From a virus: a stretch of 64,000 nt of DNA. Of the stretch, positions 1 to 64,000 are shown piece by piece. The notes under the pieces are model-generated. The model did not search any database. It was not told the DNA's origin and saw nothing but the letters and a program-made list of their open reading frames with translations. Every line of letters starts with the position of its first letter. Positions within the stretch are counted from its first letter, which is position 1. The position numbers and the translations under genes are program-made. The stretch spans positions 32,001 to 96,000 of IMG/VR virus record IMGVR_UViG_3300031972_002122; one strand, given 5' to 3'.

Positions 1-992
1 GGTGGGTTGTCGAAAGTGGTGCAACTGCTAGGACTTCCATAGGACTTGGCACTTCTGATAATGTGGAATTTGCGAATATAACAGTTAACGAATTAGTTAA
101 CGATAGTACAGTCGCTGGAACACAACTTACAGGATCATTCAGTGGATCATTTACGGGTGACGGTTCCCAACTTACTGGATTACCTTCTGCGCCAATTTCG
201 TCATATACCAATGCTGGTGATAATAGAATTGTTACTTCCGTAGATGCTACAACAGTTAATTCTGAGGTTAATCTAAAGTTTGATGGTACGAGGCTTGATG
301 TTACTGGTGATTTAAAAGTTTCGAATGGTATTTCAGCTTCTGGATCATCGACATTTGGTTTTGGACCGGATACATTTACAGTGAACAGTACTGGGATTAA
401 TGTTCCAAATTTACCGGGCGGTACTGACGACTCAGTTGTAATCCTTACCGCGGCAGGTGCGTTAGCTACTGACGAGATTGATTCTAGAGTGTGGGGAAGT
501 TCACTTGTTGATGGTAGTGGTGGAGCTTCTAGAGTTACATATTGGAATGATACTAATTCGGTAACTAGTAATGCATCATTTACATTTGATGGTACTGACC
601 TGACCGTTGGTTCGTCTGTATTTGGAACTGATGTAAATATCGCAGGTGACTTAGTCGTGCAAGGTACTGCATCATTTCAACACACCGATAGTCTATTAGT
701 ATCTGATAAGTTTATACTGCTAAATTCGGGGTCTGCAACTGGTGATGGTGGTATAATAATTCAGTCTGGTTCTAATGGTTTTGGTAATGCGATTGGGTGG
801 GATGATAGTGCACGTCGATTCGCATTCCAGATGGAGACTGTTATGGATGCTGGATTGTCTACGATGACGCCAGATGCATATGTAGCCGCAGTTATTGATG
901 TGGATACTGCTGGTTTTGACAAAAATTCGTCAGTTCATCAAGTGGCTGGTAACATAATGGTATCAGGTTCTGAGGCTTGGATTTACATTTAA
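1..992 (+). CDS. Tail-fibre-like virion protein, 5'-truncated by window edge
   Basis: Frame is open from the window start (WVVESGATARTSIGLG...); G/S/T-rich beta-type sequence; C-terminal DKFILLNSGS..GDGGIIIQ..IGWD segment typical of phage fibre-like proteins. Confidence 0.7.
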   Translation, partial: WVVESGATARTSIGLGTSDNVEFANITVNELVNDSTVAGTQLTGSFSGSFTGDGSQLTGLPSAPISSYTNAGDNRIVTSVDATTVNSEVNLKFDGTRLDVTGDLKVSNGISASGSSTFGFGPDTFTVNSTGINVPNLPGGTDDSVVILTAAGALATDEIDSRVWGSSLVDGSGGASRVTYWNDTNSVTSNASFTFDGTDLTVGSSVFGTDVNIAGDLVVQGTASFQHTDSLLVSDKFILLNSGSATGDGGIIIQSGSNGFGNAIGWDDSARRFAFQMETVMDAGLSTMTPDAYVAAVIDVDTAGFDKNSSVHQVAGNIMVSGSEAWIYI

Positions 993-1006
993 TGTGATTT
1001 GATGAT

Positions 1007-1198
1007 ATGGGATTGGTCGAAAAAGAAAAAAAGAAAATAAACAGTGAGTTAGGTGTTGAAATTAAAAACAATCTAACGTTAGAAGAGGTTGAGATCATCA
1101 TTCGGGTGATGGGCTCGGCATCATTCCCAGTCAAGGATATTGAACCATTGTACAGGGCTATATATAAATTACAAGAGTTACGAAACAAATTAAAATAA
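1007..1198 (+). CDS. Small hypothetical protein (probable paralog of next ORF)
   Basis: 63-aa ORF in operon orientation; LTLEEVEIII..F.VKDI..L...YKL pattern. Confidence 0.7.
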   Translation: MGLVEKEKKKINSELGVEIKNNLTLEEVEIIIRVMGSASFPVKDIEPLYRAIYKLQELRNKLK

Positions 1199-1199
1199 C

Positions 1200-1385
1200 A
1201 TGCAACATAGGTTAACATTTACAACAAACGAATTACTAGTTATAAGAGAGTCAGTCCACGCTATAACGATAAAGGGTGTAGACGCACCAGTCGTTGCGGG
1301 AGTTCTAGACAAAGTCTATAAAGGAATTGAAAAAGCCGCTACCGCGACTGAACAGTCTAAAACGGATGAAAAACCTAAATCCTAA
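1200..1385 (+). CDS. Small hypothetical protein
   Basis: 61-aa ORF abutting the previous gene; FTTNELLVI..I.GVDA..V...DKV pattern. Confidence 0.7.
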   Translation: MQHRLTFTTNELLVIRESVHAITIKGVDAPVVAGVLDKVYKGIEKAATATEQSKTDEKPKS

Positions 1386-1432
1386 ATTGTGGTGTTATTT
1401 TCACCAAACGATTGCCTTAATAAATTGTAACA

Positions 1433-3154
1433 ATGACGAATTGGAAACGACTTATAGTATCTGGTTCAGACGCTAGTCTGAAGTCACTAGCCATATCTGG
1501 TGGTGACGTTATCATTGATGATGGTGATCGATTAGCTATTGGTAATGCTAATCCATTACATGATATTCATATTGGTAGTGCGAGTGGGTCGTTGGTAAGT
1601 CCAGCGGCTGATATATTCGTGAATAACGATGGGCGTGCCGATATCGTATTACGAAATAGTTTAAATGATATAGAATTTTCGTTATCTGCTGGTGAGGTGA
1701 ATAATTTCTTCATCGCTCGGGGCGATGCTGGTATGTCATTTGTCACGGCTGGTGCTGGTGCCATAGCATTCGATGCTGGTAGTGGTACGGATGAGGTTGA
1801 AGTAACTAATGGGGTAGTTGACATTAATGGTCGACTCGACGTCAATGGGCAATTATATTATTCCACACAAGGAAGTACAGCCACTTCACTAGTTGGTCGT
1901 GACTCTACTGGAAAACTTACCACGGATGTTTCTGGAATAACTTCAGGATTTGGTGGTGGTGAGTGGGGTCGTACTGGAACTACAATTTATTATAATAGTG
2001 GGTCAGTTGGTATAGATACTGAAACGCCAACAACTCTACTAGAGGTGAGTGGTACATTTAAAGCGACTGATAATTCATCGATCGGTGGTGAGCCATCGTC
2101 GGTCGCAACTTTCAGAATAGTTCGGGGCGAAAGCGTTCCTAAAGTTTGGACAGATGCAGCATTTTATGCGAATACGCCATTAGTAATTGAACGAAATGAT
2201 AATGCGTATGTGACGTTTTTGGGTAGTAGTAGTAAAACGAGTGGGTTTGTATTTTCCGATGAGGATGCATGGCTCAGAGGATCAATGATTTATAAGCATG
2301 CGACTGATATGTTGGTGTTTAGAGCGGGCGGTACAGAAACTCTATGGAATAGAAACGGTAATGTCGGAATTAAAACAGACGATCCACAAGCTTCATTAGA
2401 TGTTGGTGGGGATACTGATGAGACTATACATTTGGGAAGGGCTAAATTCGGTTCATATGTCACTGATTATATGTATTTGTCACACTTCGATAATGGGTCG
2501 GGTACGAATTATGCTATAAAGCAAGCTGCTGGAGGCTCCACAACGGTGAACGCAGCTTCAGGACAAGACGTGGAGCTGGCGATTAATAATGATCCAATTC
2601 TAGGTGTCTATGGGGCAACTAACCGAGTTGGAATTAATACGAACACGCCAACCGCATCGTTGCATGTGAGTGGTGGGGCTCATATTGATGGTGATACGTC
2701 TATGATCGGGGGACTACAGATAAATGCTGTATCACCCGGGGAATCAACTCATAAACTATTAACTTGGAATAGTTTAGGGGGTGCCGTTACATATTCGACT
2801 TCGAGTCTTAACCTCGATGGTGGTGCGACGATGACGATCGAACGTCCAGTAACCAATTATATTGATTATCCAATATTTAGAGCACCTTACGATTTAACGA
2901 TTTCTGAAGTTAATGCGGTGATTTATGGTGGGACGTCGGTGGACGCGTTATTAGTTTTTGGTACGGATAGGTCTAATCTCACTTCAAAATTGATTAGCTC
3001 GTCACATACAGTTGACTCGGCAACTGTTGGGAACACGTTGACATCGTTTAGTACGGCATCGATGCCGATGGATAGTTTTTTAATCTGTTCGATGAGTTCG
3101 AATGTGGGGAGCGTGCAACTATTAACTATATCAGTGAAATATAAAAAAGATTAA
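1433..3154 (+). CDS. Tail fibre / long virion fibre protein
   Basis: Repeated (G/N/R)xVGIxTxxPxxxL(D/E/H)VxG modules (GSVGIDTETPTTLLEVSG, GNVGIKTDDPQASLDVGG, RVGINTNTPTASLHVSG). Confidence 0.75.
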   Translation: MTNWKRLIVSGSDASLKSLAISGGDVIIDDGDRLAIGNANPLHDIHIGSASGSLVSPAADIFVNNDGRADIVLRNSLNDIEFSLSAGEVNNFFIARGDAGMSFVTAGAGAIAFDAGSGTDEVEVTNGVVDINGRLDVNGQLYYSTQGSTATSLVGRDSTGKLTTDVSGITSGFGGGEWGRTGTTIYYNSGSVGIDTETPTTLLEVSGTFKATDNSSIGGEPSSVATFRIVRGESVPKVWTDAAFYANTPLVIERNDNAYVTFLGSSSKTSGFVFSDEDAWLRGSMIYKHATDMLVFRAGGTETLWNRNGNVGIKTDDPQASLDVGGDTDETIHLGRAKFGSYVTDYMYLSHFDNGSGTNYAIKQAAGGSTTVNAASGQDVELAINNDPILGVYGATNRVGINTNTPTASLHVSGGAHIDGDTSMIGGLQINAVSPGESTHKLLTWNSLGGAVTYSTSSLNLDGGATMTIERPVTNYIDYPIFRAPYDLTISEVNAVIYGGTSVDALLVFGTDRSNLTSKLISSSHTVDSATVGNTLTSFSTASMPMDSFLICSMSSNVGSVQLLTISVKYKKD

Positions 3155-3176
3155 TATATAACAAAAAGAATATATA

Positions 3177-3521
3177 ATGGCATTAAAGACAAACTACGAA
3201 TTAGATAATGTGATTTACAGCGACGCGTACTTACGAATTCACAAGATACGAACAGTTGCAGTTGATTATGAATATTTTGAAAACGTCGACGATCCAGAGC
3301 GACCAGATATTGCACAGGAACTGAAATGGAAGATTCGCTTAGAATCCTCAGCTACTGCATATGTATGGAACGGTAAAGAGTCTAGAGATAATAGAGCACA
3401 GCCACTTAAATGGTTTAGTTTTGAGTTTGAATATGATCTTGATAGTCCCAAAAATATATACGCACAGGCATACGATGCACTTAAAACTGCGAAGGAGTTT
3501 AGTGACGCTGTAGATGTTTAA
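3177..3521 (+). CDS. Hypothetical protein, possible fibre chaperone/accessory
   Basis: 114 aa directly after fibre gene; MALK...NIYAQAYDALK..EFSDAVDV architecture common downstream of fibre genes. Confidence 0.55.
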   Translation: MALKTNYELDNVIYSDAYLRIHKIRTVAVDYEYFENVDDPERPDIAQELKWKIRLESSATAYVWNGKESRDNRAQPLKWFSFEFEYDLDSPKNIYAQAYDALKTAKEFSDAVDV

Positions 3522-3533
3522 GACCATGATGCC

Positions 3534-3542
3534 ATATTTATA
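3534..3542 (+). promoter_or_regulatory. Putative late promoter motif ATATTTATA
   Basis: Recurring motif 16 nt upstream of the ATG at 3559; AAGGA RBS follows. Confidence 0.6.
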
Positions 3543-3558
3543 ATAAAGGAAATAATAT

Positions 3559-4728
3559 ATGGCTTCTGATCCTACAATATACGCTGGCTCGGCGAGTTTC
3601 TTCCCGGGCGACACCCCGTTTGGGTTCTACGACAACGACACACAGTTTCAATACGATGCTGAGAAGATGGCTAACTATTGCGCTAGGCGGTTAGGATATC
3701 CCGTTGTGGAAGTTGAACTAAATGAACTTCAATTCTTTTCAGCATTCGAGGCTGCAATCACGGAATACGGAAATCAGGTAAATACGTACAGTGCTAGGGA
3801 TAATATTTTAAATTTGATGGGATTCGATACTGGATCACAAGATATAAATCAAAAATATGTAGAGCCAACACTTCGTGGGTTATTTAGACTAGCTAAGCAG
3901 TACGGTAGTGAAGTTGGTGTTGGCGGTAATCTTACGTGGTTTTCTGGGAGTATTTCATTAGAGCCTAATAAGCAAGTATACGATTTAATATCAGATGCTA
4001 CTATCGAGACTGGTAGTTTCAGTACCGACGCATTTACTATACGTAAGGTATTTCATGAAGCTACGCCAAGTATTATGAAATATTTCGACCCACACCTTGG
4101 TACTGGTCTAGGTTCTCAACAATTTCTAAGTCAATTCGGTTGGGGTGGATTTTCAGCACCAATGAATTTCTTACTCATGCCGATGCATTATGATCTACTT
4201 AGAATGCAAGCTATTGAATTTAATGACCAGATTCGAAAGAGTGGATATTCATTCAAACTGACGAATAATCGCTTACGTATATTTCCAGTACCTCGTCAGG
4301 AAATGAAACTGTGGTTCAATTATACGTTGGACGCTGAGGCTGGACCGGGCGGTATCGGCGGTCAAGGTACTGACGGTGATGGTAAAATATCAGATCACAG
4401 TAATATACCTTACGGTAGACTTGTATATAGACATGTCAATGAGATCGGACGACAGTGGATTAGAAAATATACTCTAGCTATCTGTAAAGAAATGTTGGGG
4501 TATATTCGAGGTAAACACCAAAATATACCAGTTCCAGATGATGATACGACACTTAATCATGCCGATCTGATATCCGCTGCCGAGAATGAAAAAACCCAGC
4601 TAATAGAAGAATTGAGGGAAATGTTAGATCAGATGTCTAGACAATCACAGTTAGAGCGAAAGCAAGCTGAAGCTGACGTGTTAGCACAACAATTAGCAAA
4701 AGTACCATTGAAAATTTATATAGGATAA
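3559..4728 (+). CDS. Neck/head-completion protein (T4 gp13-like)
   Basis: YCARRLGYPVVEVEL N-terminus, WIRKYTLAICKEMLG..RGK and TLN..DLI..A..EK..L.EEL C-terminus; position upstream of sheath. Confidence 0.8.
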   Translation: MASDPTIYAGSASFFPGDTPFGFYDNDTQFQYDAEKMANYCARRLGYPVVEVELNELQFFSAFEAAITEYGNQVNTYSARDNILNLMGFDTGSQDINQKYVEPTLRGLFRLAKQYGSEVGVGGNLTWFSGSISLEPNKQVYDLISDATIETGSFSTDAFTIRKVFHEATPSIMKYFDPHLGTGLGSQQFLSQFGWGGFSAPMNFLLMPMHYDLLRMQAIEFNDQIRKSGYSFKLTNNRLRIFPVPRQEMKLWFNYTLDAEAGPGGIGGQGTDGDGKISDHSNIPYGRLVYRHVNEIGRQWIRKYTLAICKEMLGYIRGKHQNIPVPDDDTTLNHADLISAAENEKTQLIEELREMLDQMSRQSQLERKQAEADVLAQQLAKVPLKIYIG

Positions 4729-4733
4729 ACAAC

Positions 4734-5285
4734 ATGCCGTTATATGGTGGCCCGAGAGATCGTGCATTAATTCGAAGAATAAATAATGAACTACTCCAAC
4801 GTATTATTGGGGTGGAGGTTGCTGTGTATAAACTAGCCGTAGCGGATATGGACTCCAACATTTATGGAGAATCTAGTGAAAAGCGGTACTACAATCCAAT
4901 GCGTGTGCATGCACTTGTTAGGCGAGATGACTCGATAGTTAACTTATCGGAGACGGGAGAGATCAGTAAGGATAAGACCTTGTCTATAGGATTCTTACGA
5001 GATGAGTTAGTTAATCTAAATCTTGTCATGGAAGTGTCTGATATCATCGAGTGGGATGGTGGGTACTATCAGGTAGACAATGTGCGGCAGTCATCAGGTC
5101 AGTGGTGGGGACGTAATCCAGATACCTCAATACCAATTGCTGAAGGAGATTCTGGGGATCATGGATATTCAGTGTCTGTTATTGTTGAAGTTCATAGAAC
5201 ATCAACGTCAAACCTTAATTTGGTGGAGACTCGGTCTGGGATCAATAGTCTAACTACTAAATCTAAATTGCCGAGGAATTTATAA
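4734..5285 (+). CDS. Neck/head-closure protein (gp14-like)
   Basis: NELLQRIIG.EV..Y.....NIYGES pattern; synteny gp13-gp14-gp15-gp18. Confidence 0.7.
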   Translation: MPLYGGPRDRALIRRINNELLQRIIGVEVAVYKLAVADMDSNIYGESSEKRYYNPMRVHALVRRDDSIVNLSETGEISKDKTLSIGFLRDELVNLNLVMEVSDIIEWDGGYYQVDNVRQSSGQWWGRNPDTSIPIAEGDSGDHGYSVSVIVEVHRTSTSNLNLVETRSGINSLTTKSKLPRNL

Positions 5286-6169
5286 TGGCACGTAACCAAG
5301 AAAGAATACCACCATTCGAAGAAGGATATCAGGCTGGTGAGTTGAATAGAGCAACCCAGATGCGTAGGGATACCGACACGGTAAAAATCCCAAAGGTAAC
5401 CTTATACGATATTGACTATGCGATTATGTATCATCTATCAACCAATATGAAACTAAAGGTTAGAGAAGACAATCGGATGATCGACGTCCCAGTACTGTAT
5501 GCTGACGGTGAGAAGTGGGCACAAATAAGATCGCGTGGATTTCTAAGGGATGAAAAAAATAAAGTGATGGCACCTATGATAGCCATTAGAAGGTCTAGTG
5601 TTGAACCAGACTCTAGATTACCATACCCAGATTTAAACAATTATGTACCATTCAGGAAGTTTTACCCATATAAGACTATGAACATGCAGTATGATAAGTT
5701 ATCTGGGCAAACGCTTAGAAAACCATCGTATGACTTTTACATGGTCGATGTACCTAATTATGTTAGAGTTCAGTACGACCTGATCATATGGACGAACATG
5801 GTTGAACAGATGAACGGATTAGTTCAAGCTATTGTGGCGGTTTCTAACCACTTGTGGGGGGACTACCACACATTTAGGGCAGTTGTTAATAACGCATCGA
5901 TGAACACCACAAATAATGTGGGGGAGGATAGGGTCGTATCAACTACGATATCTATGCAAGTTGATGGGTGGTTGCAGGAAGAATTTGAGTACCATGAGCC
6001 TACTATGCGGAAGGCACATACAGTTAAGACGGTAAAGTTCGAAAACGAGAAGGAAGAATTTGATTTTTACACAGAGATGCCGTCTCCGTTTTTTCCAAAT
6101 AAGCACATAAGCTCAGAACCCAAGCATATCCAGCTCATGAATAAGCGGCGAAATTTGAGATATCGATAG
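5285..6169 (+). CDS. Tail terminator / sheath stabiliser (gp15-like)
   Basis: VPVLYADGEKW..I, P.IAI.R, P.YVRVQYDLIIWT..EQMN motifs; synteny. Confidence 0.7.
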   Translation: MARNQERIPPFEEGYQAGELNRATQMRRDTDTVKIPKVTLYDIDYAIMYHLSTNMKLKVREDNRMIDVPVLYADGEKWAQIRSRGFLRDEKNKVMAPMIAIRRSSVEPDSRLPYPDLNNYVPFRKFYPYKTMNMQYDKLSGQTLRKPSYDFYMVDVPNYVRVQYDLIIWTNMVEQMNGLVQAIVAVSNHLWGDYHTFRAVVNNASMNTTNNVGEDRVVSTTISMQVDGWLQEEFEYHEPTMRKAHTVKTVKFENEKEEFDFYTEMPSPFFPNKHISSEPKHIQLMNKRRNLRYR

Positions 6170-6188
6170 TGTTTGGATTTTTTGAAAC

Positions 6189-6197
6189 ATATTTATT
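6189..6197 (+). promoter_or_regulatory. Putative late promoter motif ATATTTATT
   Basis: 21 nt upstream of sheath ATG; GAGGA RBS follows. Confidence 0.6.
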
Positions 6198-6218
6198 ACA
6201 AAAAGAGGATAGTTTAGA

Positions 6219-8054
6219 ATGGCAAAGAATGTATTTTTATCTCCGGGTGTATTTACCAGAGAATTCGATCTAAGCTTTATGCAAGACCCAATCGCACCAG
6301 TGGGTGCTGCAGTTATTGGGCCAGCGGTTCGTGGACCGGCTCTTGTACCTACCCCAATCTCTACATACTCAGAGTATATTCGTTGGTTTGGAGATACATT
6401 TACATCGGGGTCTGGACAACTTGAGCAAGAGTATAAATACTTGACATCGTATGCGGTACAGGAATATTTAAGATACGGTGAGGTAATTACTGTAGTTAGA
6501 ATTTTGGCAGGTGCTTACACCCCAGCATATTCGAATGTAATTAATTCATCATCATACCAATTAGAACTTGCAGGATCAGGCGCGTATGCAGCTAGTAATA
6601 TGTCGTTCAAGTTGGAAGCACTTACAGATGGTGACATCACAAATAGTGGTCAAAACTTAGCATCTATTTCTGGATCAGGATTTGACGCGGATAATGGAAC
6701 TGACGGTTTATTAGTTTCTGGATCGAAGTATAATATTCGGTGGGAAATTTCTGGAGTTGATGAGGCTAGAGGTACGTTTGATTTATTGATTAGACGTGGT
6801 GATGACTATAATTCTAGAAAGATCGTTCTAGAACAGTATTCTCAGCTTTCGTTAGACCCTAGCACGGCTAATTATGTTACACGTGTTATTGGTGATCAAC
6901 AATGGACACTAAGATACGATTCTGGTGGAGAACCATATCTTCAGAAATCTGGATCATATCCTAATAGATCGAGATTTATACGTGTTAAGGATGTACAAAA
7001 TACGTTAAATTATATAGATAACTCTGGACAAGTTAGAGATAGTTCATTGACTGGTTCATTACCATCTATAGTATCTGGAACATTCGGATATGGTAACGAA
7101 GGTAATGTGGCGCATCCACGTGCTATGTATCATGCTATATGGAACAACAATACACAAGGATTCAATCCAGCATCTGCTTCTGCGGGTAAAACTGCATACG
7201 AAGATGCGATCGACATCCTAGCAAATAAAGATCAATTTGACATCAACTTGTTGATGACTCCGGGTCTAGTCGAAGGTGGAGCAGATCATGCTAAAATAAT
7301 CACACGTGCAATTAATATGTGTGAAGATCGTGGTGATATTTTCTACATCATCGATCCGACTACATTTGGATCGACAGTAGGTCAAGCACAGTTAGCGGCT
7401 GAAGGTCGTAACACTAACTATGCGGGTATGTATTACCCATGGGTACAGATTCCTGATCCAGACTTAGGTCGTTCAGTATGGATACCACCATCTGCTATCG
7501 TACCGGGCGTGTTCTCATTCAATGACCTTGTAAGACATCCATGGTTTGCACCAGCGGGTCTTAACAGAGGTGGGTTAGATATCGCAGTACAAACTGAAAG
7601 ATTGATGACTCAGAATGATCGAGATAATTTGTACATTAAATCTGTGAATCCAATCGCAACTTTCCCACGTACTGGTGTAGTTGTTTGGGGTCAGAAAACA
7701 TTACAGAAGAAAAGATCAGCACTTGATAGAATCAACGTTAGAAGACTTCTTATCGATGCGAAGAGATTCGTAGCACAAACAGTTAAGTGGTTAGTATTTG
7801 AGCAGAATACGGTTGAGACACGTGCTAGATTTATAGAGTTAGTTGAACCTTATTTTAGAAGAGTCAAAAACCAGCAAGGGCTTTATGACTATCGAATTGT
7901 GATTGACGAGCGTAACAACACTCCAGATGTGATCGATAGAAATGAAATGCGTGCGAACATTTACTTAAAGCCAGCTAAGACTGCAGAATTCATTATAGTT
8001 GATTTCGTAGTTCTTCCAACTGGTGCATTGTTCCCACTTGACTCACAGGAATAA
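6219..8054 (+). CDS. Contractile tail sheath protein (gp18-like)
   Basis: SPGVFTREFD start; YYPWV, WFAPAGLNRG, VNPI, WGQKTL, DRINVRRLL, FEQN, P.KTAEFI motifs. Confidence 0.97.
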   Translation: MAKNVFLSPGVFTREFDLSFMQDPIAPVGAAVIGPAVRGPALVPTPISTYSEYIRWFGDTFTSGSGQLEQEYKYLTSYAVQEYLRYGEVITVVRILAGAYTPAYSNVINSSSYQLELAGSGAYAASNMSFKLEALTDGDITNSGQNLASISGSGFDADNGTDGLLVSGSKYNIRWEISGVDEARGTFDLLIRRGDDYNSRKIVLEQYSQLSLDPSTANYVTRVIGDQQWTLRYDSGGEPYLQKSGSYPNRSRFIRVKDVQNTLNYIDNSGQVRDSSLTGSLPSIVSGTFGYGNEGNVAHPRAMYHAIWNNNTQGFNPASASAGKTAYEDAIDILANKDQFDINLLMTPGLVEGGADHAKIITRAINMCEDRGDIFYIIDPTTFGSTVGQAQLAAEGRNTNYAGMYYPWVQIPDPDLGRSVWIPPSAIVPGVFSFNDLVRHPWFAPAGLNRGGLDIAVQTERLMTQNDRDNLYIKSVNPIATFPRTGVVVWGQKTLQKKRSALDRINVRRLLIDAKRFVAQTVKWLVFEQNTVETRARFIELVEPYFRRVKNQQGLYDYRIVIDERNNTPDVIDRNEMRANIYLKPAKTAEFIIVDFVVLPTGALFPLDSQE

Positions 8055-8069
8055 AATTTGATTTAACTG

Positions 8070-8078
8070 ATATTTATT
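8070..8078 (+). promoter_or_regulatory. Putative late promoter motif ATATTTATT
   Basis: 18 nt upstream of tube-1 ATG. Confidence 0.6.
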
Positions 8079-8096
8079 AGAAAAGAGGAATATTAA

Positions 8097-8576
8097 ATGC
8101 CAAGAATAGTAGTACCTGATGCGCACCATCCGAGTTTGCAGTTTCGTTACCAAGTAACTACATCGAAGTTACCGAGTGCGCAACTTTATGCAAGATCGGC
8201 TCAACAGCCATCATTCGACAACGCTCCAGTGAGTGTAGAGCATATTAATTACTACTTCAAAGTGAAGGGTAAGACTCGGTGGAATGACATCACACTATCT
8301 TGCTATCAGTTTGAAGGAATAACAGCAAAAGAACTTTGGGATTATCTTAACGGTAGTCACCAAGAAGTTGAGGGTGCAGTTGACATGTACGCTCCATCAT
8401 ACAAGCATGATATGCAGCTAATGATATTAGCCCCAGACGGATCAACTCCAGTAGGGACATGGAAACTAGTAGGCGCATTCATTGCTAACGCATCGTGGGG
8501 TGACATGGATTGGGGAACTGATGACGTTATCCAATGTGATATTACCATATCATATGACTACGCAACTTTCAGCTAA
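8097..8576 (+). CDS. Tail tube protein (gp19-like), copy 1
   Basis: KGKTRWNDITL, W.L.GAF, WG..DW, ITISYDYA motifs; directly after sheath. Confidence 0.9.
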   Translation: MPRIVVPDAHHPSLQFRYQVTTSKLPSAQLYARSAQQPSFDNAPVSVEHINYYFKVKGKTRWNDITLSCYQFEGITAKELWDYLNGSHQEVEGAVDMYAPSYKHDMQLMILAPDGSTPVGTWKLVGAFIANASWGDMDWGTDDVIQCDITISYDYATFS

Positions 8577-8608
8577 TAAGTTAATTAATTAAACGAGGAA
8601 TTTTAAAA

Positions 8609-8836
8609 ATGAATGAAACTACTAAATCACTAATTAGACACATATTAACCGCAGTTGGTACTGTGTTGGTATTGGTTGGTGTAAACGGGGCAGTCCCAAT
8701 CGTAGACTTTTTACAAGAAAATCTTGACAGTATGTGGGAAGCAATCGTAGCGATTGTAGGTTTTGTAACTACATTGATTGGATTTTTTACAGATAAAGGT
8801 AAGCGGTTCGAGGTTAGAGCTGCCGAGAAATCGTAA
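8609..8836 (+). CDS. Small two-TM membrane protein (holin-like)
   Basis: Two hydrophobic segments (IRHILTAVGTVLVLVG; AIVAIVGFVTTLIGFF), basic tail, GAGGA RBS. Confidence 0.6.
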   Translation: MNETTKSLIRHILTAVGTVLVLVGVNGAVPIVDFLQENLDSMWEAIVAIVGFVTTLIGFFTDKGKRFEVRAAEKS

Positions 8837-8859
8837 ACTGAAAAGTTCGGAATGGATAT

Positions 8860-8891
8860 AAAGGCATTTGCTACGGCAGATGCCTTTTTTT
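8860..8891 (+). terminator. Rho-independent terminator
   Basis: AAAGGCATTTGC-TACG-GCAGATGCCTTT hairpin followed by T run. Confidence 0.85.
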
Positions 8892-8927
8892 GTTGTATGG
8901 CTATTTATTATAAATGAAGAGTATCAA

Positions 8928-9404
8928 ATGCCTAGATTAGCACAACCTGATGTATTTCACCCTAGATTGCAATTCCGTTATACGTGGTTTACGTCCCACT
9001 TACCGGGCATCTCGATATACGCAAGGTCAGCTCAACAACCATCGTTTGATAATAATCCAGTTACGGTGGATTTTATGAGTAGTTATTACAAACTAAAAGG
9101 TAAGACTCGGTGGAATGACATCACACTGACATGTTACCAGTTTGAAGGGATTACTGGTCGGGAGTTATATCAGTATTTGAATAATGATCATTTTAATGTT
9201 AGCGATGCCGTAGAAAACTTTGCAGATGAATATAAACATAAGATGCAATTGTTTTTACTTAACCCATTGGGAGTTCCGACTGGGATATGGACGTTGGAGG
9301 GAGCATTTATTGCGAATGCGTCATGGGGTAGTATGGATTATGGGTCGGACGAAGTTATGGAATGTGAAATAACTATTTCATACGATTATGCGGAGTTTTT
9401 ATAA
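8928..9404 (+). CDS. Tail tube protein (gp19-like), copy 2
   Basis: Clear paralog of 8097-8576 (YARSAQQPSFDN, KGKTRWNDITL.CYQFEGIT); start set at ATG 8928 after terminator and CTATTTATT motif. Confidence 0.88.
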   Translation: MPRLAQPDVFHPRLQFRYTWFTSHLPGISIYARSAQQPSFDNNPVTVDFMSSYYKLKGKTRWNDITLTCYQFEGITGRELYQYLNNDHFNVSDAVENFADEYKHKMQLFLLNPLGVPTGIWTLEGAFIANASWGSMDYGSDEVMECEITISYDYAEFL

Positions 9405-9415
9405 AAGGAAAAATA

Positions 9416-9907
9416 ATGGCAAGATTATCACCATCTAGTTATAAACCAATTTTACAATATCACTTCAGTGTGAATTTTACGAAATACCCACTTCAGTTGC
9501 CGTTGCAAAATACTGCAAATTATGCGCGGGGTACCGATTTACCGTCAGCGGATAATAATCCAGTATTGGTTGAGTATGGTAATACCTACATGTATGTGAA
9601 GGGTAAGACTCGATGGAATGCTATTACTATGCAATTTTATTCATTATCAGACCCAGATACGAATAAGCAGATGTGGGATTATTTAGGAGTCCATCAAGAT
9701 TCTGACACGGGAGCTGATAGTTTCAAGGCAGATTATGCTGGTGATGTTGCTATAACCCTATTAAATCCAGACGAAACACCTGTAGGGACATGGACACTAG
9801 TCAATGCGTTCATTTCGAATATTAACTGGGGTAATGTTGATTGGGCATCTGAAGATGTAATTCAGCCTGAGATTACATTTGTGTATGATCATGCGGTCTG
9901 GTCTTGA
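9416..9907 (+). CDS. Tail tube-like protein (gp19-like), copy 3
   Basis: KGKTRWNAIT, PVGTWTLVNAF, WG.VDW, ITFVYD motifs shared with copies 1-2. Confidence 0.85.
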   Translation: MARLSPSSYKPILQYHFSVNFTKYPLQLPLQNTANYARGTDLPSADNNPVLVEYGNTYMYVKGKTRWNAITMQFYSLSDPDTNKQMWDYLGVHQDSDTGADSFKADYAGDVAITLLNPDETPVGTWTLVNAFISNINWGNVDWASEDVIQPEITFVYDHAVWS

Positions 9908-9949
9908 TATAAATTATTTTACATACTTATACAAAAGAGGTAATTAGTT

Positions 9950-10873
9950 ATGACAAACGTTGTTAATCCAATCCCTAACGGGGATGCAAATGAGCGTGCG
10001 ACCGCTGAACAGTCGGTAGCAAATGCTCAGGCTGAAATTCAAAAAAGAATGGACGCGTTGAAATCTGGTGAAGCTACTCCAGAAGAATTTAAGGAAATAC
10101 ATAAGCAGGAAATTGTTGAGGGTAACAAAAAATCAAAATACCCGACACTTATCGTAGACTTGCCTAGTAAGGGATTGTTATACCCCGAAAACGATCCACT
10201 GTCGGCGGGTACCGTGGAGATGAAATATATGACCGCTAAGGAAGAAGATATTTTGACCACTGAATCTTATATTAAGAAAGGTGTGGTTTTGGATAAATTA
10301 TTTCAATCATTAATTATTTCAAAAATCAATTACGATAATATGCTGATCGGTGACCGAGACGCTGTCATGATAGCAGCTAGAATCTACGGGTATGGTGAGG
10401 AGTATACGACCAAAGTCACAAGTCCGTCTGGAAATACGATGACGGTACCTATCGATCTTAACGAGGTTCCACATAAAGAAATAGACGAATCCATGTATGT
10501 GGGGCGGGAGAATAAATTCTTCTATACAACTATGGACGGGACTGAGATTGAATTTAAACTATTGACCAACGGAGACCAGAAAGAAATTCAAGCTAATTTG
10601 AAGAAAGTTAGACGGGGTGACTCACGGGATACGCAACTTACTTCTAGATTGTACCAAATGATACAAGCCATTGGTGGGAACAGAGATCGTAAGTTTATTA
10701 AGACGTGGGTCGAAAATGACTTTAGAGCAATTGATAGTCGGAAGTTTCGAGAGTATGTGAATGAGATACAACCGGGCATCGACATGTCCATCGAAATTAT
10801 CGATGAGGACACGGGGGAGCCCTTTCGTACTAACATTGCCATCGGACTCGACTTTTTTTGGACTAACATTTGA
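9950..10873 (+). CDS. Baseplate hub / tail assembly chaperone (gp26-like)
   Basis: LPSKGLLYP, MKYMTAKEEDIL, IGDRDAVMIAARIYGYG, PGID, ends GLDFFW; upstream of tape measure. Confidence 0.8.
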   Translation: MTNVVNPIPNGDANERATAEQSVANAQAEIQKRMDALKSGEATPEEFKEIHKQEIVEGNKKSKYPTLIVDLPSKGLLYPENDPLSAGTVEMKYMTAKEEDILTTESYIKKGVVLDKLFQSLIISKINYDNMLIGDRDAVMIAARIYGYGEEYTTKVTSPSGNTMTVPIDLNEVPHKEIDESMYVGRENKFFYTTMDGTEIEFKLLTNGDQKEIQANLKKVRRGDSRDTQLTSRLYQMIQAIGGNRDRKFIKTWVENDFRAIDSRKFREYVNEIQPGIDMSIEIIDEDTGEPFRTNIAIGLDFFWTNI

Positions 10874-11063
10874 GTATAACCAACGAGTCTACGACCAGAT
10901 ATTTGACATAGCATTTTACGGTCAGGGTGGAATGACGTACGATGAGGTATTTAATATGCCAGTTAATTTACGGTCGTATTACTACGCTAAACTTGCGGAT
11001 ATAATGGAGTCTAGGCGTAAAGATGCAGAGCAAGCGAAAAACAATGCGGGACGCAAACGATGA
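10860..11063 (+). CDS. Chaperone C-terminal extension (gp51/GT-like), probably reached by ribosomal frameshift
   Basis: +1 frame relative to 9950 gene opens across the T7 run; GLT..Y...YDQIF......GG.TY.EVFNMP..LR.YY pattern with no suitable start ahead of it. Confidence 0.6.
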   Translation, partial: GLTFEYNQRVYDQIFDIAFYGQGGMTYDEVFNMPVNLRSYYYAKLADIMESRRKDAEQAKNNAGRKR

Positions 11064-11079
11064 TGTTTGTCGTCCCGTT
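11046..11079 (+). terminator. Hairpin over stop codon, possible terminator/attenuator
   Basis: CGGGACGCAAAC...GTTTGTCGTCCCG inverted repeat; weak U tail. Confidence 0.45.
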
Positions 11080-11104
11080 AATATTTATTATAAAGGACAT
11101 TACA

Positions 11105-11368
11105 ATGGCTGATAAAATTAAAGTATATACCGAGGGTGTTTTCTCGTCAATTCTTAAGATGATTGGTGGTGGGAAGTTTCGAAAGGAAATGAGAAAGATA
11201 GAGAAGATGGCTAAAGACGATCCAGAGTTACAGGCATCGATAGAATCCGTTGCCAATCAAAATAAAGAACTACAACGTAGAATAAAGAATTTCTGCAAGC
11301 GAAATCCTCACCACGATATCTGTACAGGGAAGGGTGGGAAGTCTAAATTGATAGATGTGGAATATTAA
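11105..11368 (+). CDS. Hypothetical protein upstream of tape measure
   Basis: Start at ATG 11105 after ATATTTATT (11081-11089) and AAAGGA RBS. Confidence 0.75.
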   Translation: MADKIKVYTEGVFSSILKMIGGGKFRKEMRKIEKMAKDDPELQASIESVANQNKELQRRIKNFCKRNPHHDICTGKGGKSKLIDVEY

Positions 11369-11383
11369 ATAGGAGTATAAATT

Positions 11384-14300
11384 TTGGCACTCGACCCGAA
11401 AACTGTAGCAGAACTTAATAGAATTATCAAGATACTTGCCTCAACTGGTAGTGAGGTTGGTAATAAGTCTCGTGAACTAGTCACGTTGATGTACGCAATC
11501 CAACAGGGATTTGTTGACGTCGGCGACAAGATGGATCAGGTATTATCTGATGTTGCTAGTGGTAAGTTTGAGAAAAAGAACTTCACGGCGTATGTTAAGA
11601 CGTTGGGTGTCACGAAAAAACAGTTAGTAGCTATCAGAAACATCCACGCAGAGGTTGGGAAGTTGACTGATGACCAGATTATAAAAGCTCGGGACTATGG
11701 TAGAATTCTCGATGATATAAACTCTAGCGATCGTGAGCGATATGATCTAACCACACTTACGTTAAGTGCGTTCGACAACATGAATTCCCAATTGAAGCAA
11801 CAACGTAAACTGGTCGATTCGATTGGTATCTCGTTCGGGGACAACGCTGGCTTGATTAATAAACAAATAAAGAAACATAAAGAACTGAGTAATGTGTTTC
11901 AGAACGAATTCCTACCAACTAAAGAGATTGAAGATCATTTATCAACTATAAATGACGTTGTTGATAATATTACTGGTAATAAATTTACACTAGAGGGGAT
12001 CGGGACTGTATCACCAGACGAAGCAATTAACGTTTTAGGTACTATATCTGATGAGCAACTTAGATTACTTCAAGTTGAGGCAGATGTTCGTAAGAAAAAA
12101 TTAAAAGAGTTTGCTGCTTATGCTTCGGGAAAAACTATTGATATTAAAACTGGTGAGATTTTCGGAAAAGATAAATTTAAAGCACTAAGTGGTGCTGCGT
12201 TGGCGAGTACTGACAAGATGCTCGAAAAGATGACAGCTAACTATGAGTCGATCGTTGAGCAAGCAATTGAACATGGTAGCCTGACAGAAGAGTTATTGGA
12301 TGGGTTGACGGATATTGAGAAAGAAGCTGTTAAGCACTTATACGTCATAACCGACGCCAATCAGATATATGAGAAGCAGTTAGAATTAACGAAAGAGAAT
12401 GCCAAGCATTTACTGAAATTCAGACCAGCACTAAGTGCTGCCGAGGATGCTTCGCGTGGGTTTGCTAACAGTTTAAAGGGTGCACTGGATGTTATTCCAA
12501 AGGGATTGCAAAAAATATTAGGTATAGAAAATGCTGTAGCTGACGTGGAAGCGTCTGGTAAAAAGGCTATTGGAGTATTCAAATCGAAGTTGATAGAAAC
12601 TGGTAGTGCTTCAGAAGCTGTCGGTGCGTCGATTAAAGCTTGGGGTAGAGGTATTAGTAGCTCCGTTGGATTCCTAGGTGGATTCGTAATACTATTAGGT
12701 GGATTATTTAAGTTAACTTCATCCATAGAGGGAAAATACAAAGATTTAGCACATCATCTTCACATATCTACAGGACAGGCTAAAGAGCTATATGCGGCTA
12801 ATTTGAAATTGGTAGCATCACAGAAGAACCAATTCTTGACGCTAAAGGACATATCAGACGTTCAGGCGGCTTATGTGCATGCGACTGGGCAAGTATTCGA
12901 TTTAACAGAGAAGGGCGGTCAGAAGCTCGCTATGAGCCTCGGTGAAATGGGTAAAGCGTTTGGGTATGGTGCCGAAACTGCCGTGGAAATATATGAAGTG
13001 TTCTCACAACTAGGTGCTGATAAGAAATTAGCGAATAAATTGCAGGCAGAATTGGGATTCATGAGTGAGATGGCAGGGCTATCTCCAAATATTATAGCAC
13101 ATGATCTTATAGAGTCTGCCGATATTGTAGCTACCTATTTTGGCGGAATGCCAGAAGCTGCTGGTAGAGCGGCTATCGAGGTACGTCGAATGGGTATGAA
13201 CCTGAAAACGGCTGGTGAGATATCTAGGAAGATGACACATGGGATGGAAGGGTTCATGACTGATATGTTTGAACTCGCAGCTATGGGTGGCCCAGACCTC
13301 TCCGCGGCGTTCGAACTCGGAGTCCGTGGCGATATCGAAGGGATGACAAAAGCTATTATGGAAAGTATCGGATCGTTAAGTGAATTTAACGATATGGACT
13401 TTTTACAAAAAGAAAAAATAGCAGCAACATTGGGAATGACTTCAGCCGAACTTGGTAAATCACTCATGTTGCGTGAAAAAATGGCTGGTATGAGTAAGAC
13501 TGAGCAGGATATTGTAAACTCTAATTTAGCATCGTTCGGTAATATAGCTGATATGGATCAGCAAGCAATTCGAGATAGAATAGCACAAGTTGAATCAACT
13601 CAGCGGCTGACAGTTGCGTGGGACAAAATTAAGGCGGTGTTTATTAAAGCTTTACTCCCAGCGGTTGAATCATTCGCTGATATGTTGACTGGAGCAGCAC
13701 CCGCAATCAATGCTATAATATGGGGGTTAGGTATTGTAGCCAAATTGGTGAAGGGTATATCGTGGTTTGTGGGTGGTATGTTAACTCCATTTAAAACAAT
13801 ATCTGGTATAGTTGACGGAACAACCGAAGGGTTGGAAGGCGTATTAAAAACATTAGGATCGATATTTATAGCATGGAAACTTTTAATAAAGCCTGCCTTC
13901 AAGTTCGTTAGACTTCTTAGAAATGGGAAAGGTATAATTAAATCAATGGGTGCATTCACGAAACCACTAGGTAGTATATTTTCTAAGATAATACCTAAAG
14001 GTTTCATGAAATCACTGGGCGGTATAAAATCCAAAGTTGGTGAATTATTATCAATGTCGGGTGGTAAGGGTGGCGGTGTGTCTGGGACTGTAACTGAGAC
14101 ATTGGCTGGGACTGTAACTGAGAAAGTCAAGGGTGGTAAGGCGAGTGGTATGGTTCCCGAGGTAGATTTACCCAAAGCTACTAGGGGGGCGGATAAAGTT
14201 AAATCTGGAATGGGTGACAACTTACGTAATTTCTTCAGTGGGTTGGGTGATGGATTAAAATCTATGAGTGGCACTAAAGTATTATCTGGCGCACTCAATC

Positions 14301-15460
14301 TAATCCCAGCATCGATTGGACTTGTGACAATGATACCCGGTGTCGTTGGTGCCAAACTAATATCAATGATAGATGGGGGTAGGTTAGAAAGTGGTCTCGC
14401 TGGAATGGCTAAGGGTTTGAGTGTGATGGGTAAAGGTAAAGTATTAGTTGGAAGTTTAGCACTGATAGCTGCCAGTGTCGGGTTTATAGCAATGATTCCT
14501 GCATCGATTGGTATGGCATTGTTGGGTGCTACAGCTCCATTAGCTGCCGCTGGGTTGGCTGTATTGGGACCGGCAATTGCAACATTCGGTGGGATTATGA
14601 TGTCTGGGGCTGGTGCCGTTGGATTGATAGCATTTGTTGCTGCTGCTATAGGATTGGGATATGCATTAAAATTAGCAGCTCCAGCGATCGCAGCATTTAT
14701 TCCAATAGTGGAGACATTTGGTACCATCATTCGCGCTGCATTTGATGGTCTAGGTACGGTTATAACTTCGATTGCAACTGGATTTGCAACTATGATGAAA
14801 GCTGTTACTATGGAACGTGTGGTAGCTATGACTGCGATGGGGCCAGCACTTATGAGTGCTGCCGCTGGTATTTTAGCAATTTCTGCGGCTATGGCTGGTG
14901 GATCGATAGCATCATTTTTCGGTGGTCGAGTATTAGATGATTTGGAATCATTGGCATCTATCGCAAATCCATTAGGTATAGCATCTAAAGCAATCGCATT
15001 ATTAGGTGAATCAATTAGACATTTAACTGAGGCATTAGCTGCAGCAGACTTCACTAAGCTGAGTGAATTCGAAAAACTTAAGGGAATAGCTGAGAATGTT
15101 GGTATTGGATTCAAAATGCGTGGTGGGGATGCTGGTGTAATACAACCCCCATCGTCAGAGTCTACAGCACAAAACGTGGCGGTGGCAGAACCACCAGCAC
15201 CAGAAACTACCGCACAGAATGTAGTTATTAAAGAGGTACCAGTATCGACAACTCAAGAATCGAGCACTACACTCGATCCAATACAACAAGCTGTTTCTGG
15301 GTTTGGGAGTGGTGGTAGTACTAAAAAGATTGAGTTGTTACTTGGTCAATTGATAAATGAGATGCGTGGGTTGAATCAACGACCGATTGTTGTTGATTTT
15401 GGTGATGGGACGTTGAAGACCTTAAACCAGAAGATGAAAGGAATGAATAATAATAGGTAA
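11384..15460 (+). CDS. Tape measure protein
   Basis: 1358 aa, helical, Ala/Gly/Leu-rich periodic C-terminal half; sits between chaperone and baseplate genes; TTG start with AGGAG RBS. Confidence 0.9.
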   Translation: MALDPKTVAELNRIIKILASTGSEVGNKSRELVTLMYAIQQGFVDVGDKMDQVLSDVASGKFEKKNFTAYVKTLGVTKKQLVAIRNIHAEVGKLTDDQIIKARDYGRILDDINSSDRERYDLTTLTLSAFDNMNSQLKQQRKLVDSIGISFGDNAGLINKQIKKHKELSNVFQNEFLPTKEIEDHLSTINDVVDNITGNKFTLEGIGTVSPDEAINVLGTISDEQLRLLQVEADVRKKKLKEFAAYASGKTIDIKTGEIFGKDKFKALSGAALASTDKMLEKMTANYESIVEQAIEHGSLTEELLDGLTDIEKEAVKHLYVITDANQIYEKQLELTKENAKHLLKFRPALSAAEDASRGFANSLKGALDVIPKGLQKILGIENAVADVEASGKKAIGVFKSKLIETGSASEAVGASIKAWGRGISSSVGFLGGFVILLGGLFKLTSSIEGKYKDLAHHLHISTGQAKELYAANLKLVASQKNQFLTLKDISDVQAAYVHATGQVFDLTEKGGQKLAMSLGEMGKAFGYGAETAVEIYEVFSQLGADKKLANKLQAELGFMSEMAGLSPNIIAHDLIESADIVATYFGGMPEAAGRAAIEVRRMGMNLKTAGEISRKMTHGMEGFMTDMFELAAMGGPDLSAAFELGVRGDIEGMTKAIMESIGSLSEFNDMDFLQKEKIAATLGMTSAELGKSLMLREKMAGMSKTEQDIVNSNLASFGNIADMDQQAIRDRIAQVESTQRLTVAWDKIKAVFIKALLPAVESFADMLTGAAPAINAIIWGLGIVAKLVKGISWFVGGMLTPFKTISGIVDGTTEGLEGVLKTLGSIFIAWKLLIKPAFKFVRLLRNGKGIIKSMGAFTKPLGSIFSKIIPKGFMKSLGGIKSKVGELLSMSGGKGGGVSGTVTETLAGTVTEKVKGGKASGMVPEVDLPKATRGADKVKSGMGDNLRNFFSGLGDGLKSMSGTKVLSGALNLIPASIGLVTMIPGVVGAKLISMIDGGRLESGLAGMAKGLSVMGKGKVLVGSLALIAASVGFIAMIPASIGMALLGATAPLAAAGLAVLGPAIATFGGIMMSGAGAVGLIAFVAAAIGLGYALKLAAPAIAAFIPIVETFGTIIRAAFDGLGTVITSIATGFATMMKAVTMERVVAMTAMGPALMSAAAGILAISAAMAGGSIASFFGGRVLDDLESLASIANPLGIASKAIALLGESIRHLTEALAAADFTKLSEFEKLKGIAENVGIGFKMRGGDAGVIQPPSSESTAQNVAVAEPPAPETTAQNVVIKEVPVSTTQESSTTLDPIQQAVSGFGSGGSTKKIELLLGQLINEMRGLNQRPIVVDFGDGTLKTLNQKMKGMNNNR

Positions 15461-15465
15461 TTTTT

Positions 15466-15996
15466 ATGCCAAGACCTAGAGGTGGATTAGGATCGGAATT
15501 GTTTTACTTTAGACCAGCGTTGCCCGGGAAGGGGCTTCAGCCTAAGATATCATTTGATGCTCATATCACTGGTTTGACGGACTCTAGTAGCCCGGGGTGG
15601 GGTGAAAGTTATGACATGGGTCGACCCGATCCAGTCATGACATATGGTAATATGTCTAGAAATATTAATATATCGTTCATAGTAACTTCAGTTTCTAAAG
15701 AAGAGCAGACAATAAATTACTTGAAACTTAGAAACTTAGCTAATTTAACTTACCCAATATATGAGCAGGGTAAGGGGTATAACGCTCCACATGTGTATTA
15801 CGGTGTTGGGTTTCACTTGAAAGGGTATGGTATTCTCACGTCAATTGATTTTACGTGGGACGGTCAACAGCCGTGGACTGGAACTCCGCCTAGACCATTA
15901 TTTACGGACGTTACATTAAATATTCGTGTACTTGGTGATGATGCTGGGCAGCGACCAGAGTATCTTAATGGTGATTATAATTATTTTGGGGATTAA
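15466..15996 (+). CDS. Baseplate tail-tube initiator-like protein
   Basis: F.AHIT.LTD..S..W.....GRPDPV.TY....R.I..SF, L..LTYP.Y motifs; follows tape measure. Confidence 0.65.
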   Translation: MPRPRGGLGSELFYFRPALPGKGLQPKISFDAHITGLTDSSSPGWGESYDMGRPDPVMTYGNMSRNINISFIVTSVSKEEQTINYLKLRNLANLTYPIYEQGKGYNAPHVYYGVGFHLKGYGILTSIDFTWDGQQPWTGTPPRPLFTDVTLNIRVLGDDAGQRPEYLNGDYNYFGD

Positions 15997-15998
15997 TA

Positions 15999-16307
15999 AT
16001 GCAGAGATACGAGAAATATGCAAACATAATAAAAACCGAGACGCAGCGAAAGCGTAGATACAGTACTATGTACTACCCATCTATTGAACGAAAGACTTCG
16101 GATATATACATAATTACTAGAAATAACGATCGGCTAGATTTACTTGCTAATAATTATTATGGTGATCCTAGATTGTGGGTTATTTTGGCGAAAGCTAACA
16201 AATTACATGCTGGGACGCTTAGGATACCAGCGGGTAGTCGACTGCGAATACCATACCCGTTAGATCGTGGTGATGTATTCAAACAATTTACAGATAAACA
16301 ATTTTAA
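15999..16307 (+). CDS. LysM-domain baseplate wedge protein (gp53-like)
   Basis: DRLDLLANNYYGDPRLWVILAKAN...G..LRIP. Confidence 0.85.
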   Translation: MQRYEKYANIIKTETQRKRRYSTMYYPSIERKTSDIYIITRNNDRLDLLANNYYGDPRLWVILAKANKLHAGTLRIPAGSRLRIPYPLDRGDVFKQFTDKQF

Positions 16308-16312
16308 AAGTT

Positions 16313-18352
16313 ATGGCAGAATCTTTATACAGACGTAGTCCTAAAGATATTTTCACTAAGACTGTTCAAGGTAGGTCTAAATTACTGAACGAGGCTCAAA
16401 CTATTGGTGGTAAATCAATTCAGATGGTTAACCCAGCGTGGATACAGATAACTGGTGTTTGTAACATGTGTAGTGGTAAGGTTGAAGCGATGACACTGCC
16501 TAAAGAAAAGGGAAATTGGGACGATCTGTATAAGATCAATGGACTCAAACCATCTCCAATACTTGAGAATGTAACGATAACGTATGGTGGTGATTGGGGA
16601 CTAGCACAAAAACTTACGGCAAATATAAAATGTTTTGATTTGGACACGTTCGATGCTGTTCGAAAAGCATTCTTAATGCCCGGTAACGAGATTTCCGCTG
16701 AATTTGGATACTCAACGTCTAATCAGTGGAATTCGCCAGAGCAAGAACATAATACTGTTGTTGGATTTAGAGTAGCGGTATTTTCATTTTCTGCTGGCGA
16801 CGATGGGACTTGGATTGGGTCATTCACTGCAGTATCTTCGGCGGAGGCTATAAAATCTATAGACTTGATGCAGGGGTTGTCCGACGATGGGTTAAAGTAT
16901 GACGTTGCTGGGAATATGGAGTCTAAGGAGCGGGTTGAAGTTAAGTCAATTGCGGAATTAGTAGCGTCAGATGCTCAACGTAATGGTTCTGAAAGTTTGA
17001 ACCGTGTAACTGATAGCAAAAGCGGATACGTTATCAGTGATTTTGCCAAATATGACCCTACCGACAGGGATACCATGCAAGCTTCTATGGTTTTGTATAC
17101 ATCGAAGCATTTATATCAGTGGGGTAAAATTAGTGAAGCAGGGGCTTCTATTAGAAGGTATTGGAAACGGTACTGGAATACGTGGGATGAGGCTGAGCAT
17201 ACAATTCATCAAGTGTATGTTACCTTGGGTTATATAGTCGATAGAGTTATAAACGACAAAATAAAAAAATCAGTCGAGTCGGCGATTCTTGGTGATGATC
17301 TTGAAAAATTTAAAAAGTTAAAAATCAGATTTCATAAAGAATTCTCACAGTCTAGGCTTCCACCGCTTGTAGAATCTGGTGATCCACTTTCTGTATTAAT
17401 ATTGGGTGACGGTGTTGGGTATTTTAAGGGAGAGAATGGTCGGGAGATGAGTTTCAATCACCTTAGAGGGCAGGATGAGGGAAAGCAGGAGCATGTTAGA
17501 GCACTCACTGGGTTGGATTTAAGGCTAGATAAAATACTTATCCATCGGGATGTGATGATGGGTGCACTTGGGGATGCTACTGATGAGAAGGTAAATGAGT
17601 CCGAGACAGTTGATCCGAAGGATACACAAGATACCGTCATCAATTTGAATGATTTCTTTAAAAAAATATTTAGCATAATAAAGGAATGTACGGGTGGTGC
17701 CCTAGCACTTAGACTTGTATACGATCCAGATGACGAATCTCGGGAGACGTTATTAGTAGTCGATCAGAACTATGGTGGAGATTCTGAAATTCCTTGCTTT
17801 ATTTTTAATCCAATCGACGGTGATGGGTCGACAATTTCGTGTAACATATCATCGAATGGTGGGTCGGGAGAATATCGAACTTCGATGTATTTAGCTAACT
17901 CTAAGAAGGGTGACGTTGCAGCTCGTATGCGTAATTGTGAACCAGAACTAGATGATGGTCGAAAAGTTAAGCGTGGTAAGGCTGAAGATCGTTATGGGGA
18001 AATTGTGTTATCACCGGGTCACATGCTATCGTACAGTTTCAGCGAAAAACAAATAGATGCACTGAAGGGTGTGATGGTAGACTTAACTAGATATTCGGGA
18101 AAGGCTCATGAACCGTTCGAGAATGTACACTGGCCGGGTATGACAATTGAATTAAAAATACATGGAGCGTGGGGTATTATACCGGGATGCGCTATAATGA
18201 CAACACAGGCACCCGTGGAATGGAGAGTCGGTGGGAAGAATATATATTTCATGGTTACTGAAGTTACTCATAATTTTAATCAATCGGTATGGACTACGGA
18301 TATCCGAGGGATCATGTCATTTTACGATAACCTAACAGAAGTAAAATTATAA
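16313..18352 (+). CDS. Baseplate hub-like structural protein
   Basis: 679 aa; C-terminal IELKIHG..GI.PG...FMVTEVTH.F....WTT.I.G typical of hub proteins; synteny. Confidence 0.6.
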   Translation: MAESLYRRSPKDIFTKTVQGRSKLLNEAQTIGGKSIQMVNPAWIQITGVCNMCSGKVEAMTLPKEKGNWDDLYKINGLKPSPILENVTITYGGDWGLAQKLTANIKCFDLDTFDAVRKAFLMPGNEISAEFGYSTSNQWNSPEQEHNTVVGFRVAVFSFSAGDDGTWIGSFTAVSSAEAIKSIDLMQGLSDDGLKYDVAGNMESKERVEVKSIAELVASDAQRNGSESLNRVTDSKSGYVISDFAKYDPTDRDTMQASMVLYTSKHLYQWGKISEAGASIRRYWKRYWNTWDEAEHTIHQVYVTLGYIVDRVINDKIKKSVESAILGDDLEKFKKLKIRFHKEFSQSRLPPLVESGDPLSVLILGDGVGYFKGENGREMSFNHLRGQDEGKQEHVRALTGLDLRLDKILIHRDVMMGALGDATDEKVNESETVDPKDTQDTVINLNDFFKKIFSIIKECTGGALALRLVYDPDDESRETLLVVDQNYGGDSEIPCFIFNPIDGDGSTISCNISSNGGSGEYRTSMYLANSKKGDVAARMRNCEPELDDGRKVKRGKAEDRYGEIVLSPGHMLSYSFSEKQIDALKGVMVDLTRYSGKAHEPFENVHWPGMTIELKIHGAWGIIPGCAIMTTQAPVEWRVGGKNIYFMVTEVTHNFNQSVWTTDIRGIMSFYDNLTEVKL

Positions 18353-18918
18353 TGCCACTTAAAAGACCATATTACGCACTACATCAAATTGTATCTGGTA
18401 AATATACTGCTGGAAACGAATTCGTATTATCCGATGGTAGCGATTATATAGGGTCGTACCATATTTTACCAAACACTCAGGTATTTACAATGCCTATTCC
18501 TAAACTTGATAGTGAGGAATTGTTTGCGAAACGAACTGACATCAGTGAGGTGGTGAAGCGATACAATCTGATAACTCAGCAGGACGCTAGTCGTTACGTT
18601 TCCCCTATATCACAGCAACCGATGCCGTCGACTGATGATTATGAATTTGGTGAGATACAACGATTTTTTGTACAGAAACGAAACAATCCTAGAATAACGA
18701 TTATGGAAATCGATGAGCCGCAGTTCAATAAAATCAATCAGACCAATGATCCGGGAATCAACGGCGTAATATGGAACAGCATACTAATACCGTGGGTTAT
18801 ATCTAAAATTCCACCAGAGGATGCTAGCATTATAAATCAACGATCACTAATTACCGCCGAGCGATCGTTTAGATGGATCAGTCGTTATGTTTCAAATTTC
18901 TTGGAATTCTACAAATAA
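18352..18918 (+). CDS. Hypothetical (baseplate-associated) protein
   Basis: Coupled TAATG to hub gene; YTAGNEF....G..Y.G.YH and P...DY..G...RFF..K.N motifs. Confidence 0.6.
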   Translation: MPLKRPYYALHQIVSGKYTAGNEFVLSDGSDYIGSYHILPNTQVFTMPIPKLDSEELFAKRTDISEVVKRYNLITQQDASRYVSPISQQPMPSTDDYEFGEIQRFFVQKRNNPRITIMEIDEPQFNKINQTNDPGINGVIWNSILIPWVISKIPPEDASIINQRSLITAERSFRWISRYVSNFLEFYK

Positions 18919-18935
18919 TTTTGCATTTTTGCTAG

Positions 18936-20267
18936 ATGGTGAATCTAATAACGTCTAAAAATGCGAATGACGTATTGTCAAACTTATCACGTGAAACTTT
19001 CTGGGTACCTATCCAGTCCGACTGGACGCTACATCATACACAGAACAGAATCAGTTCGATGTATATCTACGACATTCAGACTGAAAATGAGTATATCGTA
19101 GGGTTCCACTCGGTTGATATGGATAATATTGACTTTGATTGGTTTATGGATCGTCTCCCGAATGGTAGACGTTTCTGTTATAGATTGAGATATCTAAAGA
19201 CGGATACACCATTCGAGGACGCCGACATGTTAGTATGGTATAATACTGGAAAGCCAATAGAGCTTGATCAGGACGCGACCATGATATTCAGAAATTATCA
19301 CAGACGTTATAAGGGCATTAAAAATATAAATGATTGTATACCAATCATGAAAATTCTAGAATATTGTCGGAGTGTTAGAAATAAATTCGTATCGTATGGA
19401 TTAGATTACATTCATGTAAACTCTAAGGGCTATTTATTTTATAATGACGTGTACCTAAAATCGTTACACACAATAGAACTTGCTGGTATTTGTGTAGATA
19501 GTGAATTATTCAACGCTAGGTATAACAAAGATACTGATCCAATTGTATACACGGAATACAACCCATACACACTCACTGGTAGACCTAGTTCTAGATTTGG
19601 TGGGATTAATTTCAACTCATTGAATAAGAAGGATGGGTCACGGGCGATGATCGTTAGTAGGTTCGAAGGTGGGAGACTGTTTGAGATTGATTATGATAGC
19701 TATCACGTTAGACTGATCGGGAATATTATAGGTTTTGAACTACCAGACGGAAACTTACACGAACATTTTGCTAGGATATATTTCGGGAGGGATGATATAA
19801 CACCCGAGTTGTATGAAAAAAGTAAAACGATAACATTCCAGCAACTATATGGTAAAGTTAAGCCAGAATACAGTCATATAGAATTTTTTAAACGAATACA
19901 AGAGTTCATAGATAGTCAGTGGAATGATTACGAAACTGTGGGCTATTTTAGTAGTCCATTGTCTGGTCGTAAATTCAGGGAGGGGTGGTTTGATAGTATG
20001 AATAAATCTAAGATGTTCAATTATATCATACAATGTTTCGAGTCTGAGGTTAATGCTGTAGTGCTTAGTGATATTTTACAATATTTATATCAGAGAACCA
20101 GTAAAGTTATTATGTATACGTATGATGCGATAGTAATAGATTACGATCCGTTGGATGGTATTGATGTTATTAGGGGTATTATGAAACGGATGACCAAATT
20201 TGGATATCCAGTACACATACAAGCTGGACTTAATTATAATGATATGATTGATGTTAAAATCGACTAA
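18936..20267 (+). CDS. Atypical family-A DNA polymerase-like protein (polymerase domain only)
   Basis: TLTGRPSS..GINF, motif A DYDSYHVRL, motif B K.ITFQQLYG, FNYIIQ..E, motif C YTYDA. Confidence 0.8.
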   Translation: MVNLITSKNANDVLSNLSRETFWVPIQSDWTLHHTQNRISSMYIYDIQTENEYIVGFHSVDMDNIDFDWFMDRLPNGRRFCYRLRYLKTDTPFEDADMLVWYNTGKPIELDQDATMIFRNYHRRYKGIKNINDCIPIMKILEYCRSVRNKFVSYGLDYIHVNSKGYLFYNDVYLKSLHTIELAGICVDSELFNARYNKDTDPIVYTEYNPYTLTGRPSSRFGGINFNSLNKKDGSRAMIVSRFEGGRLFEIDYDSYHVRLIGNIIGFELPDGNLHEHFARIYFGRDDITPELYEKSKTITFQQLYGKVKPEYSHIEFFKRIQEFIDSQWNDYETVGYFSSPLSGRKFREGWFDSMNKSKMFNYIIQCFESEVNAVVLSDILQYLYQRTSKVIMYTYDAIVIDYDPLDGIDVIRGIMKRMTKFGYPVHIQAGLNYNDMIDVKID

Positions 20268-20280
20268 CTCGGGGCTATGA

Positions 20281-20664
20281 ATGGATTCATTGTTATTGTG
20301 CACGTTTGCACACAATTCGGATATAAAGCTAATAACTGACTACATATACCAGAACTACGAACTCGAGCGTGGGTCTATATTTGTTTTCGAGAACGAAGAC
20401 GATCCCGATGAAATGTTTTGTACTTATAATGTAGTGTCCGTTGACCATTTCATCGAAAATACTATAATGATTCATCGTAAAAAGGAATCTAACACGTTAT
20501 ACACTATAAACGCGTTGAATGAGATTATAAAGTTAGCTAATGGTGGCTACCTAGATAAAAATTTCATCGTAGACTGGACACTATACATCAACTCCATGTT
20601 ACTCTCAACAGACCAGTCAGTACGGGTAGTTCCACTCGTTCTAAAACACATCCTCAGAAAATAA
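20281..20664 (+). CDS. Hypothetical protein between PolA-like gene and SSB
   Basis: 127-aa ORF; LLCTF / HRKKESNTLYTINALN segments. Confidence 0.75.
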   Translation: MDSLLLCTFAHNSDIKLITDYIYQNYELERGSIFVFENEDDPDEMFCTYNVVSVDHFIENTIMIHRKKESNTLYTINALNEIIKLANGGYLDKNFIVDWTLYINSMLLSTDQSVRVVPLVLKHILRK

Positions 20665-20687
20665 TTGTATTTTTTTTACCTTTTTTC

Positions 20688-20720
20688 TTGTTAATTCGGA
20701 ATTATAATTGGATATTGCAG
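20688..20720 (+). promoter_or_regulatory. Putative Bacteroidota-type -33/-7 promoter
   Basis: TTG-N20-GATATTGCAG upstream of SSB; same layout at 61056-61087. Confidence 0.4.
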
Positions 20721-20768
20721 CCAATAACGATATTTTATTTTATTTATTAATTAAAACTTGGAATAATT

Positions 20769-21578
20769 ATGGACATTAGTCTTTTGCAATCAAAGTTAAA
20801 AGAGTTGAAATCTCAGAGCGGTGAGCGGAGAATTCTTTGGAAACCGAAGCCGGGCAAGCAGGTAGTTAGAATCGTACCTTATAAGCACAATCCTAACTGG
20901 CCCTTTGTCGAACTGTATTTTCACTACAACATCGCTAGTAAGACGATGATTTCTCCATCTTCATTTGGGAAACGTGATCCTATTAAGGAATTTTCTGAAA
21001 AATTACAATCGACTGGTGATCGTGACGATTGGAAGCATGGTAAACGAATCGAACCTAAGCGACGTACGTATGTGCCAATATTAGTACGTGGTGAGGAGAG
21101 TGAAGGTGTTAAATTTTGGGGATTTGGAACCCAAATTTATGAACAATTGCTCATGAAAATTGACGACCCAGATTGGGGAGATATTACACACCCAATGGAA
21201 GGTAGAGATATTACTGTGATGTTTGAAAAGGCGTCCGGTCCGAATTCCTACCCAAAAACTACGATCGACGTGAAGCCTAATCAAACGGTTGTTACTGAAA
21301 ATCGTGAAGTTTTAGAGTCTATGAAAGATATGCCAGAACTACCTACACTGTGGGATGAACCTTCATATGAAGAGTTAAAGGCTATCTTAGATGAGTATGT
21401 TGAGACTGGTGAGACTGTTCAGGGAAATACTGGTGCGAGTACGAATGCTGAAACTGACACTGCAACTACTGAAGCGGTAGCTACTGGAACTAAACCAGTG
21501 TCAACTGAAAATTCGACGTCTACCAAATCTGACGTTATGGAAGCGTTTGGTTCTTATTTTGACAAAAAAGGATCGTAA
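20769..21578 (+). CDS. Single-stranded DNA-binding protein (gp32-like)
   Basis: WKP..G...VRIVP, PFVELYFHY, GVKFWGFG..IY, GDIT.P.EGRD, low-complexity tail. Confidence 0.85.
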   Translation: MDISLLQSKLKELKSQSGERRILWKPKPGKQVVRIVPYKHNPNWPFVELYFHYNIASKTMISPSSFGKRDPIKEFSEKLQSTGDRDDWKHGKRIEPKRRTYVPILVRGEESEGVKFWGFGTQIYEQLLMKIDDPDWGDITHPMEGRDITVMFEKASGPNSYPKTTIDVKPNQTVVTENREVLESMKDMPELPTLWDEPSYEELKAILDEYVETGETVQGNTGASTNAETDTATTEAVATGTKPVSTENSTSTKSDVMEAFGSYFDKKGS

Positions 21579-21580
21579 TC

Positions 21581-22765
21581 ATGGCTAGAAAAAAGAAAGC
21601 AACTGGGGTATCGATGGTAGACGTGACCAAGAATGTATCTGCTAGTTTACAGAAGATGTTCAAAAACACGGGCATTAATATTCAGAGTGGTATCACTGCG
21701 GATAGTTCTGCAAATGTAACTACGTGGATACCTACAGGATGTAGACCTTTAGACCTAGCTATTAGTAATTTACCAGACCGCGGGGGTTTTCCTTGCGGTC
21801 GGATTACTATCCTATATGGACCGGAGCAATCAGGTAAGTCATTACTAGCTATGCATGCGATCGCCAATACACAAAAGCTCGGTGGTAAAGCAGTTTACAT
21901 AGACGCCGAGTTTTCAATCCATGAGGAGTTCGCGAAGTCTATAGGAGTAGACCTAACTCAGTTAGATTATCTAGCTGAGAATCAGGCGGAAACGATTATG
22001 GTACTGGTTGAAGGGTATTGTTCAGAATTTAGAAAGAACTTCCCAGATACGCCACTGACGATTGTTGTAGATTCCATCGCTAGTATGGTCACTGAAGACA
22101 ATCTAAAGAATGGTCACAATTCAGTTGGTTATGATACGTCGTTATCTAAACTGTTATCAACTAGCTTGAAAGTGTTGGGTAGAGTTGTATCTGAGCATAA
22201 TGTTGCACTGATATTTACCAATCAGGCTAGGATGAAAATGAATATACAGAATCCTAGAGAGAATCCGTACAAGCCATTTGGCGGTCAGGCAGCACCACAC
22301 TACGCATCGCTGATAATCTTCATGGAGAAATCTTCGAAGATTAAGGGTAAGGTGAAGGGTGAGGAACGGTTGATTGGGAGATCGGCTAGAGTTCGGACTA
22401 TTAAGAATAGGCTAGCACCTCCAGAGGTATCGTTAGTACTCGATATATACTTTGACCGAGGTATCGACGACTTTGAGAGTTGGTACAACATGGTTAAAGC
22501 GTTCGGTAACGTTACGTTTAACGGTGCTTGGATATCTTACACGTCGAAAGACGGTCGTGAATTTAAGGAAAATGGTTGGAATAAGTTTTGTAAAAAAGTT
22601 TTAGAACCAAATCCAGACATAGCTGAAGAAATTTGGTTACATACAGCTAATGAGTTTATCGTCAAGTATAAAAATAGGGACGAGGATACTGAAGGCATGG
22701 AAATTGTTAGGGAGTCTGAATTAGACACACCAGCGAATAAACTGAATAGTGATGGAGGCAAATAG
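21581..22765 (+). CDS. recA: RecA/UvsX-like recombinase
   Basis: PTG..LDLA, Walker A GPEQSGKS, YIDAE, IVVDSIA, IFTNQ.R, GG.A, KNRLAPP. Confidence 0.93.
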   Translation: MARKKKATGVSMVDVTKNVSASLQKMFKNTGINIQSGITADSSANVTTWIPTGCRPLDLAISNLPDRGGFPCGRITILYGPEQSGKSLLAMHAIANTQKLGGKAVYIDAEFSIHEEFAKSIGVDLTQLDYLAENQAETIMVLVEGYCSEFRKNFPDTPLTIVVDSIASMVTEDNLKNGHNSVGYDTSLSKLLSTSLKVLGRVVSEHNVALIFTNQARMKMNIQNPRENPYKPFGGQAAPHYASLIIFMEKSSKIKGKVKGEERLIGRSARVRTIKNRLAPPEVSLVLDIYFDRGIDDFESWYNMVKAFGNVTFNGAWISYTSKDGREFKENGWNKFCKKVLEPNPDIAEEIWLHTANEFIVKYKNRDEDTEGMEIVRESELDTPANKLNSDGGK

Positions 22766-23810
22766 ACTCAAGAATCTTTTTTCTAAATTTAAAGAGGAAC
22801 AAGACGCTATTAAGGACAGAAATAGTCGTGTGTTGATCGTGGATGGTTTGAATATGTTTATTCGATCATTCGCGGCATCACCCGCTATGAATGAGCGTGG
22901 TGAGCACATCGGTGGGACAATTGGGTTTATGAAGTCATTCTTCGCTGTTATTAGACGCTTCCGACCAACACGGTGTGTGTTAGTGTTTGATGGGTTAGAT
23001 GGCGGTGCTAGACGTAGAAAGAAGTTTCCAGAATATAAATCTGGACGTAAAAATCGTGACAGATTGAATAGATTTTTTGAACTTGATGGTCATCTAACCG
23101 AAGGTGACTCATTCCAAATTCAGTTCGGTAATCTAGAACAATTACTGAACACGTTACCAATAACCATGATGTCAATCGATTATATAGAAGCGGATGACGT
23201 TATCGGGTATATATCGAAAGAATATTATAGTTATACAGATGTTGGGGATATTATAATTGTGTCCGCCGACAAGGATTTCTTGCAGTTGGTCGATGAGCGT
23301 GTTACCGTTTACAGCCCAATAAAAAAGAAATTATACGATATTGATCTCGTTAAAAAGGAGTTCAACATATCACCAAACAATTATCTCACTTTTAGGACTT
23401 TAACAGGCGATGTGTCTGATAGCATACCCGGTGTCAAGGGTGTTGGGTTAAAAACCCTACTGAAGTATTTTCCAGAGATTATAGAAGGGGACGTCGATCC
23501 ACGGGGAATAGTTCAGTTAGCTAATCAGAAAATCGAGGAGGGTAGTAAGCGCAAGACCTATCAAAATGTGGTCAATGCGGCAGATCAAATTGATGTGAAC
23601 TGGGACTTGATGCAATTATCAAATGTGGATATCCCAGACGCTAAACGGACTATAATACGTAGTATTATGGATGCGGAGGTTTATAAGTTAGATAAGCTTA
23701 GACTTAAGAAGCTTATTTATAAACATGGTCTCAACGACCACATACCACGATTTGATGAATGGATATACTCATCATTAACACAGTTAGACTTATATGCAGA
23801 ATCTGAGTAG
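22752..23810 (+). CDS. 5'-3' exonuclease / flap endonuclease (T4 RNase H / PolI N-terminal type)
   Basis: LIVDG.N, VFDG, YK.GR, EADDVI, SADKDFLQL, GD.SD.IPGV.GVG.KT. Confidence 0.93.
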   Translation: MEANRLKNLFSKFKEEQDAIKDRNSRVLIVDGLNMFIRSFAASPAMNERGEHIGGTIGFMKSFFAVIRRFRPTRCVLVFDGLDGGARRRKKFPEYKSGRKNRDRLNRFFELDGHLTEGDSFQIQFGNLEQLLNTLPITMMSIDYIEADDVIGYISKEYYSYTDVGDIIIVSADKDFLQLVDERVTVYSPIKKKLYDIDLVKKEFNISPNNYLTFRTLTGDVSDSIPGVKGVGLKTLLKYFPEIIEGDVDPRGIVQLANQKIEEGSKRKTYQNVVNAADQIDVNWDLMQLSNVDIPDAKRTIIRSIMDAEVYKLDKLRLKKLIYKHGLNDHIPRFDEWIYSSLTQLDLYAESE

Positions 23811-25167
23811 ATACGGACATGGTTTTCAAGTAAAGTTATTGGCTTGTTTATTGACTGATGTTCATTTTAGTAGTAGGATTTTTGATATTCTGAGATCGGA
23901 ATATTTCGATTCTGAAGCACTTGCATGGTTATGTGACGTGGTACTTAAGTATTATCAAACATATCACTGTATAGCGACTATGGACGTCCTTAAAGTAGAA
24001 ATTGATAGCATTTCAGATGAAAACTTAAAGGCTGAGGTTGTGAAAGTGCTTCGGGAGTCTTACGGTAGCGTGGAATCTTCCGACTTACAATTTGTGAAGG
24101 AGTCTACAATCGAATTTTGTAGAAATCAGGAATTGCAGTTTGCCATTATGGATTCCGTTGATATGATCAAAACTGGAAATTTTGAAGGTATTAAAAAACG
24201 CGTTGATGAGGCATTAAAAAAGGGTGAAGACACTAACGTTGGGTTGGATTATTTGACGGAGATTGATCTTCGGTATGAAGATATGGCGCGGTCACCTGTT
24301 ACTACTGGTTTTCCTTACGTAGATTTTTTAACTCAAGGCGGATTGTCTGGTGGTGAGCTGGGTATTATTGTCGGTCCGGGTGGGTCGGGGAAGTCTTGGG
24401 TACTGGCTACGATGTGTGCCAATGCAATGATCGCAGGGCATAAAACATTATACATAACGTTGGAACTTGGTGAGGCATACGTAGGCGTCAGGATCGATTG
24501 TATATTAACGAGTATTCCGATGAACGAACTTAAAGAGAATCGGGAGATTATTAAGAATAGACTGAAGCGAGTGACTGGTTCACTTAAAATTCAATGGTAC
24601 CCCACTAGAAATTTATCTACAGTTGGGTTGAGATCATTATTAGATCGGATGTCTTTGCTTGGAGAAATGCCCGAGGTTATCTATCTAGATTATGCGGATT
24701 TGATGCGGCTTAGTAGCTCAAAGTCTAAGCGGAAGGATGAAGAGTTGCAGGAATTGTATGAAGAGATACGTGGTATTGGCGGTGAGTACGACATACCAAT
24801 ATGGTCAGCATCTCAAGCTAATAGATCGAGTCATGCTGATGAGGTTGAGTTTGTGGACGCTGGAATGATATCTGAAAGTATGGGAAAGCACTTCACCGCA
24901 GATTTTATGATGTCTATTTTAAGAAAAGAAAAGGATAAAATGTCGGACACTGCCAAATTTCATATTATAAAAAATAGATTTGGGGAGGATGGTGTGACAT
25001 TACTGTCTAAGATGGATACTCAACATGGCGTACTTGAGATTTATAGACCTAATAGTCAGAAGAGCAGAGACTTAGAGGATAAGATAATTGAGAATGAGAC
25101 TAAGCCAGATATTAAGCTGAAGGGGCATTATGAAAAATTCTTCGGCGATCAGGAGGCTAAAGCATGA
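23794..25167 (+). CDS. dnaB: Replicative DNA helicase (DnaB/gp41-like)
   Basis: Walker A GPGGSGKS, YITLEL, YLDYADL, WSASQANR, KNRFG. Confidence 0.92.
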   Translation: MQNLSRYGHGFQVKLLACLLTDVHFSSRIFDILRSEYFDSEALAWLCDVVLKYYQTYHCIATMDVLKVEIDSISDENLKAEVVKVLRESYGSVESSDLQFVKESTIEFCRNQELQFAIMDSVDMIKTGNFEGIKKRVDEALKKGEDTNVGLDYLTEIDLRYEDMARSPVTTGFPYVDFLTQGGLSGGELGIIVGPGGSGKSWVLATMCANAMIAGHKTLYITLELGEAYVGVRIDCILTSIPMNELKENREIIKNRLKRVTGSLKIQWYPTRNLSTVGLRSLLDRMSLLGEMPEVIYLDYADLMRLSSSKSKRKDEELQELYEEIRGIGGEYDIPIWSASQANRSSHADEVEFVDAGMISESMGKHFTADFMMSILRKEKDKMSDTAKFHIIKNRFGEDGVTLLSKMDTQHGVLEIYRPNSQKSRDLEDKIIENETKPDIKLKGHYEKFFGDQEAKA

Positions 25168-25251
25168 TATAACTTAAACCTATTGTTTGTAACGATGAAA
25201 AAATATATGATTTTTTTTACTCAAAACGGAGGTGAAAGGTGTTACTCGTGC

Positions 25252-25383
25252 ATATTTATTAACGAAACGGAGCAATTTCGCTCTGGAAATTTTAACCATA
25301 GAATATTTGAGGGGGGCTATTAATTGGTGTATTTGTATAGATACGCCCCTAAATACTATTATCTAATTTTAAAGGAGAATTTA
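25252..25383 (+). promoter_or_regulatory. Promoter motif plus structured 5' leader of RNR gene
   Basis: ATATTTATT at 25252; hairpins at 25268-25285 and 25304-25355; AAGGAG RBS before ATG 25384. Confidence 0.4.
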
Positions 25384-27237
25384 ATGAACGTTGGTCAAGA
25401 AATACTATCCGACATCACGGTACACATGAAATATGCTAGGTACGTACCAGAACTGAATAGACGAGAAAACTGGTCTGAACTTATAGATCGAAATGTTGCT
25501 ATGCATAAAGAACGATACCCAAAATTGGTGGACGAGATCGATTCCGCTTACAAATTTGTGAGGGATAAGAAAATTTTACCATCAATGCGTAGTCTTCAAT
25601 TTGCTGGAAAACCCATTGAGATAAGTCCTAATCGTGTTTACAATTGTGCTTATCTACCAATAGACGATTGGCGAGCATTTTCTGAGGTTATGTTTCTATT
25701 ACTCGGTGGGACTGGTGTTGGGTATAGTGTTCAGCAACATCATGTTGACGAATTGCCAGATATTCTTAGACCTAGGGAGGACAGAACTCGGCGATACCTA
25801 ATAGGTGATTCTATTGAAGGATGGGCAGATGCTATTAAGGTTTTGATGAAATCGTATTTTTATGGTGGGTCGAGGTTGAAGTTTGACTTTAGTGATATCC
25901 GACCGAAGGGTGCTAGATTGGTTACTAGTGGTGGTAAAGCACCCGGACCACAACCTCTACGAGAATGCTTAGTAAAAGTCGAGGGGATTTTAAGTTCAAA
26001 ACAAACTGGAGACCGATTAACACCCATCGAGGTTCATGACGTGGTTTGTCATATAGCTGATGCAGTTCTAGCTGGTGGTATTCGGAGAGCTGCATTGATA
26101 TCATTATTTAGTGCGACTGATGAAGAAATGCTTGCAGCTAAGTCTGGGAACTGGTGGGAATTGAATCCACAGCGTGGTAGAGCAAACAACTCCGCAGTAC
26201 TTCTTCGGTATAAAGTTGATAAGGATTTCTTTTTAGAATTGTGGGAGAAGATACAAGCATCGGGTGCTGGTGAGCCGGGCATTTATTTTTCGAATGATAA
26301 AGACTGGGGAACGAATCCATGCTGTGAGATCGCATTACGACCATTTCAATTTTGTAATTTGACTGAAGTTAACGTTAGCGACGTTGAAAGTCAGGAAGAG
26401 TTGAATGCTAGAGTTAGTGCCGCGTCACTGATCGGGACATTACAAGCTGGCTATACAGATTTCCACTATCTCCGACCAGTATGGCGACGTGTTACTGAGA
26501 AGGACGCGTTGGTAGGTGTTAGTATGACTGGAATTGGGTCAAATAAGTTGGTGGAATTAGACTTGAAAGAAGCTGCTAAGATAGTTAAAGACGAAAATAA
26601 ACGAGTCGCATCTCTTATTGGAATAAATACTGCAGCTCGATGTACAACTGTAAAGCCTGCGGGTACTACATCGTTGGTGTTGGGATGTTCGTCGGGTATC
26701 CATGCTTGGCACGATGAATATTATATAAGAAGAATTCGTGTTGGTAAAAATGAAGCAATCTATACATACTTATTAGAGAACCACCCAGAACTTGTTGAGG
26801 ATGAATACTTTAGACCTCATGATACTGCGGTAATATCAGTACCTCAGAAATCTCCAATCGGGTCGATACTTAGGAGTGAATCTCCAATCCAATTGTTGGA
26901 GAGGGTTAAGCGTGTATACGGCGAGTGGGTTAAACCGGGTCATCGACGTGGGAATAACACACACAATATATCCGCGACTGTTAGTATCCGTGAACATGAA
27001 TGGGCTGCGGTAGGTGAGTGGATGTGGGAGAATAGACTGTCTTACAACGGACTTTCAGTACTGCCATACAACGGTGGGACTTACACACAAGCACCATTTG
27101 AGACGTGTGATCAAGAAACGTATGAAACCATGATGCAAACTTTACAAGAAGTGGATTTAAACAATATCATCGAATACGATGACAATACAGACCTTAAGGG
27201 TGAAGTCGCTTGTGCTGGTGGAGCCTGTGAAATTTAA
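25384..27237 (+). CDS. nrdJ: Class II (adenosylcobalamin-dependent) ribonucleotide reductase
   Basis: PSMRSL, YNCA, GTGVG, TNPCCEI, TVKPAGT, C-terminal ACAGGACEI; no small subunit adjacent. Confidence 0.9.
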   Translation: MNVGQEILSDITVHMKYARYVPELNRRENWSELIDRNVAMHKERYPKLVDEIDSAYKFVRDKKILPSMRSLQFAGKPIEISPNRVYNCAYLPIDDWRAFSEVMFLLLGGTGVGYSVQQHHVDELPDILRPREDRTRRYLIGDSIEGWADAIKVLMKSYFYGGSRLKFDFSDIRPKGARLVTSGGKAPGPQPLRECLVKVEGILSSKQTGDRLTPIEVHDVVCHIADAVLAGGIRRAALISLFSATDEEMLAAKSGNWWELNPQRGRANNSAVLLRYKVDKDFFLELWEKIQASGAGEPGIYFSNDKDWGTNPCCEIALRPFQFCNLTEVNVSDVESQEELNARVSAASLIGTLQAGYTDFHYLRPVWRRVTEKDALVGVSMTGIGSNKLVELDLKEAAKIVKDENKRVASLIGINTAARCTTVKPAGTTSLVLGCSSGIHAWHDEYYIRRIRVGKNEAIYTYLLENHPELVEDEYFRPHDTAVISVPQKSPIGSILRSESPIQLLERVKRVYGEWVKPGHRRGNNTHNISATVSIREHEWAAVGEWMWENRLSYNGLSVLPYNGGTYTQAPFETCDQETYETMMQTLQEVDLNNIIEYDDNTDLKGEVACAGGACEI

Positions 27238-27251
27238 TAAAATTAAGAATT

Positions 27252-27641
27252 ATGAATAGTTACAATGTAAAAGTCAATTCAGACACAACGATCAATTTGG
27301 AGTACAACTCTGGTTTAATCTCTTTAGGGATGAAGGAACCAGATAGTGCTCCAAATTATCATCGGGTAAATTTTAAAATAGTATTTTCTGGAACTGAATA
27401 TAATATCGCAGAAGACGTTAAGAGTCTAGATTTAGAATCTTGGATACCTGCCGCATTTGATAATACTCTTATTATAGATTCGACTGATAAGGAATCGATT
27501 CTAGGTGTGCGTGTAATTGTCGCTGAACGTAGAACACTCGTTTATGTTGGTAAGCTTTTGATGAGTATGTTGCAGGCTAAGCTGGACGTAGTGGGTAATG
27601 CGACTACTATCGACAGTGTGACGTTTGTTGAATTAAATTAA
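27252..27641 (+). CDS. Hypothetical protein (faint QueD/T-fold resemblance)
   Basis: 129-aa ORF; W....FDNTLII..D segment recalls phage QueD FDHTxL, but His metal ligands are absent. Confidence 0.6.
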   Translation: MNSYNVKVNSDTTINLEYNSGLISLGMKEPDSAPNYHRVNFKIVFSGTEYNIAEDVKSLDLESWIPAAFDNTLIIDSTDKESILGVRVIVAERRTLVYVGKLLMSMLQAKLDVVGNATTIDSVTFVELN

Positions 27642-27648
27642 AGGAATT

Positions 27649-29256
27649 ATGGGTAAGTTTAAAAAGTTATCAGATGAAGATATTGAATATATCAAAGCCA
27701 TCTATTTTACTAATATATCACATCAGGAAAAGTTAGATATACTAACTGCTAAACACGGTGTTGTTGGTCGGACAGTTCGTCAATGGTGGATTAAATTAGA
27801 ACTGACTGAGGCTGGTCGTATTAGAAAACTGCCAAAGGTTTTACGTGATGCTCGGGAGAAAGAGATTGATGTTGAAACTGAAATCATTATGGTTACTGCA
27901 GCTCAAAATAAGACTATCGCTAACAGACCTATGTATGAAAATATGCAGGCTTATGGAAAGTTTATGGAGAGTGAATTTGGGAAGAAATCTCAAATCGTAA
28001 TAATACCATCTAGGTATAGAAATCCAACATCTCCAGTGGAAGCTGAAAAGAAGAAGGTAGATATGTGGTGGGACTCTTCAGTTGTACCTGATATATACTA
28101 TAATAAGCTTTTATTTGGTGACGTGATGATATCAGCCACTAGTAGGATCAGACCTACTGCTAACATGCCACTTAGTGGTTATGAAAGTTTAGCTTCAGAT
28201 AATCATTTAATAATTGGACACCCACGTTTACATTTAAAGGTTATGCCTAGATTTCGGAATGACGATCTACGTATAATGTGTACTAGTGGCTACGTCACTC
28301 GAAAAAATTATTCGGATTCTAAGGCTGGTGATAAAGGATTTGTACACCATTCATATGGTTTTGTTGTAATTGAGAAAAAACCTGATGGTACATGTTACCC
28401 ACCACGTATTGTTAAAGTTAAAGACGACGGATCATTTATAGACTACAAATACAGTGTTAGTGATGGTGATGTGGCTGTTATTGACGAGGCGGCTGCTTAT
28501 GTTTGGGGTGATATTCACCACCGAGAACTCAATAAGCATAAATACAAGGCTTCCATGAAATTAACTAAGGAGTTAAATCCTGAAAAGACTGTATTTCATG
28601 ATCTTTTTGATGGGTCGACGGTGAATCCTCACGAAAAGGATGATTTGTTCATTCGGAAGCTCAAAATTACTCAAGGGCTACATATAGTTGATGAAGAGGT
28701 GGAGGAAAGTCTTAAATTTCTGAAGAAATTCTCTAAGAAATACAAGGGAGACATATACGTGGTTCAAAGTAACCACGACGACTTCCTAGATAGGTATATT
28801 AATAAGCAAAACTGGAAAAATGATCTACATAACTCAGGGGCTTATCTTAAATATGCAGCTATACAACAGTCAACTGATCTTAGGGAATATGGAAACATTT
28901 ACGGAGCCATTATTTCTGAAAGATTCAAGGGTAAAATAGTATATGTGCGTAATAACGAGTCACTTAAAGTGCAATCGTACCAGTGTGGGTATCACGGTGA
29001 TCACGGTGTAAATGGTGCGCGGGGAAGTATAACTTCATTTAAGCGACTAAACACTAAAATGATTCATGGTCATGGTCACACACCAATTATGATGGATGGG
29101 GTTACTATGGTCGGTGTTTCGTGTAACCTTTGGCAGTATTACAATTCTAAGGGGCTGTCTAGTTGGGCGTATGCTGATTCTATAATTCATAAGAACGGTA
29201 AAAACCAATTAATAATATTTGATGATAAAACTTTTGAGTTTACAAATTTGAGGTAA
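27649..29256 (+). CDS. Calcineurin-like metallophosphoesterase/nuclease with N-terminal HTH-like region (T5 A1-like)
   Basis: GDIH, HDLFDG, SNHD, HGDHG.NG.RG, GHGHTP metal-binding motifs. Confidence 0.75.
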   Translation: MGKFKKLSDEDIEYIKAIYFTNISHQEKLDILTAKHGVVGRTVRQWWIKLELTEAGRIRKLPKVLRDAREKEIDVETEIIMVTAAQNKTIANRPMYENMQAYGKFMESEFGKKSQIVIIPSRYRNPTSPVEAEKKKVDMWWDSSVVPDIYYNKLLFGDVMISATSRIRPTANMPLSGYESLASDNHLIIGHPRLHLKVMPRFRNDDLRIMCTSGYVTRKNYSDSKAGDKGFVHHSYGFVVIEKKPDGTCYPPRIVKVKDDGSFIDYKYSVSDGDVAVIDEAAAYVWGDIHHRELNKHKYKASMKLTKELNPEKTVFHDLFDGSTVNPHEKDDLFIRKLKITQGLHIVDEEVEESLKFLKKFSKKYKGDIYVVQSNHDDFLDRYINKQNWKNDLHNSGAYLKYAAIQQSTDLREYGNIYGAIISERFKGKIVYVRNNESLKVQSYQCGYHGDHGVNGARGSITSFKRLNTKMIHGHGHTPIMMDGVTMVGVSCNLWQYYNSKGLSSWAYADSIIHKNGKNQLIIFDDKTFEFTNLR

Positions 29257-31793
29257 TGTTTCAGAACATATATTATGATAGATTTAATGAAGAAATACAT
29301 CTGTGGGATGACGAGTTGGGATATAACCGATTCCCATATAAAAAGTATGCATATCTAGTCGACCCAGACGGTAAGTATAAAACCATGGACGGGAAGAATG
29401 TTCGCAAAGTTACTTCGTGGAGTAAGGATGCTGAAACTCTTGGTATGGTTTATGAGGGGGATGTGAAGCCAGAGATGCGAACGCTTATCGACCTATATGG
29501 TGAGAGTGATGAAATATCTACAAATCACTGTGTGTTCTTTTTTGATATTGAGGTTGCCAAGGAGGGGAAGTGGAGCACTCCAGATGAGGCTAAAAATACA
29601 ATCACGTCAATTTCCTACTACGATTCTATTAGTAAACGATATACTTGTCTAATCTTGGACAGGTTGGATAGAATCAAGGACGGGGTAATTGCTGGTAGTG
29701 AAGTGAAGCGATTCAGTACCGAACGGGAAATGTTACTATACTTCATTGAGGTTTGGAATTCGCTACCCATTAGTATCGTGACTGGGTGGAATGTTTTGTG
29801 GTACGATTTAGTGTACCTATATAACCGTATTGAGCGTATAATCGGCAAAGGTCAGGGTAAATGGTTGAGTCCAATTAAACGGGTTGACTATTACACTACT
29901 AGACGTGGTGATAAAGTATTTAAAATCGGTGGAATTAGTATTCTTGATTATATGCAGTTATATAAAGAGTTTACATACACTGAGCAATCTAGTTATGCGC
30001 TAGATGCCATATCTAAATACGAACTTGGAAGGGGTAAAGTAGATTATGAGAAGGATTTAGATCACTTGTTTGAGACTGATCCTGTAAAGTTCATCGAATA
30101 TAACGTTGAAGACGTTAGACTGATCGTCGACTTAGATGATAAGTTAGATTTTATAGCAATAGCGATGGGTACATGTCATAAAGGACACGTCCCATATGAA
30201 GACGTTTTCTTCACATCGAGGTATATGGAAGGTGCGTGTCTTACCGAAACTAAGAAGCGTGGGATCATCGCTACGAGGAGTAATCGGGATAGTGGGGGTA
30301 AGGCTAAGGGGGCATTCGTTAAGTCCAGTAGACCCGGACGATATGAGTGGGTATATGACCTTGATTTAACCTCACTATACCCATCAAATATTATGTCATT
30401 AAATATTTCACCCGAGACTAAAGTTGCTAAGATAATAGACTGGAGCTCGGAAGACTATTTACAAGATGTTGATCGAGATTTCACGATGGAACATTTCTTG
30501 CCTGATGGGGAATCTCAAATGGCTAATATTCCACTTAAAAAAATACGTAAATTTTTAGAAGATACTGGTTACAGTATTGCTGCTAATGGTGTCATATACC
30601 AGACCAAAACTCAGGGATTGATTCCAAGTCTTTTAGATATGTGGTTCGGGGAGCGGAAAGCATATAGGAAACTTGCTAGTGAAGCGCATGAGCGGGGGGA
30701 CATGGAAACGTATGGATATTACAACCGTAAGCAGAAGATTCAAAAAGTATTACTGAACTCACTGTATGGAGTTTTACTACTGCCTGTATTCAGGTTTTAC
30801 GATAAAGATAATGGTGAAGCGGTTACATTGACTGGTCAGCAGTTGATTCACTTCACAACTAAAATGGCTAATCATTTTTATAATAAGGAGTTAGGGACTG
30901 ACGGTATCGATTACTGTTTATATACAGATACCGATTCGGTTTTTTACGAATCCATGCCGATAATTAATCATCGTTATGGTAAGGTAGATGAAGCCGACAT
31001 CCCAGAGCTATCAATTCAAGTAGCAACTGAAGTTCAGAATTTTATCAATAAAGCGTATGATGTGTACGCTGAAAAGTTTCACAACATAACTGAACATCGG
31101 TGGGATATTAAGCAGGAGCTAATAGCTAGGAGGGCGTTCTGGGGTGCTGCGAAGAAGCGGTATGCCATGTGGATTGTTCGTGAGGGTAACGAGGTGAAGG
31201 ATGAGGCTGATATTAAAGGATTTGACTCGGTTAGAAGTAGTTTCCCAAAACTATTTAGATCGTTCATGGAAGAACTTATTATTGACATTTTGCATGATGG
31301 AGACCCAGCGTCGTTAAATAGTAAAATAATTCAATTTAAGCGTCAACTATTTGATTATGATGTCATGGATATAATGAATCCAACTTCGGTGAAAGACATT
31401 GACAAGTGGCGACCTATGAAGAAGGGTATTGATGGGGGTGACGTTGTGGATAAGGGAGTGCGGTTTATGAAATCTACACCGATACATGTAAAATCTGCAA
31501 TGAATTATAATCGACTCATGGAGGCGTTGGGAATAAATTCGGCACCTAATGTTGAGAATGGTGATAAGATATTATGGACATATTTAAAAGATAATCCGTA
31601 CGATTTCAACACAATTTCGCTGATGGGTTATGATGATCCAGAAAAAATTGTTACATTTGTCAACAAGTATATAAATCGGGATAAACTTTTTGATAAGGCA
31701 CTCGGTGGAAAACTTCAATCTATTTGGGATGATTTGGGATGGGGTAGAATTGTGATGAATCCTAATGTATCTAAATTTTTTATATTCGATTAG
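29256..31793 (+). CDS. Family-B DNA polymerase (gp43-like)
   Basis: Exo motifs FDIE, TGWN..YD, YN..DV; pol motifs DLTSLYPS, K..LNSLYG, YTDTDS, KKRY. Confidence 0.97.
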   Translation: MFQNIYYDRFNEEIHLWDDELGYNRFPYKKYAYLVDPDGKYKTMDGKNVRKVTSWSKDAETLGMVYEGDVKPEMRTLIDLYGESDEISTNHCVFFFDIEVAKEGKWSTPDEAKNTITSISYYDSISKRYTCLILDRLDRIKDGVIAGSEVKRFSTEREMLLYFIEVWNSLPISIVTGWNVLWYDLVYLYNRIERIIGKGQGKWLSPIKRVDYYTTRRGDKVFKIGGISILDYMQLYKEFTYTEQSSYALDAISKYELGRGKVDYEKDLDHLFETDPVKFIEYNVEDVRLIVDLDDKLDFIAIAMGTCHKGHVPYEDVFFTSRYMEGACLTETKKRGIIATRSNRDSGGKAKGAFVKSSRPGRYEWVYDLDLTSLYPSNIMSLNISPETKVAKIIDWSSEDYLQDVDRDFTMEHFLPDGESQMANIPLKKIRKFLEDTGYSIAANGVIYQTKTQGLIPSLLDMWFGERKAYRKLASEAHERGDMETYGYYNRKQKIQKVLLNSLYGVLLLPVFRFYDKDNGEAVTLTGQQLIHFTTKMANHFYNKELGTDGIDYCLYTDTDSVFYESMPIINHRYGKVDEADIPELSIQVATEVQNFINKAYDVYAEKFHNITEHRWDIKQELIARRAFWGAAKKRYAMWIVREGNEVKDEADIKGFDSVRSSFPKLFRSFMEELIIDILHDGDPASLNSKIIQFKRQLFDYDVMDIMNPTSVKDIDKWRPMKKGIDGGDVVDKGVRFMKSTPIHVKSAMNYNRLMEALGINSAPNVENGDKILWTYLKDNPYDFNTISLMGYDDPEKIVTFVNKYINRDKLFDKALGGKLQSIWDDLGWGRIVMNPNVSKFFIFD

Positions 31794-31794
31794 T

Positions 31795-32523
31795 ATGGAT
31801 AAAGTGTTATTGCATCGGGTTATAGGTTCTGGTTTTATACGTGGTATTTGCGATCGTGCGGTTTTATTTTTTGATGGTCGTAATCTATGTTGTGAGTTTA
31901 TTTCTGAGAATAAAATATTAACTGGACGTGTTGTGTCTGTTAAATTTAACGACGGTAATAACTTTATAGGAGAGCATAAAATAGGTCTACCGAGTATTGA
32001 TTCGTTTCTGAAAATGCTAAAAACGCTTGGTGATGACGTAACTGCTGAAGTTGAACGTGAGGGTAGGGATGAGCGATATCTGATTTTGGGTGATGGAACA
32101 TTGCAGATGAAGTACGGACTGATAACAAATAGTCAGATGCCTAAAATACCTAGAATATCCATGGAAGCACTATCTAAAAATCCAGTTAAACTTCCAGTTG
32201 ATAAAGATTTTATTACTAAGTTTCATAAATTGTCTGGGGCTATTAAAGATTGTAAATATTTATTCGTCAAGACTGATGGATCAAATATTGATTTAATCCT
32301 ATCCCAGTCCGAAGATTATGAAACTGGTGCAAAGATGACCTACCCAATTGATGGCGGGGAAACTATAGAAACTTTAGTGTTTGACACAAAAACATTTAGA
32401 GGTGTTCTATATAATAATCGACATTGTGGTCGTGGTGTTATTGAATTTCATAGTGGTGGGTTGGCTGAAATCAATTTCTTTTCTGAAAATATTAAAACAA
32501 ACTACCATATATTAGCAGAATAA
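31795..32523 (+). CDS. Probable sliding clamp (gp45/PCNA-like)
   Basis: ~242-aa two-domain beta-rich ORF immediately after PolB; ends G...I.F......NYHI. Confidence 0.55.
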   Translation: MDKVLLHRVIGSGFIRGICDRAVLFFDGRNLCCEFISENKILTGRVVSVKFNDGNNFIGEHKIGLPSIDSFLKMLKTLGDDVTAEVEREGRDERYLILGDGTLQMKYGLITNSQMPKIPRISMEALSKNPVKLPVDKDFITKFHKLSGAIKDCKYLFVKTDGSNIDLILSQSEDYETGAKMTYPIDGGETIETLVFDTKTFRGVLYNNRHCGRGVIEFHSGGLAEINFFSENIKTNYHILAE

Positions 32524-32552
32524 TTTAACTTTAAACTTATTACAAGATAGAT

Positions 32553-32789
32553 ATGATTTATGAAACTGGGACAGTATTGATGGAGAAGCAAGTAACTGAT
32601 GAATTTTTGATCATGCTTGGTTATTCTAAAATGATAGGCGGTGAACCGTCTACGTGTTCATGTTTAGTCGTTACACCTAACGCTGATAATACTCGGGCGA
32701 GAGTCAGGGGTATAAAATTTGTCAGTGAAGATGACTTAGTTATGGTGGATCGACCAGTGTGGGCAGATTATATTAATGTTTCTTGGTAA
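32553..32789 (+). CDS. Hypothetical protein
   Basis: 78-aa ORF in operon. Confidence 0.6.
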   Translation: MIYETGTVLMEKQVTDEFLIMLGYSKMIGGEPSTCSCLVVTPNADNTRARVRGIKFVSEDDLVMVDRPVWADYINVSW

Positions 32790-32805
32790 TTAAAATAGAT
32801 TATTT

Positions 32806-33195
32806 ATGAGTGTAATTAAAAAAACAGTGGTGCAGTTCACTGATGGTAAGTGCCATAGTTTAAATCTTGAAGTTATGGTAGATGACTCGGATTTATCGTT
32901 AGTGAATATACTAACTGATTTGAAGGTAGCGTTACCAATGGGTGATGTAGCAACGCAGCGGATGATTCCTGAATGTGTGGACGGTGATGGTTTAGTATTC
33001 CTAACTGAAGTTGCCGATGGTATTTACCGACCGAGTGTAGATGATATTGAGGCGTGTTACTATGATGATGTCGGTCTCCCACCACACGTTAAGAATTATT
33101 ATGAGGGCGTCGTGGTCTTCGATAAAGAAAATTTCACTGAAGCCCTGTCGGGTGGGTATGAAAGTATTATATCAATATCAATTATTTCAAATTAA
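32806..33195 (+). CDS. Hypothetical protein
   Basis: 129-aa ORF in operon. Confidence 0.6.
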   Translation: MSVIKKTVVQFTDGKCHSLNLEVMVDDSDLSLVNILTDLKVALPMGDVATQRMIPECVDGDGLVFLTEVADGIYRPSVDDIEACYYDDVGLPPHVKNYYEGVVVFDKENFTEALSGGYESIISISIISN

Positions 33196-33205
33196 ATTTT
33201 AACAA

Positions 33206-33406
33206 ATGAGTTATTACAACGTGAAAGTGAATGTCACTACTGAAAGTGACAAGGGTCAAATTAAGCAGAAGTCAGAATTGTACTTGGTTGAGGCTGAGAG
33301 TGTAACGGAAGCTGAGGCTAAGATGTACAAAGATTTTGAGGGATATAATGACGATTGGGAAGTCGTTTCGACTGTTAAGACCAAAATTATTAAGGTAGTA
33401 GAATGA
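33206..33406 (+). CDS. DUF4494-like small protein
   Basis: Y.VKV....E...G..K...E.YLV.AES.TEAE pattern recalled for DUF4494 (Bacteroidota). Confidence 0.65.
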   Translation: MSYYNVKVNVTTESDKGQIKQKSELYLVEAESVTEAEAKMYKDFEGYNDDWEVVSTVKTKIIKVVE

Positions 33407-34515
33407 TTCATATCATTGATTATATAAACACTGACGCTCGTCATATGGATCATTGGAGGACTGTAGTTCCCCAAGCATTGATAGATGCTGGGCACGAGGT
33501 GAATGTAATCAGTGGTACTGATGAGCATCTAGCTGCGTCGGAATGGAATCTCCTCGGGGAAATGTTTTATAAAACAACTCAGTTTGCTACATTGCATGAT
33601 GAAATTGTGACTGGGGGAATTTCTCGAGGAGATATCTTAATAATCGGTGATGCTTGGAATCCTACGATTATATCGCTAAAATACATCCAATTGATAATGA
33701 ATCTTGATGTCGTAGTGATTGGTATGTGGCGGGATGGGTTATTCGATCTTAATAGTAAAATCAGAACTGGACTATTGAGAAAGCCTAAGCATTGGGCTAG
33801 ATCGTTCGAACGAGCCTTATATAAAGCATATGATTATAACTGCTTTATTACCGACAGTCAACATAAACGATTCATGAATCGGTATCGATATAACGAAACC
33901 AGTGAATCGTTAGTTACTGGTCTACCATATCAGAAGTTAATAGAGTTAAGATCACAATATAGCGTGGTTGACAAGGAAAATATAATAGTTCTACCACATG
34001 ACTCTGCAGATTCTGATCAACGGAAAATATTTGGGGCTTTAAAAAATTACTTAACGGACTTCACGTTTATCGACTGTTATGAATTGCAATTGTCTAGTAG
34101 TGAGTACTATTCAATACTGAATCGGGCTAAAGCTGTAATGGCTATTAATTTATCAGAGACCGATCCGACTAATATATACGAAGCTATGTTGTTCGGTTGT
34201 GTCCCAATCATACCCGACGCGCTGATTTATTCGGATATATTCCCCGAACAATATTGGTATCCAACACACTACACTCAACCACCGTTTATGAACTTTGTTA
34301 GGGGTCGAGAATATATGCATAGACATATTAAGGATGTGATGGAGAATTACGATCAACTAAAACCAGAAAAATCCGTAGTTGACGCTATTGGGAATACATA
34401 TTTTAACAATGACGGATTATTACAATTAGTTAATAAAATAAAGAAAGATTATGCTACAAAACCAAGGAAACGGGTTAGACCTCAACGTAAATTTAAGCGA
34501 AGCCGAAACAATTAA
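33403..34515 (+). CDS. GT-B glycosyltransferase-like protein
   Basis: DAWNPTII.LKY...G.W..G..D N-domain; YY.IL..AK......ET......EA...G..P.IPD C-terminal GT motif. Confidence 0.65.
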   Translation: MIHIIDYINTDARHMDHWRTVVPQALIDAGHEVNVISGTDEHLAASEWNLLGEMFYKTTQFATLHDEIVTGGISRGDILIIGDAWNPTIISLKYIQLIMNLDVVVIGMWRDGLFDLNSKIRTGLLRKPKHWARSFERALYKAYDYNCFITDSQHKRFMNRYRYNETSESLVTGLPYQKLIELRSQYSVVDKENIIVLPHDSADSDQRKIFGALKNYLTDFTFIDCYELQLSSSEYYSILNRAKAVMAINLSETDPTNIYEAMLFGCVPIIPDALIYSDIFPEQYWYPTHYTQPPFMNFVRGREYMHRHIKDVMENYDQLKPEKSVVDAIGNTYFNNDGLLQLVNKIKKDYATKPRKRVRPQRKFKRSRNN

Positions 34516-34726
34516 ATGTGAAAATTGTGACGGTAGACTATTCAGCCAACACTTTATATTGAAAAAGCTACCAAAGATAATGGTTGGTGCTCCAACGGAC
34601 ATCCCAGTACCAGTACCGATATGGACATGCGCTGGATGTGGTACTGTTAATTTAGACTTTATTCCTAGAGGGGTTGGTACCGCTGAAGAATTATTTGACC
34701 TTAAAAGCGATGACGACAATGAGTAA
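34451..34726 (+). CDS. Zinc-ribbon protein
   Basis: CENC...CAGC. Confidence 0.65.
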   Translation: MLQNQGNGLDLNVNLSEAETIKCENCDGRLFSQHFILKKLPKIMVGAPTDIPVPVPIWTCAGCGTVNLDFIPRGVGTAEELFDLKSDDDNE

Positions 34727-35009
34727 TGAATTAAGTAATTTCAATTTGATACGTCAGAACGAGAAAAATCGAGCATTGCGTGCAGTGTCTGGAAAGTTTA
34801 ATAATGTAGATAACTCAGAACCTGAGCACGGCGGTGATGAAGACGTGTATGATATACTGTCCGATCTAACAACGCTAAATTTATCATCTAGAACGTTGCG
34901 TCAACTTGTCGGTAGTCGTACAGATATTGAATCTTCGGACGTAATTAAACATCTCCGTGATATACAAGATCAATGCCGTGTAATTATCGGTAAGTTGGAG
35001 GGGATTTGA
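34719..35009 (+). CDS. Hypothetical protein
   Basis: ORF coupled to both neighbours; start set at ATG 34719. Confidence 0.55.
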   Translation: MSNELSNFNLIRQNEKNRALRAVSGKFNNVDNSEPEHGGDEDVYDILSDLTTLNLSSRTLRQLVGSRTDIESSDVIKHLRDIQDQCRVIIGKLEGI

Positions 35010-35920
35010 GAATATTGGGCGTTGACATACCAGAACGGAAGCGTGAAGACTTAGTAGTTTCTTACACGCAATTTTCTGCTTATCAAAAGTGTCCTAAGAG
35101 TTGGGAACTTAAATACGCTAAACGTCTGGGTAAGTACGAGCCCAATATTTATCTATTATTTGGAACTGTTATACACGATACCATTCAACTTTGGATTAAA
35201 AGTATGTTTGATGGTGACGAATCTTACGATTATGTTGATTGTTTTCGAAAAAACATGATGAGTGAATTCGATAAGTTGGTAACTCGGTGGGGAACTACTT
35301 TCACTGACTTGGATACACTCATGGAATTTCATGACGATGGTATAGAAATATTACATTACCTGAAACATACACTTAGGCGGTATTTTAATCCACGTAAATA
35401 TAATTTTTTAGGATTTGAGATACCCATCGTATATCAATGTGATGAGAGTAAGCCTAAACTTAAATTTCGTGGTCACTTGGATTTAGTATTTCAAGAGATC
35501 GGGAGTGGTAGATACATGATCATGGATATTAAGACTAGTACTAATGGGTGGGGTTTTTACCAACAGACAGACATGAGTAAACAGTCCCAACTTGTTCTAT
35601 ATAAATACTTTTTTTCCAAGATGTTTAACGTTCCAATCGACAACATCGACACGTTATATTTTATAGTTAAGCGCAAGCTCAAGGACGACACCCCGTGGGG
35701 AAATAGTAGAGTTCAGGAATATTCACCAATCCAAAGTACACAGGCGTGTGAGAGTATAGCCAACGAGTTTGAAACATTTGTTCGGGAGTCGTTTGATCAT
35801 GATGGAACTCCCAGAACTGATATAGAATACCCAGCGATTTCTGGTGACGATGGTAAGAACTGTAAATTTTGTGAATTTTCAGATTTCGAGGAGCACTGTC
35901 CTAAAAAAAATAGAAAATAG
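35006..35920 (+). CDS. PD-(D/E)XK exonuclease, Cas4/RecB/AddB-like with Fe-S cysteines
   Basis: SYTQ...Y.KCP, G..IH, GHLDL, DIKT, QL.LY, CKFC....HC. Confidence 0.88.
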   Translation: MRILGVDIPERKREDLVVSYTQFSAYQKCPKSWELKYAKRLGKYEPNIYLLFGTVIHDTIQLWIKSMFDGDESYDYVDCFRKNMMSEFDKLVTRWGTTFTDLDTLMEFHDDGIEILHYLKHTLRRYFNPRKYNFLGFEIPIVYQCDESKPKLKFRGHLDLVFQEIGSGRYMIMDIKTSTNGWGFYQQTDMSKQSQLVLYKYFFSKMFNVPIDNIDTLYFIVKRKLKDDTPWGNSRVQEYSPIQSTQACESIANEFETFVRESFDHDGTPRTDIEYPAISGDDGKNCKFCEFSDFEEHCPKKNRK

Positions 35921-35963
35921 TGCATATATACCTAGCGTGTATAAATTATTAAAAAGAATTTAT

Positions 35964-35972
35964 ATACTTATT
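35964..35972 (+). promoter_or_regulatory. Putative late promoter motif variant ATACTTATT
   Basis: 16 nt upstream of first gene of glycan island; the ATACTTAT core also occurs at 9923. Confidence 0.5.
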
Positions 35973-35988
35973 GTAAACTAGTTATTAT

Positions 35989-37479
35989 ATGCACAAAGTA
36001 AACTTACCTAAGTTAAAGCGAGTCGATCAAGACCGTCCTAAAAAGAAAAAAATCTTATTATTATCTGACGATTTACGAATGCATTCAGGGATTGCTACAA
36101 TGTCCCGAGAATTCGTTATCGGTACCTCTGACACATTTGATTGGGTACAATTAGGTGCCGCGTTGAAACACCCCGATCATGGTAAAGCTTTCGACGTTTC
36201 TGATGATGTTAATTTTAATAAAGGAATAGATCATTCGTCGGTTAAGATATATGCACATACTGGATATGGGAGTCCTGATGTTTTGCGAGAACTTGTGGAA
36301 ACTGAAAAACCAGACGCTATATTACATTTCACTGATCCTAGATTTTGGGGGTGGTTGTATGCGATGGAGCATGAGATTCGTACAAAAATGCAAATACCGA
36401 TCATGTACTACAATATATGGGATGCTCCACCAGCACCATTCTGGAATAAACCATTCTATCAGTCATGCGATCTTATAATGAACATAAGTAAGCAAACAAA
36501 CAATCTAGTTAAGTTAGTTTTAGGTGAGGATGGATATAAGGACATTAGTCAAGGCGATGGTGATGGTGATATTATGGTTTGCCATGTTCCACATGGTATA
36601 AACAAAACACAATATTTTAAAATCACGGAGGAGCATGCTGAGTGGGAAGAATATAAAGCCTTAGAGAAGAAATTTAAGGAGAGTCACGACGTAGATTTCA
36701 TATTCTTTTGGAATAATAGAAACATTCGCCGTAAGATGATGGGGGACTTGATTCTAGCATATAAACAGTTCTGTGACTCATTACCACCAGAACAGGCTAA
36801 GCGTGTAGCATTATTCATGCATACTCAAATGCGCGATCCGAATGGTACAGATATACCAGAAGTGGTTAGAGTTGTCTGTCCAGATCATAAAGTTATATTT
36901 AACGAAGAGAAGCTTCCAGTCAAAGCATTGAACATGTTTTACAACTTATCTGATGTGACCATTAATATAGCGTCGAATGAAGGATTTGGATTGTCTTCTG
37001 CTGAATCAATTATGACTGAAACTCCTGTATTAAATAATACGACAGGTGGGCTCCAAGATCAGGTTAGATTCGAGGATGAAAATGGTGATTGGCTTACATT
37101 TAATAAGCAATTTACTAGTAACCACGCTGGTACATATACGAAACATGGTGCATGGGCTAAGGTAGTATTCCCGTCCAATCGATCATTGCAAGGATCGGTT
37201 GTAACTCCTTACATATTTGATGATCGATGTAATTTTTCTGACGTAGCTGAGCAGATGGCTGCTTGGTATGCTACTAGTAAATCTGAGCGAGATGAAGCTG
37301 GTAGAGCTGGGCGTGAATGGTTACTATCTGAGGAATCTGGAATGTCGGCGGATGAAATGTCGAACCGTATGCGGGATGCGATATTAACGTGTCTGGATGG
37401 ATGGGTTCGTAGAGAACGATTTGAATTGATTAAAGTAACTGATAAAGAAAAGATAACAGAGGCGGGTATCGTCTGGTAA
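35989..37479 (+). CDS. Glycosyltransferase, GT4-like
   Basis: ILLLSDD....SG.A, VPHG, NRNIRRK, NEGFGL..AES......V.N.TGG. Confidence 0.9.
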   Translation: MHKVNLPKLKRVDQDRPKKKKILLLSDDLRMHSGIATMSREFVIGTSDTFDWVQLGAALKHPDHGKAFDVSDDVNFNKGIDHSSVKIYAHTGYGSPDVLRELVETEKPDAILHFTDPRFWGWLYAMEHEIRTKMQIPIMYYNIWDAPPAPFWNKPFYQSCDLIMNISKQTNNLVKLVLGEDGYKDISQGDGDGDIMVCHVPHGINKTQYFKITEEHAEWEEYKALEKKFKESHDVDFIFFWNNRNIRRKMMGDLILAYKQFCDSLPPEQAKRVALFMHTQMRDPNGTDIPEVVRVVCPDHKVIFNEEKLPVKALNMFYNLSDVTINIASNEGFGLSSAESIMTETPVLNNTTGGLQDQVRFEDENGDWLTFNKQFTSNHAGTYTKHGAWAKVVFPSNRSLQGSVVTPYIFDDRCNFSDVAEQMAAWYATSKSERDEAGRAGREWLLSEESGMSADEMSNRMRDAILTCLDGWVRRERFELIKVTDKEKITEAGIVW

Positions 37480-37490
37480 AACGAGTATAA

Positions 37491-38870
37491 ATGAGTAAAA
37501 AAACAGTAGTAATAGCAGGAAGTGTAACGACTCGGTCGGGTTATGGTGCGCATGCACGTGATATCGCCAGAGCACTGATACTGTCCGATAAGTATGATGT
37601 TAGTATAATTCCCATTAAGTGGGGAAGCACTCCACAGGATGCGCTTGATCCTGATGATGCGGATGATAAATTGATACTTGATAGGTTGGTAGCACCACAG
37701 CTACAAGCTCAACCTGATGTATTCATACATCTATCCATTCCGAATGAATTCCAAAGGGCTGGAAAATTTAATATAGGCATCACGGCTGGTATAGAAACGA
37801 CTGCGTGTCGAGCTGAATGGATTGAAGGGTGTAACCGGATGGATTTAGTATTAGCAACGTCTGAACATTCCAAAAAAGTATTTGAGATAACTAGATTTGA
37901 GAAGCGAGACACGGCGACTCAACAAATAGTTGATGTTATCCAATTGACTAGACCAGTTGAAGTGTTATTTGAGGGGATTAGACCAGAAATATACAATAAG
38001 AAGATAAACCCAAAATCTCCTATAGTAAAATCCTTGAATGAAATACCAGAAGATTTTTGTTTTCTATTTGTAGGTCACTGGCTGCAAGGTGATTTGGGTC
38101 AGGATCGGAAAGATGTCGGTGGACTTGTTAGGACATTTCTAGAATCATTCAAGCGAAAGAATAGTCGGAATATGCCAGCACTGGTCATGAAAACTAGTCA
38201 AGCTGGATTTTCTGTAACTGAGCGTAAAGTTATTTTGGATAAGTTATCCGATTTAAGAGCCATGGTTCGGGGTGCTGGTTGGGAGCGCGAGCTTCCACCG
38301 ATATATGTATTGCATGGTAACCTTACTGACTCTGAAATGAACGATCTGTATAATCATAAAAAGATTAAGGCGATGGTTTCATTCACAAAGGGGGAAGGTT
38401 TTGGTAGACCACTTCTAGAATTCACAACAACTGGTAAGCCAGTTATAGCGTCTGGGTGGTCAGGTCAACTAGACTTCTTACATCCAGATTATAGCGTTGT
38501 CCTACGTGGACAACTGACGCCTGTACACGAATCGGCTACTAACGAATGGATTGTTGAAGGTTCGCAATGGTTTACTGTTAATTATCAATTAGCTAGTCAG
38601 GTTATGCTAGACCTTCATAAGCGGTATGATGAATACTTGAAGAAATCTAGAAAGCATAGAAAGTACACCATGGATAATTTTTCATTTGACAAGATGATTA
38701 ATAAATTATGTGATTATATTGATCGTGTTGAGGACTATTCTAAACTTGAACGTAAGATACCGAAGGCACCACAGCAGACTCAATTGAATCTTCCAAAGTT
38801 ATCTAAGACTGGCAACATTCAGAAGCCTGTTACTAAGAAAATTAATTTACCGAAATTAAAAAAGGTATAA
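37491..38870 (+). CDS. Glycosyltransferase, GT4-like
   Basis: SGYG.HAR, RKDV, GEGFGRPLLE...GKPVIASGWSG. Confidence 0.9.
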   Translation: MSKKTVVIAGSVTTRSGYGAHARDIARALILSDKYDVSIIPIKWGSTPQDALDPDDADDKLILDRLVAPQLQAQPDVFIHLSIPNEFQRAGKFNIGITAGIETTACRAEWIEGCNRMDLVLATSEHSKKVFEITRFEKRDTATQQIVDVIQLTRPVEVLFEGIRPEIYNKKINPKSPIVKSLNEIPEDFCFLFVGHWLQGDLGQDRKDVGGLVRTFLESFKRKNSRNMPALVMKTSQAGFSVTERKVILDKLSDLRAMVRGAGWERELPPIYVLHGNLTDSEMNDLYNHKKIKAMVSFTKGEGFGRPLLEFTTTGKPVIASGWSGQLDFLHPDYSVVLRGQLTPVHESATNEWIVEGSQWFTVNYQLASQVMLDLHKRYDEYLKKSRKHRKYTMDNFSFDKMINKLCDYIDRVEDYSKLERKIPKAPQQTQLNLPKLSKTGNIQKPVTKKINLPKLKKV

Positions 38871-38872
38871 AC

Positions 38873-39391
38873 ATGAGAATTACATATGATGAGGTTTCCC
38901 CGTTTACTGGGAATCGGCGAGTGATGATTGAACCAGACCCAGAGAAGCAAGATAACATGAAAGTGTGTATGGATACTGGTTATCACACATACGCTGAGAG
39001 TTGGAAAAAGGAATCGGATGTGATCGATATCATCGAGAACACATTCCCATCTATATTATTAGACACTAAACGTGTGATGGATGATGGCAACATCTGGTAT
39101 AAATTAATGTTAGTTACGCCATTTGTTATGTTGATACCTGAAAGGTTTGGTGATAATGAAAGTGTGTGGGCTATATATGCGCTCAAAAATGGCAACCCAG
39201 AAACTGACGAGATCGTAATGGAAATTGCTGCAGTAGATGGGACACCACTTTATAGGTCGATTGATGTTGATACTCGAAAAGAATTCCCAGACGAAAAATT
39301 TGAACTTGCCATGGACGCATTTCAAAGCGTCGGGGCTGCAGTGTATGGTAAAATATTTGAAATGGCAAAATCTGAAACGGAAGCTGAATGA
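38873..39391 (+). CDS. Hypothetical protein in glycan island
   Basis: 172-aa ORF between GT genes. Confidence 0.7.
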   Translation: MRITYDEVSPFTGNRRVMIEPDPEKQDNMKVCMDTGYHTYAESWKKESDVIDIIENTFPSILLDTKRVMDDGNIWYKLMLVTPFVMLIPERFGDNESVWAIYALKNGNPETDEIVMEIAAVDGTPLYRSIDVDTRKEFPDEKFELAMDAFQSVGAAVYGKIFEMAKSETEAE

Positions 39392-40164
39392 ATCCAACAA
39401 TAACTTACGCAATAACTGTGTGTAATGAGGACTGGGAACTGAAGGAGTTACTTAATACATTACATCCATACCTGCAGCGAGGGGATCAAATTTTAATACA
39501 ATCTGATTCGGATAGCGTCACTGATGGTGTTCTGGAGACTATAGATCGACGTATCTCACAATATCGAGGTTCGGACTTTAAGATAGAACACCAGAGCATT
39601 CGTCTGAATAAAGATTTTGGTAGCTTTAAGAATAAATTAAAGGATGGTGCTACTGGTGATTGGATATTTCAGATAGATGCTGATGAATATCCAACAGAAT
39701 CATTGTTAACATCGTTATTATATATTCTCAAGGAGAACGATCACGCTGAAGTGATTCTAGTGCCCAGAATAAACACCGTAGCTGGGATCACACAAGAACA
39801 CATCAATAAGTGGGGTTGGAGACACCAGAAGATAGAACATCCACTGTTGAAGGGTGTTATGGATATTGATGATAGTACTACGATGGCTGTAGAATTTCTT
39901 AAAAACGCAGACGCGGTGTATGAAGATAATGGTTCACGTGTTTATTATCATAAGCCCGTAATAAATTTCCCAGATTACCAATGGAGATTGTATAAGAACA
40001 AGAAATCGATACACTGGGTTAATAAGGTGCATGAACGATTGGTCGGGTATGATTATTATGCGACACTACCACCCGATATCTCATGGTGCCTAATGCATAG
40101 CAAGGAAATTGTTAGACAAGAATCTCAAAACGAGTTTTACGACGAAATAATTGATAGAAAATGA
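39388..40164 (+). CDS. Glycosyltransferase, GT2-like
   Basis: YAITVCNE, WIFQIDADE (DxD), PDYQWR, W.NKVHE. Confidence 0.88.
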   Translation: MNPTITYAITVCNEDWELKELLNTLHPYLQRGDQILIQSDSDSVTDGVLETIDRRISQYRGSDFKIEHQSIRLNKDFGSFKNKLKDGATGDWIFQIDADEYPTESLLTSLLYILKENDHAEVILVPRINTVAGITQEHINKWGWRHQKIEHPLLKGVMDIDDSTTMAVEFLKNADAVYEDNGSRVYYHKPVINFPDYQWRLYKNKKSIHWVNKVHERLVGYDYYATLPPDISWCLMHSKEIVRQESQNEFYDEIIDRK

Positions 40165-40357
40165 TGGTGTGAAGGTAGAAATTAATTTATTTTATGTAAC
40201 TTTGATACTAATAATATCGAAGCTACTCGGACTGTTAAGTTGGTCTTGGTGGATTGTCTTCCTACCTGTACTTATACCACTAATGATTTACCTTGGGTTG
40301 ATTATAACAATCGTTGGGCTATTTTTAATTGAAAAGATATTTAGTGATACAGGTTAA
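40151..40357 (+). CDS. Small membrane protein
   Basis: Hydrophobic, KL.G...WSWWIVFLP motif. Confidence 0.65.
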   Translation: MIENDGVKVEINLFYVTLILIISKLLGLLSWSWWIVFLPVLIPLMIYLGLIITIVGLFLIEKIFSDTG

Positions 40358-41378
40358 AATATTTGAGTTAGATAAGCATAGGAATGAAACTACATTCCGA
40401 CCGTACCTTGCAGCTAGGCATGTACTTGAAGATATTGGTATACAATTTACTGAAGGCGATTCTTACGATTTCGCATGGATCGGTCAGGCTAGTATAGCTG
40501 ATAAAAAACTCCCACTTGAACAAAGCGTCGAGATGGGAATTCGTTTTTGTGAGGGTCTGGGTGATTTTATGATATTCGATGGGCAGGATTCACATTCATT
40601 GATTGGAACCGTCGACGTGTTGAGGGAAACTGATTGTTTACTTTTACTTAAGAACACGTTGTTGCGGGAGTGGGATATGTACAATGTACCGACACCTAAC
40701 GGTCGATGGTACTGGCGAGGTTTGGGGGAAGGTAATTACTCAGTACCAGATATACACGAGTTGAAGGATCGGATAACCCTTAGTGGTACGAATTGGATGA
40801 GTACAACTAACGTAAAATTTTTCGGTACAGAATATTTTGATAAAGTACATGACGTGTGTGGGTTATTTGGATATCCAGCATCACCAAATAGTGAACATGG
40901 GCTGGAGCATTATAAATTGTATAACGCTCATAGGAAGCCCTGTGTAGACATCCTTAAAAAATTACCTAGAACTAACACGTTACAAGATGGCGTCAAGATA
41001 CCTATCCAACGATATTATAAGATAATGTCTGAAAGTAAAATTGTGGTATCACCCACTGGATATGGTGAGATGACTCCACGTGATATTGAAGCTATTGGTA
41101 TGGGTTGTATTGTCATTAAGCCGACGGTGGATCATTTAGTGAGTGAGCCGTGGATTTTCGATGAGGGTCGAGTGTACATTGGATGTCGACATGATTATGC
41201 TGATCTGGAGGAGAAGATAGATTTTGTATTGTCGGATTTCAAAAACTTACAGGCTGAGATGTACGAGTATTCATTTAAAAAGTATATGTATATGTACGGT
41301 GATCCAACACGATTAGCTATACATTTACACAACATATTTGGAGAAAAATTAAACGGAGTTATAACACATGAAAATTAG
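40329..41378 (+). CDS. Glycosyltransferase-like protein (GT-B)
   Basis: C-terminal Y..IM..SKI.VSP.GYGE...RD.EA..MGCI.IKP. Confidence 0.75.
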   Translation: MKRYLVIQVKIFELDKHRNETTFRPYLAARHVLEDIGIQFTEGDSYDFAWIGQASIADKKLPLEQSVEMGIRFCEGLGDFMIFDGQDSHSLIGTVDVLRETDCLLLLKNTLLREWDMYNVPTPNGRWYWRGLGEGNYSVPDIHELKDRITLSGTNWMSTTNVKFFGTEYFDKVHDVCGLFGYPASPNSEHGLEHYKLYNAHRKPCVDILKKLPRTNTLQDGVKIPIQRYYKIMSESKIVVSPTGYGEMTPRDIEAIGMGCIVIKPTVDHLVSEPWIFDEGRVYIGCRHDYADLEEKIDFVLSDFKNLQAEMYEYSFKKYMYMYGDPTRLAIHLHNIFGEKLNGVITHEN

Positions 41379-42501
41379 AGATAAAATGTTGCCAGCCCTC
41401 CAACCGCAGGGTGGGGATGAAGAGATCGCAGCACTGTCGGAAGTCATTCGTTCTGGCTGGTGGGGCAAAGGTGCTAAGGTTAAAGAGTTTGAAGAAAAGT
41501 TTGCGAAGATGGTCGGTGCTAAATACGCTATTGCCGTGACTAGTAACTCACACGGAATTGATTTGGTATTAAAAGCTAACGGAATTGATAGTGGGGATAT
41601 AATAAATCCAGCAATCTCGTTCGTAGCTACTGCAATGATTCCCGTTTGGAATGGCTGCAAAACAAATATAGTAGACGTTGATCCCGAGACATTGAATATT
41701 GACCCAGAGGATGTAGCGATTCGAATTACGGATGATACGAAAGCAATTATAGCTGTTAACATGGCAGGCGTACCAGCACCAATATCAGAACTGAGGAAGG
41801 TGTTTGATGGGCTGATCATAGAGGATTGCGCACATAGTTGTTATGTCGACGGGGCTGGGCAGGCAGGTGATGTTGCGGTGTGGTCTTTCCAAGCAGTAAA
41901 AACTATGCCATGTGGTGACGGTGGTATGATTACTACCAATGATAAAGAGATGTATGAGAAGATGAGCTCTATGACTTGGTTTGGAGTGTCGAGTACATTC
42001 TCTAGAGTTTCAAAACAGGAGGGGGATGGCGTGTCTGGTAAACCGGGCTACTCATGGGACTACGAGATCGATACGATAGGTCAAAAATGTTACATGATTG
42101 ACATCGCTGCTGCTATTTGTTTGGAGCAAATGAAGAAACTACCAGCTAACCTCGAGCGGCGACGATATATACGTGATAGGTATGACGCGGAATTGCATGA
42201 CATGGTACGACGTCCAGCTAAAAGTGAGACGGTGCAGTATTATTGTATGCGAGTACCACCAGAAGATCGTGACTCGTTGATAGATTATTTAGCTGATAAG
42301 AAGATACATACATCTGTTCACTTTAAACCTCTTTATAAGTATAAGGCATTGCATGAACATTTGGTATTCCCAAAGAGACCATATAGTGTATCAGATCGGG
42401 AGTGGCTTGGATTGGTATCTATCCCATTACATACTGGGATGACTGACGAAGATATTGATTATGTAATTTATTGGGTTAATAAATATTTTGATGAAAAGTA
42501 A
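41368..42501 (+). CDS. DegT/DnrJ/EryC1/StrS PLP-dependent sugar aminotransferase
   Basis: FE..FA..VG..YA.AV.S, IIEDCAHS, SFQAVK.M..GDGG. Confidence 0.93.
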   Translation: MKIRDKMLPALQPQGGDEEIAALSEVIRSGWWGKGAKVKEFEEKFAKMVGAKYAIAVTSNSHGIDLVLKANGIDSGDIINPAISFVATAMIPVWNGCKTNIVDVDPETLNIDPEDVAIRITDDTKAIIAVNMAGVPAPISELRKVFDGLIIEDCAHSCYVDGAGQAGDVAVWSFQAVKTMPCGDGGMITTNDKEMYEKMSSMTWFGVSSTFSRVSKQEGDGVSGKPGYSWDYEIDTIGQKCYMIDIAAAICLEQMKKLPANLERRRYIRDRYDAELHDMVRRPAKSETVQYYCMRVPPEDRDSLIDYLADKKIHTSVHFKPLYKYKALHEHLVFPKRPYSVSDREWLGLVSIPLHTGMTDEDIDYVIYWVNKYFDEK

Positions 42502-43222
42502 GATAGGAATACTGGGGGACGGGCTACTTGCTAAGGAGTTGAATAGGCAGACTGGCTGGGATATGATCAGTAGACGCATGCACGGTTTTGATATAACTGA
42601 CCCATCGACATGGAATAGTACACCGTTGTGGAGGTCTGAGCACGGCGTCGCATTCTATACGCAATATACCACACTCATAAATTGTATAGCGCATACCGAT
42701 ACGTATTCTGAAGATCGGGATACCCACTGGGATGTTAACTATGTGGGTGTTGCTAATTTAGTAGAGTTTTGTAATCATCATAACATAAAATTAGTACACA
42801 TTTCGACGGATTATATCTACAGTAACTCGACATCTAACGCATCTGAAGAAAAAACAGTACCAGTTCACTGTGAGAACTGGTATGGCTATACTAAATTATT
42901 GGGTGATGGGCATGTGCAATTATCTAGTGACGATTATCTACTGATCCGTGCTACACATAAGGCTAAACCATTTTCACATCAATCAGCGTGGATAAACCAG
43001 ATCGGAAATTTTGATTATGTCGACGTGATTAGTGAGAAAATAATCAAACTAGTTGAGGCGGGTGCTGATGGTGTGTATAATGTTGGTACACAGTTGAAAA
43101 GTATGTATAATCTAGCCAAACAGACTAATATGGTAGTCACTCCTGAACATGGGTCGTATCGACCGAGTACACCAACCGACACAAGTATGAATATAACTAA
43201 AATGAAGAACAAATTAACATGA
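42491..43222 (+). CDS. rmlD: dTDP-4-dehydrorhamnose reductase-like (RmlD family)
   Basis: G.GLL..EL, INC.A.T, HISTDYIY, YGYTKL.G. Confidence 0.8.
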   Translation: MKSKIGILGDGLLAKELNRQTGWDMISRRMHGFDITDPSTWNSTPLWRSEHGVAFYTQYTTLINCIAHTDTYSEDRDTHWDVNYVGVANLVEFCNHHNIKLVHISTDYIYSNSTSNASEEKTVPVHCENWYGYTKLLGDGHVQLSSDDYLLIRATHKAKPFSHQSAWINQIGNFDYVDVISEKIIKLVEAGADGVYNVGTQLKSMYNLAKQTNMVVTPEHGSYRPSTPTDTSMNITKMKNKLT

Positions 43223-43872
43223 TTACAGCCGTAATAACAACACATCAAAGTCATATTAGACCTACAGGTCATGCAGAAGCTCTCAAATGTATTGAAACGT
43301 TATTAAACGTACTACCAGATGTTAATATAATTGTGGTTAATAATGGTTCCGACTCGTTGTTTTGGTATCCACAAGGTATACAGATAGTCGAGCGGAAGGA
43401 TCAAATCGATGGCTTGACTGGTGCGTGGAATGAGGGTGTTAACTTGGCTTACAAAAACGGAGCCGAACTAATAATCCAGATGTCTGATGATATATCATTT
43501 AATGATACATTTAAACAATTTGGAGAAATAGTTATGAATCATCCAGATAAAGATATTGGTGTGTTTGGTACATTGACGGATTCTATGACGTCATACCCAC
43601 CGCAGCGTTCCCGAGTAGCTAAATCAGGAGTCAGAGAAATCACTGGGAGTAAATACGCCGTACATGGTTGGATGTTCGCATTTACGAAAAATTTTTACGA
43701 ACAGTTTTTATTGCCTAATGGAAATTTATTTGATACGAAGTATCCATTTGGGTATAATGAAGAACATTTCCAGAGAAGAATCTGGAAGGATGGTGGGAAG
43801 AGTTTCATCGTCGATGATTGTTTAGTTCACCATGAGCATTTGAATGCTTGGAAAAAGGTAGACCAATTATGA
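43219..43872 (+). CDS. Glycosyltransferase, GT2-like
   Basis: IIVVNNGS, GL.GAWN.G, SDDI, V.H. Confidence 0.75.
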   Translation: MITAVITTHQSHIRPTGHAEALKCIETLLNVLPDVNIIVVNNGSDSLFWYPQGIQIVERKDQIDGLTGAWNEGVNLAYKNGAELIIQMSDDISFNDTFKQFGEIVMNHPDKDIGVFGTLTDSMTSYPPQRSRVAKSGVREITGSKYAVHGWMFAFTKNFYEQFLLPNGNLFDTKYPFGYNEEHFQRRIWKDGGKSFIVDDCLVHHEHLNAWKKVDQL

Positions 43873-44834
43873 TCAATCTTCACTTAAGACCAGAGTTTAC
43901 GTATGAATTAGTTCAGGCTATACCATATGCTAAGTGGCTCCATGACCGTGGAGAATTAGGGACGGTGTATGTGTGTAATGGAATGGCACCGTATTATTTC
44001 TTCGCGGACAATGTTGTGGAGAAGTATGATCAACGAACGATTGATAATAAGACATCTGGAGTACTCCAGTTACCAAATACTTGGCTACATCACAACGCTG
44101 AGGCGGTCATGGGTAAGGATTATTCATTATTAACTGAAGAAGAAAAAGTAGAAGCTAATGGCGTGTTAGATTACACCAAGTGGACACCACCCGATTATAG
44201 GGCGGAGTATCAGGAAGACGCCAAGAATCATATTGCGTTTGATAAGCCACTTATAATCATAAACAATCAGTATAATATCGAGAAGGGTATGATGCCCACC
44301 CGATATTTTAGTATCGAATGTTTATATGACATGTTTAGTACTTTAGAAGAAGCTGGTTATCAGGTTGTGTATAATCGTCCAAGAAATACTGAGTTTACTA
44401 TAGACGAAAACGAACATAACACTATTAGAAACGGGTTGAAACTGCAGGCTGACGTTGCTGGCGTGGGTATAATGACTGATTATGATCTGTGTAAACACTT
44501 TGATAACGTAGTGACGTTTGAATCGTTACACGCCACATATGAACAGTACACATACAACGAATTTCAGTTGAGGTTGTTTTGTTTAGCTGAGGGGTTTGTA
44601 GGATTAGTTGGTGGGGCTGGGACACTATCTTGCTATTACCATAAACCAACAATTATGTACGGCACAGTCAGTCGAGCGATTGCTGATGGGTATTGGAAAC
44701 CAACTAGTTACTATCAAAAGTTGAGTGATCGAAATGCATACCCAGTTATAGATAAACGAACAGAACAGATCGCTAGAGGTGGTCATGACTATTCAGAATT
44801 GCATTATTTAATAAATGACTTATTTGTACAATGA
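43869..44834 (+). CDS. Putative glycosyltransferase/glycan-modifying protein
   Basis: EF.YEL...IPY N-terminus and A..FVG..GG...L C-terminus resembling GT9-like fold; island context. Confidence 0.45.
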   Translation: MINLHLRPEFTYELVQAIPYAKWLHDRGELGTVYVCNGMAPYYFFADNVVEKYDQRTIDNKTSGVLQLPNTWLHHNAEAVMGKDYSLLTEEEKVEANGVLDYTKWTPPDYRAEYQEDAKNHIAFDKPLIIINNQYNIEKGMMPTRYFSIECLYDMFSTLEEAGYQVVYNRPRNTEFTIDENEHNTIRNGLKLQADVAGVGIMTDYDLCKHFDNVVTFESLHATYEQYTYNEFQLRLFCLAEGFVGLVGGAGTLSCYYHKPTIMYGTVSRAIADGYWKPTSYYQKLSDRNAYPVIDKRTEQIARGGHDYSELHYLINDLFVQ

Positions 44835-45256
44835 GAATAACAAATGTAGATACACTATCGTCACTGATCGATCGGTTGATTACCGAGAATATTAAACTAT
44901 TCTTTTTTGCGAAGGGTGGGGAATTGGTGAAGGTAGCTCACCAGAAAGAAGTGATAGCTAAGATAAAGGATCGGATGAGTAAATTGTTCCTAGAAGCTAC
45001 AGAACGTGGGTATGAATATACTGGTGAGCGGAGAACTTTTAATAGCGAGTTTAGTGAGCATGTTCAAGAACTTATACTCAACGACATACGTATTGGTGAG
45101 GCTGATAGAGCTAGACTGGAGGAGGTAACGTCGGAAGAACCAGACTTTTACCGGATGGCGTTTAACGAGATTCGTTTAAGGATCGCTAACGAGGGAAGGG
45201 CTAAAAATAAAAATAACATTGATGAATCATTTAAGGGGATGACTAGTGAAGAATAA
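44831..45256 (+). CDS. Helical hypothetical protein (DUF4254-like)
   Basis: DTL..LIDRL...NIK and N..R...KN.ID motifs. Confidence 0.5.
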   Translation: MRITNVDTLSSLIDRLITENIKLFFFAKGGELVKVAHQKEVIAKIKDRMSKLFLEATERGYEYTGERRTFNSEFSEHVQELILNDIRIGEADRARLEEVTSEEPDFYRMAFNEIRLRIANEGRAKNKNNIDESFKGMTSEE

Positions 45257-45851
45257 AATTGTAGTGTTATCACAATGTAAGAATGGGACGACCACGATTT
45301 GTTCGTCAATTCAAATGGTTTCTAAGATGAAGCTCCATGGGTGGTTAGGTAATAAATTTTATAGAAAAAAGCATAAGGAGGTGTGGCTACCTGAATTGTT
45401 TAAAGAGATAGATAAGTATGATATTCTCCACGACGATCCCATGCCATTCATTTATCAGGAACTACACGAGCACTATCAAGCTATGGGTATTAGACCTAAA
45501 TATATTCTGAGTTATCGGAATCCAGAAGACTGGTATAATTCGTTTCATTACGGGTTTTCTAGAGATTGGTCTGGTAAGTATAGGGGAAAGCGAAAATTAT
45601 ACCCATACGATTTGCGGGATATAACTAAAAAAGAACTATTTATCAATGCCTATATACGGCTAAATGAAAAAATTATCAAGTATTTTAATGATACATGTCC
45701 AGAAGATTTTTTACATTTTGATATCGGTGACTGGAGTGGTCGTAGTGATTATGAAAACTGGAAATTTTTACTAGATTTTTGTCAGGTGGAATATGATGAT
45801 GCGTATATTCGTGAAAAACCTTTTCCTAAATTAAGGGCTAGAAAAAAATAA
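45246..45851 (+). CDS. Sulfotransferase-family (P-loop) protein
   Basis: 5'-PSB-like KNGTTT, D.P, KYILSYRNPEDWYNS 3'-PB-like motif, W..L.DF. Confidence 0.7.
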   Translation: MKNKIVVLSQCKNGTTTICSSIQMVSKMKLHGWLGNKFYRKKHKEVWLPELFKEIDKYDILHDDPMPFIYQELHEHYQAMGIRPKYILSYRNPEDWYNSFHYGFSRDWSGKYRGKRKLYPYDLRDITKKELFINAYIRLNEKIIKYFNDTCPEDFLHFDIGDWSGRSDYENWKFLLDFCQVEYDDAYIREKPFPKLRARKK

Positions 45852-46864
45852 TGAAGAAAATATTAGTTACAGGTGCTGCAGGCTTAGTTGGGTCTAATTT
45901 CGTAGAATTTTTATCTAAAAAGGATATAAAGGTATGTGCCGTCGACAATCTAACTGGTGGCAATCACGTAGTACGTAGTCCACATGTGGAATTCCATAAA
46001 TGTGATGTTGAATCTGACAGATTCGAGCAGATATTCAGTGAATTCAAACCAGACGTAGTATATCATATGGCAGCGTACGCCGCGGAAGGTCTTAGCCCAT
46101 TCATACGAAAGTTTAATTACACAAACAATTTAATATCGACCGCTAACGTAGTCAATTGTTGTATACAATATGGTGTTAAGAGATTAGTGTTTCTATCGTC
46201 GATGGCAGTGTACGGTAATCAGTATGAGCCACCATTTCATGAGGACTTGATACCTAATCCGATTGATCCATATGGGATTGCTAAATACGCGTGTGAAATG
46301 GATATCCGAGTTGCTGGTGAGCAGCATGGGTTAGACTGGTGTATTATAAGACCCCATAATGTTTATGGTGAGAAGCAAAATATATGGGACAGGTACAGAA
46401 ATGTACTTGGAATTTGGATGTGGAAGCATATACAGGGGGAACCCATAACAATTTTCGGAGATGGTCAGCAAGAGCGAGCATTCTCATATATAGCTGATTG
46501 TATGCGACCTTTGTTTTTAGCAGGTATATCTCCATCCGCGAGTAAAGAGATCATAAATCTGGGCGGGAAAACATCCATCAGTATTGAGGGAGCTGCAGAT
46601 ACACTTATCGATGTGATGGGCGGTGGTGAAAAAGTATTCCTTGAGGGGCGTCACGAAACTAAATATGCATATTCTACTTGGGATAAGTCGGTGGATATTC
46701 TAGAGTACTCAACGAGAACTCCTGAGACTTCATTTAAAGATGGGTTGACGAATATGTGGGCGTGGGCTAAAGAAGCTAGTCAGGGCGTCGCCAGACAGTG
46801 GCATGAGTATGAAATCGATAAAGGATTATATAATTTTTGGAAAAACGAAAACGATGCTGATTAA
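45851..46864 (+). CDS. NAD-dependent sugar epimerase/dehydratase
   Basis: TGAAGLVG, SSMAVYG, YGIAK, RPHNVYG. Confidence 0.93.
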   Translation: MKKILVTGAAGLVGSNFVEFLSKKDIKVCAVDNLTGGNHVVRSPHVEFHKCDVESDRFEQIFSEFKPDVVYHMAAYAAEGLSPFIRKFNYTNNLISTANVVNCCIQYGVKRLVFLSSMAVYGNQYEPPFHEDLIPNPIDPYGIAKYACEMDIRVAGEQHGLDWCIIRPHNVYGEKQNIWDRYRNVLGIWMWKHIQGEPITIFGDGQQERAFSYIADCMRPLFLAGISPSASKEIINLGGKTSISIEGAADTLIDVMGGGEKVFLEGRHETKYAYSTWDKSVDILEYSTRTPETSFKDGLTNMWAWAKEASQGVARQWHEYEIDKGLYNFWKNENDAD

Positions 46865-47105
46865 AGAAGCGATGCTTGAAATGTATTCAGATATGGAATG
46901 GGTGACTGCCGACGGGTTTGACGACGCGATTATTGGGGTATGTGAAAATCGGGTAGTGTACTCAGTCCACAAGTGCATTAAAATTCTTATGAATGATATG
47001 TCATTTGATGATGCGGTTGAGTATTTTAATTTTAATGTCAGCGGTTCATACATCGGGGAGCAAACTCCGATATGGGTCGATGATTTATTTTATCAAGAAG
47101 TTTAA
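46854..47105 (+). CDS. Small conserved-type phage hypothetical protein
   Basis: ADGFDDAIIG..RVVYS..A.EYF.FN..G.Y.GE.TP. Confidence 0.7.
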   Translation: MLIKEAMLEMYSDMEWVTADGFDDAIIGVCENRVVYSVHKCIKILMNDMSFDDAVEYFNFNVSGSYIGEQTPIWVDDLFYQEV

Positions 47106-47106
47106 T

Positions 47107-48003
47107 ATGAGTAAACGAATAGTTATAATGCCAACATTTGCGGAGGCACCGATGATACGATGTCAGATTCCTAACATTGTAGAAACACTTAAACCAGATA
47201 TCGTCATCTATAACGAGGGGGTTTTTCCACTCGGGCCAGAAAATGGTAGTATAATAAATGATGATTTCATTTCTAATTATTGTTCTGATGATGGGTACAC
47301 TGGATTTGATTTTGATGAAACTAAAGCAATATTAGCAGAAGCTCAGGAAACATACCCAGATATCGAATGGCACTTGGGTGCGATCAAATACCCAGCGGGT
47401 ATGCGGGCTGAAGATGCATATACATTTGCCGTTTCTAATTTTGAAGATTACGGTATCGAACTTGAGGTTGGTGATATTATATTTCCATCTGAAGCTGATG
47501 TATTTCATCTTGAAAGTGCGGCGGATGAGATTGATGAACTTGTAAATAGCTTGAAACCCGATGAAGGAATTTCAAGTAACTGGTGGGATTTTGGGGCGAC
47601 CCAAAATTATATCGAACAACGACTTCATCCAGACGTGAACACAGTAACTCGAAGTAGGCGATTCGCCGTATGTTACGGTACGATGGGATATTACCAATCC
47701 GTAGCTCAGAATTTTGTATCACAAAAATATACGAATACCAGACTCGTCGAGTTGAGAACATATCATTACCCATGGTTCAGAATCGGTAAATATTTAGACC
47801 TACGATGTATTATGTTGCGAAGGCAACGGAACTATTGGAACGATTATATGATAGGACATTGGGAGCAGATCGAGGAGACTCGGAATGGAACATTTAAAGA
47901 ATCTGTAATGATCAGACCAACATTGACTGGAAATTATAGATATGTAAAATATATCGACACCGAACATCCAAAGTCGATACAAAAACATACTTGTTATATA
48001 TGA
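47107..48003 (+). CDS. Glycosyltransferase-like protein (GT-A)
   Basis: IIFPSEADVF (DxD-like), YHY.W; start set at ATG 47107. Confidence 0.55.
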   Translation: MSKRIVIMPTFAEAPMIRCQIPNIVETLKPDIVIYNEGVFPLGPENGSIINDDFISNYCSDDGYTGFDFDETKAILAEAQETYPDIEWHLGAIKYPAGMRAEDAYTFAVSNFEDYGIELEVGDIIFPSEADVFHLESAADEIDELVNSLKPDEGISSNWWDFGATQNYIEQRLHPDVNTVTRSRRFAVCYGTMGYYQSVAQNFVSQKYTNTRLVELRTYHYPWFRIGKYLDLRCIMLRRQRNYWNDYMIGHWEQIEETRNGTFKESVMIRPTLTGNYRYVKYIDTEHPKSIQKHTCYI

Positions 48004-48854
48004 GATATGTAGCTAGGTGGGATGACGATTTTAATCACATAAATGACGATGAAATGAGCACGAAAAATGTAGTATTTTGGATCGGTGTAACACCAGACGA
48101 TCCGAGAGTTGCAGATAAATTTAGATATGGTGATTTTTCATGGATGGAATACTCCAAGAAGACGTGGGAATTCTGGTGTGCTAAAAATGGTGTAGAATTT
48201 ATACACTATGATGCACCAACTAGGGATGATCTGATAAAATATAAAGTAAACTGGCAGCGATGGGTTGATGTATTTGACTTCGTACCTGAGGATTATGATT
48301 CCATTCTGACTGTTGACGCGTCGATCATGGTGAAATGGGATGCACCTAACTTTTTCGATATAGGTGTTGGGAAAATGTGTGCGATGCGTGCGAATGAGAA
48401 CTGGAAGTGGACATATGCGAGTGCTAATGGGTATGCTGACCTATTTCCAGATGTAGACTTTGTGCATAAGGATTATTTTTGTTCTGGTATGGTTATGCTT
48501 AGAAAGGAACACGAAGAATTTATCAAGGAATTCGGTCGATTTTATTTAGATAACGTCGACGTGATTGTTGAGCGGGAAGATGTACTGATCAAGCGTGGTA
48601 GAGATCAACCTGTACTTAACTACTTTGTACAACGTGATGAGATACCATTTCATCATTGGGATATCAATGTCGCGGTCAATCACTTATATAGACGACAGAT
48701 TTTGAATGGTAACTGGCAACTTAAAGAGGACACCACACCATTCTTCATTAAATATTTTAATGCTTGGCAATTCTCAGGATTTCCAGACCGCGGAGATACT
48801 AGGACTAAATTGATGAGCCAGACATGGGATTTAATAAAACACAATTATGAGTAA
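48000..48854 (+). CDS. Glycosyltransferase, GT8/GT34-like
   Basis: VDAS, YF.SGM, DQPVLNY; paralog of next gene. Confidence 0.75.
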   Translation: MRYVARWDDDFNHINDDEMSTKNVVFWIGVTPDDPRVADKFRYGDFSWMEYSKKTWEFWCAKNGVEFIHYDAPTRDDLIKYKVNWQRWVDVFDFVPEDYDSILTVDASIMVKWDAPNFFDIGVGKMCAMRANENWKWTYASANGYADLFPDVDFVHKDYFCSGMVMLRKEHEEFIKEFGRFYLDNVDVIVEREDVLIKRGRDQPVLNYFVQRDEIPFHHWDINVAVNHLYRRQILNGNWQLKEDTTPFFIKYFNAWQFSGFPDRGDTRTKLMSQTWDLIKHNYE

Positions 48855-49626
48855 GCACGTAGTATTTATGGTGAATATGTCCGAGGTAAAGAAGCCGGGA
48901 CGAAACATGCCCTACGAATATTCAGTTCGTAGTTGGAAGCATTACTGTAAGCGACATGGATTTGAATTCTTCGTCCTAGATCAGCGAATATATGATGAGG
49001 GTTATGCGAATGCGAATTGGCATAAGTTATTTGTATTCGAATTATTAGAATCGAATGGTATCGATTATGATAAAGTGTTGATTGTTGACGCTGACACGAT
49101 CGTCCACCCAGATGCGCCTAGTATCTTCGATGAGTGTGGTGATGGTTTTTGTGCGGCGCATAACGATGGGAGTTACGACTGGTTACTGCGGAGTATTGAG
49201 AACTATTCTAAGTACTTATTCGATGGGTTTACATTCCCATTTTGGCAGTATTTTAACTCGGGGGTTATGGTAGTGAACAAAAACCACGCACAACTCTTCA
49301 GGGATATATTAGAATTTTACAACGAGAATCATGAAGCTGTAAAGCAATTGCAAAATACGTTTCATGTAGGCACCGATCAGCCAGTGATTAATTTCTTTGT
49401 ACATAAGACTCGGGATGACTTGGAGTTGTTACCATACGAGTGGAATATGCAAGACCTAACTAGACGAGAAATTCTTGATACTGAATTGACGTTTGTTAAC
49501 TATGGATGGGTATACCATTTCAATGCGATACCATCTAACTATAAATTATCACCTAACCAATTAACAACTCCAGTTTATCAGTGGATGAAATATACTTACG
49601 AAAAATTATACGAGGAATTAATATGA
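48847..49626 (+). CDS. Glycosyltransferase, GT8/GT34-like
   Basis: VDADTIV, YFNSGV, DQPVIN, L.Y.WN, YHF. Confidence 0.85.
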   Translation: MSKHVVFMVNMSEVKKPGRNMPYEYSVRSWKHYCKRHGFEFFVLDQRIYDEGYANANWHKLFVFELLESNGIDYDKVLIVDADTIVHPDAPSIFDECGDGFCAAHNDGSYDWLLRSIENYSKYLFDGFTFPFWQYFNSGVMVVNKNHAQLFRDILEFYNENHEAVKQLQNTFHVGTDQPVINFFVHKTRDDLELLPYEWNMQDLTRREILDTELTFVNYGWVYHFNAIPSNYKLSPNQLTTPVYQWMKYTYEKLYEELI

Positions 49627-50651
49627 AAAATATTTTAGTTACAGGAGGATTTGGATTTATAGGAACTACGTTGGTGGAACTTTTACTCCAACAAGATAGT
49701 GAATGTAGAGTTCATATAGTAGATGATTTGTCAACGTCACCAGTTTCCGTACATGATTACCTAGATCAGTTGAAACATTCAACTCGGTGTACATTTGACA
49801 TAATGACTGTGGATGAATACTTTAATGGATTGGCAACTGAGAGAGTGTTCGATGAGATATATCACTTGGCTAGTCCAGTTGGACCAGCCTCTGTAATAAA
49901 ACAGGGCGGTAAGATGGTTGGGGATGTGGTTAAAGACATATACCTTATTATCGATTATTGTTTAGAACACGGTACTAAACTTCTAGACGTATCAACGAGT
50001 GAGGTATATGGTGGTGGTGATCGAGACGGTTACTGTTCGGAACTGACCCCTAAAATATTCCCACACAACACGAACATGCGGATGGAATATGCCATTGCAA
50101 AGTTAGCTGCAGAAACTGCGATAGTGAATACATGTAAAGTGGCTAATTTATTTGCAGTTATAATTAGACCATTCAATGTTGCTGGTAAGCGTCAATCCAT
50201 TGCTGGGGGGTTTGTAGTCCCGAGGTTTGTGCAGCAAGCGATTAACAGTTTACCATATACAGTTTTCAATGATGGTGAAGACATTCGAGCATTTACACAT
50301 GTAGAGGATATTGCAACTGGTATGATTTTAGCCATGAATAAGGGAACTTCTGGCACGGTTTATAATTTAGGAAACCCTGATAATAAAATTAAAATTAAGG
50401 AACTACCAGATAGAATCAATTTCACATTGGATGTGTCGAACCCAACGGCGTTCGTCAATCCGAAAATTTTATACGGTGCTTATTATGAGAATGCGAACGA
50501 CAAATATCCAGACTCGACACGAGCTTTTGATGAGTTGGGATGGAAACCATCGTTGTCGATCGGGACGATCGTATATGATTACTACACCGAGTACCAGCGT
50601 CAAGTTAGCGCAGGTACATTAGTTCATAACATATTAGAAGACTATAAATAA
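49623..50651 (+). CDS. NAD-dependent epimerase/dehydratase, UDP-glucuronate decarboxylase-like
   Basis: TGGFGFIG, YHLASP, STSEVYG, Y.IAK..AE, RPFN. Confidence 0.85.
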   Translation: MKNILVTGGFGFIGTTLVELLLQQDSECRVHIVDDLSTSPVSVHDYLDQLKHSTRCTFDIMTVDEYFNGLATERVFDEIYHLASPVGPASVIKQGGKMVGDVVKDIYLIIDYCLEHGTKLLDVSTSEVYGGGDRDGYCSELTPKIFPHNTNMRMEYAIAKLAAETAIVNTCKVANLFAVIIRPFNVAGKRQSIAGGFVVPRFVQQAINSLPYTVFNDGEDIRAFTHVEDIATGMILAMNKGTSGTVYNLGNPDNKIKIKELPDRINFTLDVSNPTAFVNPKILYGAYYENANDKYPDSTRAFDELGWKPSLSIGTIVYDYYTEYQRQVSAGTLVHNILEDYK

Positions 50652-51664
50652 TGAAGTTACATAAAAAATACGTAATTGGAGCATTAATAATGTTCTACGA
50701 GATTGAAATGCTTGGTGAGTACTTCCAATCTATAATTAATATGGTTGACGGGGTTGAAAATCCCGAAAATGTCACTGTACATCTATGCTGGAATACTCAG
50801 GAGTACTTGGAATCTGTCGATTTGGAAAAAACTTCAAAAGTAGCACTACTCAAAAAATTTGATCGGCTAGTAAAAAATCTCATAGAGGCCGGGTTATCGG
50901 TAATTATCGATTATAAGGACAATGACGACACTTTCTACAACATTGCACAGTACCGACGGGATTTAAACTATAATTACTGTGAGAAGGCTGATTTCATCTT
51001 CTGGGGGGAAACTGACAGTATGTTCCCAGCGCAAGGATTAGAGATCGTGGAGAACGTATCACAATATGCACAGTCGCAGGATATTCATCGATATACCCTT
51101 ACATTTGGGTACCGTAAGAACTGGGATTCTTCGTGGGACGTATTGACGCATAGTATGTACGAAAGTACTGAATATGTGGATAACCCAGAGTGGACGATGA
51201 ATAATGAGGCTAGTTCCAAGTCATACATGACCATGGAACGAATGAACGAGATCAACAATCTTGCTACGGAGCCAGACGTTCGTATCATAAAGCAGCCTAA
51301 ATTTGACGGATCGTGTTTGGTCATATCTACTGATTTGATTAAGTCTGGGGTTTTGATTCCACACGCTTTGACCCATTGTGCCGAGGATACGAGTTTTGGT
51401 GAGATGGCTAAGATCGTATTAGGTGACGAATACGTACAGTTTGTTGTAAAAAACATACTCAGAGTTCATAATAGGAGGCATCCACGGAAGCGAAATTATA
51501 TTCTGGGTGAGAATAATCCGATGGGCTTGGCTGGAGCGTCTAAAGGCGCGTGGTGGGACATATTAGAAAAAACATCCAAATATAATTTGGCAATTCTTAG
51601 AAATAGTCAGAAAAAATTCATTTCTTTGGGTGAAGTGATAAACAAAATAAAGGAAGTTAGATGA
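50651..51664 (+). CDS. Glycosyltransferase-like protein (GT-A)
   Basis: YRR..N, FWGETD (DxD-like), EDT, H.R.H; island context. Confidence 0.55.
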   Translation: MKLHKKYVIGALIMFYEIEMLGEYFQSIINMVDGVENPENVTVHLCWNTQEYLESVDLEKTSKVALLKKFDRLVKNLIEAGLSVIIDYKDNDDTFYNIAQYRRDLNYNYCEKADFIFWGETDSMFPAQGLEIVENVSQYAQSQDIHRYTLTFGYRKNWDSSWDVLTHSMYESTEYVDNPEWTMNNEASSKSYMTMERMNEINNLATEPDVRIIKQPKFDGSCLVISTDLIKSGVLIPHALTHCAEDTSFGEMAKIVLGDEYVQFVVKNILRVHNRRHPRKRNYILGENNPMGLAGASKGAWWDILEKTSKYNLAILRNSQKKFISLGEVINKIKEVR

Positions 51665-52230
51665 GGTTGTTAGATAAATTACCGTTACCATTACCTAGAA
51701 AATTATATTTCTCAGAGCAAGTAGACCAAAAATCTATTGTTAATTTGACTCGGGAAATTATTAAGATTAATGATAACGACGAATATTTGAAGGGGTTATA
51801 TGCCTTACATAATTTAGATTACAATGTACTGCCTATCGAGATATACATAGATTCGTATGGTGGGCAAGTGTACCAGATATTAGGTCTTATAAGTGTTATC
51901 GAGAATTCAGTAACACCAGTTAATACTATTGTGACTGGATGTGCTATGAGTTGTGGGTTCATGTTACTGATAAGTGGTCATGAACGATTTGCTCATAAAC
52001 ATTCAACTCCATTATACCATCAAGTGTCTAGTGGTTCGTCTGGAAAGATTAAAGATATCCAAGAGCGATATAGAGAGACTAGAAGACTCCAGAAGAAGTT
52101 GGAAAAGTTGACGATGGAGAAGACTAATATTCCAAAATCTAAATTGAAGAAAATTTATAGAAGAAAGCAAGATTGGTATATGACCCCAAAGGAAGCTGTG
52201 AAGTATGGGGTTGTAGATCATATTTTATAA
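51661..52230 (+). CDS. clpP: ClpP-family protease
   Basis: IYIDSYGG, G.AMSCG (Ser), YHQ (His), DWYM...EA..YG.VD (Asp). Confidence 0.9.
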   Translation: MRLLDKLPLPLPRKLYFSEQVDQKSIVNLTREIIKINDNDEYLKGLYALHNLDYNVLPIEIYIDSYGGQVYQILGLISVIENSVTPVNTIVTGCAMSCGFMLLISGHERFAHKHSTPLYHQVSSGSSGKIKDIQERYRETRRLQKKLEKLTMEKTNIPKSKLKKIYRRKQDWYMTPKEAVKYGVVDHIL

Positions 52231-52246
52231 CATAAAATAGTATAAT

Positions 52247-52726
52247 ATGTTTGGTGGACATTCAATAACAAAGGAATCGTTTGACCTTATCTGCGAATTA
52301 ATGCCAGAAGGCGGGACTTTATTAGAACTCGGTAGCGGTCGTGTTACTGAATTATTTGCTGAAAAGTATACATTGTATTCGGTTGAGAACGATCCCATGT
52401 GGGTTGATAACTATGATTGTGAATACATTTATGCTCCACTGGTTGACGATTTGTGGTATGATGTAGAAATACTTAAGGCAAATCTTCCAGTGGACTATGA
52501 CATGCTGTTAGTGGATGGCCCGAGAACTCAAGAGCGGCGAGCTCATATACTCAATAATTTAGAATTATTTAGAGACGATCGGGTGTGGTTGTTTGACGAT
52601 GTGAATCAGCCCGGCAACCTCGAAACATTCAAAAAAGTAGCTGAAGTTACTGGTCGGGATAGTAAGATAGTTGTAGTAGGAACAAAACATAACGGGATTT
52701 TATATCCAAAAAATGAGGAAAAATAA
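52247..52726 (+). CDS. SAM-dependent methyltransferase-like protein
   Basis: LLELGSG, SVE, LLVDGP, FDD. Confidence 0.8.
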   Translation: MFGGHSITKESFDLICELMPEGGTLLELGSGRVTELFAEKYTLYSVENDPMWVDNYDCEYIYAPLVDDLWYDVEILKANLPVDYDMLLVDGPRTQERRAHILNNLELFRDDRVWLFDDVNQPGNLETFKKVAEVTGRDSKIVVVGTKHNGILYPKNEEK

Positions 52727-53298
52727 TGTCATGTAGAAAACCATTTGTACCAGAGATACATAAACACTTCGACGGTGAGTATGGGACTGTCGGGATGGAA
52801 ATCGGATGCGATCGTGGTGGGATGTCGAATGCCATCGTGGAAATAATGAAACCATCAATATTTTATATGGTCGATCCTTGGGATGAAGTTGACAACCGTC
52901 GAAATGGATTGCGAAATTCCAAGGCGATGCGGGAACGGTATGAAGAAGCTATGGAGCAACCAAACATTAAAGACAACCCAGTCGTGAAAGTTCTAAAAAT
53001 GAAAAGCGTGGAAGCGTTTGAACACATCCCCGATGAATCGTTGGACTGGGTGTTTATTGATGGTGATCATACTTACTTTGGAACTCGGGATGATTTGGAA
53101 GGGGTACTTCCGAAAATGAAACCTGATGGTATTATATTTGGGGATGACTACGTCTGGATGAACACGTACGGTGATGAGGAAGAAGGAAATACTGGGAAGG
53201 TTAAACGTGCTGCTGACGAGTTTTTAGTAAAGTATAGAGATATTATAAAAAAGGATGATTATAAATCTAATTGTTTTATATTTGAATTGAATAAATGA
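52726..53298 (+). CDS. Class I SAM-dependent methyltransferase (Methyltransf_24-like)
   Basis: EIG..RG, VDPW, LDWVFIDGDHTY, GDDY. Confidence 0.88.
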   Translation: MSCRKPFVPEIHKHFDGEYGTVGMEIGCDRGGMSNAIVEIMKPSIFYMVDPWDEVDNRRNGLRNSKAMRERYEEAMEQPNIKDNPVVKVLKMKSVEAFEHIPDESLDWVFIDGDHTYFGTRDDLEGVLPKMKPDGIIFGDDYVWMNTYGDEEEGNTGKVKRAADEFLVKYRDIIKKDDYKSNCFIFELNK

Positions 53299-54227
53299 AT
53301 GTAGCATTTTTTACTGAAGGTGGATGGTCAGGCAAGGTGCCTAGAAATCACCCAAATATGAGAACTGATTTGGCGTGGGAATGTGCACTAGAAGCAGACC
53401 ACCATAATATACCAACATTCTACGTGGCGGAGTGGAAGGGTAAGTATGATTTGGGAATAATAATAGTTCCGAAGAAAAATCCAGAGAATGCATTTGAATG
53501 TGTGCAGTTTCTGAGGCATTATTGTAAGAAAATAGCAGTCATGCAGGAGGGGCCAAACTGGTACTGGCAAGACTGGGATTTACCGACACAGATAGGTTAT
53601 TATAATTTACTTATCAGTGTAGATCGTATTTATGCCCACAATGAATTAGATAGAAAATACTACGCTGGCTTACTTGACCATCCTGATGTTAGGGTATTAC
53701 CAACACTGATGATTGAAGACGCCATTGGTGATGTTGTACAGTCTCACGATCGGGATGGTGTAATGATTGGTGGTAACTTCGTTTCGTGGTATGGTGGATT
53801 TGATAGCTATGCAATCGCTGTGGAATTTAATACACCAATATTTGCACCGTCGATGGGTAGAAAGCAAGATGGGGAAGATCAATTAGACGACATATCATAT
53901 TTGCCATACCTAACGTGGAGGGATTGGATAACTGAACTGTCTAAGCGAAAGTATGCAGTTCATTTAATGCGAACACACGCCGCGGGAACATTCGCATTAA
54001 ATTGTGCGTATTTAGGTATACCGTGTATTGGATGGAAGGGGTTGGATACTCAAGAGATTTGCTTCCCCAAACTATCATTTGATGTGGGTGACATGGATAG
54101 TGCGAGGTCGATGGCGAGGCACTTAGCTACCGATGATGAGTTTTATAAGCATGTAGCCGCAGTCGCTAAGGATGCTTATGACAAACATTTTAAGGAAGAT
54201 ATATTTTTAATGAAATTTCATGATTGA
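53295..54227 (+). CDS. Glycosyltransferase-like protein (GT-B)
   Basis: C-terminal HLM....AGTF.LNCAYLGIPCIG. Confidence 0.65.
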   Translation: MNVAFFTEGGWSGKVPRNHPNMRTDLAWECALEADHHNIPTFYVAEWKGKYDLGIIIVPKKNPENAFECVQFLRHYCKKIAVMQEGPNWYWQDWDLPTQIGYYNLLISVDRIYAHNELDRKYYAGLLDHPDVRVLPTLMIEDAIGDVVQSHDRDGVMIGGNFVSWYGGFDSYAIAVEFNTPIFAPSMGRKQDGEDQLDDISYLPYLTWRDWITELSKRKYAVHLMRTHAAGTFALNCAYLGIPCIGWKGLDTQEICFPKLSFDVGDMDSARSMARHLATDDEFYKHVAAVAKDAYDKHFKEDIFLMKFHD

Positions 54228-55134
54228 TAGGTACGGTAAGTATAGGGATCAGAATGATGTTTGCTGGCAATATAAGGTGAAAGAATCTCAGCGGTCGTAT
54301 GACGCAGATACTTTTGGGTTAGATCGCGGCGAAATTTCAAATATTCGAACGGATGATCTAGAATTTCGATACATAGATCGTGATGATAAAGATGGGTGCC
54401 ACGCTATAAGAGATTTTATAGAGAGGTACGAGTGGTTAGGTAAGATGCCAGTGTGGGTGACACAACGTTTTGGTGCTTATTATAATGATATTTTGGTTGG
54501 ATGTGTGGTGATGGCTACACCATATACTATGAGTAAATATCTGGGTGATGATAAGTATAAAAAGCTAGAGAAGCTAATAGCTAGGGGAGCTAGTAGTTCC
54601 ATAGCACCTAAGAATATGGCATCGTGGCTCATTATGAAATCGATTGGGTGGATGGTTGATAACACTGAGTATCGACTGTTCAGCGCGTATGCAGACCCTG
54701 AAGCACTTGAACTTGGTACTGTGTATCAGGCGTGTAATTTTTACTACATGGGTCAAACATTTGGTGGTGGGTATGTGTATATCGATCCCGAGAACGAAGA
54801 GAATGGCTGGTTTGGAGATTCATATTTCAATCAGCGGTCAGTGATCAAGCGAGTAGCTATAGCATCTGGCGTAAAGTGGGAGGACGAGTATATCAAATTG
54901 AATAAGACTGGTAGGAAGCGTGTAATCGACTGGGATGCTATCGGTGTTGATTTGAAGGCTGAAATCAAAGCACATGTCCGATCCTACAGGGATAAATTTA
55001 TAAAATACAAAACTGCTAGGAAGCATAAATACCTATACATTCAGGGGAAGGATAGACGAGAGACTAGAACACTTCGAAAGCTGTTTGAGGCAAATACTAA
55101 ATTTTATCCATATCCCGTAGAGCGGGGCGAATAA
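54220..55134 (+). CDS. Mom-like (GNAT-fold) DNA-modifying enzyme
   Basis: FI..Y.WLG, LVG......P, PKN.AS.LI, AYAD....E.GTVYQA.NF.Y.G signature of the Mu Mom family. Confidence 0.75.
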   Translation: MIDRYGKYRDQNDVCWQYKVKESQRSYDADTFGLDRGEISNIRTDDLEFRYIDRDDKDGCHAIRDFIERYEWLGKMPVWVTQRFGAYYNDILVGCVVMATPYTMSKYLGDDKYKKLEKLIARGASSSIAPKNMASWLIMKSIGWMVDNTEYRLFSAYADPEALELGTVYQACNFYYMGQTFGGGYVYIDPENEENGWFGDSYFNQRSVIKRVAIASGVKWEDEYIKLNKTGRKRVIDWDAIGVDLKAEIKAHVRSYRDKFIKYKTARKHKYLYIQGKDRRETRTLRKLFEANTKFYPYPVERGE

Positions 55135-55149
55135 CCAATTTAAAAAATG

Positions 55150-55158
55150 ATATTTATA
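55150..55158 (+). promoter_or_regulatory. Putative late promoter motif ATATTTATA
   Basis: 19 nt upstream of ATG 55178. Confidence 0.6.
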
Positions 55159-55177
55159 AACACAAAGGGAACAAGTT

Positions 55178-56446
55178 ATGAAAATATCGATTATACAACC
55201 ATCTAGGAACAATTTAAAATATCTAAAATGGAGTTATGCAGCGATTAGAAAGAATCAGGGAGATCATGAAGTCCAAATTTGTATCGCTGACGACGCTTCC
55301 ACGGACGGAACGCGTGAGTGGTTGGAAGAGATTAGTGTGGATGATCCTAATCTATCTTTTATTGTCAATGATAGCGGGAATCGTGTCGGTCATACAATTT
55401 TGTATGACAGGTTAGTCAACGAAGTAGCTGAACATGACGTGTGTATGATATTCCATGCTGATATGTATCTGGCGGAGGGGGCATTGGATTCCATTGAGTA
55501 TGCGTTATATGACTTGGAAACTACGAAAGAAGATACGCATAAACATCTAAAGGTAGTTGAGCGATATAAAACTATCGTGTCGTTGACTAGGATTGAGCCG
55601 CCGTTACATCCACCCGGACCCGAAAAGATTGTAAAGAATTTTGGTACTGAACCTGAACAGTTTCTGCCGACTGAATTCGATTCATGGGTTCAATGGTATT
55701 TACAAAATAACGATAAGTCTAAAACTACAGAGGGAATCTTTGCACCTTGGGCTTTTTTCAAACGAGATTTTCAGGAGATTGGTGGACATGATCCACTATA
55801 CGCACCACAGAGTAAAGAGGACAGTGATATATTTAATAGGTTTCATTTAAACGGATGTAAATTCATTCAGGTGTGGGACGGGTTCGTGTATCATATGACA
55901 TGTCGTGGGAGTAGATTTAATCCAACATTGACATCTATCGGTAAAAATAGTGATGAGTGGAACGCTCAGAACATGAGAAGTTCTAGAAATTTCATTAGGA
56001 AGTGGGGACACTTCGTGAAGCATGATCGATTCATGAAGCCAATTGTTCCACCAAAGTATGACGTGGGGTTGGTTGTACATAATTGTAATTCGAAATTATT
56101 GGCAGCGTTGGAGCCGTGGTGTTCAGATATATACGTTGATATGGATGATGATATGGTGTATGTGTATACTAACAGGGAGCAAAAAAACACCACAATTGAT
56201 CTAGAATCTAAAATTCATTATATGAAAGACCCAATCACAAACGATGTAGTTGTTGTGATCGATGGTAACCTCATTAGTGAAGCCGATGCCAACTATATAC
56301 AAATGTTATCTGAAATACTTGCCGATAGTGGAGAAGCTGGGCAACAAATGGGTATTGGTAATCTTAGAATTACTATAAATAAATTAGATACATACGAAAA
56401 CGATTTGATCGTGTGTGAGGAAAATAAAATAAAGGAATTAGTATGA
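55178..56446 (+). CDS. Glycosyltransferase, GT2
   Basis: ISII.P.RN, IADDASTDGT, HADM, IGG.D, EDSD, YH. Confidence 0.9.
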   Translation: MKISIIQPSRNNLKYLKWSYAAIRKNQGDHEVQICIADDASTDGTREWLEEISVDDPNLSFIVNDSGNRVGHTILYDRLVNEVAEHDVCMIFHADMYLAEGALDSIEYALYDLETTKEDTHKHLKVVERYKTIVSLTRIEPPLHPPGPEKIVKNFGTEPEQFLPTEFDSWVQWYLQNNDKSKTTEGIFAPWAFFKRDFQEIGGHDPLYAPQSKEDSDIFNRFHLNGCKFIQVWDGFVYHMTCRGSRFNPTLTSIGKNSDEWNAQNMRSSRNFIRKWGHFVKHDRFMKPIVPPKYDVGLVVHNCNSKLLAALEPWCSDIYVDMDDDMVYVYTNREQKNTTIDLESKIHYMKDPITNDVVVVIDGNLISEADANYIQMLSEILADSGEAGQQMGIGNLRITINKLDTYENDLIVCEENKIKELV

Positions 56447-57297
56447 AAGTAGGAGTAATTGGTAATGGGTTTGTTGGGAATTCAATATACCACACATTCG
56501 CACAGTCGGTCGATGTTTATGTCAACGACATCAATCCAGAAAAATCTACGAACACGTTGTCTGATGTATTAGAAAACTGCGATGTAGTATTTGTATGCTT
56601 ACCTACACCCATGCGTTCGGATGGTCGGCAAGATATAAGTTATATCAACTCGGCGTTCCAGAAAATTAACGAGACGCTAGCGACGATCAAGCGTGCAGGT
56701 GATGATATTGTGTTTGTGGTTAAATCTACGGTTGTACCCGGTACAACTGACCGTTTAATCGAAGAGCACGGACTTAATATTTCATTCTCACCAGAATTCT
56801 TGACAGAGCGGACTGCTGTGTCGGATTCGATATGCAGTAATCATGTTATCATTGGTGGTAGTCAACAATCAACTGAAATACTGACTAAATTATTCCGAAC
56901 ACGTTTCGGAAGGGCTTATAATATTTTCGTTACTACGAATAAGACTGCAGAGTTTATCAAATACATGCGAAATACATACTTCGCTACTAAGGTAACGTAC
57001 ATGAATGAAATGTTTAGAGTTGCGGCGAACTGTGAGGTGGATTGGGAAGACGCTGTGAGCGGATTCGCTATGGATGGAAGGATTGGTCACTCACATATGA
57101 GTGTACCCGGACACGATGGTATGTATGGCTACGGTGGTACATGCTTCCCTAAAGATGTTGGGGCAATAATTACACATTCTGAAGACCTAGGATTTACACC
57201 ACCAGTATTACGAGCAGTGCGTGATGCTAATTTAAAGTACCGTGGTGTGGAGGATTGGAAATCAAGTGTTGGGCGTGCAGTATCTGAGGACGAGTAG
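56443..57297 (+). CDS. ugd: UDP-glucose/GDP-mannose dehydrogenase (short form)
   Basis: GVIG.GFVG, CLPTP, KSTV.PGTT, PEFL, AE..KY..N, GYGGTCFPKD. Confidence 0.9.
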   Translation: MKVGVIGNGFVGNSIYHTFAQSVDVYVNDINPEKSTNTLSDVLENCDVVFVCLPTPMRSDGRQDISYINSAFQKINETLATIKRAGDDIVFVVKSTVVPGTTDRLIEEHGLNISFSPEFLTERTAVSDSICSNHVIIGGSQQSTEILTKLFRTRFGRAYNIFVTTNKTAEFIKYMRNTYFATKVTYMNEMFRVAANCEVDWEDAVSGFAMDGRIGHSHMSVPGHDGMYGYGGTCFPKDVGAIITHSEDLGFTPPVLRAVRDANLKYRGVEDWKSSVGRAVSEDE

Positions 57298-57326
57298 ATG
57301 AACATTACTCTAAACCAAAAAAATAC

Positions 57327-57335
57327 ATATTTATA
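57327..57335 (+). promoter_or_regulatory. Putative late promoter motif ATATTTATA
   Basis: 19 nt upstream of ATG 57355. Confidence 0.6.
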
Positions 57336-57354
57336 ATAAAGTTGGGACATAATT

Positions 57355-58029
57355 ATGTATTATTTTGACAATGATTTTTTAAGTCAATATTTCGATCAGG
57401 GGATTGCTGTTAAGGTATTCGTAGATGGTGAGTACTATGATATAGCAGGTAAATCTGATATAGAAGATACCGAATTTGGGATCGGTTACACCCTTCAGGG
57501 TAGACCGCATACATTTGATTATAGATCAATTGAGCAAATAAAGGCTGGAAACAACATTATAACTAAAGATCACTTACAGTCTAAGATTGATGGAGTAGAA
57601 GAGCCCGAGGGTGGTGAGGAAGACATGGATGGTGAAGATGGTGGTATGGACGATCTCGGCGGTGCTGACGGTGGGGGTGAACCTGCACCAGAGGGTGGGG
57701 GTGAAGAAGCACCTCCTGAAGAGGATGAAGAACCACCGATGGAAGGTTATACGCCTAGGGAATTGATGGGTATGATGTTGTCAGAAGCTAAAGCTAAAAA
57801 AAATACAGCAAAGACTGGGTTCGTGAAAGGTAACATGGTAGAAAACATAGATATGCTATGTGAGTTTCATGGATCGCGTGGATCAGTTACAAATGTCGAT
57901 ATGCCAGACAGTGATGATGGTTTGGTTATGGTCGAATATAGAATTTTTAACTATGGGTATAATTTTAAACCGGGTCAAAAAGTTATAAAGTCATCAAAAC
58001 AGTTACAGAAGATCGATAGCGATGAGTGA
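57355..58029 (+). CDS. Hypothetical protein with acidic Gly/Glu/Pro linker
   Basis: Two globular parts joined by EEPEGGEEDMDGEDGG...EEAPPEEDEEPP. Confidence 0.75.
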   Translation: MYYFDNDFLSQYFDQGIAVKVFVDGEYYDIAGKSDIEDTEFGIGYTLQGRPHTFDYRSIEQIKAGNNIITKDHLQSKIDGVEEPEGGEEDMDGEDGGMDDLGGADGGGEPAPEGGGEEAPPEEDEEPPMEGYTPRELMGMMLSEAKAKKNTAKTGFVKGNMVENIDMLCEFHGSRGSVTNVDMPDSDDGLVMVEYRIFNYGYNFKPGQKVIKSSKQLQKIDSDE

Positions 58030-58333
58030 ATTTATGAAAAATCTTCCAACTGTATTGAAGGGTAACAGTGATGGAACTAAATTATCTTCAAAGCGAGTAA
58101 TTACGTTCATGTTGGCGTTTACTTTAGTTAGTGTAGTTATAGCTAATACGTTTTTTAACTTTGAGGTAGATGAGGCAATTTATACTGGTTTAGTTGACGT
58201 TCTTATATGGTCGTTGGGATTTATTGGTTCGGAACAATTTGCTGGGGCGTTAAAAAAGCGGTATGGTGGTAAACCAAATACGGAGGCGCAATTACCTCCG
58301 AGACCGGGAGGAGAAGAACATGAGCGATTCTGA
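58022..58333 (+). CDS. Two-TM membrane protein, holin-like
   Basis: SSKRV followed by two hydrophobic helices and charged tail. Confidence 0.6.
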   Translation: MSEFMKNLPTVLKGNSDGTKLSSKRVITFMLAFTLVSVVIANTFFNFEVDEAIYTGLVDVLIWSLGFIGSEQFAGALKKRYGGKPNTEAQLPPRPGGEEHERF

Positions 58334-58580
58334 TATGATGAGTAATGAAGACGGGGATGCGGTTGATTACACTGGATTAGTGGTCAAGGATATGTATGAA
58401 ATATTAACAACTCAGAGGAACCCGTGGCCGGGTCAATACACAAAACTCAAAAAGCTTGAGTTTCTAGATAAAATGCTTGTGTATTTAAGAGATAAACAGA
58501 TGTATGAAATGTGTGATGGAATACATAAGATGAAGGAAGAAATTAAAAATGAACGTATTATTAAAGGTGATAACACTTAA
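58320..58580 (+). CDS. Hypothetical protein
   Basis: Start set at ATG 58320; ends in ML.Y....MYEMC..I helix. Confidence 0.6.
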   Translation: MSDSDMMSNEDGDAVDYTGLVVKDMYEILTTQRNPWPGQYTKLKKLEFLDKMLVYLRDKQMYEMCDGIHKMKEEIKNERIIKGDNT

Positions 58581-58725
58581 AGTTGGGGTTGTAGCTTATA
58601 TCGGACTCGATCATGGTGATCGATTTCAGATAATTGATGCACACGTCGGTGATACATACGAACTGATTAGATCAGTAGTTGACGCGTCACTGAAACGATT
58701 GGCTAATAATTTACACGAGTTTTAA
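58549..58725 (+). CDS. Small hypothetical protein (58 aa, not in supplied ORF track)
   Basis: ATG AAC GTA...TTT TAA fills the gap between neighbours (MNVLLKVITLKVGVVAY...). Confidence 0.5.
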   Translation: MNVLLKVITLKVGVVAYIGLDHGDRFQIIDAHVGDTYELIRSVVDASLKRLANNLHEF

Positions 58726-58728
58726 GTT

Positions 58729-59001
58729 ATGACGGGATGTTGTAAGGGTACTCCGTATATGGATCGCGTGTCGGTGTATTTACCGAACGTCGGAGAATCT
58801 AACCGTGGAAATATATCTAACGCGTTGGTTAATGTGTTGGGATACACCCAGAGACAGGCATCCACGGCAATTAATTTTGCAAACAGTCGTGGTGAGTGTT
58901 TAGTTTTTGAGGGGAGTCAAACGGAAGCGGTTGATAATATGAAAAAGTTGAGCATGATGGGTGTTCATTGTAGTGCAAGGTCAAGGAAAAATATCAAATG
59001 A
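58729..59001 (+). CDS. clpS: ClpS-like adaptor protein (divergent)
   Basis: V.L.N......I...L..VLG.T...A..I....G...VFEG....A......L...G ClpS pattern. Confidence 0.55.
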   Translation: MTGCCKGTPYMDRVSVYLPNVGESNRGNISNALVNVLGYTQRQASTAINFANSRGECLVFEGSQTEAVDNMKKLSMMGVHCSARSRKNIK

Positions 59002-59456
59002 TTAGCGTATTTGTAGTTAAGTTTTTTGTGTGGATTTTAGCAGTCTATGGTATGACCCAAATCATAGTCGATAGTTATTTATTTGAACGCTGGCGGCTTA
59101 AAATATCAAGAGCTAGTCGGTGGGGTGGTGAGCTAGTTAATTGCATGTTATGTACATCCGTTTGGATTTCTCTATTATTTTCCGTATTATTGTGGTCACC
59201 TACACTTGAGATGTTTGTGTATAACTTAGTTGATGCACGACGGCTAGCACATATGCAGGGCGAGATTTCTCAAGGGGTTGATAATATTTCTGCATTAATG
59301 ATCTACATAATGTATAAAGCTTATATTTTATGGGCATACGTTAGATTTATTTTTGTGGATATGATGTTGGGTAGTTGTGTTGTATGGTTTTTGTATGTGC
59401 TGGAAAATCGATTAACTAGCTCTAATAAGAATGATACTATTTATAAACAAGAATGA
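58998..59456 (+). CDS. Membrane protein (DUF1360-like)
   Basis: TM helices, IVDSYLFE.WR, LVNCMLCTSVW. Confidence 0.6.
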   Translation: MISVFVVKFFVWILAVYGMTQIIVDSYLFERWRLKISRASRWGGELVNCMLCTSVWISLLFSVLLWSPTLEMFVYNLVDARRLAHMQGEISQGVDNISALMIYIMYKAYILWAYVRFIFVDMMLGSCVVWFLYVLENRLTSSNKNDTIYKQE

Positions 59457-59466
59457 GTATTGATAT

Positions 59467-60006
59467 ATGCCGTTATGGAAAAATAGAGCTTATAATTTAA
59501 CGATGGACGATATCAGGTATGCGATGCGTAATAGTAAATCGAATCGTGGTGCTGCTAGATTTTTAAATATATCACATTTAACGTATAAAAAATACGCAGA
59601 ATTATACATTGACGACGAGACAGGTAAATCTCTTTATGAGATTCACAAAAATAAATCTGGTGTTGGAATACCTAGACGTGGATACACTAAATTCCACGGT
59701 AAGAAGGGGTTACGTGCTATTCTAGAGGGCAAACACCCTGAATATCGAGGTTCACTTCTTAAGAAACGGTTGATAAAGGAGGGGTTTAAGGAAGAATGCT
59801 GTGAGGAGTGTGGATTTGAAGAGCGTAGAATAACTGATTATACAGTTCCCCTGATACTAGTTTGGAAAGATGGTGACAAGACAAATCATTTAGCAGAGAA
59901 TTTGTCACTTATTTGCTATAACTGTTTTTACCTAACCCAGAGTGATTTATTCAATCGGCGAGCGGACAGGACAGATTTTAAAGGATATAGGGATGACAAT
60001 AAGTGA
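59467..60006 (+). CDS. HTH + degenerate HNH zinc-finger protein
   Basis: S....AARFL.IS..TYKKYA HTH-like; CEEC...KDGD..N...ENL..ICYNC with expected His residues replaced. Confidence 0.7.
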   Translation: MPLWKNRAYNLTMDDIRYAMRNSKSNRGAARFLNISHLTYKKYAELYIDDETGKSLYEIHKNKSGVGIPRRGYTKFHGKKGLRAILEGKHPEYRGSLLKKRLIKEGFKEECCEECGFEERRITDYTVPLILVWKDGDKTNHLAENLSLICYNCFYLTQSDLFNRRADRTDFKGYRDDNK

Positions 60007-60292
60007 AATTTACAACTGGCTGTTAAAAACCGACCCAACTGAAGAAAGTGTTGATGTCCGACATGTGTGGGCAGATATGGCATCGTACTGTTATTTTGTA
60101 AACACAATGGATTTCGATCGGATATATCAGTCAAGACTTAAACAAGTTTTAAAACGGGGTATGGAATTTGGTATAAACTTACCGACGGATGACCATTCAA
60201 AAGTTTTAGAAATAGCCAAGGAAATGGATCAGACAAATTTGAAAACCTATATAAATACGTGTACGTATGACGAGCCACAAACAGCAAACTGA
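59993..60292 (+). CDS. Hypothetical protein
   Basis: Start set at ATG 59993. Confidence 0.55.
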   Translation: MTISEIYNWLLKTDPTEESVDVRHVWADMASYCYFVNTMDFDRIYQSRLKQVLKRGMEFGINLPTDDHSKVLEIAKEMDQTNLKTYINTCTYDEPQTAN

Positions 60293-60467
60293 CTTCGAAC
60301 GGTTTGGAGAGTTAATAACATATCTAGGTCAACTAGAATATAATATCATAAACAGTAGAGAAGCGTTAAATAGTATGGAACGCGAAAAGCATACTACTCT
60401 AGAGGAGCTAAGAAACTTAGAGACAAAGATCGGTGCGACCGAAACAGAACCTGATACTGAAAAATAA
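60267..60467 (+). CDS. Small coiled-coil hypothetical protein
   Basis: 66-aa heptad-like ORF. Confidence 0.55.
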   Translation: MTSHKQQTDFERFGELITYLGQLEYNIINSREALNSMEREKHTTLEELRNLETKIGATETEPDTEK

Positions 60468-60480
60468 ATAATCATTTCCT

Positions 60481-61038
60481 ATGTATTACACACGATTGGT
60501 GATAGTTATACTATCCATCATCGTCCACTTTGATATAATGTTCATCGTGGATGACAATAGGGTATATGCTGGTGGTGAACTGGCAGAGATAAGTGTATGT
60601 GCAACGCTGATACTACCAGACTCACTCAAACCAGCTCAGAAGCTCATGGCGAAGCTTATTTACGCTGAGGCAGGTAACGAGTCACTACTGGGTAAACGTG
60701 CTGTAGCGGACGTTATAATGAATCGTGCGCATCATCACGACCTGACCGTAGCACAAATAGTCTATCAGGATGGTGAATTCGATGGTATACATTCCGATGG
60801 GTTTAATATAAATCCTTACAAACAATATGATGATCCATCAATTAATAAGTCAATTGCCGATTGTATGCTCTCAGCTAAGTATGCATTAATGGGTAAGCAT
60901 GTAATACCGCGTGGTGTATTGTTTTATCACAACCCACGGACATCAACGGATCGGGGTTGGATATCTTATATAGAACAGTTTATGTATAGAGACATCGATA
61001 ATCATCGATTTTGCTACCATCCTAAATTTTTTTCTTAG
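60481..61038 (+). CDS. Cell wall hydrolase (SleB/CwlJ, Hydrolase_2) with N-terminal hydrophobic anchor
   Basis: LMAKLIYAEAGNE...GK.AVA.VIMNR, YQ..EF, LFYHNP, IDNHRF. Confidence 0.88.
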   Translation: MYYTRLVIVILSIIVHFDIMFIVDDNRVYAGGELAEISVCATLILPDSLKPAQKLMAKLIYAEAGNESLLGKRAVADVIMNRAHHHDLTVAQIVYQDGEFDGIHSDGFNINPYKQYDDPSINKSIADCMLSAKYALMGKHVIPRGVLFYHNPRTSTDRGWISYIEQFMYRDIDNHRFCYHPKFFS

Positions 61039-61055
61039 AAATATATAAAAAAGTT

Positions 61056-61087
61056 TTGTAGTCTATCATATAGATGTTATCTTGCAG
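61056..61087 (+). promoter_or_regulatory. Putative Bacteroidota-type -33/-7 promoter
   Basis: TTG-N19-TATCTTGCAG upstream of 61115. Confidence 0.45.
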
Positions 61088-61114
61088 TATATTTAATAAC
61101 ACAAATACTATAAG

Positions 61115-61342
61115 ATGATCCAGACAACAACATTTAATGAAGAATTGGTTGCAGCATTTTGGAACCAAACGAGCGTAGTTTCTAACGGTCAAACAATGAC
61201 ATTACCATCTCGCCAGACTGGTGGGAAGTGGAGCCAGAATAATGCATATGATGTACTTGTTGCTCGTAGTATAAGAACTGGCAACTATACCACTACACAC
61301 CGACCAGACGGGACGTTGGGAGTTATTGTAACTAAATTTTAA
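61115..61342 (+). CDS. Hypothetical protein, stand-alone transcription unit
   Basis: 75-aa ORF flanked by its own promoter-like site and a terminator. Confidence 0.65.
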   Translation: MIQTTTFNEELVAAFWNQTSVVSNGQTMTLPSRQTGGKWSQNNAYDVLVARSIRTGNYTTTHRPDGTLGVIVTKF

Positions 61343-61379
61343 TCACTACCAGAGTAATATAAAATATTCTCATTTTTTG

Positions 61380-61414
61380 GGGGATGTCATGAAAATGGCA
61401 TCCCCTTATTGTTT
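61380..61414 (+). terminator. Rho-independent terminator
   Basis: GGGGATGTCAT-GAAA-ATGGCATCCCC then TTATTGTTT. Confidence 0.85.
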
Positions 61415-61461
61415 ATCATATTTTTTACATATTTATATATGATATCAATTAGGAGAGTTTA

Positions 61462-62058
61462 GTGTACACACTTATAGTCGACAAGCCTGACATATTCGAG
61501 GCTAAAATTAACATTGAGGGAGCGGAAGCCGATGATGCACAGTGCAGGTTAGTTATAGAATCTGGTGCGATGTCATTACTATTTGAGGGTAGTTTAAAGG
61601 ATGAGAAATGTAGCATCCCTATTAAAAAATTGAAAAAATATATCAAGGCTGGTGACACTGGCACGATGAAGTTAGAAGTTATTGCAGATGATACGTTTTT
61701 TTCACCTTGGGAGTCTGATTTTAAAGCTAAAGCTTCTAGGAAGGTAACTGCTGAGGTAGTCGAACCTGTAGCAGAAAAAGTACATAAGCCAACTGTTGTG
61801 GTGAGTGAAATAACACAAAATGTTGATGGTGTTGATGGTGGAATCCAAAATAAAGATATACTTATTAAGGAAATGGCTACAGAGTTTTTAATGTTTGGAT
61901 TGAAACTTGAGGATGTTGGTAAACGAAAGAAAACAATAAATCACGTAGTTAGTAAAATGATTAAGCGGGGAATTATCACTACTGATATGAAAGATAGTCC
62001 CGAATTGATTGACGTTGTGTTAGAATCAATAATATTAAGCGAAAAGTCGAGGAAATAA
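61462..62058 (+). CDS. Hypothetical late protein
   Basis: GTG start with AGGAG RBS; ATATTTATA at 61429-61437. Confidence 0.75.
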   Translation: MYTLIVDKPDIFEAKINIEGAEADDAQCRLVIESGAMSLLFEGSLKDEKCSIPIKKLKKYIKAGDTGTMKLEVIADDTFFSPWESDFKAKASRKVTAEVVEPVAEKVHKPTVVVSEITQNVDGVDGGIQNKDILIKEMATEFLMFGLKLEDVGKRKKTINHVVSKMIKRGIITTDMKDSPELIDVVLESIILSEKSRK

Positions 62059-62061
62059 TAA

Positions 62062-63492
62062 ATGGCAAAAATTACTGATCCAGATAATCTGAATCAAAGT
62101 GTAGAAGTAGAATTTATCACGGGTAGTAAATTGATAAAATTGAATCCTGCGGGTAATCTAGAACCATATGATGGTGTAACGATGCAGGCGTTATATTCAT
62201 TTACTAAAGAAGAATGGTTAAATGACGATAACTTGATTAAGTTTCCATTCCCATTTATTTCAATTACCGCCGAACAGTTTGAGTTGTTCAATGGGTGGGA
62301 CTTGTCTGGATCATTTGAATCTTTACTTGATCCTAGTTCATCTAAGAATATGATTCGGGATGCTGGGTGGGCTGTTAAGGATGCTGCTGGTAACTCCCGA
62401 GAAGAGTATATGAACATTACATCGTTGGGTGCATTCAACGATTCAACCGCGGATCAGGCATATTACCTACAATCTGGGTCTCTTGGATATCCACCAACAT
62501 CTTCAGTATACACAGGTGAGGTGAATATACCAGTTAGAATTTACGCATCAGGTGCTGCTTACGGTGCAGCCGATGTAATTGATTTCCGAAACTTCTTTAA
62601 CATTTATCTTCGTGAGCAGGGTAAAGTGTTTGGGTCGTATGATTTGATTACCGAGCAGAATATTACAACACTTACGTATAAGAAGTTCGCACTACCACTG
62701 GTAAACAGTGAAGACCTTAAAGTGACATCTTCGGATACTGGTTTTACTGGATTACCTTATTCTGGTATGAGTATTAATTATTACACATCATCACAGAATC
62801 AAGATATTGGTGGGACTAATTATCCATATAAAATATTGATCGATGGTAATAGTGGTACTGCGGAGCAGATTTACGAGTGGACACAATTCCAGTTGAGACA
62901 GACTAGTAGTATCGATTCGAATGATAACTATACAATTATTAGAGGTGATACTGCGGGTGATCTTCTAGCATTTATTGGAGACACTTTAAGAACTCAATTA
63001 GTAACTATTGGCGGTGCTCCTCACGGGGTATATATCCAAAACTTCTTAGCGGCAGATACCAACCGTCTAGAATTTACTGATGACTCTGGATCAGTTAGAA
63101 CGTTCCCGTTCGTTGCTGCAGGTACTATCTTATTTAATGAGAACTTACAGAACGATCCTTCAGCTAGATATTTCATGTTCTTTACGAACGATGATTCTGG
63201 TGATAACACTGGGAGGGACTTTGGGACTAAGGACGCGATTATTATCAATGATAATGCCGGCCCATTACCGATCACGGGTTCCGTGGCAACATCAGCCTCA
63301 GTCGCATTTGACTACGATTATGATGGTAACATCCAACGTGGTTCTGATTCATCAGGTTCAGATGCACCATTTACTGCAGTTGCTCTTGGACTTTCAACGG
63401 CACAGTACGTGGTAACAACTGGTACGATTACGAGATCAACCGTGAACTCGGTAAACTTCGTTGCGGCACTAGAAAGAAATTACGCGACTTAA
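62062..63492 (+). CDS. Putative virion structural protein
   Basis: 476 aa, S/T/G-rich, six [S/T]GS motifs, in a late-motif-led unit ended by a terminator. Confidence 0.65.
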   Translation: MAKITDPDNLNQSVEVEFITGSKLIKLNPAGNLEPYDGVTMQALYSFTKEEWLNDDNLIKFPFPFISITAEQFELFNGWDLSGSFESLLDPSSSKNMIRDAGWAVKDAAGNSREEYMNITSLGAFNDSTADQAYYLQSGSLGYPPTSSVYTGEVNIPVRIYASGAAYGAADVIDFRNFFNIYLREQGKVFGSYDLITEQNITTLTYKKFALPLVNSEDLKVTSSDTGFTGLPYSGMSINYYTSSQNQDIGGTNYPYKILIDGNSGTAEQIYEWTQFQLRQTSSIDSNDNYTIIRGDTAGDLLAFIGDTLRTQLVTIGGAPHGVYIQNFLAADTNRLEFTDDSGSVRTFPFVAAGTILFNENLQNDPSARYFMFFTNDDSGDNTGRDFGTKDAIIINDNAGPLPITGSVATSASVAFDYDYDGNIQRGSDSSGSDAPFTAVALGLSTAQYVVTTGTITRSTVNSVNFVAALERNYAT

Positions 63493-63511
63493 TAGTTGAC
63501 TAATAAAATTC

Positions 63512-63545
63512 AAAGGGGATCATCTTTTAGGTGATCCCCTTTTTT
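63512..63545 (+). terminator. Rho-independent terminator
   Basis: AAAGGGGATCATC-TTTTA-GGTGATCCCCTTT + T run. Confidence 0.88.
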
Positions 63546-63592
63546 ATTGTTATTTTTTTTGATATTTATAAATAAATAACGGGTAAATATTA

Positions 63593-64000
63593 ATGGCGGC
63601 ACCGAATTATAACACTGATTTAACGACGATCGATACTGCGGAGACTACTACTGGCTATAATCAGATAAATCATGCTGGTGGTGGTGGTGGTTCGTTGGGT
63701 GTTGGGGCTGACTTTTCAATGCAAGGAACATTTTGCGTAGATAGGCAGGTGACTAGTAATAACAGGGGTATTGCGTTTGATAATGGTACCCCGTTCATTG
63801 CTGACGCGACAGTTGGTGACGACCATATATTTGTTTGGATGTATGTGGCGACTTCTGGTCTTGCCGATACTCTTCAAAATGAGGGTGGTGCCATTATGGT
63901 TGGAAATGCCACGAATCAGCTAGTTAGATATCACGTGGAGGGTAGTGATACGTATGGTGCGGGTGGGCGTGTGGCTAGGTGTTATCCAGTTAGACACAAT
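63593..64000 (+). CDS. Putative virion protein, 3'-truncated by window edge
   Basis: MAAPNYNTDLTTIDTAETTTG... open to window end; ATATTTATA at 63562-63570. Confidence 0.7.
   Translation, partial: MAAPNYNTDLTTIDTAETTTGYNQINHAGGGGGSLGVGADFSMQGTFCVDRQVTSNNRGIAFDNGTPFIADATVGDDHIFVWMYVATSGLADTLQNEGGAIMVGNATNQLVRYHVEGSDTYGAGGRVARCYPVRHN

What the first reader, a model, noticed from the sequence alone, without database searches (positions are those of the whole stretch)
1..8054. [S/T]-G-S tripeptide enriched in virion proteins: possible glycosylation sequon
Seen (counted by eye): 6 in ORF 63-992, 3 in the 1433 fibre, 3 in the gp13-like neck, 5 in the sheath and 6 in 62062-63492, i.e. 23 in about 2360 aa. 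Seven replication-module proteins (about 3640 aa) have only 1. In the sheath all five are in the N-terminal half and none in the conserved C-terminal core. Known: Ser-Gly is the xylosylation site of animal proteoglycans. Inference: SGS/TGS marks exposed O-glycosylation sites for the island's GTs, giving a proteoglycan-like coat (UDP-Xyl/GlcA supply plus sulfotransferase). Caveat: beta-rich fibre proteins are G/S-rich anyway.
Basis: partly seen in the sequence, partly recalled or inferred. Interest (0 to 1): 0.75.

Follow-up and report, generated by a model that had tools for sequence, protein, structure and literature searches.

The report
Ser/Thr-Gly-Ser tag on phage surface proteins
The outward-facing particle proteins of this uncultured marine T4-like phage and its relatives carry the tripeptide Ser/Thr-Gly-Ser about five times too often, in a pattern that looks like an address read by the phage's own sugar-adding enzymes, although no sugar has been measured.

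Summary
[ST]GS occurs 6, 3, 3, 5 and 6 times in the five named proteins (23 in 2358 aa), against 4.2-5.4 expected, and 0 of 20,000 shuffles reach 23. SGS is the single outlier among all tripeptides. It is not general G/S richness: NGS, DGS, AGS, SGT and SGN are not enriched. The five sheath sites persist in 109-120 of 120 homologues while their flanks vary. In 150 distant sheaths the density stays 4x although the positions change.

Whole-proteome enrichment appears in 6 of 6 genomes that hold both a conserved GT4 and a conserved GT2. It is absent or weak in 4 of 4 genomes lacking the GT2.

A phage-encoded O-glycosylation sequon is the best reading (about 0.5), but no chemistry supports it. One enriched but incomplete relative (G001) shows none of these GTs. 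The co-occurrence is confounded by phylogeny.

This scan has noted the same motif before on other DNA of related marine phages (e1-5835725, e1-5741587, e1-5752639, e1-5748218). Two literature searches found no printed report.

The parts
1..992 (+). C-terminal 330 residues of a 423-aa fibre-like virion protein (the ORF starts 279 nt upstream of the window). It has 6 [ST]GS in the window part and 8 in the whole protein, including one tandem unit LTGSFSGSFTGDGSQLTG.
   Evidence: Its homologue in phage immuto is annotated 'virion structural protein'. No Pfam or PHROG family.
1433..3154 (+). 573-aa fibre-like protein with 3 SGS. It shares the N-terminal W-K-[KR]-L-I-x-SGS-D-A box with the previous ORF. 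Not significant on its own.
   Evidence: No family hit.
3559..4728 (+). Neck / head-completion protein with 3 [ST]GS (residues 91, 129, 151) against 0.24 expected.
   Evidence: phrog_211 E=4.5e-14. P=0.0017. Sites partly conserved across orthologues, with new sites in relatives.
6219..8054 (+). Tail sheath with 5 [ST]GS, all in the N-terminal, non-core part.
   Evidence: Pfam PF04984 and PF17482, phrog_23. 5 vs 0.47, P=0.00025. Fold pLDDT 88.5 with full-length match to T4 gp18.
6405..6413 (+). Sheath site S63-G-S. Kept as SGS in 120 of 120 homologues. S63 ends strand 60-63.
6669..6677 (+). Sheath site S151-G-S. SGS in 119 of 120 homologues. S151 ends helix 146-151, and the following loop has the lowest confidence (pLDDT block 68).
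6717..6725 (+). Sheath site S167-G-S. SGS in 105 and TGS in 15 of 120 homologues. Lies in loop 166-172.
6948..6956 (+). Sheath site S244-G-S. SGS in 119 and TGS in 1 of 120 homologues. S244 ends strand 239-244.
7050..7058 (+). Sheath site T278-G-S. Across 120 homologues: SGS 101, TGS 8, SAS 6, SSS 4, TAS 1. T278 ends helix 275-278.
62062..63492 (+). 476-aa protein of unknown family with 6 [ST]GS against 0.67 expected. First of three consecutive motif-rich ORFs and presumed fibre or spike.
   Evidence: No family hit. Its virion location is inferred, not shown.
63593..64000 (+). Start of a 533-aa ORF that runs past the window end, with 5 [ST]GS against 1.18 expected. The next ORF (417 aa) has 7.
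   Evidence: That they look like a beta-helix is my reading only.
35989..37479 (+). GT4#1, a retaining GT-B glycosyltransferase and conserved core gene. Candidate glycan-building enzyme.
   Evidence: PF00534 weak, phrog_2170. PDB best hit is chlorovirus NY-2A B736L, E=6e-11. Fold pLDDT 89.1 with Foldseek top hit 3oy2. Found in only 7 of 50,697 phage records.
37491..38870 (+). GT4#2, a paralogous GT-B adjacent to GT4#1. Conserved in G002, G003, immuto and Mel-JY01 but not in RM378.
39388..40164 (+). GT2 (GT-A) glycosyltransferase and conserved core gene. Candidate enzyme that touches the protein.
   Evidence: PF00535 E=7.8e-7. Best NCBIfam hit is the SunS family at 32 bits, well below the 350-bit cut-off. 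Best PDB sequence hits are SunS 7msn E=1.1e-3 and GmaR E=3e-3. Phyletic profile.
40329..57297 (+). Variable sugar-nucleotide and GT island. It holds a PseC/ArnB-like aminotransferase, SDR epimerases/dehydratases, a sulfotransferase, GT2 and GT8 enzymes, a methyltransferase, a Mom-like protein, a ClpP-like protease and a short UDP-glucose dehydrogenase. Shared largely with G002 only.

Best explanation
[S/T]-G-S, with A or S tolerated in the middle and Ser obligatory at the third position, is a short recognition motif (sequon) on the outward-facing virion proteins: sheath outer domains, neck, the capsid insertion, and baseplate, fibre and spike proteins. It is read in the infected cell's cytoplasm by a phage-encoded protein-modifying enzyme. 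The most likely modification is O-glycosylation of a motif serine. The conserved GT-A enzyme (window 39388-40164) is the best candidate to start it. The conserved GT4 pair (35989-38870) and the strain-variable sugar island (40329-57297) would build the rest of the glycan. Shown here: the enrichment, its specificity, its restriction to outer virion proteins, its conservation and positional turnover, its placement where a strand or helix runs into a loop, and its co-occurrence with the two GT genes. Inferred: that the motif is modified at all, that the modification is a sugar, and which enzyme does it.
For: (1) Enrichment: 23 vs 4.2-5.4 expected, with 0 of 20,000 shuffles reaching 23. SGS is the unique top tripeptide in the five proteins and in the whole proteomes of G000 (44 vs 15.7) and G001. 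SGS and TGS are the top two in G002.
(2) Specificity, in 150 distant sheaths: SGS 5.4x and TGS 2.5x, while NGS 0.9, DGS 1.1, AGS 1.0, GGS 0.8, SGT 1.4, TGT 1.1, SGN 0.9 and SGD 0.6. SAS is 2.4x and SSS 1.7x.
(3) Location in G000: 10 outer or fibre-like proteins have 50 vs 10.1; 16 inner or other structural proteins have 2 vs 3.6; 147 other ORFs have 17 vs 14.1. The four outer proteins identified independently of the motif (sheath, neck, capsid, LamG baseplate) have 13 vs about 2.1.
(4) Selection: the sheath sites are kept in 120, 119, 120, 120 and 109 of 120 homologues, while only 9.5% of N-half tripeptides are at least 95% conserved and the flanks vary. A sixth motif moves between columns of a variable loop. 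Ser uses both TCN and AGY codons. In 150 distant sheaths the density stays 4.0x (631 vs 157.6), but the query's sites are kept in only about 12-22 of 150. Non-homologous fibre proteins of relatives are also rich, e.g. 20 in 451 aa.
(5) Lineage restriction, whole proteome: immuto SGS rank 1, Mel-JY01 rank 4, RM378 rank 4; Melnitz rank 595, Cr30 rank 4301, and P-HM2 has SGS at only 1.75x with no TGS excess. Sheaths of 6 of 6 GT4-negative phages are not enriched.
(6) Phyletic profile: of 173 ORFs, only 5 have homologues in all three enriched cultured phages and none in the three controls. Three are structural; the other two are GT4#1 and the GT2. The 484-kb phage LR756508 has a GT4#1-like gene but no GT2 and is only weakly enriched, at 1.4x.
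(7) Hosts of the enriched phages span Flavobacterium, Microcystis and Rhodothermus, so the reader of the motif should be phage-encoded.
(8) In immuto, which shares the GT core, nucleoside LC-MS found canonical dA, dC and dT with dG replaced by fdPreQ1, and no glycosylated nucleoside was reported (PMC10516641, passages read). This argues against DNA as the target of the core GTs.
(9) The GT2's best PDB sequence matches are protein- or peptide-modifying GT-A enzymes, SunS and GmaR.
(10) In the sheath model every site has G-S opening a loop, in the part that corresponds to the outer domains of T4 gp18 (the gp18 domain layout is recalled).
Against: No chemical evidence exists for any modification. 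G001 has the highest density (114 vs 33.6) but none of GT4#1, GT4#2 or the GT2 in its 110 kb. Its syntenic position holds an SNF2 helicase and a SAM lyase instead. It is rated only 63% complete, so this is unresolved. The enriched, GT-bearing phages are also each other's closest relatives by sheath, capsid and neck, so the co-occurrence is confounded by phylogeny. No cultured phage outside this group has the GT2. The link is not uniform per protein: the RM378 sheath has 1 site, the LR756508 sheath 0 and the immuto neck 0. GT4#1 is a generic retaining GT-B whose structural neighbours act on sugars, lipids or small molecules. The GT2's similarity to SunS and GmaR is weak (E=1e-3 to 3e-2), covers about 100-125 residues only, and scores 32 bits against a 350-bit family cut-off. 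A first residue that ends a strand or helix followed by Gly also fits a purely structural cap. Non-virion proteins are not depleted in the motif (17 vs 14.1), so a three-residue word cannot be the whole signal. I could not compute solvent exposure because no coordinates are returned.
Confidence: 0.5

Rival explanations
1. Structural cap or turn. [S/T]-G-S is a favoured way for this lineage's virion proteins to end a beta-strand or helix and enter a loop, with side-chain hydroxyls capping the backbone and Gly adopting a left-handed conformation. It would be selected for folding, assembly or stability, with no modification.
For: In the sheath model the first residue ends a strand (S63, S244) or a helix (S151, T278) and G-S opens the loop. 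Positions -1 and +3 are hydrophobic in 59% and 51% of 255 sites, against 32% background. In fibres of relatives the motif sits inside a longer structural-looking unit, F-[ST]GS-F-[ST]GS-F-x-G-[DN]-G-S-G-L-T, and in tandem heptad-like repeats.
Against: The same folds in other T4-like phages do not use it: 0 of 6 GT4-negative sheaths are enriched, and the proteome ranks of SGS are 595 and 4301 in Melnitz and Cr30. The usual turn and cap formers N-G and D-G are not enriched, and neither are SGT, SGN or SGD. The motif turns over between positions while its density is kept. Only 2 of 69 G000 sites lie in the tandem fibre unit.
Confidence: 0.25
2. A motif read by some other lineage-specific factor. 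This could be a non-glycan modification of serine (phosphorylation, acylation, phospho-linked groups), or a docking site for an assembly chaperone or a decoration protein.
For: All the arguments for a trans-acting, lineage-specific reader apply equally. The obligatory Ser at position 3 with S or T at position 1 fits many serine-directed enzymes. The three structural genes in the phyletic profile show that non-enzyme lineage markers also exist.
Against: No kinase, acyltransferase or similar enzyme shows the phyletic profile; the only enzymes that do are the two GTs. Pfam and NCBIfam scans of the window found none next to the virion genes.
Confidence: 0.12
3. Inheritance of shared fibre modules. 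The excess would reflect duplicated or exchanged fibre repeats and N-terminal attachment boxes that happen to contain SGS, not selection on the tripeptide itself.
For: Tandem units and repeats occur in fibres of G001, G002 and immuto. 'GSF' is also over-represented. Two window fibres share an SGS-containing N-terminal box.
Against: The sheath, neck and capsid are not fibres, are unrelated to each other, and are individually enriched. Only 2 of 69 G000 sites are in the tandem unit. Block shuffling does not remove the signal.
Confidence: 0.08
4. Chance, or a composition artefact of G/S-rich beta proteins picked out after the fact.
For: The fibre ORF 1433-3154 is not significant alone (P=0.24). 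P-HM2, which has G/S/T-rich fibres, shows a mild SGS excess (55 vs 31.4).
Against: 0 of 20,000 shuffles reach the observed count. SGS is the top tripeptide of about 8000 without pre-selection in several genomes. The result replicates in independent proteins and genomes.
Confidence: 0.02

Closest known systems
Virion O-glycosylation of mycobacteriophages by phage-encoded glycosyltransferases (Freeman et al. 2023, Cell Host Microbe). Known to me only through citations in PMC12619734 (passages read) and from recall; the paper itself is not held.
   Same: Phage-encoded soluble glycosyltransferases are proposed to decorate the phage's own particle proteins in the cytoplasm.
   Different: As cited in PMC12619734, glycans there sit at the C-termini of capsid and tail-tube subunits of siphoviruses of Actinobacteria. 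Here the candidate sites are internal loop junctions of the sheath, neck, capsid insertion and fibres of T4-like myoviruses. The three tail-tube paralogues have 0 sites. A defined tripeptide is involved, and nothing has been measured.
Protein- and peptide-modifying GT-A (GT2) enzymes: SunS, the sublancin S-glycosyltransferase (PDB 7msn), and GmaR (PDB 22ao). GmaR's role as the Listeria flagellin O-GlcNAc transferase is recalled.
   Same: The conserved phage GT2 has these as its best PDB sequence matches and the SunS family as its best NCBIfam match. They are soluble enzymes that glycosylate a polypeptide directly from a nucleotide sugar.
   Different: The similarity is weak (E=1e-3 to 3e-2; 32 bits against a 350-bit cut-off) and limited to the N-terminal ~100-125 residues of the GT-A fold. 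The phage protein has 258 aa and lacks their C-terminal domains. Its acceptor is unknown.
Chlorovirus NY-2A B736L, a virus-encoded GT4 glycosyltransferase (PDB 3oy2)
   Same: It is the best sequence and structure match of GT4#1 (E=6e-11; Foldseek E=4.5e-16 and TM 0.61/0.75). Both are virus-encoded GT-B enzymes.
   Different: Identity is 18%. The depositors call B736L only a 'putative glycosyltransferase', and its acceptor is not known to me. It comes from a eukaryotic algal virus, not a phage.
   Same: A Ser followed by Gly in an exposed segment.
   Different: There is no acidic flank (0.112 vs 0.107). Thr is accepted at position 1 and the obligatory Ser follows the Gly. Pfam found no GT14-type enzyme. 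The sulfotransferase and UDP-glucose dehydrogenase are not conserved among enriched genomes.
GtfA/GtfB O-GlcNAc transferase pair of serine-rich-repeat adhesins (recalled)
   Same: Two adjacent GT4 paralogues of about 500 and 450 aa, with serine-centred targets having a small residue between hydroxyl residues.
   Different: No GtfA or GtfB appears among the PDB sequence hits or among the Foldseek hits listed. The targets here are isolated tripeptides rather than long Ser-rich repeats.

Membership tests
Mycobacteriophage-type virion glycosylation | Phage-encoded glycosyltransferases present in the genome | tested here: met
   GT4 x2, GT2 x3 and GT8 by Pfam. GT4#1 fold is GT-B.
Mycobacteriophage-type virion glycosylation | Glycans on C-terminal extensions of capsid and tail-tube subunits (as cited in PMC12619734) | tested here: not met
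   Candidate sites are internal. The three tail-tube paralogues have 0 sites. The capsid sites lie in an internal insertion.
Mycobacteriophage-type virion glycosylation | Glycan demonstrated chemically on virion proteins | not testable with these tools
   Needs mass spectrometry or glycoprotein staining of virions.
Proteoglycan xylosylation site (Ser-Gly, GT14 xylosyltransferase) | Cluster of acidic residues flanking the Ser-Gly | tested here: not met
   D/E fraction in the +-6 flanks of 50 sites is 0.112, against 0.107 background.
Proteoglycan xylosylation site (Ser-Gly, GT14 xylosyltransferase) | Acceptor is Ser only, immediately before Gly | tested here: not met
   Thr is frequent at that position (TGS 2.5-3.2x). 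The residue that must be Ser is the one after Gly (SGT 1.4x, TGT 1.1x).
Proteoglycan xylosylation site (Ser-Gly, GT14 xylosyltransferase) | A GT14-type xylosyltransferase and a UDP-xylose supply | tested here: inconclusive
   Pfam gives no GT14 family hit. ORF 49581-50651 hits the UDP-xylose synthase/ArnA models at 87 bits against a 294-bit cut-off. The UDP-glucose dehydrogenase ORF has only 284 aa.
Bacteroidota general O-glycosylation (D-[ST]-[AILVMT] sequon; definition recalled) | Enrichment of the D-[ST]-[AILVMT] sequon in the target proteins | tested here: not met
   24 observed against 25.6 expected in the 10 outer proteins.
N-glycosylation (N-x-S/T) | Enrichment of N-x-[ST] | tested here: not met
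   65 observed against 63.6 expected.
GtfA/GtfB (serine-rich-repeat adhesin O-GlcNAc transferase pair) | Sequence or structural similarity of the GT4 pair to GtfA/GtfB | tested here: not met
   The PDB sequence searches list B736L, TreT and others but no GtfA or GtfB. The Foldseek hits listed hold none either.
SunS-family peptide glycosyltransferases (TIGR04195) | Score above the family's curated cut-off over the full length | tested here: not met
   32.3 bits against a 350-bit cut-off; residues 2-105 only. PDB SunS E=1.1e-3. This is a resemblance, not membership.
GT4 retaining GT-B glycosyltransferases | GT-B two-Rossmann fold with the GT1/GT4 C-terminal motif | tested here: met
   PF00534 hits, below the cut-off in G000 but precomputed for many homologues. 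Model pLDDT 89.1. Foldseek matches to GT4 enzymes at E down to 4.5e-16.

The most novel reading that the evidence does not exclude
A globally abundant clade of marine and freshwater T4-like phages, infecting Bacteroidota, cyanobacteria and Rhodothermus, coats the outside of its own particle with sugars. It would use a cytoplasmic, Ser-specific O-glycosylation system with a minimal sequon, [S/T]-[G>A>S]-S, placed where a strand or helix enters a surface loop. A small SunS/GmaR-like phage GT-A starts the glycan, a conserved GT4 pair extends it, and a strain-variable sugar island diversifies it. Virion 'glycotypes' would then evolve like bacterial serotypes, and sequons would be gained and lost in variable loops.
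Probability: 0.35. Interest if true: 0.85.

Novelty: new variant of a known kind. Interest (0 to 1): 0.7.

Why it matters
If the motif is a sequon, it would be the first defined acceptor motif for glycosylation of a phage particle. It would also be the first indication that abundant aquatic T4-like phages, and not only mycobacteriophages, sugar-coat their sheath, neck, capsid and fibres. Homologues of both the sheath and GT4#1 filled the 8000-candidate limit of the metagenome searches. A glycan coat could change adsorption, aggregation, resistance to proteases and grazers, and recognition by host defences. The variable sugar island would then act as a virion-surface diversity generator. The idea can be tested directly because two members of the group, Flavobacterium phage immuto and Microcystis phage Mel-JY01, are in culture. 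A three-residue Ser-specific sequon with a small soluble GT-A would also interest cytoplasmic glycoengineering.

Tried and rejected
- **DNA-level motif:** rejected. The sites use 10 or more different nonamers, all four Gly codons and both Ser codon families. GGATC occurs in 9 of the 23 sites and was not followed up.
- **Curated fibre repeat:** none found. The motif-rich proteins have no Pfam hit even at E<=1, apart from a LamG domain in the baseplate protein.
- **GtfA/GtfB analogy for the GT4 pair:** not supported.
- **DNA glycosylation as the job of the conserved GT core:** made unlikely by the published nucleoside analysis of immuto. It is not excluded for this phage, which also carries a Mom-like gene.
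- **Bacteroidota D-[ST]-[AILVMT] and N-x-[ST] sequons:** not enriched.
- **Solved homologue for the motif-bearing sheath region:** the profile search aligns only the C-terminal core.
- **Independent lineage carrying the GT2:** none among 50,697 cultured-phage records.
- **Freeman et al. 2023:** could not be read.
- **Solvent exposure:** could not be computed, because the fold tool returns no coordinates.
- **Enzyme-substrate complex prediction:** not sent, because the tool's own text says such pairs are rarely informative.
- **L015:** its record is not held, so it was not searched.

Full report
**What the window is.** The window is bases 32001-96000 of a single 128,570-bp virus contig. All real genes are on the + strand. 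Pfam and PHROGs identify a distant T4-like myovirus:
- a neck protein, a gp15-like protein, the tail sheath, three tail-tube paralogues and a baseplate hub;
- a replication module (gp32, RecA/UvsX-like, 5'-3' exonuclease, DnaB, class II RNR, PolB);
- a sugar and glycosyltransferase island at about 35989-57297, followed by an endolysin and further large ORFs of unknown family.

Upstream of the window lie the terminase, portal, prohead protease, major capsid protein and PhoH. The nearest cultured relative is Flavobacterium phage vB_FspM_immuto, at 42% identity over the sheath. Homologues of the sheath at 69-93% identity are very numerous in metagenomes: 7955 of the 8000 scored candidates passed E<=1e-20, and the best 120 were listed.

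Composition-preserving shuffles of each protein expect 4.20. Shuffles restricted to 15-, 30- or 60-residue blocks, which keep local G/S richness, expect 5.4, 4.9 and 4.5. None of the 20,000 global or 5,000 block shuffles reached 23. Per protein:

| Protein | Observed vs expected | P |
|---|---|---|
| Sheath | 5 vs 0.47 | 0.00025 |
| Neck | 3 vs 0.24 | 0.0017 |
| ORF 63-992 | 6 vs 1.14 | 0.00075 |
| ORF 62062-63492 | 6 vs 0.67 | <5e-5 |
| Fibre 1433-3154 | 3 vs 1.68 | 0.24 (not significant) |

Because the motif was chosen after looking at the data, I scanned all tripeptides. In the five proteins SGS is first (17 vs 2.26, P=3.5e-10) and the next best has P=4.6e-4. Over the whole 173-ORF proteome, with nothing pre-selected, SGS is again first (44 vs 15.7). 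Codons at the sites vary, so this is not a DNA word. ORF 63-992 is really the end of a 423-aa ORF that begins before the window and has 8 sites. Four more motif-rich ORFs lie outside the window or run across its end.

**It is a specific word, not G/S richness.** In 150 distant sheath representatives the observed/expected ratios for x-G-z are: SGS 5.4, TGS 2.5, SGT 1.4, TGT 1.1, NGS 0.9, DGS 1.1, AGS 1.0, GGS 0.8, SGN 0.9, SGD 0.6, SGA 1.0. With Ala or Ser in the middle, SAS is 2.4, TAS 1.9 and SSS 1.7. I also took G000 proteins by genomic position only. The 37 structural-region proteins show SGS 4.2x and TGS 3.2x, and no other cell of the table exceeds 2.2x. The 136 other proteins show SGS 1.3x and TGS 0.7x. 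The consensus is therefore [S/T]-[G>A>S]-S, with the third position strictly Ser. Around 255 sites from the four related genomes, positions -1 and +3 are hydrophobic in 59% and 51% of cases, against 32% background; Phe is 3.6x and 4.1x enriched there.

**Where it sits.** I grouped the G000 proteins into three classes:

| Class | Proteins | Observed vs expected |
|---|---|---|
| Outer or fibre-like | 10 | 50 vs 10.1 |
| Inner or other structural (three tubes, hub, portal, protease, tape-measure-like and others) | 16 | 2 vs 3.6 |
| All remaining ORFs | 147 | 17 vs 14.1 |

The outer class is partly circular, because six of its members have no family and were placed there for being large, adjacent to virion genes and motif-rich. 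The four members identified independently (sheath, neck, capsid, LamG baseplate protein) still have 13 sites against about 2.1 expected. In immuto the motif-rich proteins are annotated as tail spike (26 sites), tail spike, tail fiber, sheath and 'virion structural protein'. That last one is the homologue of the window's first ORF.

**Fibre repeats explain only part of it.** In fibres of relatives the motif is part of a longer unit, F-[ST]GS-F-[ST]GS-F-x-G-[DN]-G-S-G-L-T, and of tandem heptad-like repeats. Some of the excess in those proteins is therefore repeat inheritance. In G000 only 2 of 69 sites lie in such a unit. No Pfam repeat family matches these proteins.

**Signs of selection on the motif itself.**
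- Among 120 sheath homologues at 69-100% identity, the five sites are [ST]GS in 120, 119, 120, 120 and 109 sequences. The exceptions are SGA at one site and SAS, SSS or TAS at another.
- In the same N-terminal half only 9.5% of tripeptides are at least 95% conserved. Residues next to the sites are often highly variable, with identity to the query as low as 0.01-0.06.
- Motif residues average 0.92 identity. Non-motif S, G and T residues of the same region average 0.62, 0.82 and 0.68.
- A sixth motif appears in a variable loop (query residues 110-121) at three main alternative columns, in 31, 34 and 21 sequences.
- In 32 DNA sequences the serines use both TCN and AGY codons and glycine uses all four codons.
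- At greater distance (150 representatives at 36-63% identity) the density stays at 4.0x (631 vs 157.6). The query's own sites are kept in only about 12-22 of 150. Sites are gained and lost while density is maintained.
- The neck and capsid behave alike. The capsid site 'VV-SGS' lies in an insertion that the more distant T4-like phages lack, and RM378 keeps it as 'FV-TGS'.
- Non-homologous fibre proteins of relatives are also rich, for example 20 sites in a 451-aa G002 protein and 21 in a 766-aa G001 protein.

**Structure.** The sheath model is confident (mean pLDDT 88.5, pTM 0.85). It matches T4 gp18 over its full length (TM 0.63, 728 alignment columns). By sequence only the C-terminal core aligns, profile positions 370-589 to gp18 residues 433-652. 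S63 and S244 are the last residues of strands. S151 and T278 are the last residues of helices. Residues 167-169 lie inside a loop. In every case G-S opens the loop, and the loop after S151 is the least confident block (68). That the N-terminal domains of gp18-type sheaths face outward is recalled knowledge and was not computed. I could not obtain coordinates, so exposure was not measured. This geometry fits an accessible acceptor, and it fits a structural cap equally well.

**Lineage restriction and link to glycosyltransferases.** Totals of [ST]GS against expectation are 69/28.3 in G000, 114/33.6 in G001, 78/25.7 in G002 and 63/31.2 in G003. Results for the cultured phages and LR756508:

| Phage | SGS obs/exp (rank) | TGS obs/exp (rank) |
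|---|---|---|
| immuto | 65/24.6 (1) | 52/24.0 (4) |
| Mel-JY01 | 89/33.1 (4) | 45/22.9 (28) |
| RM378 | 29/11.2 (4) | 24/8.7 (8) |
| Melnitz | 32/24.7 (595) | 27/25.9 (2693) |
| Cr30 | 16/17.5 (4301) | 15/13.2 (2147) |
| P-HM2 | 55/31.4 (10) | 38/35.5 (2218) |
| LR756508 | 81/56.8 (127) | 48/33.6 (319) |

For the sheath alone, 3 of 5 GT4-bearing phages are enriched (G000, immuto, Mel-JY01; not RM378 with 1 site or LR756508 with 0). None of 6 GT4-lacking phages is enriched (Melnitz, P-HM2, Cr30, SP-15, LIS04, HSE3).

GT4#1 (window 35989-37479) has homologues in only 7 of 50,697 phage records: immuto (4 records), Mel-JY01, LR756508 and RM378. The block PD-(D/E)XK nuclease, GT4#1, GT4#2, GT2 is syntenic in immuto and Mel-JY01. 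RM378 has GT4#1 and the GT2. G002, G003 and G004 have GT4#1, and G002 and G003 also have GT4#2 and the GT2. Of the 173 G000 ORFs, only five have homologues in all three enriched cultured phages and none in Melnitz, P-HM2 or Cr30. Three are structural proteins; the other two are GT4#1 and the GT2 at 39388-40164. LR756508 has a GT4#1-like gene at 32% identity but no GT2 homologue, and its enrichment is only 1.4x.

In summary, strong enrichment is seen in 6 of 6 genomes that hold both genes (G000, G002, G003, immuto, Mel-JY01, RM378). It is seen in 0 of 4 that lack the GT2.

**Results against the link.**
- G001 has the highest density but none of the three core GTs in its 110 kb. Its syntenic position holds other genes. 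Its only GT-like signal is a weak PF00534 hit (E=0.0016) in the orthologue of window ORF 33403-34515. CheckV rates it 63% complete.
- The GT-bearing phages are each other's closest relatives, and no unrelated cultured phage has the GT2. The co-occurrence therefore cannot be separated from shared ancestry.

**What the GTs look like.**
- GT4#1 folds as a GT-B enzyme (pLDDT 89.1). Its best match by both sequence and structure is the chlorovirus NY-2A enzyme B736L. The other neighbours are retaining GT4 enzymes acting on sugars, lipids or small molecules, and no GtfA-type protein O-glycosyltransferase appears among the listed hits.
- The 258-aa GT2 has SunS (7msn/7msp, E=1.1e-3), GmaR (E=3e-3) and a related entry (7msk, E=0.03) as its best PDB sequence hits. 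Its best NCBIfam hit is the SunS family, at 32 bits against a 350-bit cut-off. Its nearest Atlas clusters are 100% viral. This points to a polypeptide acceptor but proves nothing.
- The rest of the island holds a PseC/ArnB-like aminotransferase, SDR epimerases/dehydratases, an RmlD-like reductase, a sulfotransferase domain, GT2 and GT8 enzymes, a methyltransferase and a short UDP-glucose dehydrogenase. It is shared mainly with G002 and hardly at all with G003, immuto, Mel-JY01 or RM378. Whatever it makes is strain-variable.

**Other targets for the GT core.** Phage GTs are known to glycosylate DNA or to alter host surface glycans (PMC12619734, passages read; listings). For immuto, which shares the core, published LC-UV-MS of digested DNA found dA, dC and dT canonical and dG fully replaced by fdPreQ1. 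No glycosylated nucleoside was reported (PMC10516641, passages read). This makes DNA an unlikely target of the conserved core. A role in host surface polysaccharide is not excluded, and it would leave the motif unexplained.

**Comparison with known systems.** The closest known kind is virion glycosylation of mycobacteriophages by phage GTs. There the glycans sit on C-terminal tails of capsid and tube subunits (as cited). Here the tubes carry no motif and the sites are internal. The Bacteroidota D-[ST]-[AILVMT] sequon (24 vs 25.6) and N-x-[ST] (65 vs 63.6) are not enriched.

**Novelty.** Two full-text searches ('Ser-Gly-Ser' with O-glycosylation, bacterial and sequon; 'SGS motif' with glycosylation and phage) listed no paper that contains either phrase. 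I therefore found no printed report of this motif. The searches cover open-access papers and bioRxiv only. Within this scan the same motif has already been noted on other, related marine phage genomes (e1-5835725, e1-5741587, e1-5752639, e1-5748218). Those are unverified AI notes and do not count as independent evidence.

**Verdict.** A phage-encoded O-glycosylation sequon is the best-supported mechanism (about 0.5). A purely structural cap is the main rival (about 0.25). The proteoglycan, xylose and sulfate elaboration is not supported. The decisive experiment, glycoproteomics of immuto or Mel-JY01 virions, is straightforward.

Noticed in passing
window 8097-8576, 8868-9404, 9416-9907: Three consecutive tail-tube (gp19-like, PF06841 / phrog_4542) paralogues. 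G001 and G002 match them with two ORFs, and G003, immuto and Mel-JY01 with one. None carries the motif.
   Followed up: partly
window 56443-57297: The UDP-glucose/GDP-mannose dehydrogenase ORF has only 284 aa. It shows the NAD-binding and central domains, but no C-terminal UDP-binding domain was hit. It may be truncated, split or a short form.
   Followed up: no
window 54220-55134 and 52726-53298: A Mom-family protein (PF25680, E=5e-13) and a Methyltransf_24 protein sit inside the sugar island. This hints at a DNA modification in this phage that is separate from the GT core.
   Followed up: no
window 51661-52230: A ClpP-like protease is encoded inside the sugar island, in addition to the prohead protease upstream of the window (L002:2224-2871). 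It also hits the 'ClpP-related head maturation protease' model below its cut-off.
   Followed up: no
window 18936-20267 and 29256-31793: Two polymerase-like genes: a 443-aa ORF with weak family-A polymerase hits (PF00476 E=3e-4; phrog_17) and a full family-B polymerase. A paper on 'jumping DNA polymerases' that mentions immuto turned up in a search listing only.
   Followed up: no
window 33403-34515: A 370-aa ORF with no family hit is conserved in G001-G003. Its G001 orthologue gives a weak GT-B (PF00534) signal, E=0.0016. It could be a further, divergent glycosyltransferase shared by all four relatives.
   Followed up: partly
motif sites in window 63-8054 and 62062-63492: 9 of the 23 sites are encoded with GGA-TC, i.e. 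they contain GGATC/GATC; TCTGGATCA occurs 5 times. GGA is 39% of the Gly codons at the sites, against 22% overall. Significance unknown.
   Followed up: no
L002:5951-6220 (genome 24650-24919, upstream of the window): An 89-aa ORF matches a PHROG annotated as ribosomal protein S21 (E=1.5e-6).
   Followed up: no
G003 (L055-L061) and Mel-JY01 (L076, ORF 635-3052): Other lineage members have different dominant words from large repeat proteins: QLP, PSG and LPS in G003 (QLP 42 vs 3.8) and SGT, TSG and GTS in Mel-JY01 (SGT 96 vs 22.9).
   Followed up: no
genome 1672-2400, 21587-22378; window 59467-60006, 67869-68447, 69478-70224: At least five homing or HNH endonuclease genes are scattered through the genome, one of them between the prohead protease and the capsid genes.
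   Followed up: no

Follow-up and report, generated by a model that had tools for sequence, protein, structure and literature searches.

A compact family-A DNA polymerase with histidine at the steric-gate position: a candidate accessory enzyme of a phage replication-recombination module

Reduced family-A polymerases and histidine gates in described systems

The closest described system is divPolA1, the extra family-A polymerase of immuto-like myophages, which was reported by Yutin et al. 2024 from a sample of 14 phages of 155–190 kb (PMC11348598). There, divPolA1 has a truncated thumb and an exonuclease domain that is seemingly dead, its catalytic acids being replaced, and its genes adjoin those for a single-strand DNA binding protein (SSB), a recombinase, a 5'-3' exonuclease (FEN) and DnaB in genomes that also contain a regular polymerase. 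This regular polymerase is swapped among families A, B and C while divPolA1 stays (PMC11348598). In the main text of that report none of the terms steric, histidine, "motif A" or ribonucleotide is used, and the changes in the active site are not discussed. Other stand-alone, shortened PolA proteins with a reduced thumb are the CCPol-MP or PolA-SSB primases of mobile elements of Bacillota, which likewise have a partial or inactive exonuclease domain, a small conserved ORF next to the polymerase gene and a helicase gene nearby (PMC7581432, PMC10061031). The gene of CCPol is immediately followed by that of its partner, an OB-fold SSB, and the system replaces the canonical primase (PMC7581432, PMC10061031). 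Viruses and mobile elements also encode TV-Pol (Iyer, Abhiman, Aravind 2008, PMC2579912) and divPolA2, PolA-like enzymes of minimal size that were proposed as accessory enzymes, primases or RNA polymerases. TV-Pol is defined by the finger motif RxxxK and by linkage to a D5-like helicase, a resolvase or an integrase (PMC2579912), and divPolA2 differs from divPolA1 in its N-terminal domain and its variable context (PMC11348598). His gates, in which the His faces the sugar of the nucleotide being added, are described for two further polymerase families. In family D, H931 of the Thermococcus 9°N PolD was shown by mutagenesis and kinetics to exclude rNTPs and to aid dNTP binding (PMC7708050), and in family C, H760 of Escherichia coli Pol III alpha is a modelled gate (PMC8485763).

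The window, i.e., the whole stretch of 64,000 nucleotides analysed here, encodes a 443-aa polymerase that belongs to divPolA1 and is related to the Pol I large fragment, though more compact. We give roughly even odds (about 0.5) to the reading that it serves a replication-recombination module as an accessory DNA polymerase, distributive and non-proofreading. The divPolA1 family is already published, so the gene is not new in kind. New are the tally of the gate His, the family-wide replacements at the positions of R754, H881 and E883, the size of the family, and the conservation of a 127-aa neighbour in 74 of 80 related loci.

Fold and active-site motifs of the polymerase

The polymerase gene and its motifs are located as follows:

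18936..20267, + strand: divPolA1-family polymerase, 443 aa, ATG start
19689..19712, + strand: motif A, DYDSYHVR, codons GAT TAT GAT AGC TAT CAC GTT AGA
19821..19853, + strand: motif B / O-helix, SKTITFQQLYG, from the alignment of the family profile with Klenow
20115..20129, + strand: motif C, YTYDA, codons TAT ACG TAT GAT GCG

A search of the PDB with the single polymerase sequence gave 0 hits, and the match to the Klenow fragment (E 5e-10) came with a profile built from 36 homologues. The Klenow residues facing the conserved motifs are those that we take to be D705, E710, R754, K758, F762, Y766, H881, D882 and E883. In the profile alignment, "fDYdaYHlrL" lies over "aDYSQIELRI", which places the metal ligand D252 on D705 and His257 (CAC, 19704–19706) on E710, the steric-gate position. 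Moreover, "SKeitFrqLYG" lies over "AKAINFGLIYG" with K297, F301 and Y305 retained at K758, F762 and Y766, and "LYtYDs" lies over "QVHDE" with D397 retained at D882, Tyr at the H881 position and Ser or Ala at that of E883, which is Ala398 in the product of 18936..20267. Motifs A, B and C with the two Asp, the Lys, the Phe/Tyr and the Tyr are present in this product; two canonical PolA residues are absent, the Arg of the O-helix RxxxK, whose R754 position four residues ahead of the Lys is occupied by Tyr293, and the Glu following the motif-C Asp. An earlier sequence-only reading of this DNA had given motif A (with the CAC at 19704) and motif C in the same way. It had staked its interpretation on the His aligning with E710 and being conserved among homologues, and the His is found to do both. 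An hhalign comparison of the family profile with gp71, the regular PolA of immuto, has a Glu opposite the His in motif A, but its probability of 0.25 is too low for use.

The product matches PHROG 17 "DNA polymerase" (9.5e-16) and scores 20.3 bits with Pfam DNA_pol_A (PF00476), below the gathering cut-off of 34.3, which is cleared by immuto gp1 (42.7 bits). The latter, from Flavobacterium phage immuto, is the prototype of divPolA1 and the closest phage match in tblastn (35.8% identity, 70% of the query, E 7e-56). Length, truncated thumb, palm Asp, downstream genes and the presence of a regular polymerase in the genome are common to divPolA1 and the product, and the comparison revealed no difference that excludes membership. 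With YxxxK in place of RxxxK, and with gp32, RecA, FEN and a DnaB-type helicase as neighbours rather than a D5-like helicase, a resolvase or an integrase, the product falls outside TV-Pol.

The AF2 model of the polymerase (pLDDT 92.9) has its best Foldseek matches in Pol I, apicoplast Pol, Pol theta and Pol nu (E about 1e-17). In VIA-align, residues 1..438 of the model superimpose on chain residues 300..876 of the Bst Pol I large fragment (3hpo_A, 580 residues) with Z 26.9 and rmsd 3.7 for 413 residues. With the bacterial Pol I large fragments (Klenow, Bst, KlenTaq) the product shares the whole-chain fold, the Asp of motifs A and C, the O-helix K/F/Y, the Arg of the TGR motif and the N/Q of motif 6. 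It differs from them by an identity of 12–17%, by having His in place of the Glu gate, Tyr at the R754 and H881 positions and, in the family, Ser/Ala at that of E883, and by the loss of approximately 80 thumb residues: the tip of the thumb is absent, as the alignment passes straight from chain residue 231 to 310 without a counterpart in the query. The N-terminal exonuclease-like domain (approximately residues 1–160) matches the exonuclease-like part of the Bst fragment in VIA-align, and its D29, H33, D95 and E142 are conserved. The DxE exonuclease motif is not at the expected site of the product, which reads D29-W-T31, in agreement with the sequence-only reading; this does not extend to the family, in which 49 of 120 relatives carry D-x-E at this site.

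Conservation of the active site across the family

The search yielded 219 homologues at E<=1e-3, and residues were tallied on the best 120 of these 219 (262–457 aa) and on a second sample of 148 further representatives at 50% identity, chosen by HMM score alone. The gate position is His in 119 of 120 (1 Gln) and 146 of 148 sequences (1 Gln, 1 Phe), and Glu in 0 of 268, a tally that leaves out the 80 IMG/VR loci described below, since the His is itself part of one of the two patterns used to search for them. Both catalytic Asp (D252 and D397) are intact in all sequences (120/120 and 148/148, i.e., 268/268), as had been claimed for the product. The Lys at the K758 position and the Arg at that of R668 are equally invariant (each 120/120 and 148/148), and the position of Q849 is kept in 118/120 and 148/148, the Phe at F762 in 118/120 and the Tyr at Y766 in 119/120. 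The primer-template contact positions R668, N845 and Q849 are fixed across the divPolA1 family. Replacement affects the R754 position, which is Tyr in 109/120 and 115/148, the H881 position, which is Tyr in 120/120, and the E883 position, which is Ser in 97/120 and Ala in 23/120. With 760 representatives at 50% identity found at E<=1e-30 among 1.84 billion proteins, the family is a large one; the lengths are near 420–470 in the 150 listed of these 760, and in IMG/VR at least 578 stretches carry it. A search for relatives of 777–2215 aa, as fused forms would be, found none, which is weak evidence.

Judged by these alignments, the His at the gate is neither chance nor decay. Active-site residues retained in this way in sequences of approximately 30% overall identity are the mark of a functional active site. 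This bears on the idea that the protein has the shape of a polymerase but little or no catalytic activity, and is kept as a scaffold to which DNA or partners in the replisome bind. The loss of the R754 and E883 positions, the missing thumb and the Pfam score under threshold can be put forward for such a scaffold; with the two Asp metal ligands, the Lys of the O-helix and the R668 position constant in 268/268 and the Q849 position nearly so, we regard it as highly improbable. R754, H881 and E883 are positions known from mutagenesis to be required for full activity of Klenow. Their joint replacement suggests that the nucleotide pocket has been remodelled. This counts against the preferred reading, as the enzyme may work slowly, act on a different substrate or depend on a partner.

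The invariant His would be the family's own steric gate, its position relative to the sugar being taken from the profile alignment. By analogy with the polymerases of families D and C, whose folds are unrelated and to which the likeness is functional only, the His more likely keeps the preference for dNTPs rather than abolishing it. The altered sugar selectivity proposed in the sequence-only reading does not follow from the His, since the His gate of PolD, H931, excludes rNTPs (PMC7708050). If the His is a working gate, divPolA1 would be the first family-A polymerase using the solution of families C and D and a case of convergence. If the rebuilt pocket relaxes the recognition of sugar or triphosphate, the family would offer a natural, compact and exonuclease-free PolA scaffold for enzymology and biotechnology, and an abundant group of aquatic phages would have a second polymerase activity in its scheme of replication. 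In both cases, the divPolA1 family is large and strongly constrained.

The remodelled pocket might also let the enzyme add rNTPs or start chains and so act as a second, PolA-fold primase-polymerase like CCPol-MP of staphylococcal SCC elements, which could serve origin firing or repriming in recombination-dependent replication. The Glu gate is absent in 268/268 sequences. The motif C of T7 RNA polymerase reads HDS, with Ser following the Asp, and most members of the divPolA1 family likewise have Ser at this position. However, the F762 and Y766 positions still carry the Phe and the Tyr of DNA polymerases, and the best 50 structural matches of the model in VIA-align are all DNA polymerases. The precedent is a truncated PolA with a shortened thumb that was turned into a primase by a small partner (PMC7581432, PMC10061031), and divPolA1 also has a truncated thumb and a conserved small ORF in the same module. 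CCPol itself, however, retains both E710 and F762, and the primers that it makes are of DNA (PMC7581432), whereas divPolA1 has His at the E710 position, and the His of PolD points to exclusion of rNTPs as described above. Together with the evidence on primase and neighbour given below, we consider an rNTP-using or primer-making activity unlikely. Its broadest form, in which the divPolA1 enzymes are an extensive branch of the PolA fold that has escaped notice, with a rebuilt pocket that accepts rNTPs or starts chains, and in which divPolA1 makes primers or RNA-DNA hybrids with recombinase and SSB, apart from DnaG, in thousands of aquatic myophages, appears quite unlikely.

The replication-recombination module and the regular polymerase

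The genes around the polymerase, with counts from 80 related IMG/VR loci, and the further replication genes of the source record (128,570 bp, 73% complete) are:

18352..18918, + strand: 188-aa upstream neighbour, tblastn match directly 5' of the polymerase in 50/80 loci
20281..20664, + strand: 127-aa neighbour, homologue in 74/80 loci, motif HRKKxTNTLYTINALN
20769..21578, + strand: gp32-like single-strand DNA binding protein, Pfam gp32 1.5e-14, 67/80 loci
21581..22765, + strand: RecA/UvsX-like recombinase, Pfam RecA 6.3e-39, 57/80 loci
22749..23810, + strand: stand-alone 5'-3' exonuclease (FEN), Pfam 5_3_exonuc_N 3.1e-32, 46/80 loci
23794..25167, + strand: DnaB-type replicative helicase, Pfam DnaB_C 4.3e-18, 36/80 loci
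29256..31793, + strand: family-B DNA polymerase with exonuclease domain, presumed replicase, Pfam DNA_pol_B 3.7e-26 and DNA_pol_B_exo1 4.3e-17
G000:C1:4960-6009, same record, outside the window: DnaG-type primase, tblastn with the immuto primase, PHROG 47, 2.3e-43

The gene order downstream of the polymerase is the same as in immuto, and the counts drop with distance from the polymerase because many loci are short. The helicase and the separate 5'-3' exonuclease named in the sequence-only reading are confirmed by Pfam, and its central observation, a second and atypical family-A polymerase beside a regular PolB, is borne out by the 443-aa ORF and the PolB gene, the latter being present in 5/5 long related records as well. 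The 188-aa upstream neighbour is without a Pfam or PHROG match, and its Atlas neighbours are viral hypothetical proteins only. A promoter and terminator scan of 15000–26000 gave 32 promoter-like sites, fewer than the shuffle mean of 38.4, and nothing informative.

The product of the 127-aa ORF is 43% identical to immuto gp2 and has no Pfam or PHROG family, and the 6 of 80 loci without a homologue stop within 1.4 kb past the polymerase match. The ORF is thus a conserved part of the module, but the proposed partnership with the polymerase loses ground in that the ORF is tied more tightly to the SSB gene than to that of the polymerase: a large ORF, itself without Pfam or PHROG family, lies between polymerase and 127-aa homologue in 65/74 loci. 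A complex prediction for the two proteins, performed with both alignments and without controls, gave a score of 0.00 against a mark of 0.32 and counts neither way. The AF2 model of the 127-aa protein (pLDDT 94.0) had no match at E<=0.001 in Foldseek against the PDB, and an Atlas search gave no usable match. In a wide VIA-align search the best match (Z 6.2) covers residues 1–64 only and is to ferredoxin-like domains, a common arrangement and a weak match. Weak whole-length matches are to the SV40 T-antigen origin-binding domain (Z 5.4, 5.0) and a smacovirus Rep domain (Z 5.1), and an OB fold is not among the VIA-align matches listed. Compared with the partner of CCPol, the 127-aa protein gave weak, ferredoxin-like matches for its first half, a point against a primase formed with a small partner, and its gene is mostly separated from the polymerase in relatives.

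Another difference to CCPol-MP is that a DnaG primase coexists with the polymerase. The statement that no primase is visible holds for the window, but the rest of the record contains the DnaG-type gene, which is also found in immuto (gp179) and in 2/2 complete relatives (of 5 related records); a Pfam Toprim_2 scan of the record gave no match, a false negative given the tblastn and PHROG 47 matches. The earlier idea of primer synthesis had leaned on the absent primase, and with DnaG present in these genomes there is no gap for a primer-making polymerase to fill. The "probable clamp" of the sequence-only reading found no support: the T4-clamp Pfam families PF02916 and PF09116 are absent from the whole record (73% complete), and the ORFs at 31765–32523 and 33403–34515 are without Pfam, PHROG or PDB-sequence match.

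Immuto-like myophages keep the polymerase gene first in a conserved module, ahead of the 127-aa protein, the gp32-like SSB, UvsX/RecA, FEN and DnaB. Under the preferred reading as an accessory divPolA1, the polymerase is predicted to be active and template-dependent, to lack proofreading and to grip duplex DNA poorly, and it would therefore synthesize short patches only. Candidate jobs are the extension of invading 3' ends produced by the recombinase, and primer extension or gap filling with the neighbouring FEN, and bulk synthesis would fall to PolB. This short-patch role we infer from the gene neighbourhood and the missing thumb. The exchange of the regular polymerase among families A, B and C while divPolA1 stays (PMC11348598) could equally mean that divPolA1 is the more central enzyme. 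Taken to its end, this would make divPolA1 the true replicase core and the exchangeable "regular" polymerase an accessory, in line with the fixed place of divPolA1 at the head of the SSB-recombinase-FEN-helicase module and with the variable neighbourhood of the regular polymerase, whose function is called "less obvious" (PMC11348598). A protein without proofreading motif, with a truncated thumb and with no clamp found in the 73% complete record is, however, hard to reconcile with accurate copying of 130–160 kb, and the exonuclease domain of PolB is intact by Pfam, which makes a replicase role of divPolA1 very unlikely.

The accessory divPolA1 has finally to be weighed against a polymerase for modified DNA, which would copy or fill in opposite hypermodified bases of the template, or incorporate modified nucleotides with which the regular replicase copes badly. 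A 7-deazaguanine pathway with DpdA is present in immuto, and the record has glycosyltransferases, a match to PHROG 842 "beta-glucosyl-HMC-alpha-glucosyltransferase" and a gene of the PurA/PurZ superfamily. Modifications of the DpdA type are made after replication, which argues against such a role, and no single modification appears to track with the family, as the modification genes differ among its phages (those for deazaguanine are present in immuto, but none of them was seen in the window). Nucleotide metabolism and modification genes were reported near the regular polymerases (PMC11348598), and PolA variants that accept hypermodified thymidine are known, as cited in PMC10201439. We hold this role to be distinctly improbable, as the residues replaced in divPolA1 face the sugar and the triphosphate and not the base.

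A histidine at the steric-gate position

The second, family-A polymerase is encoded in a 128,570-bp virus record of 73% completeness (CheckV), of which the window covers bases 32001-96000; all large ORFs around its gene lie on the + strand.

window 18936-20267, + strand: polymerase ORF, 443 aa
window 19689-19712, + strand: motif A, DYDSYHVR, with CAC at 19704
window 20115-20129, + strand: motif C, YTYDA

Both motifs agree with the sequence-only reading. As a single sequence the protein is barely recognisable as a family-A polymerase; its Pfam DNA_pol_A score is 20.3 bits, below the cut-off of 34.3, a PDB sequence search with it alone gave no match at E<=1, and PHROG 17 ('DNA polymerase') is matched at 9.5e-16. 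A search of a 90%-clustered protein collection returned 219 homologues at E<=1e-3, the best 120 of which measure 262-457 aa, mostly 418-437, and a profile of 36 of the 219 (alignment A1) matches the Klenow fragment at E 5e-10. Here, motif A reads fDYdaYHlrL over aDYSQIELRI, with the family His and Asp above E710 and D705. Motif B reads SKeitFrqLYG over AKAINFGLIYG, its Lys, Phe and Tyr (K758, F762 and Y766) being kept, as are Asn and Gln (N845 and Q849) where FnYilQ lies over INAPMQ. In motif C, LYtYDs over QVHDE, the Asp is kept, His is replaced by Tyr and Glu by Ser/Ala, at the positions of D882, H881 and E883.

Residues at active-site positions in the best 120 of 219 homologues
Gate (E710): His 119, Gln 1
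Both catalytic Asp: 120
K758: Lys 120
F762: Phe 118
Y766: Tyr 119
H881: Tyr 120
E883: Ser 97, Ala 23
R754: Tyr 109, Ile 8, Leu 2, Arg 1

For a second, independent set, 1.84 billion representatives clustered at 50% identity were searched exhaustively with an HMM; E<=1e-3 was reached by 2902 proteins, E<=1e-10 by 1263 and E<=1e-30 by 760. The best 150 of these 2902 include 148 new relatives, 27-40% identical to the query, all of which retain both Asp and the Lys, and their gate is His in 146, Gln in one, Phe in one and Glu in none. Conserved across both sets, the gate His thus reflects neither chance nor decay and marks out a large family under constraint. Three observations that might have undone the sequence-only reading, namely a His out of register with E710, a His that varies among homologues, or pseudogene-like decay, were not made in the A1 profile or among the 120 and 148 relatives.

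The divPolA1 family and its predicted fold

Exactly this protein family was recently named divPolA1 (Yutin et al., 2024, PMC11348598), and the gene is a further member, of predicted function. The family was reported from 14 phages of 155-190 kb, which also encode a regular polymerase, belonging to family A, B or C, and carry conserved replication genes downstream of divPolA1; the palm residues are described as conserved, the thumb as truncated and the exonuclease domain as apparently inactivated, and the authors regard the protein as a probably active polymerase involved in replication (PMC11348598). In the main text of that paper, the terms steric, histidine, 'motif A' and ribonucleotide are absent and primase is mentioned only in another context (PMC11348598). 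The 2023 reclassification of family A describes 19 clusters, none of which fits the 443-aa polymerase, and holds that phage PolAs all seem to retain the exonuclease (PMC10201439). New relative to the main text that describes divPolA1 are the family-wide His gate with the other pocket changes, the true family size and a conserved 127-aa companion.

An AlphaFold2 model built from A1 (pLDDT 92.9, pTM 0.89) has Pol I, apicoplast Pol, Pol theta and Pol nu as Foldseek neighbours (E about 1e-17), and VIA-align places model residues 1-438 on chain residues 300-876 of the Bst large fragment (Z 26.9, rmsd 3.7, 413 residues aligned). Since this alignment begins at model residue 1, the N-terminal 160 residues are the counterpart of that fragment's exonuclease-like domain. 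Klenow chain residues 231-310, which have no counterpart in the A1 profile alignment, are the thumb tip. A DxE exonuclease motif was not found in the 443-aa polymerase; D-x-E stands at the expected strand end in 49 of the best 120 of 219 relatives, and D29, H33, D95 and E142 are conserved in the divPolA1 N-terminal domain (window 18936-19430). In some members of the family the 'dead' exonuclease domain may still have a metal site, or may have acquired one.

Neighbouring genes and the primase question

At least 578 related stretches are present in IMG/VR; gene order is fixed across the best 80 of them.

Gene-order table for the best 80 of at least 578 IMG/VR loci
188-aa ORF: 50/80
divPolA1: 80/80
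127-aa ORF homologue: 74/80
gp32-like SSB: 67/80
RecA/UvsX: 57/80
FEN: 46/80
DnaB: 36/80
RNR: 16/80

Each of the six loci that lack the 127-aa homologue stops at most 1.4 kb past the polymerase match, and PolB is found in 5/5 long related records. One complete relative carries a GIY-YIG homing-endonuclease gene, inserted directly 3' of divPolA1 (L062:11263-11901), and a homing-endonuclease gene of the HNH/homing type lies at G000:C1:1672-2400 of the whole virus record (PHROG 655, 9.2e-20).

The 127-aa family (window 20281-20664) is conserved more strongly than the polymerase, with 33-52% identity in its alignment A2, an invariant basic, Asn-rich motif (HRKKxTNTLYTINALN) and 43% identity between the ORF and gp2 of the prototype phage immuto. 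Only 9 of 74 loci have its gene directly 3' of the polymerase gene; a single ORF, very variable in length, stands between the two in the remaining 65 (among loci L006-L085). Of 75 such intervening ORFs of at least 140 aa, 66 (148-825 aa) form one blastp family, for which Pfam and PHROG gave no family and which is absent from the present phage's record. For the most part the 127-aa homologue immediately precedes the gp32-like SSB gene, a spot that resembles that of the T4 small helicase-loader or mediator genes. The model of the 127-aa protein is confident (pLDDT 94.0), and fold searches gave only weak, ferredoxin-like matches to the first half of the protein.

Primer synthesis by a PolA has a real precedent in CCPol, a shortened PolA of staphylococcal SCC elements, which acts as a DNA primase once bound to a small OB-fold protein from the adjacent gene (PMC7581432, PMC10061031). 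That the present polymerase uses rNTPs or primes is unlikely. CCPol retains E710 and F762 (PMC7581432), so the gate His lies outside this precedent. By the CCPol model the partner should be an OB-fold SSB; the weak fold matches of the 127-aa protein speak neither for nor against this. The absence of a canonical primase, as expected by the CCPol model, was rejected on finding the first of these genes:

G000:C1:4960-6009, outside and upstream of the window: DnaG-type primase (PHROG 47, 2.3e-43)
G000:C1:5888-9004, after the primase: SbcC-like nuclease gene

A Pfam Toprim_2 genome scan had missed the primase, which matches the DnaG-type immuto gp179 over G000:C1:4972-5847 (37% identity, E 3.6e-50). 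Of 5 long related records, the two complete ones (157 and 160 kb, with terminal repeats) also encode a DnaG-type primase, and the search gave no match in the other three, which are 48-63% complete. The proposal that the polymerase makes primers in place of a missing primase thus loses its ground, which is new here; the ORF, its motifs and the conserved His stand as first observed, and their interpretation is partly supported.

The nucleotide pocket and a candidate role

Substitution of His for Glu is not enough on its own to open the steric gate. In family-D polymerases, His931 is an experimentally established steric gate, H931A loses rNTP discrimination, and His931 also improves dNTP binding (PMC7708050). 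On this parallel we lean somewhat towards a divPolA1 His that acts as an alternative gate and preserves the preference for dNTPs. Four pocket sites, namely the gate, the aromatic before it, R754 and the H881/E883 positions, changed together and were then fixed, which says, at the sequence level, that the sugar-triphosphate site probably works differently from that of Pol I. A role in handling modified DNA is improbable.

The two-Asp centre, the O-helix Lys/Phe/Tyr and the primer-template contacts are intact in divPolA1, beside which an inactive scaffold is the least probable reading. The gene forms the fixed head of an SSB-recombinase-FEN-helicase module, and the same genome encodes a DnaG primase and a PolB of the regular, proofreading kind. 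That divPolA1 itself is the true replicase is very improbable. With a probability of about one half, divPolA1 would be a template-dependent DNA polymerase that is distributive, lacks proofreading and serves short synthesis; it might extend D-loops formed by the recombinase, or act with the neighbouring FEN as a 'split Pol I' in primer extension and gap filling.

Directly upstream of PolB, a 535-aa ORF (window 27649-29256) matches PHROG 1745 'DNA transfer protein' at 6e-121; it also has a weak match to a metallophosphoesterase family, and no family in Pfam. If the 'probable clamp' of the sequence-only reading is one of the two ORFs after PolB (window 31765-32523 and 33403-34515), it lacks support, as neither had a Pfam, PHROG or PDB-sequence match. 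Downstream outside the window, a PurA/PurZ-superfamily gene (G000:C1:109600-110748) matches PHROG 1211 '2-aminooxy adenylosuccinate synthetase' (1.6e-43), NCBIfam PurA far below cut-off (1.5e-28) and PurZ (1.7e-5), and may point to 2-aminoadenine DNA. A match to PHROG 842 'beta-glucosyl-HMC-alpha-glucosyltransferase' (G000:C1:118905-119771, 3.2e-40) and an RtcB-type RNA ligase (G000:C1:115969-117147, 7.2e-119) are hints of sugar-modified DNA and of tRNA repair.
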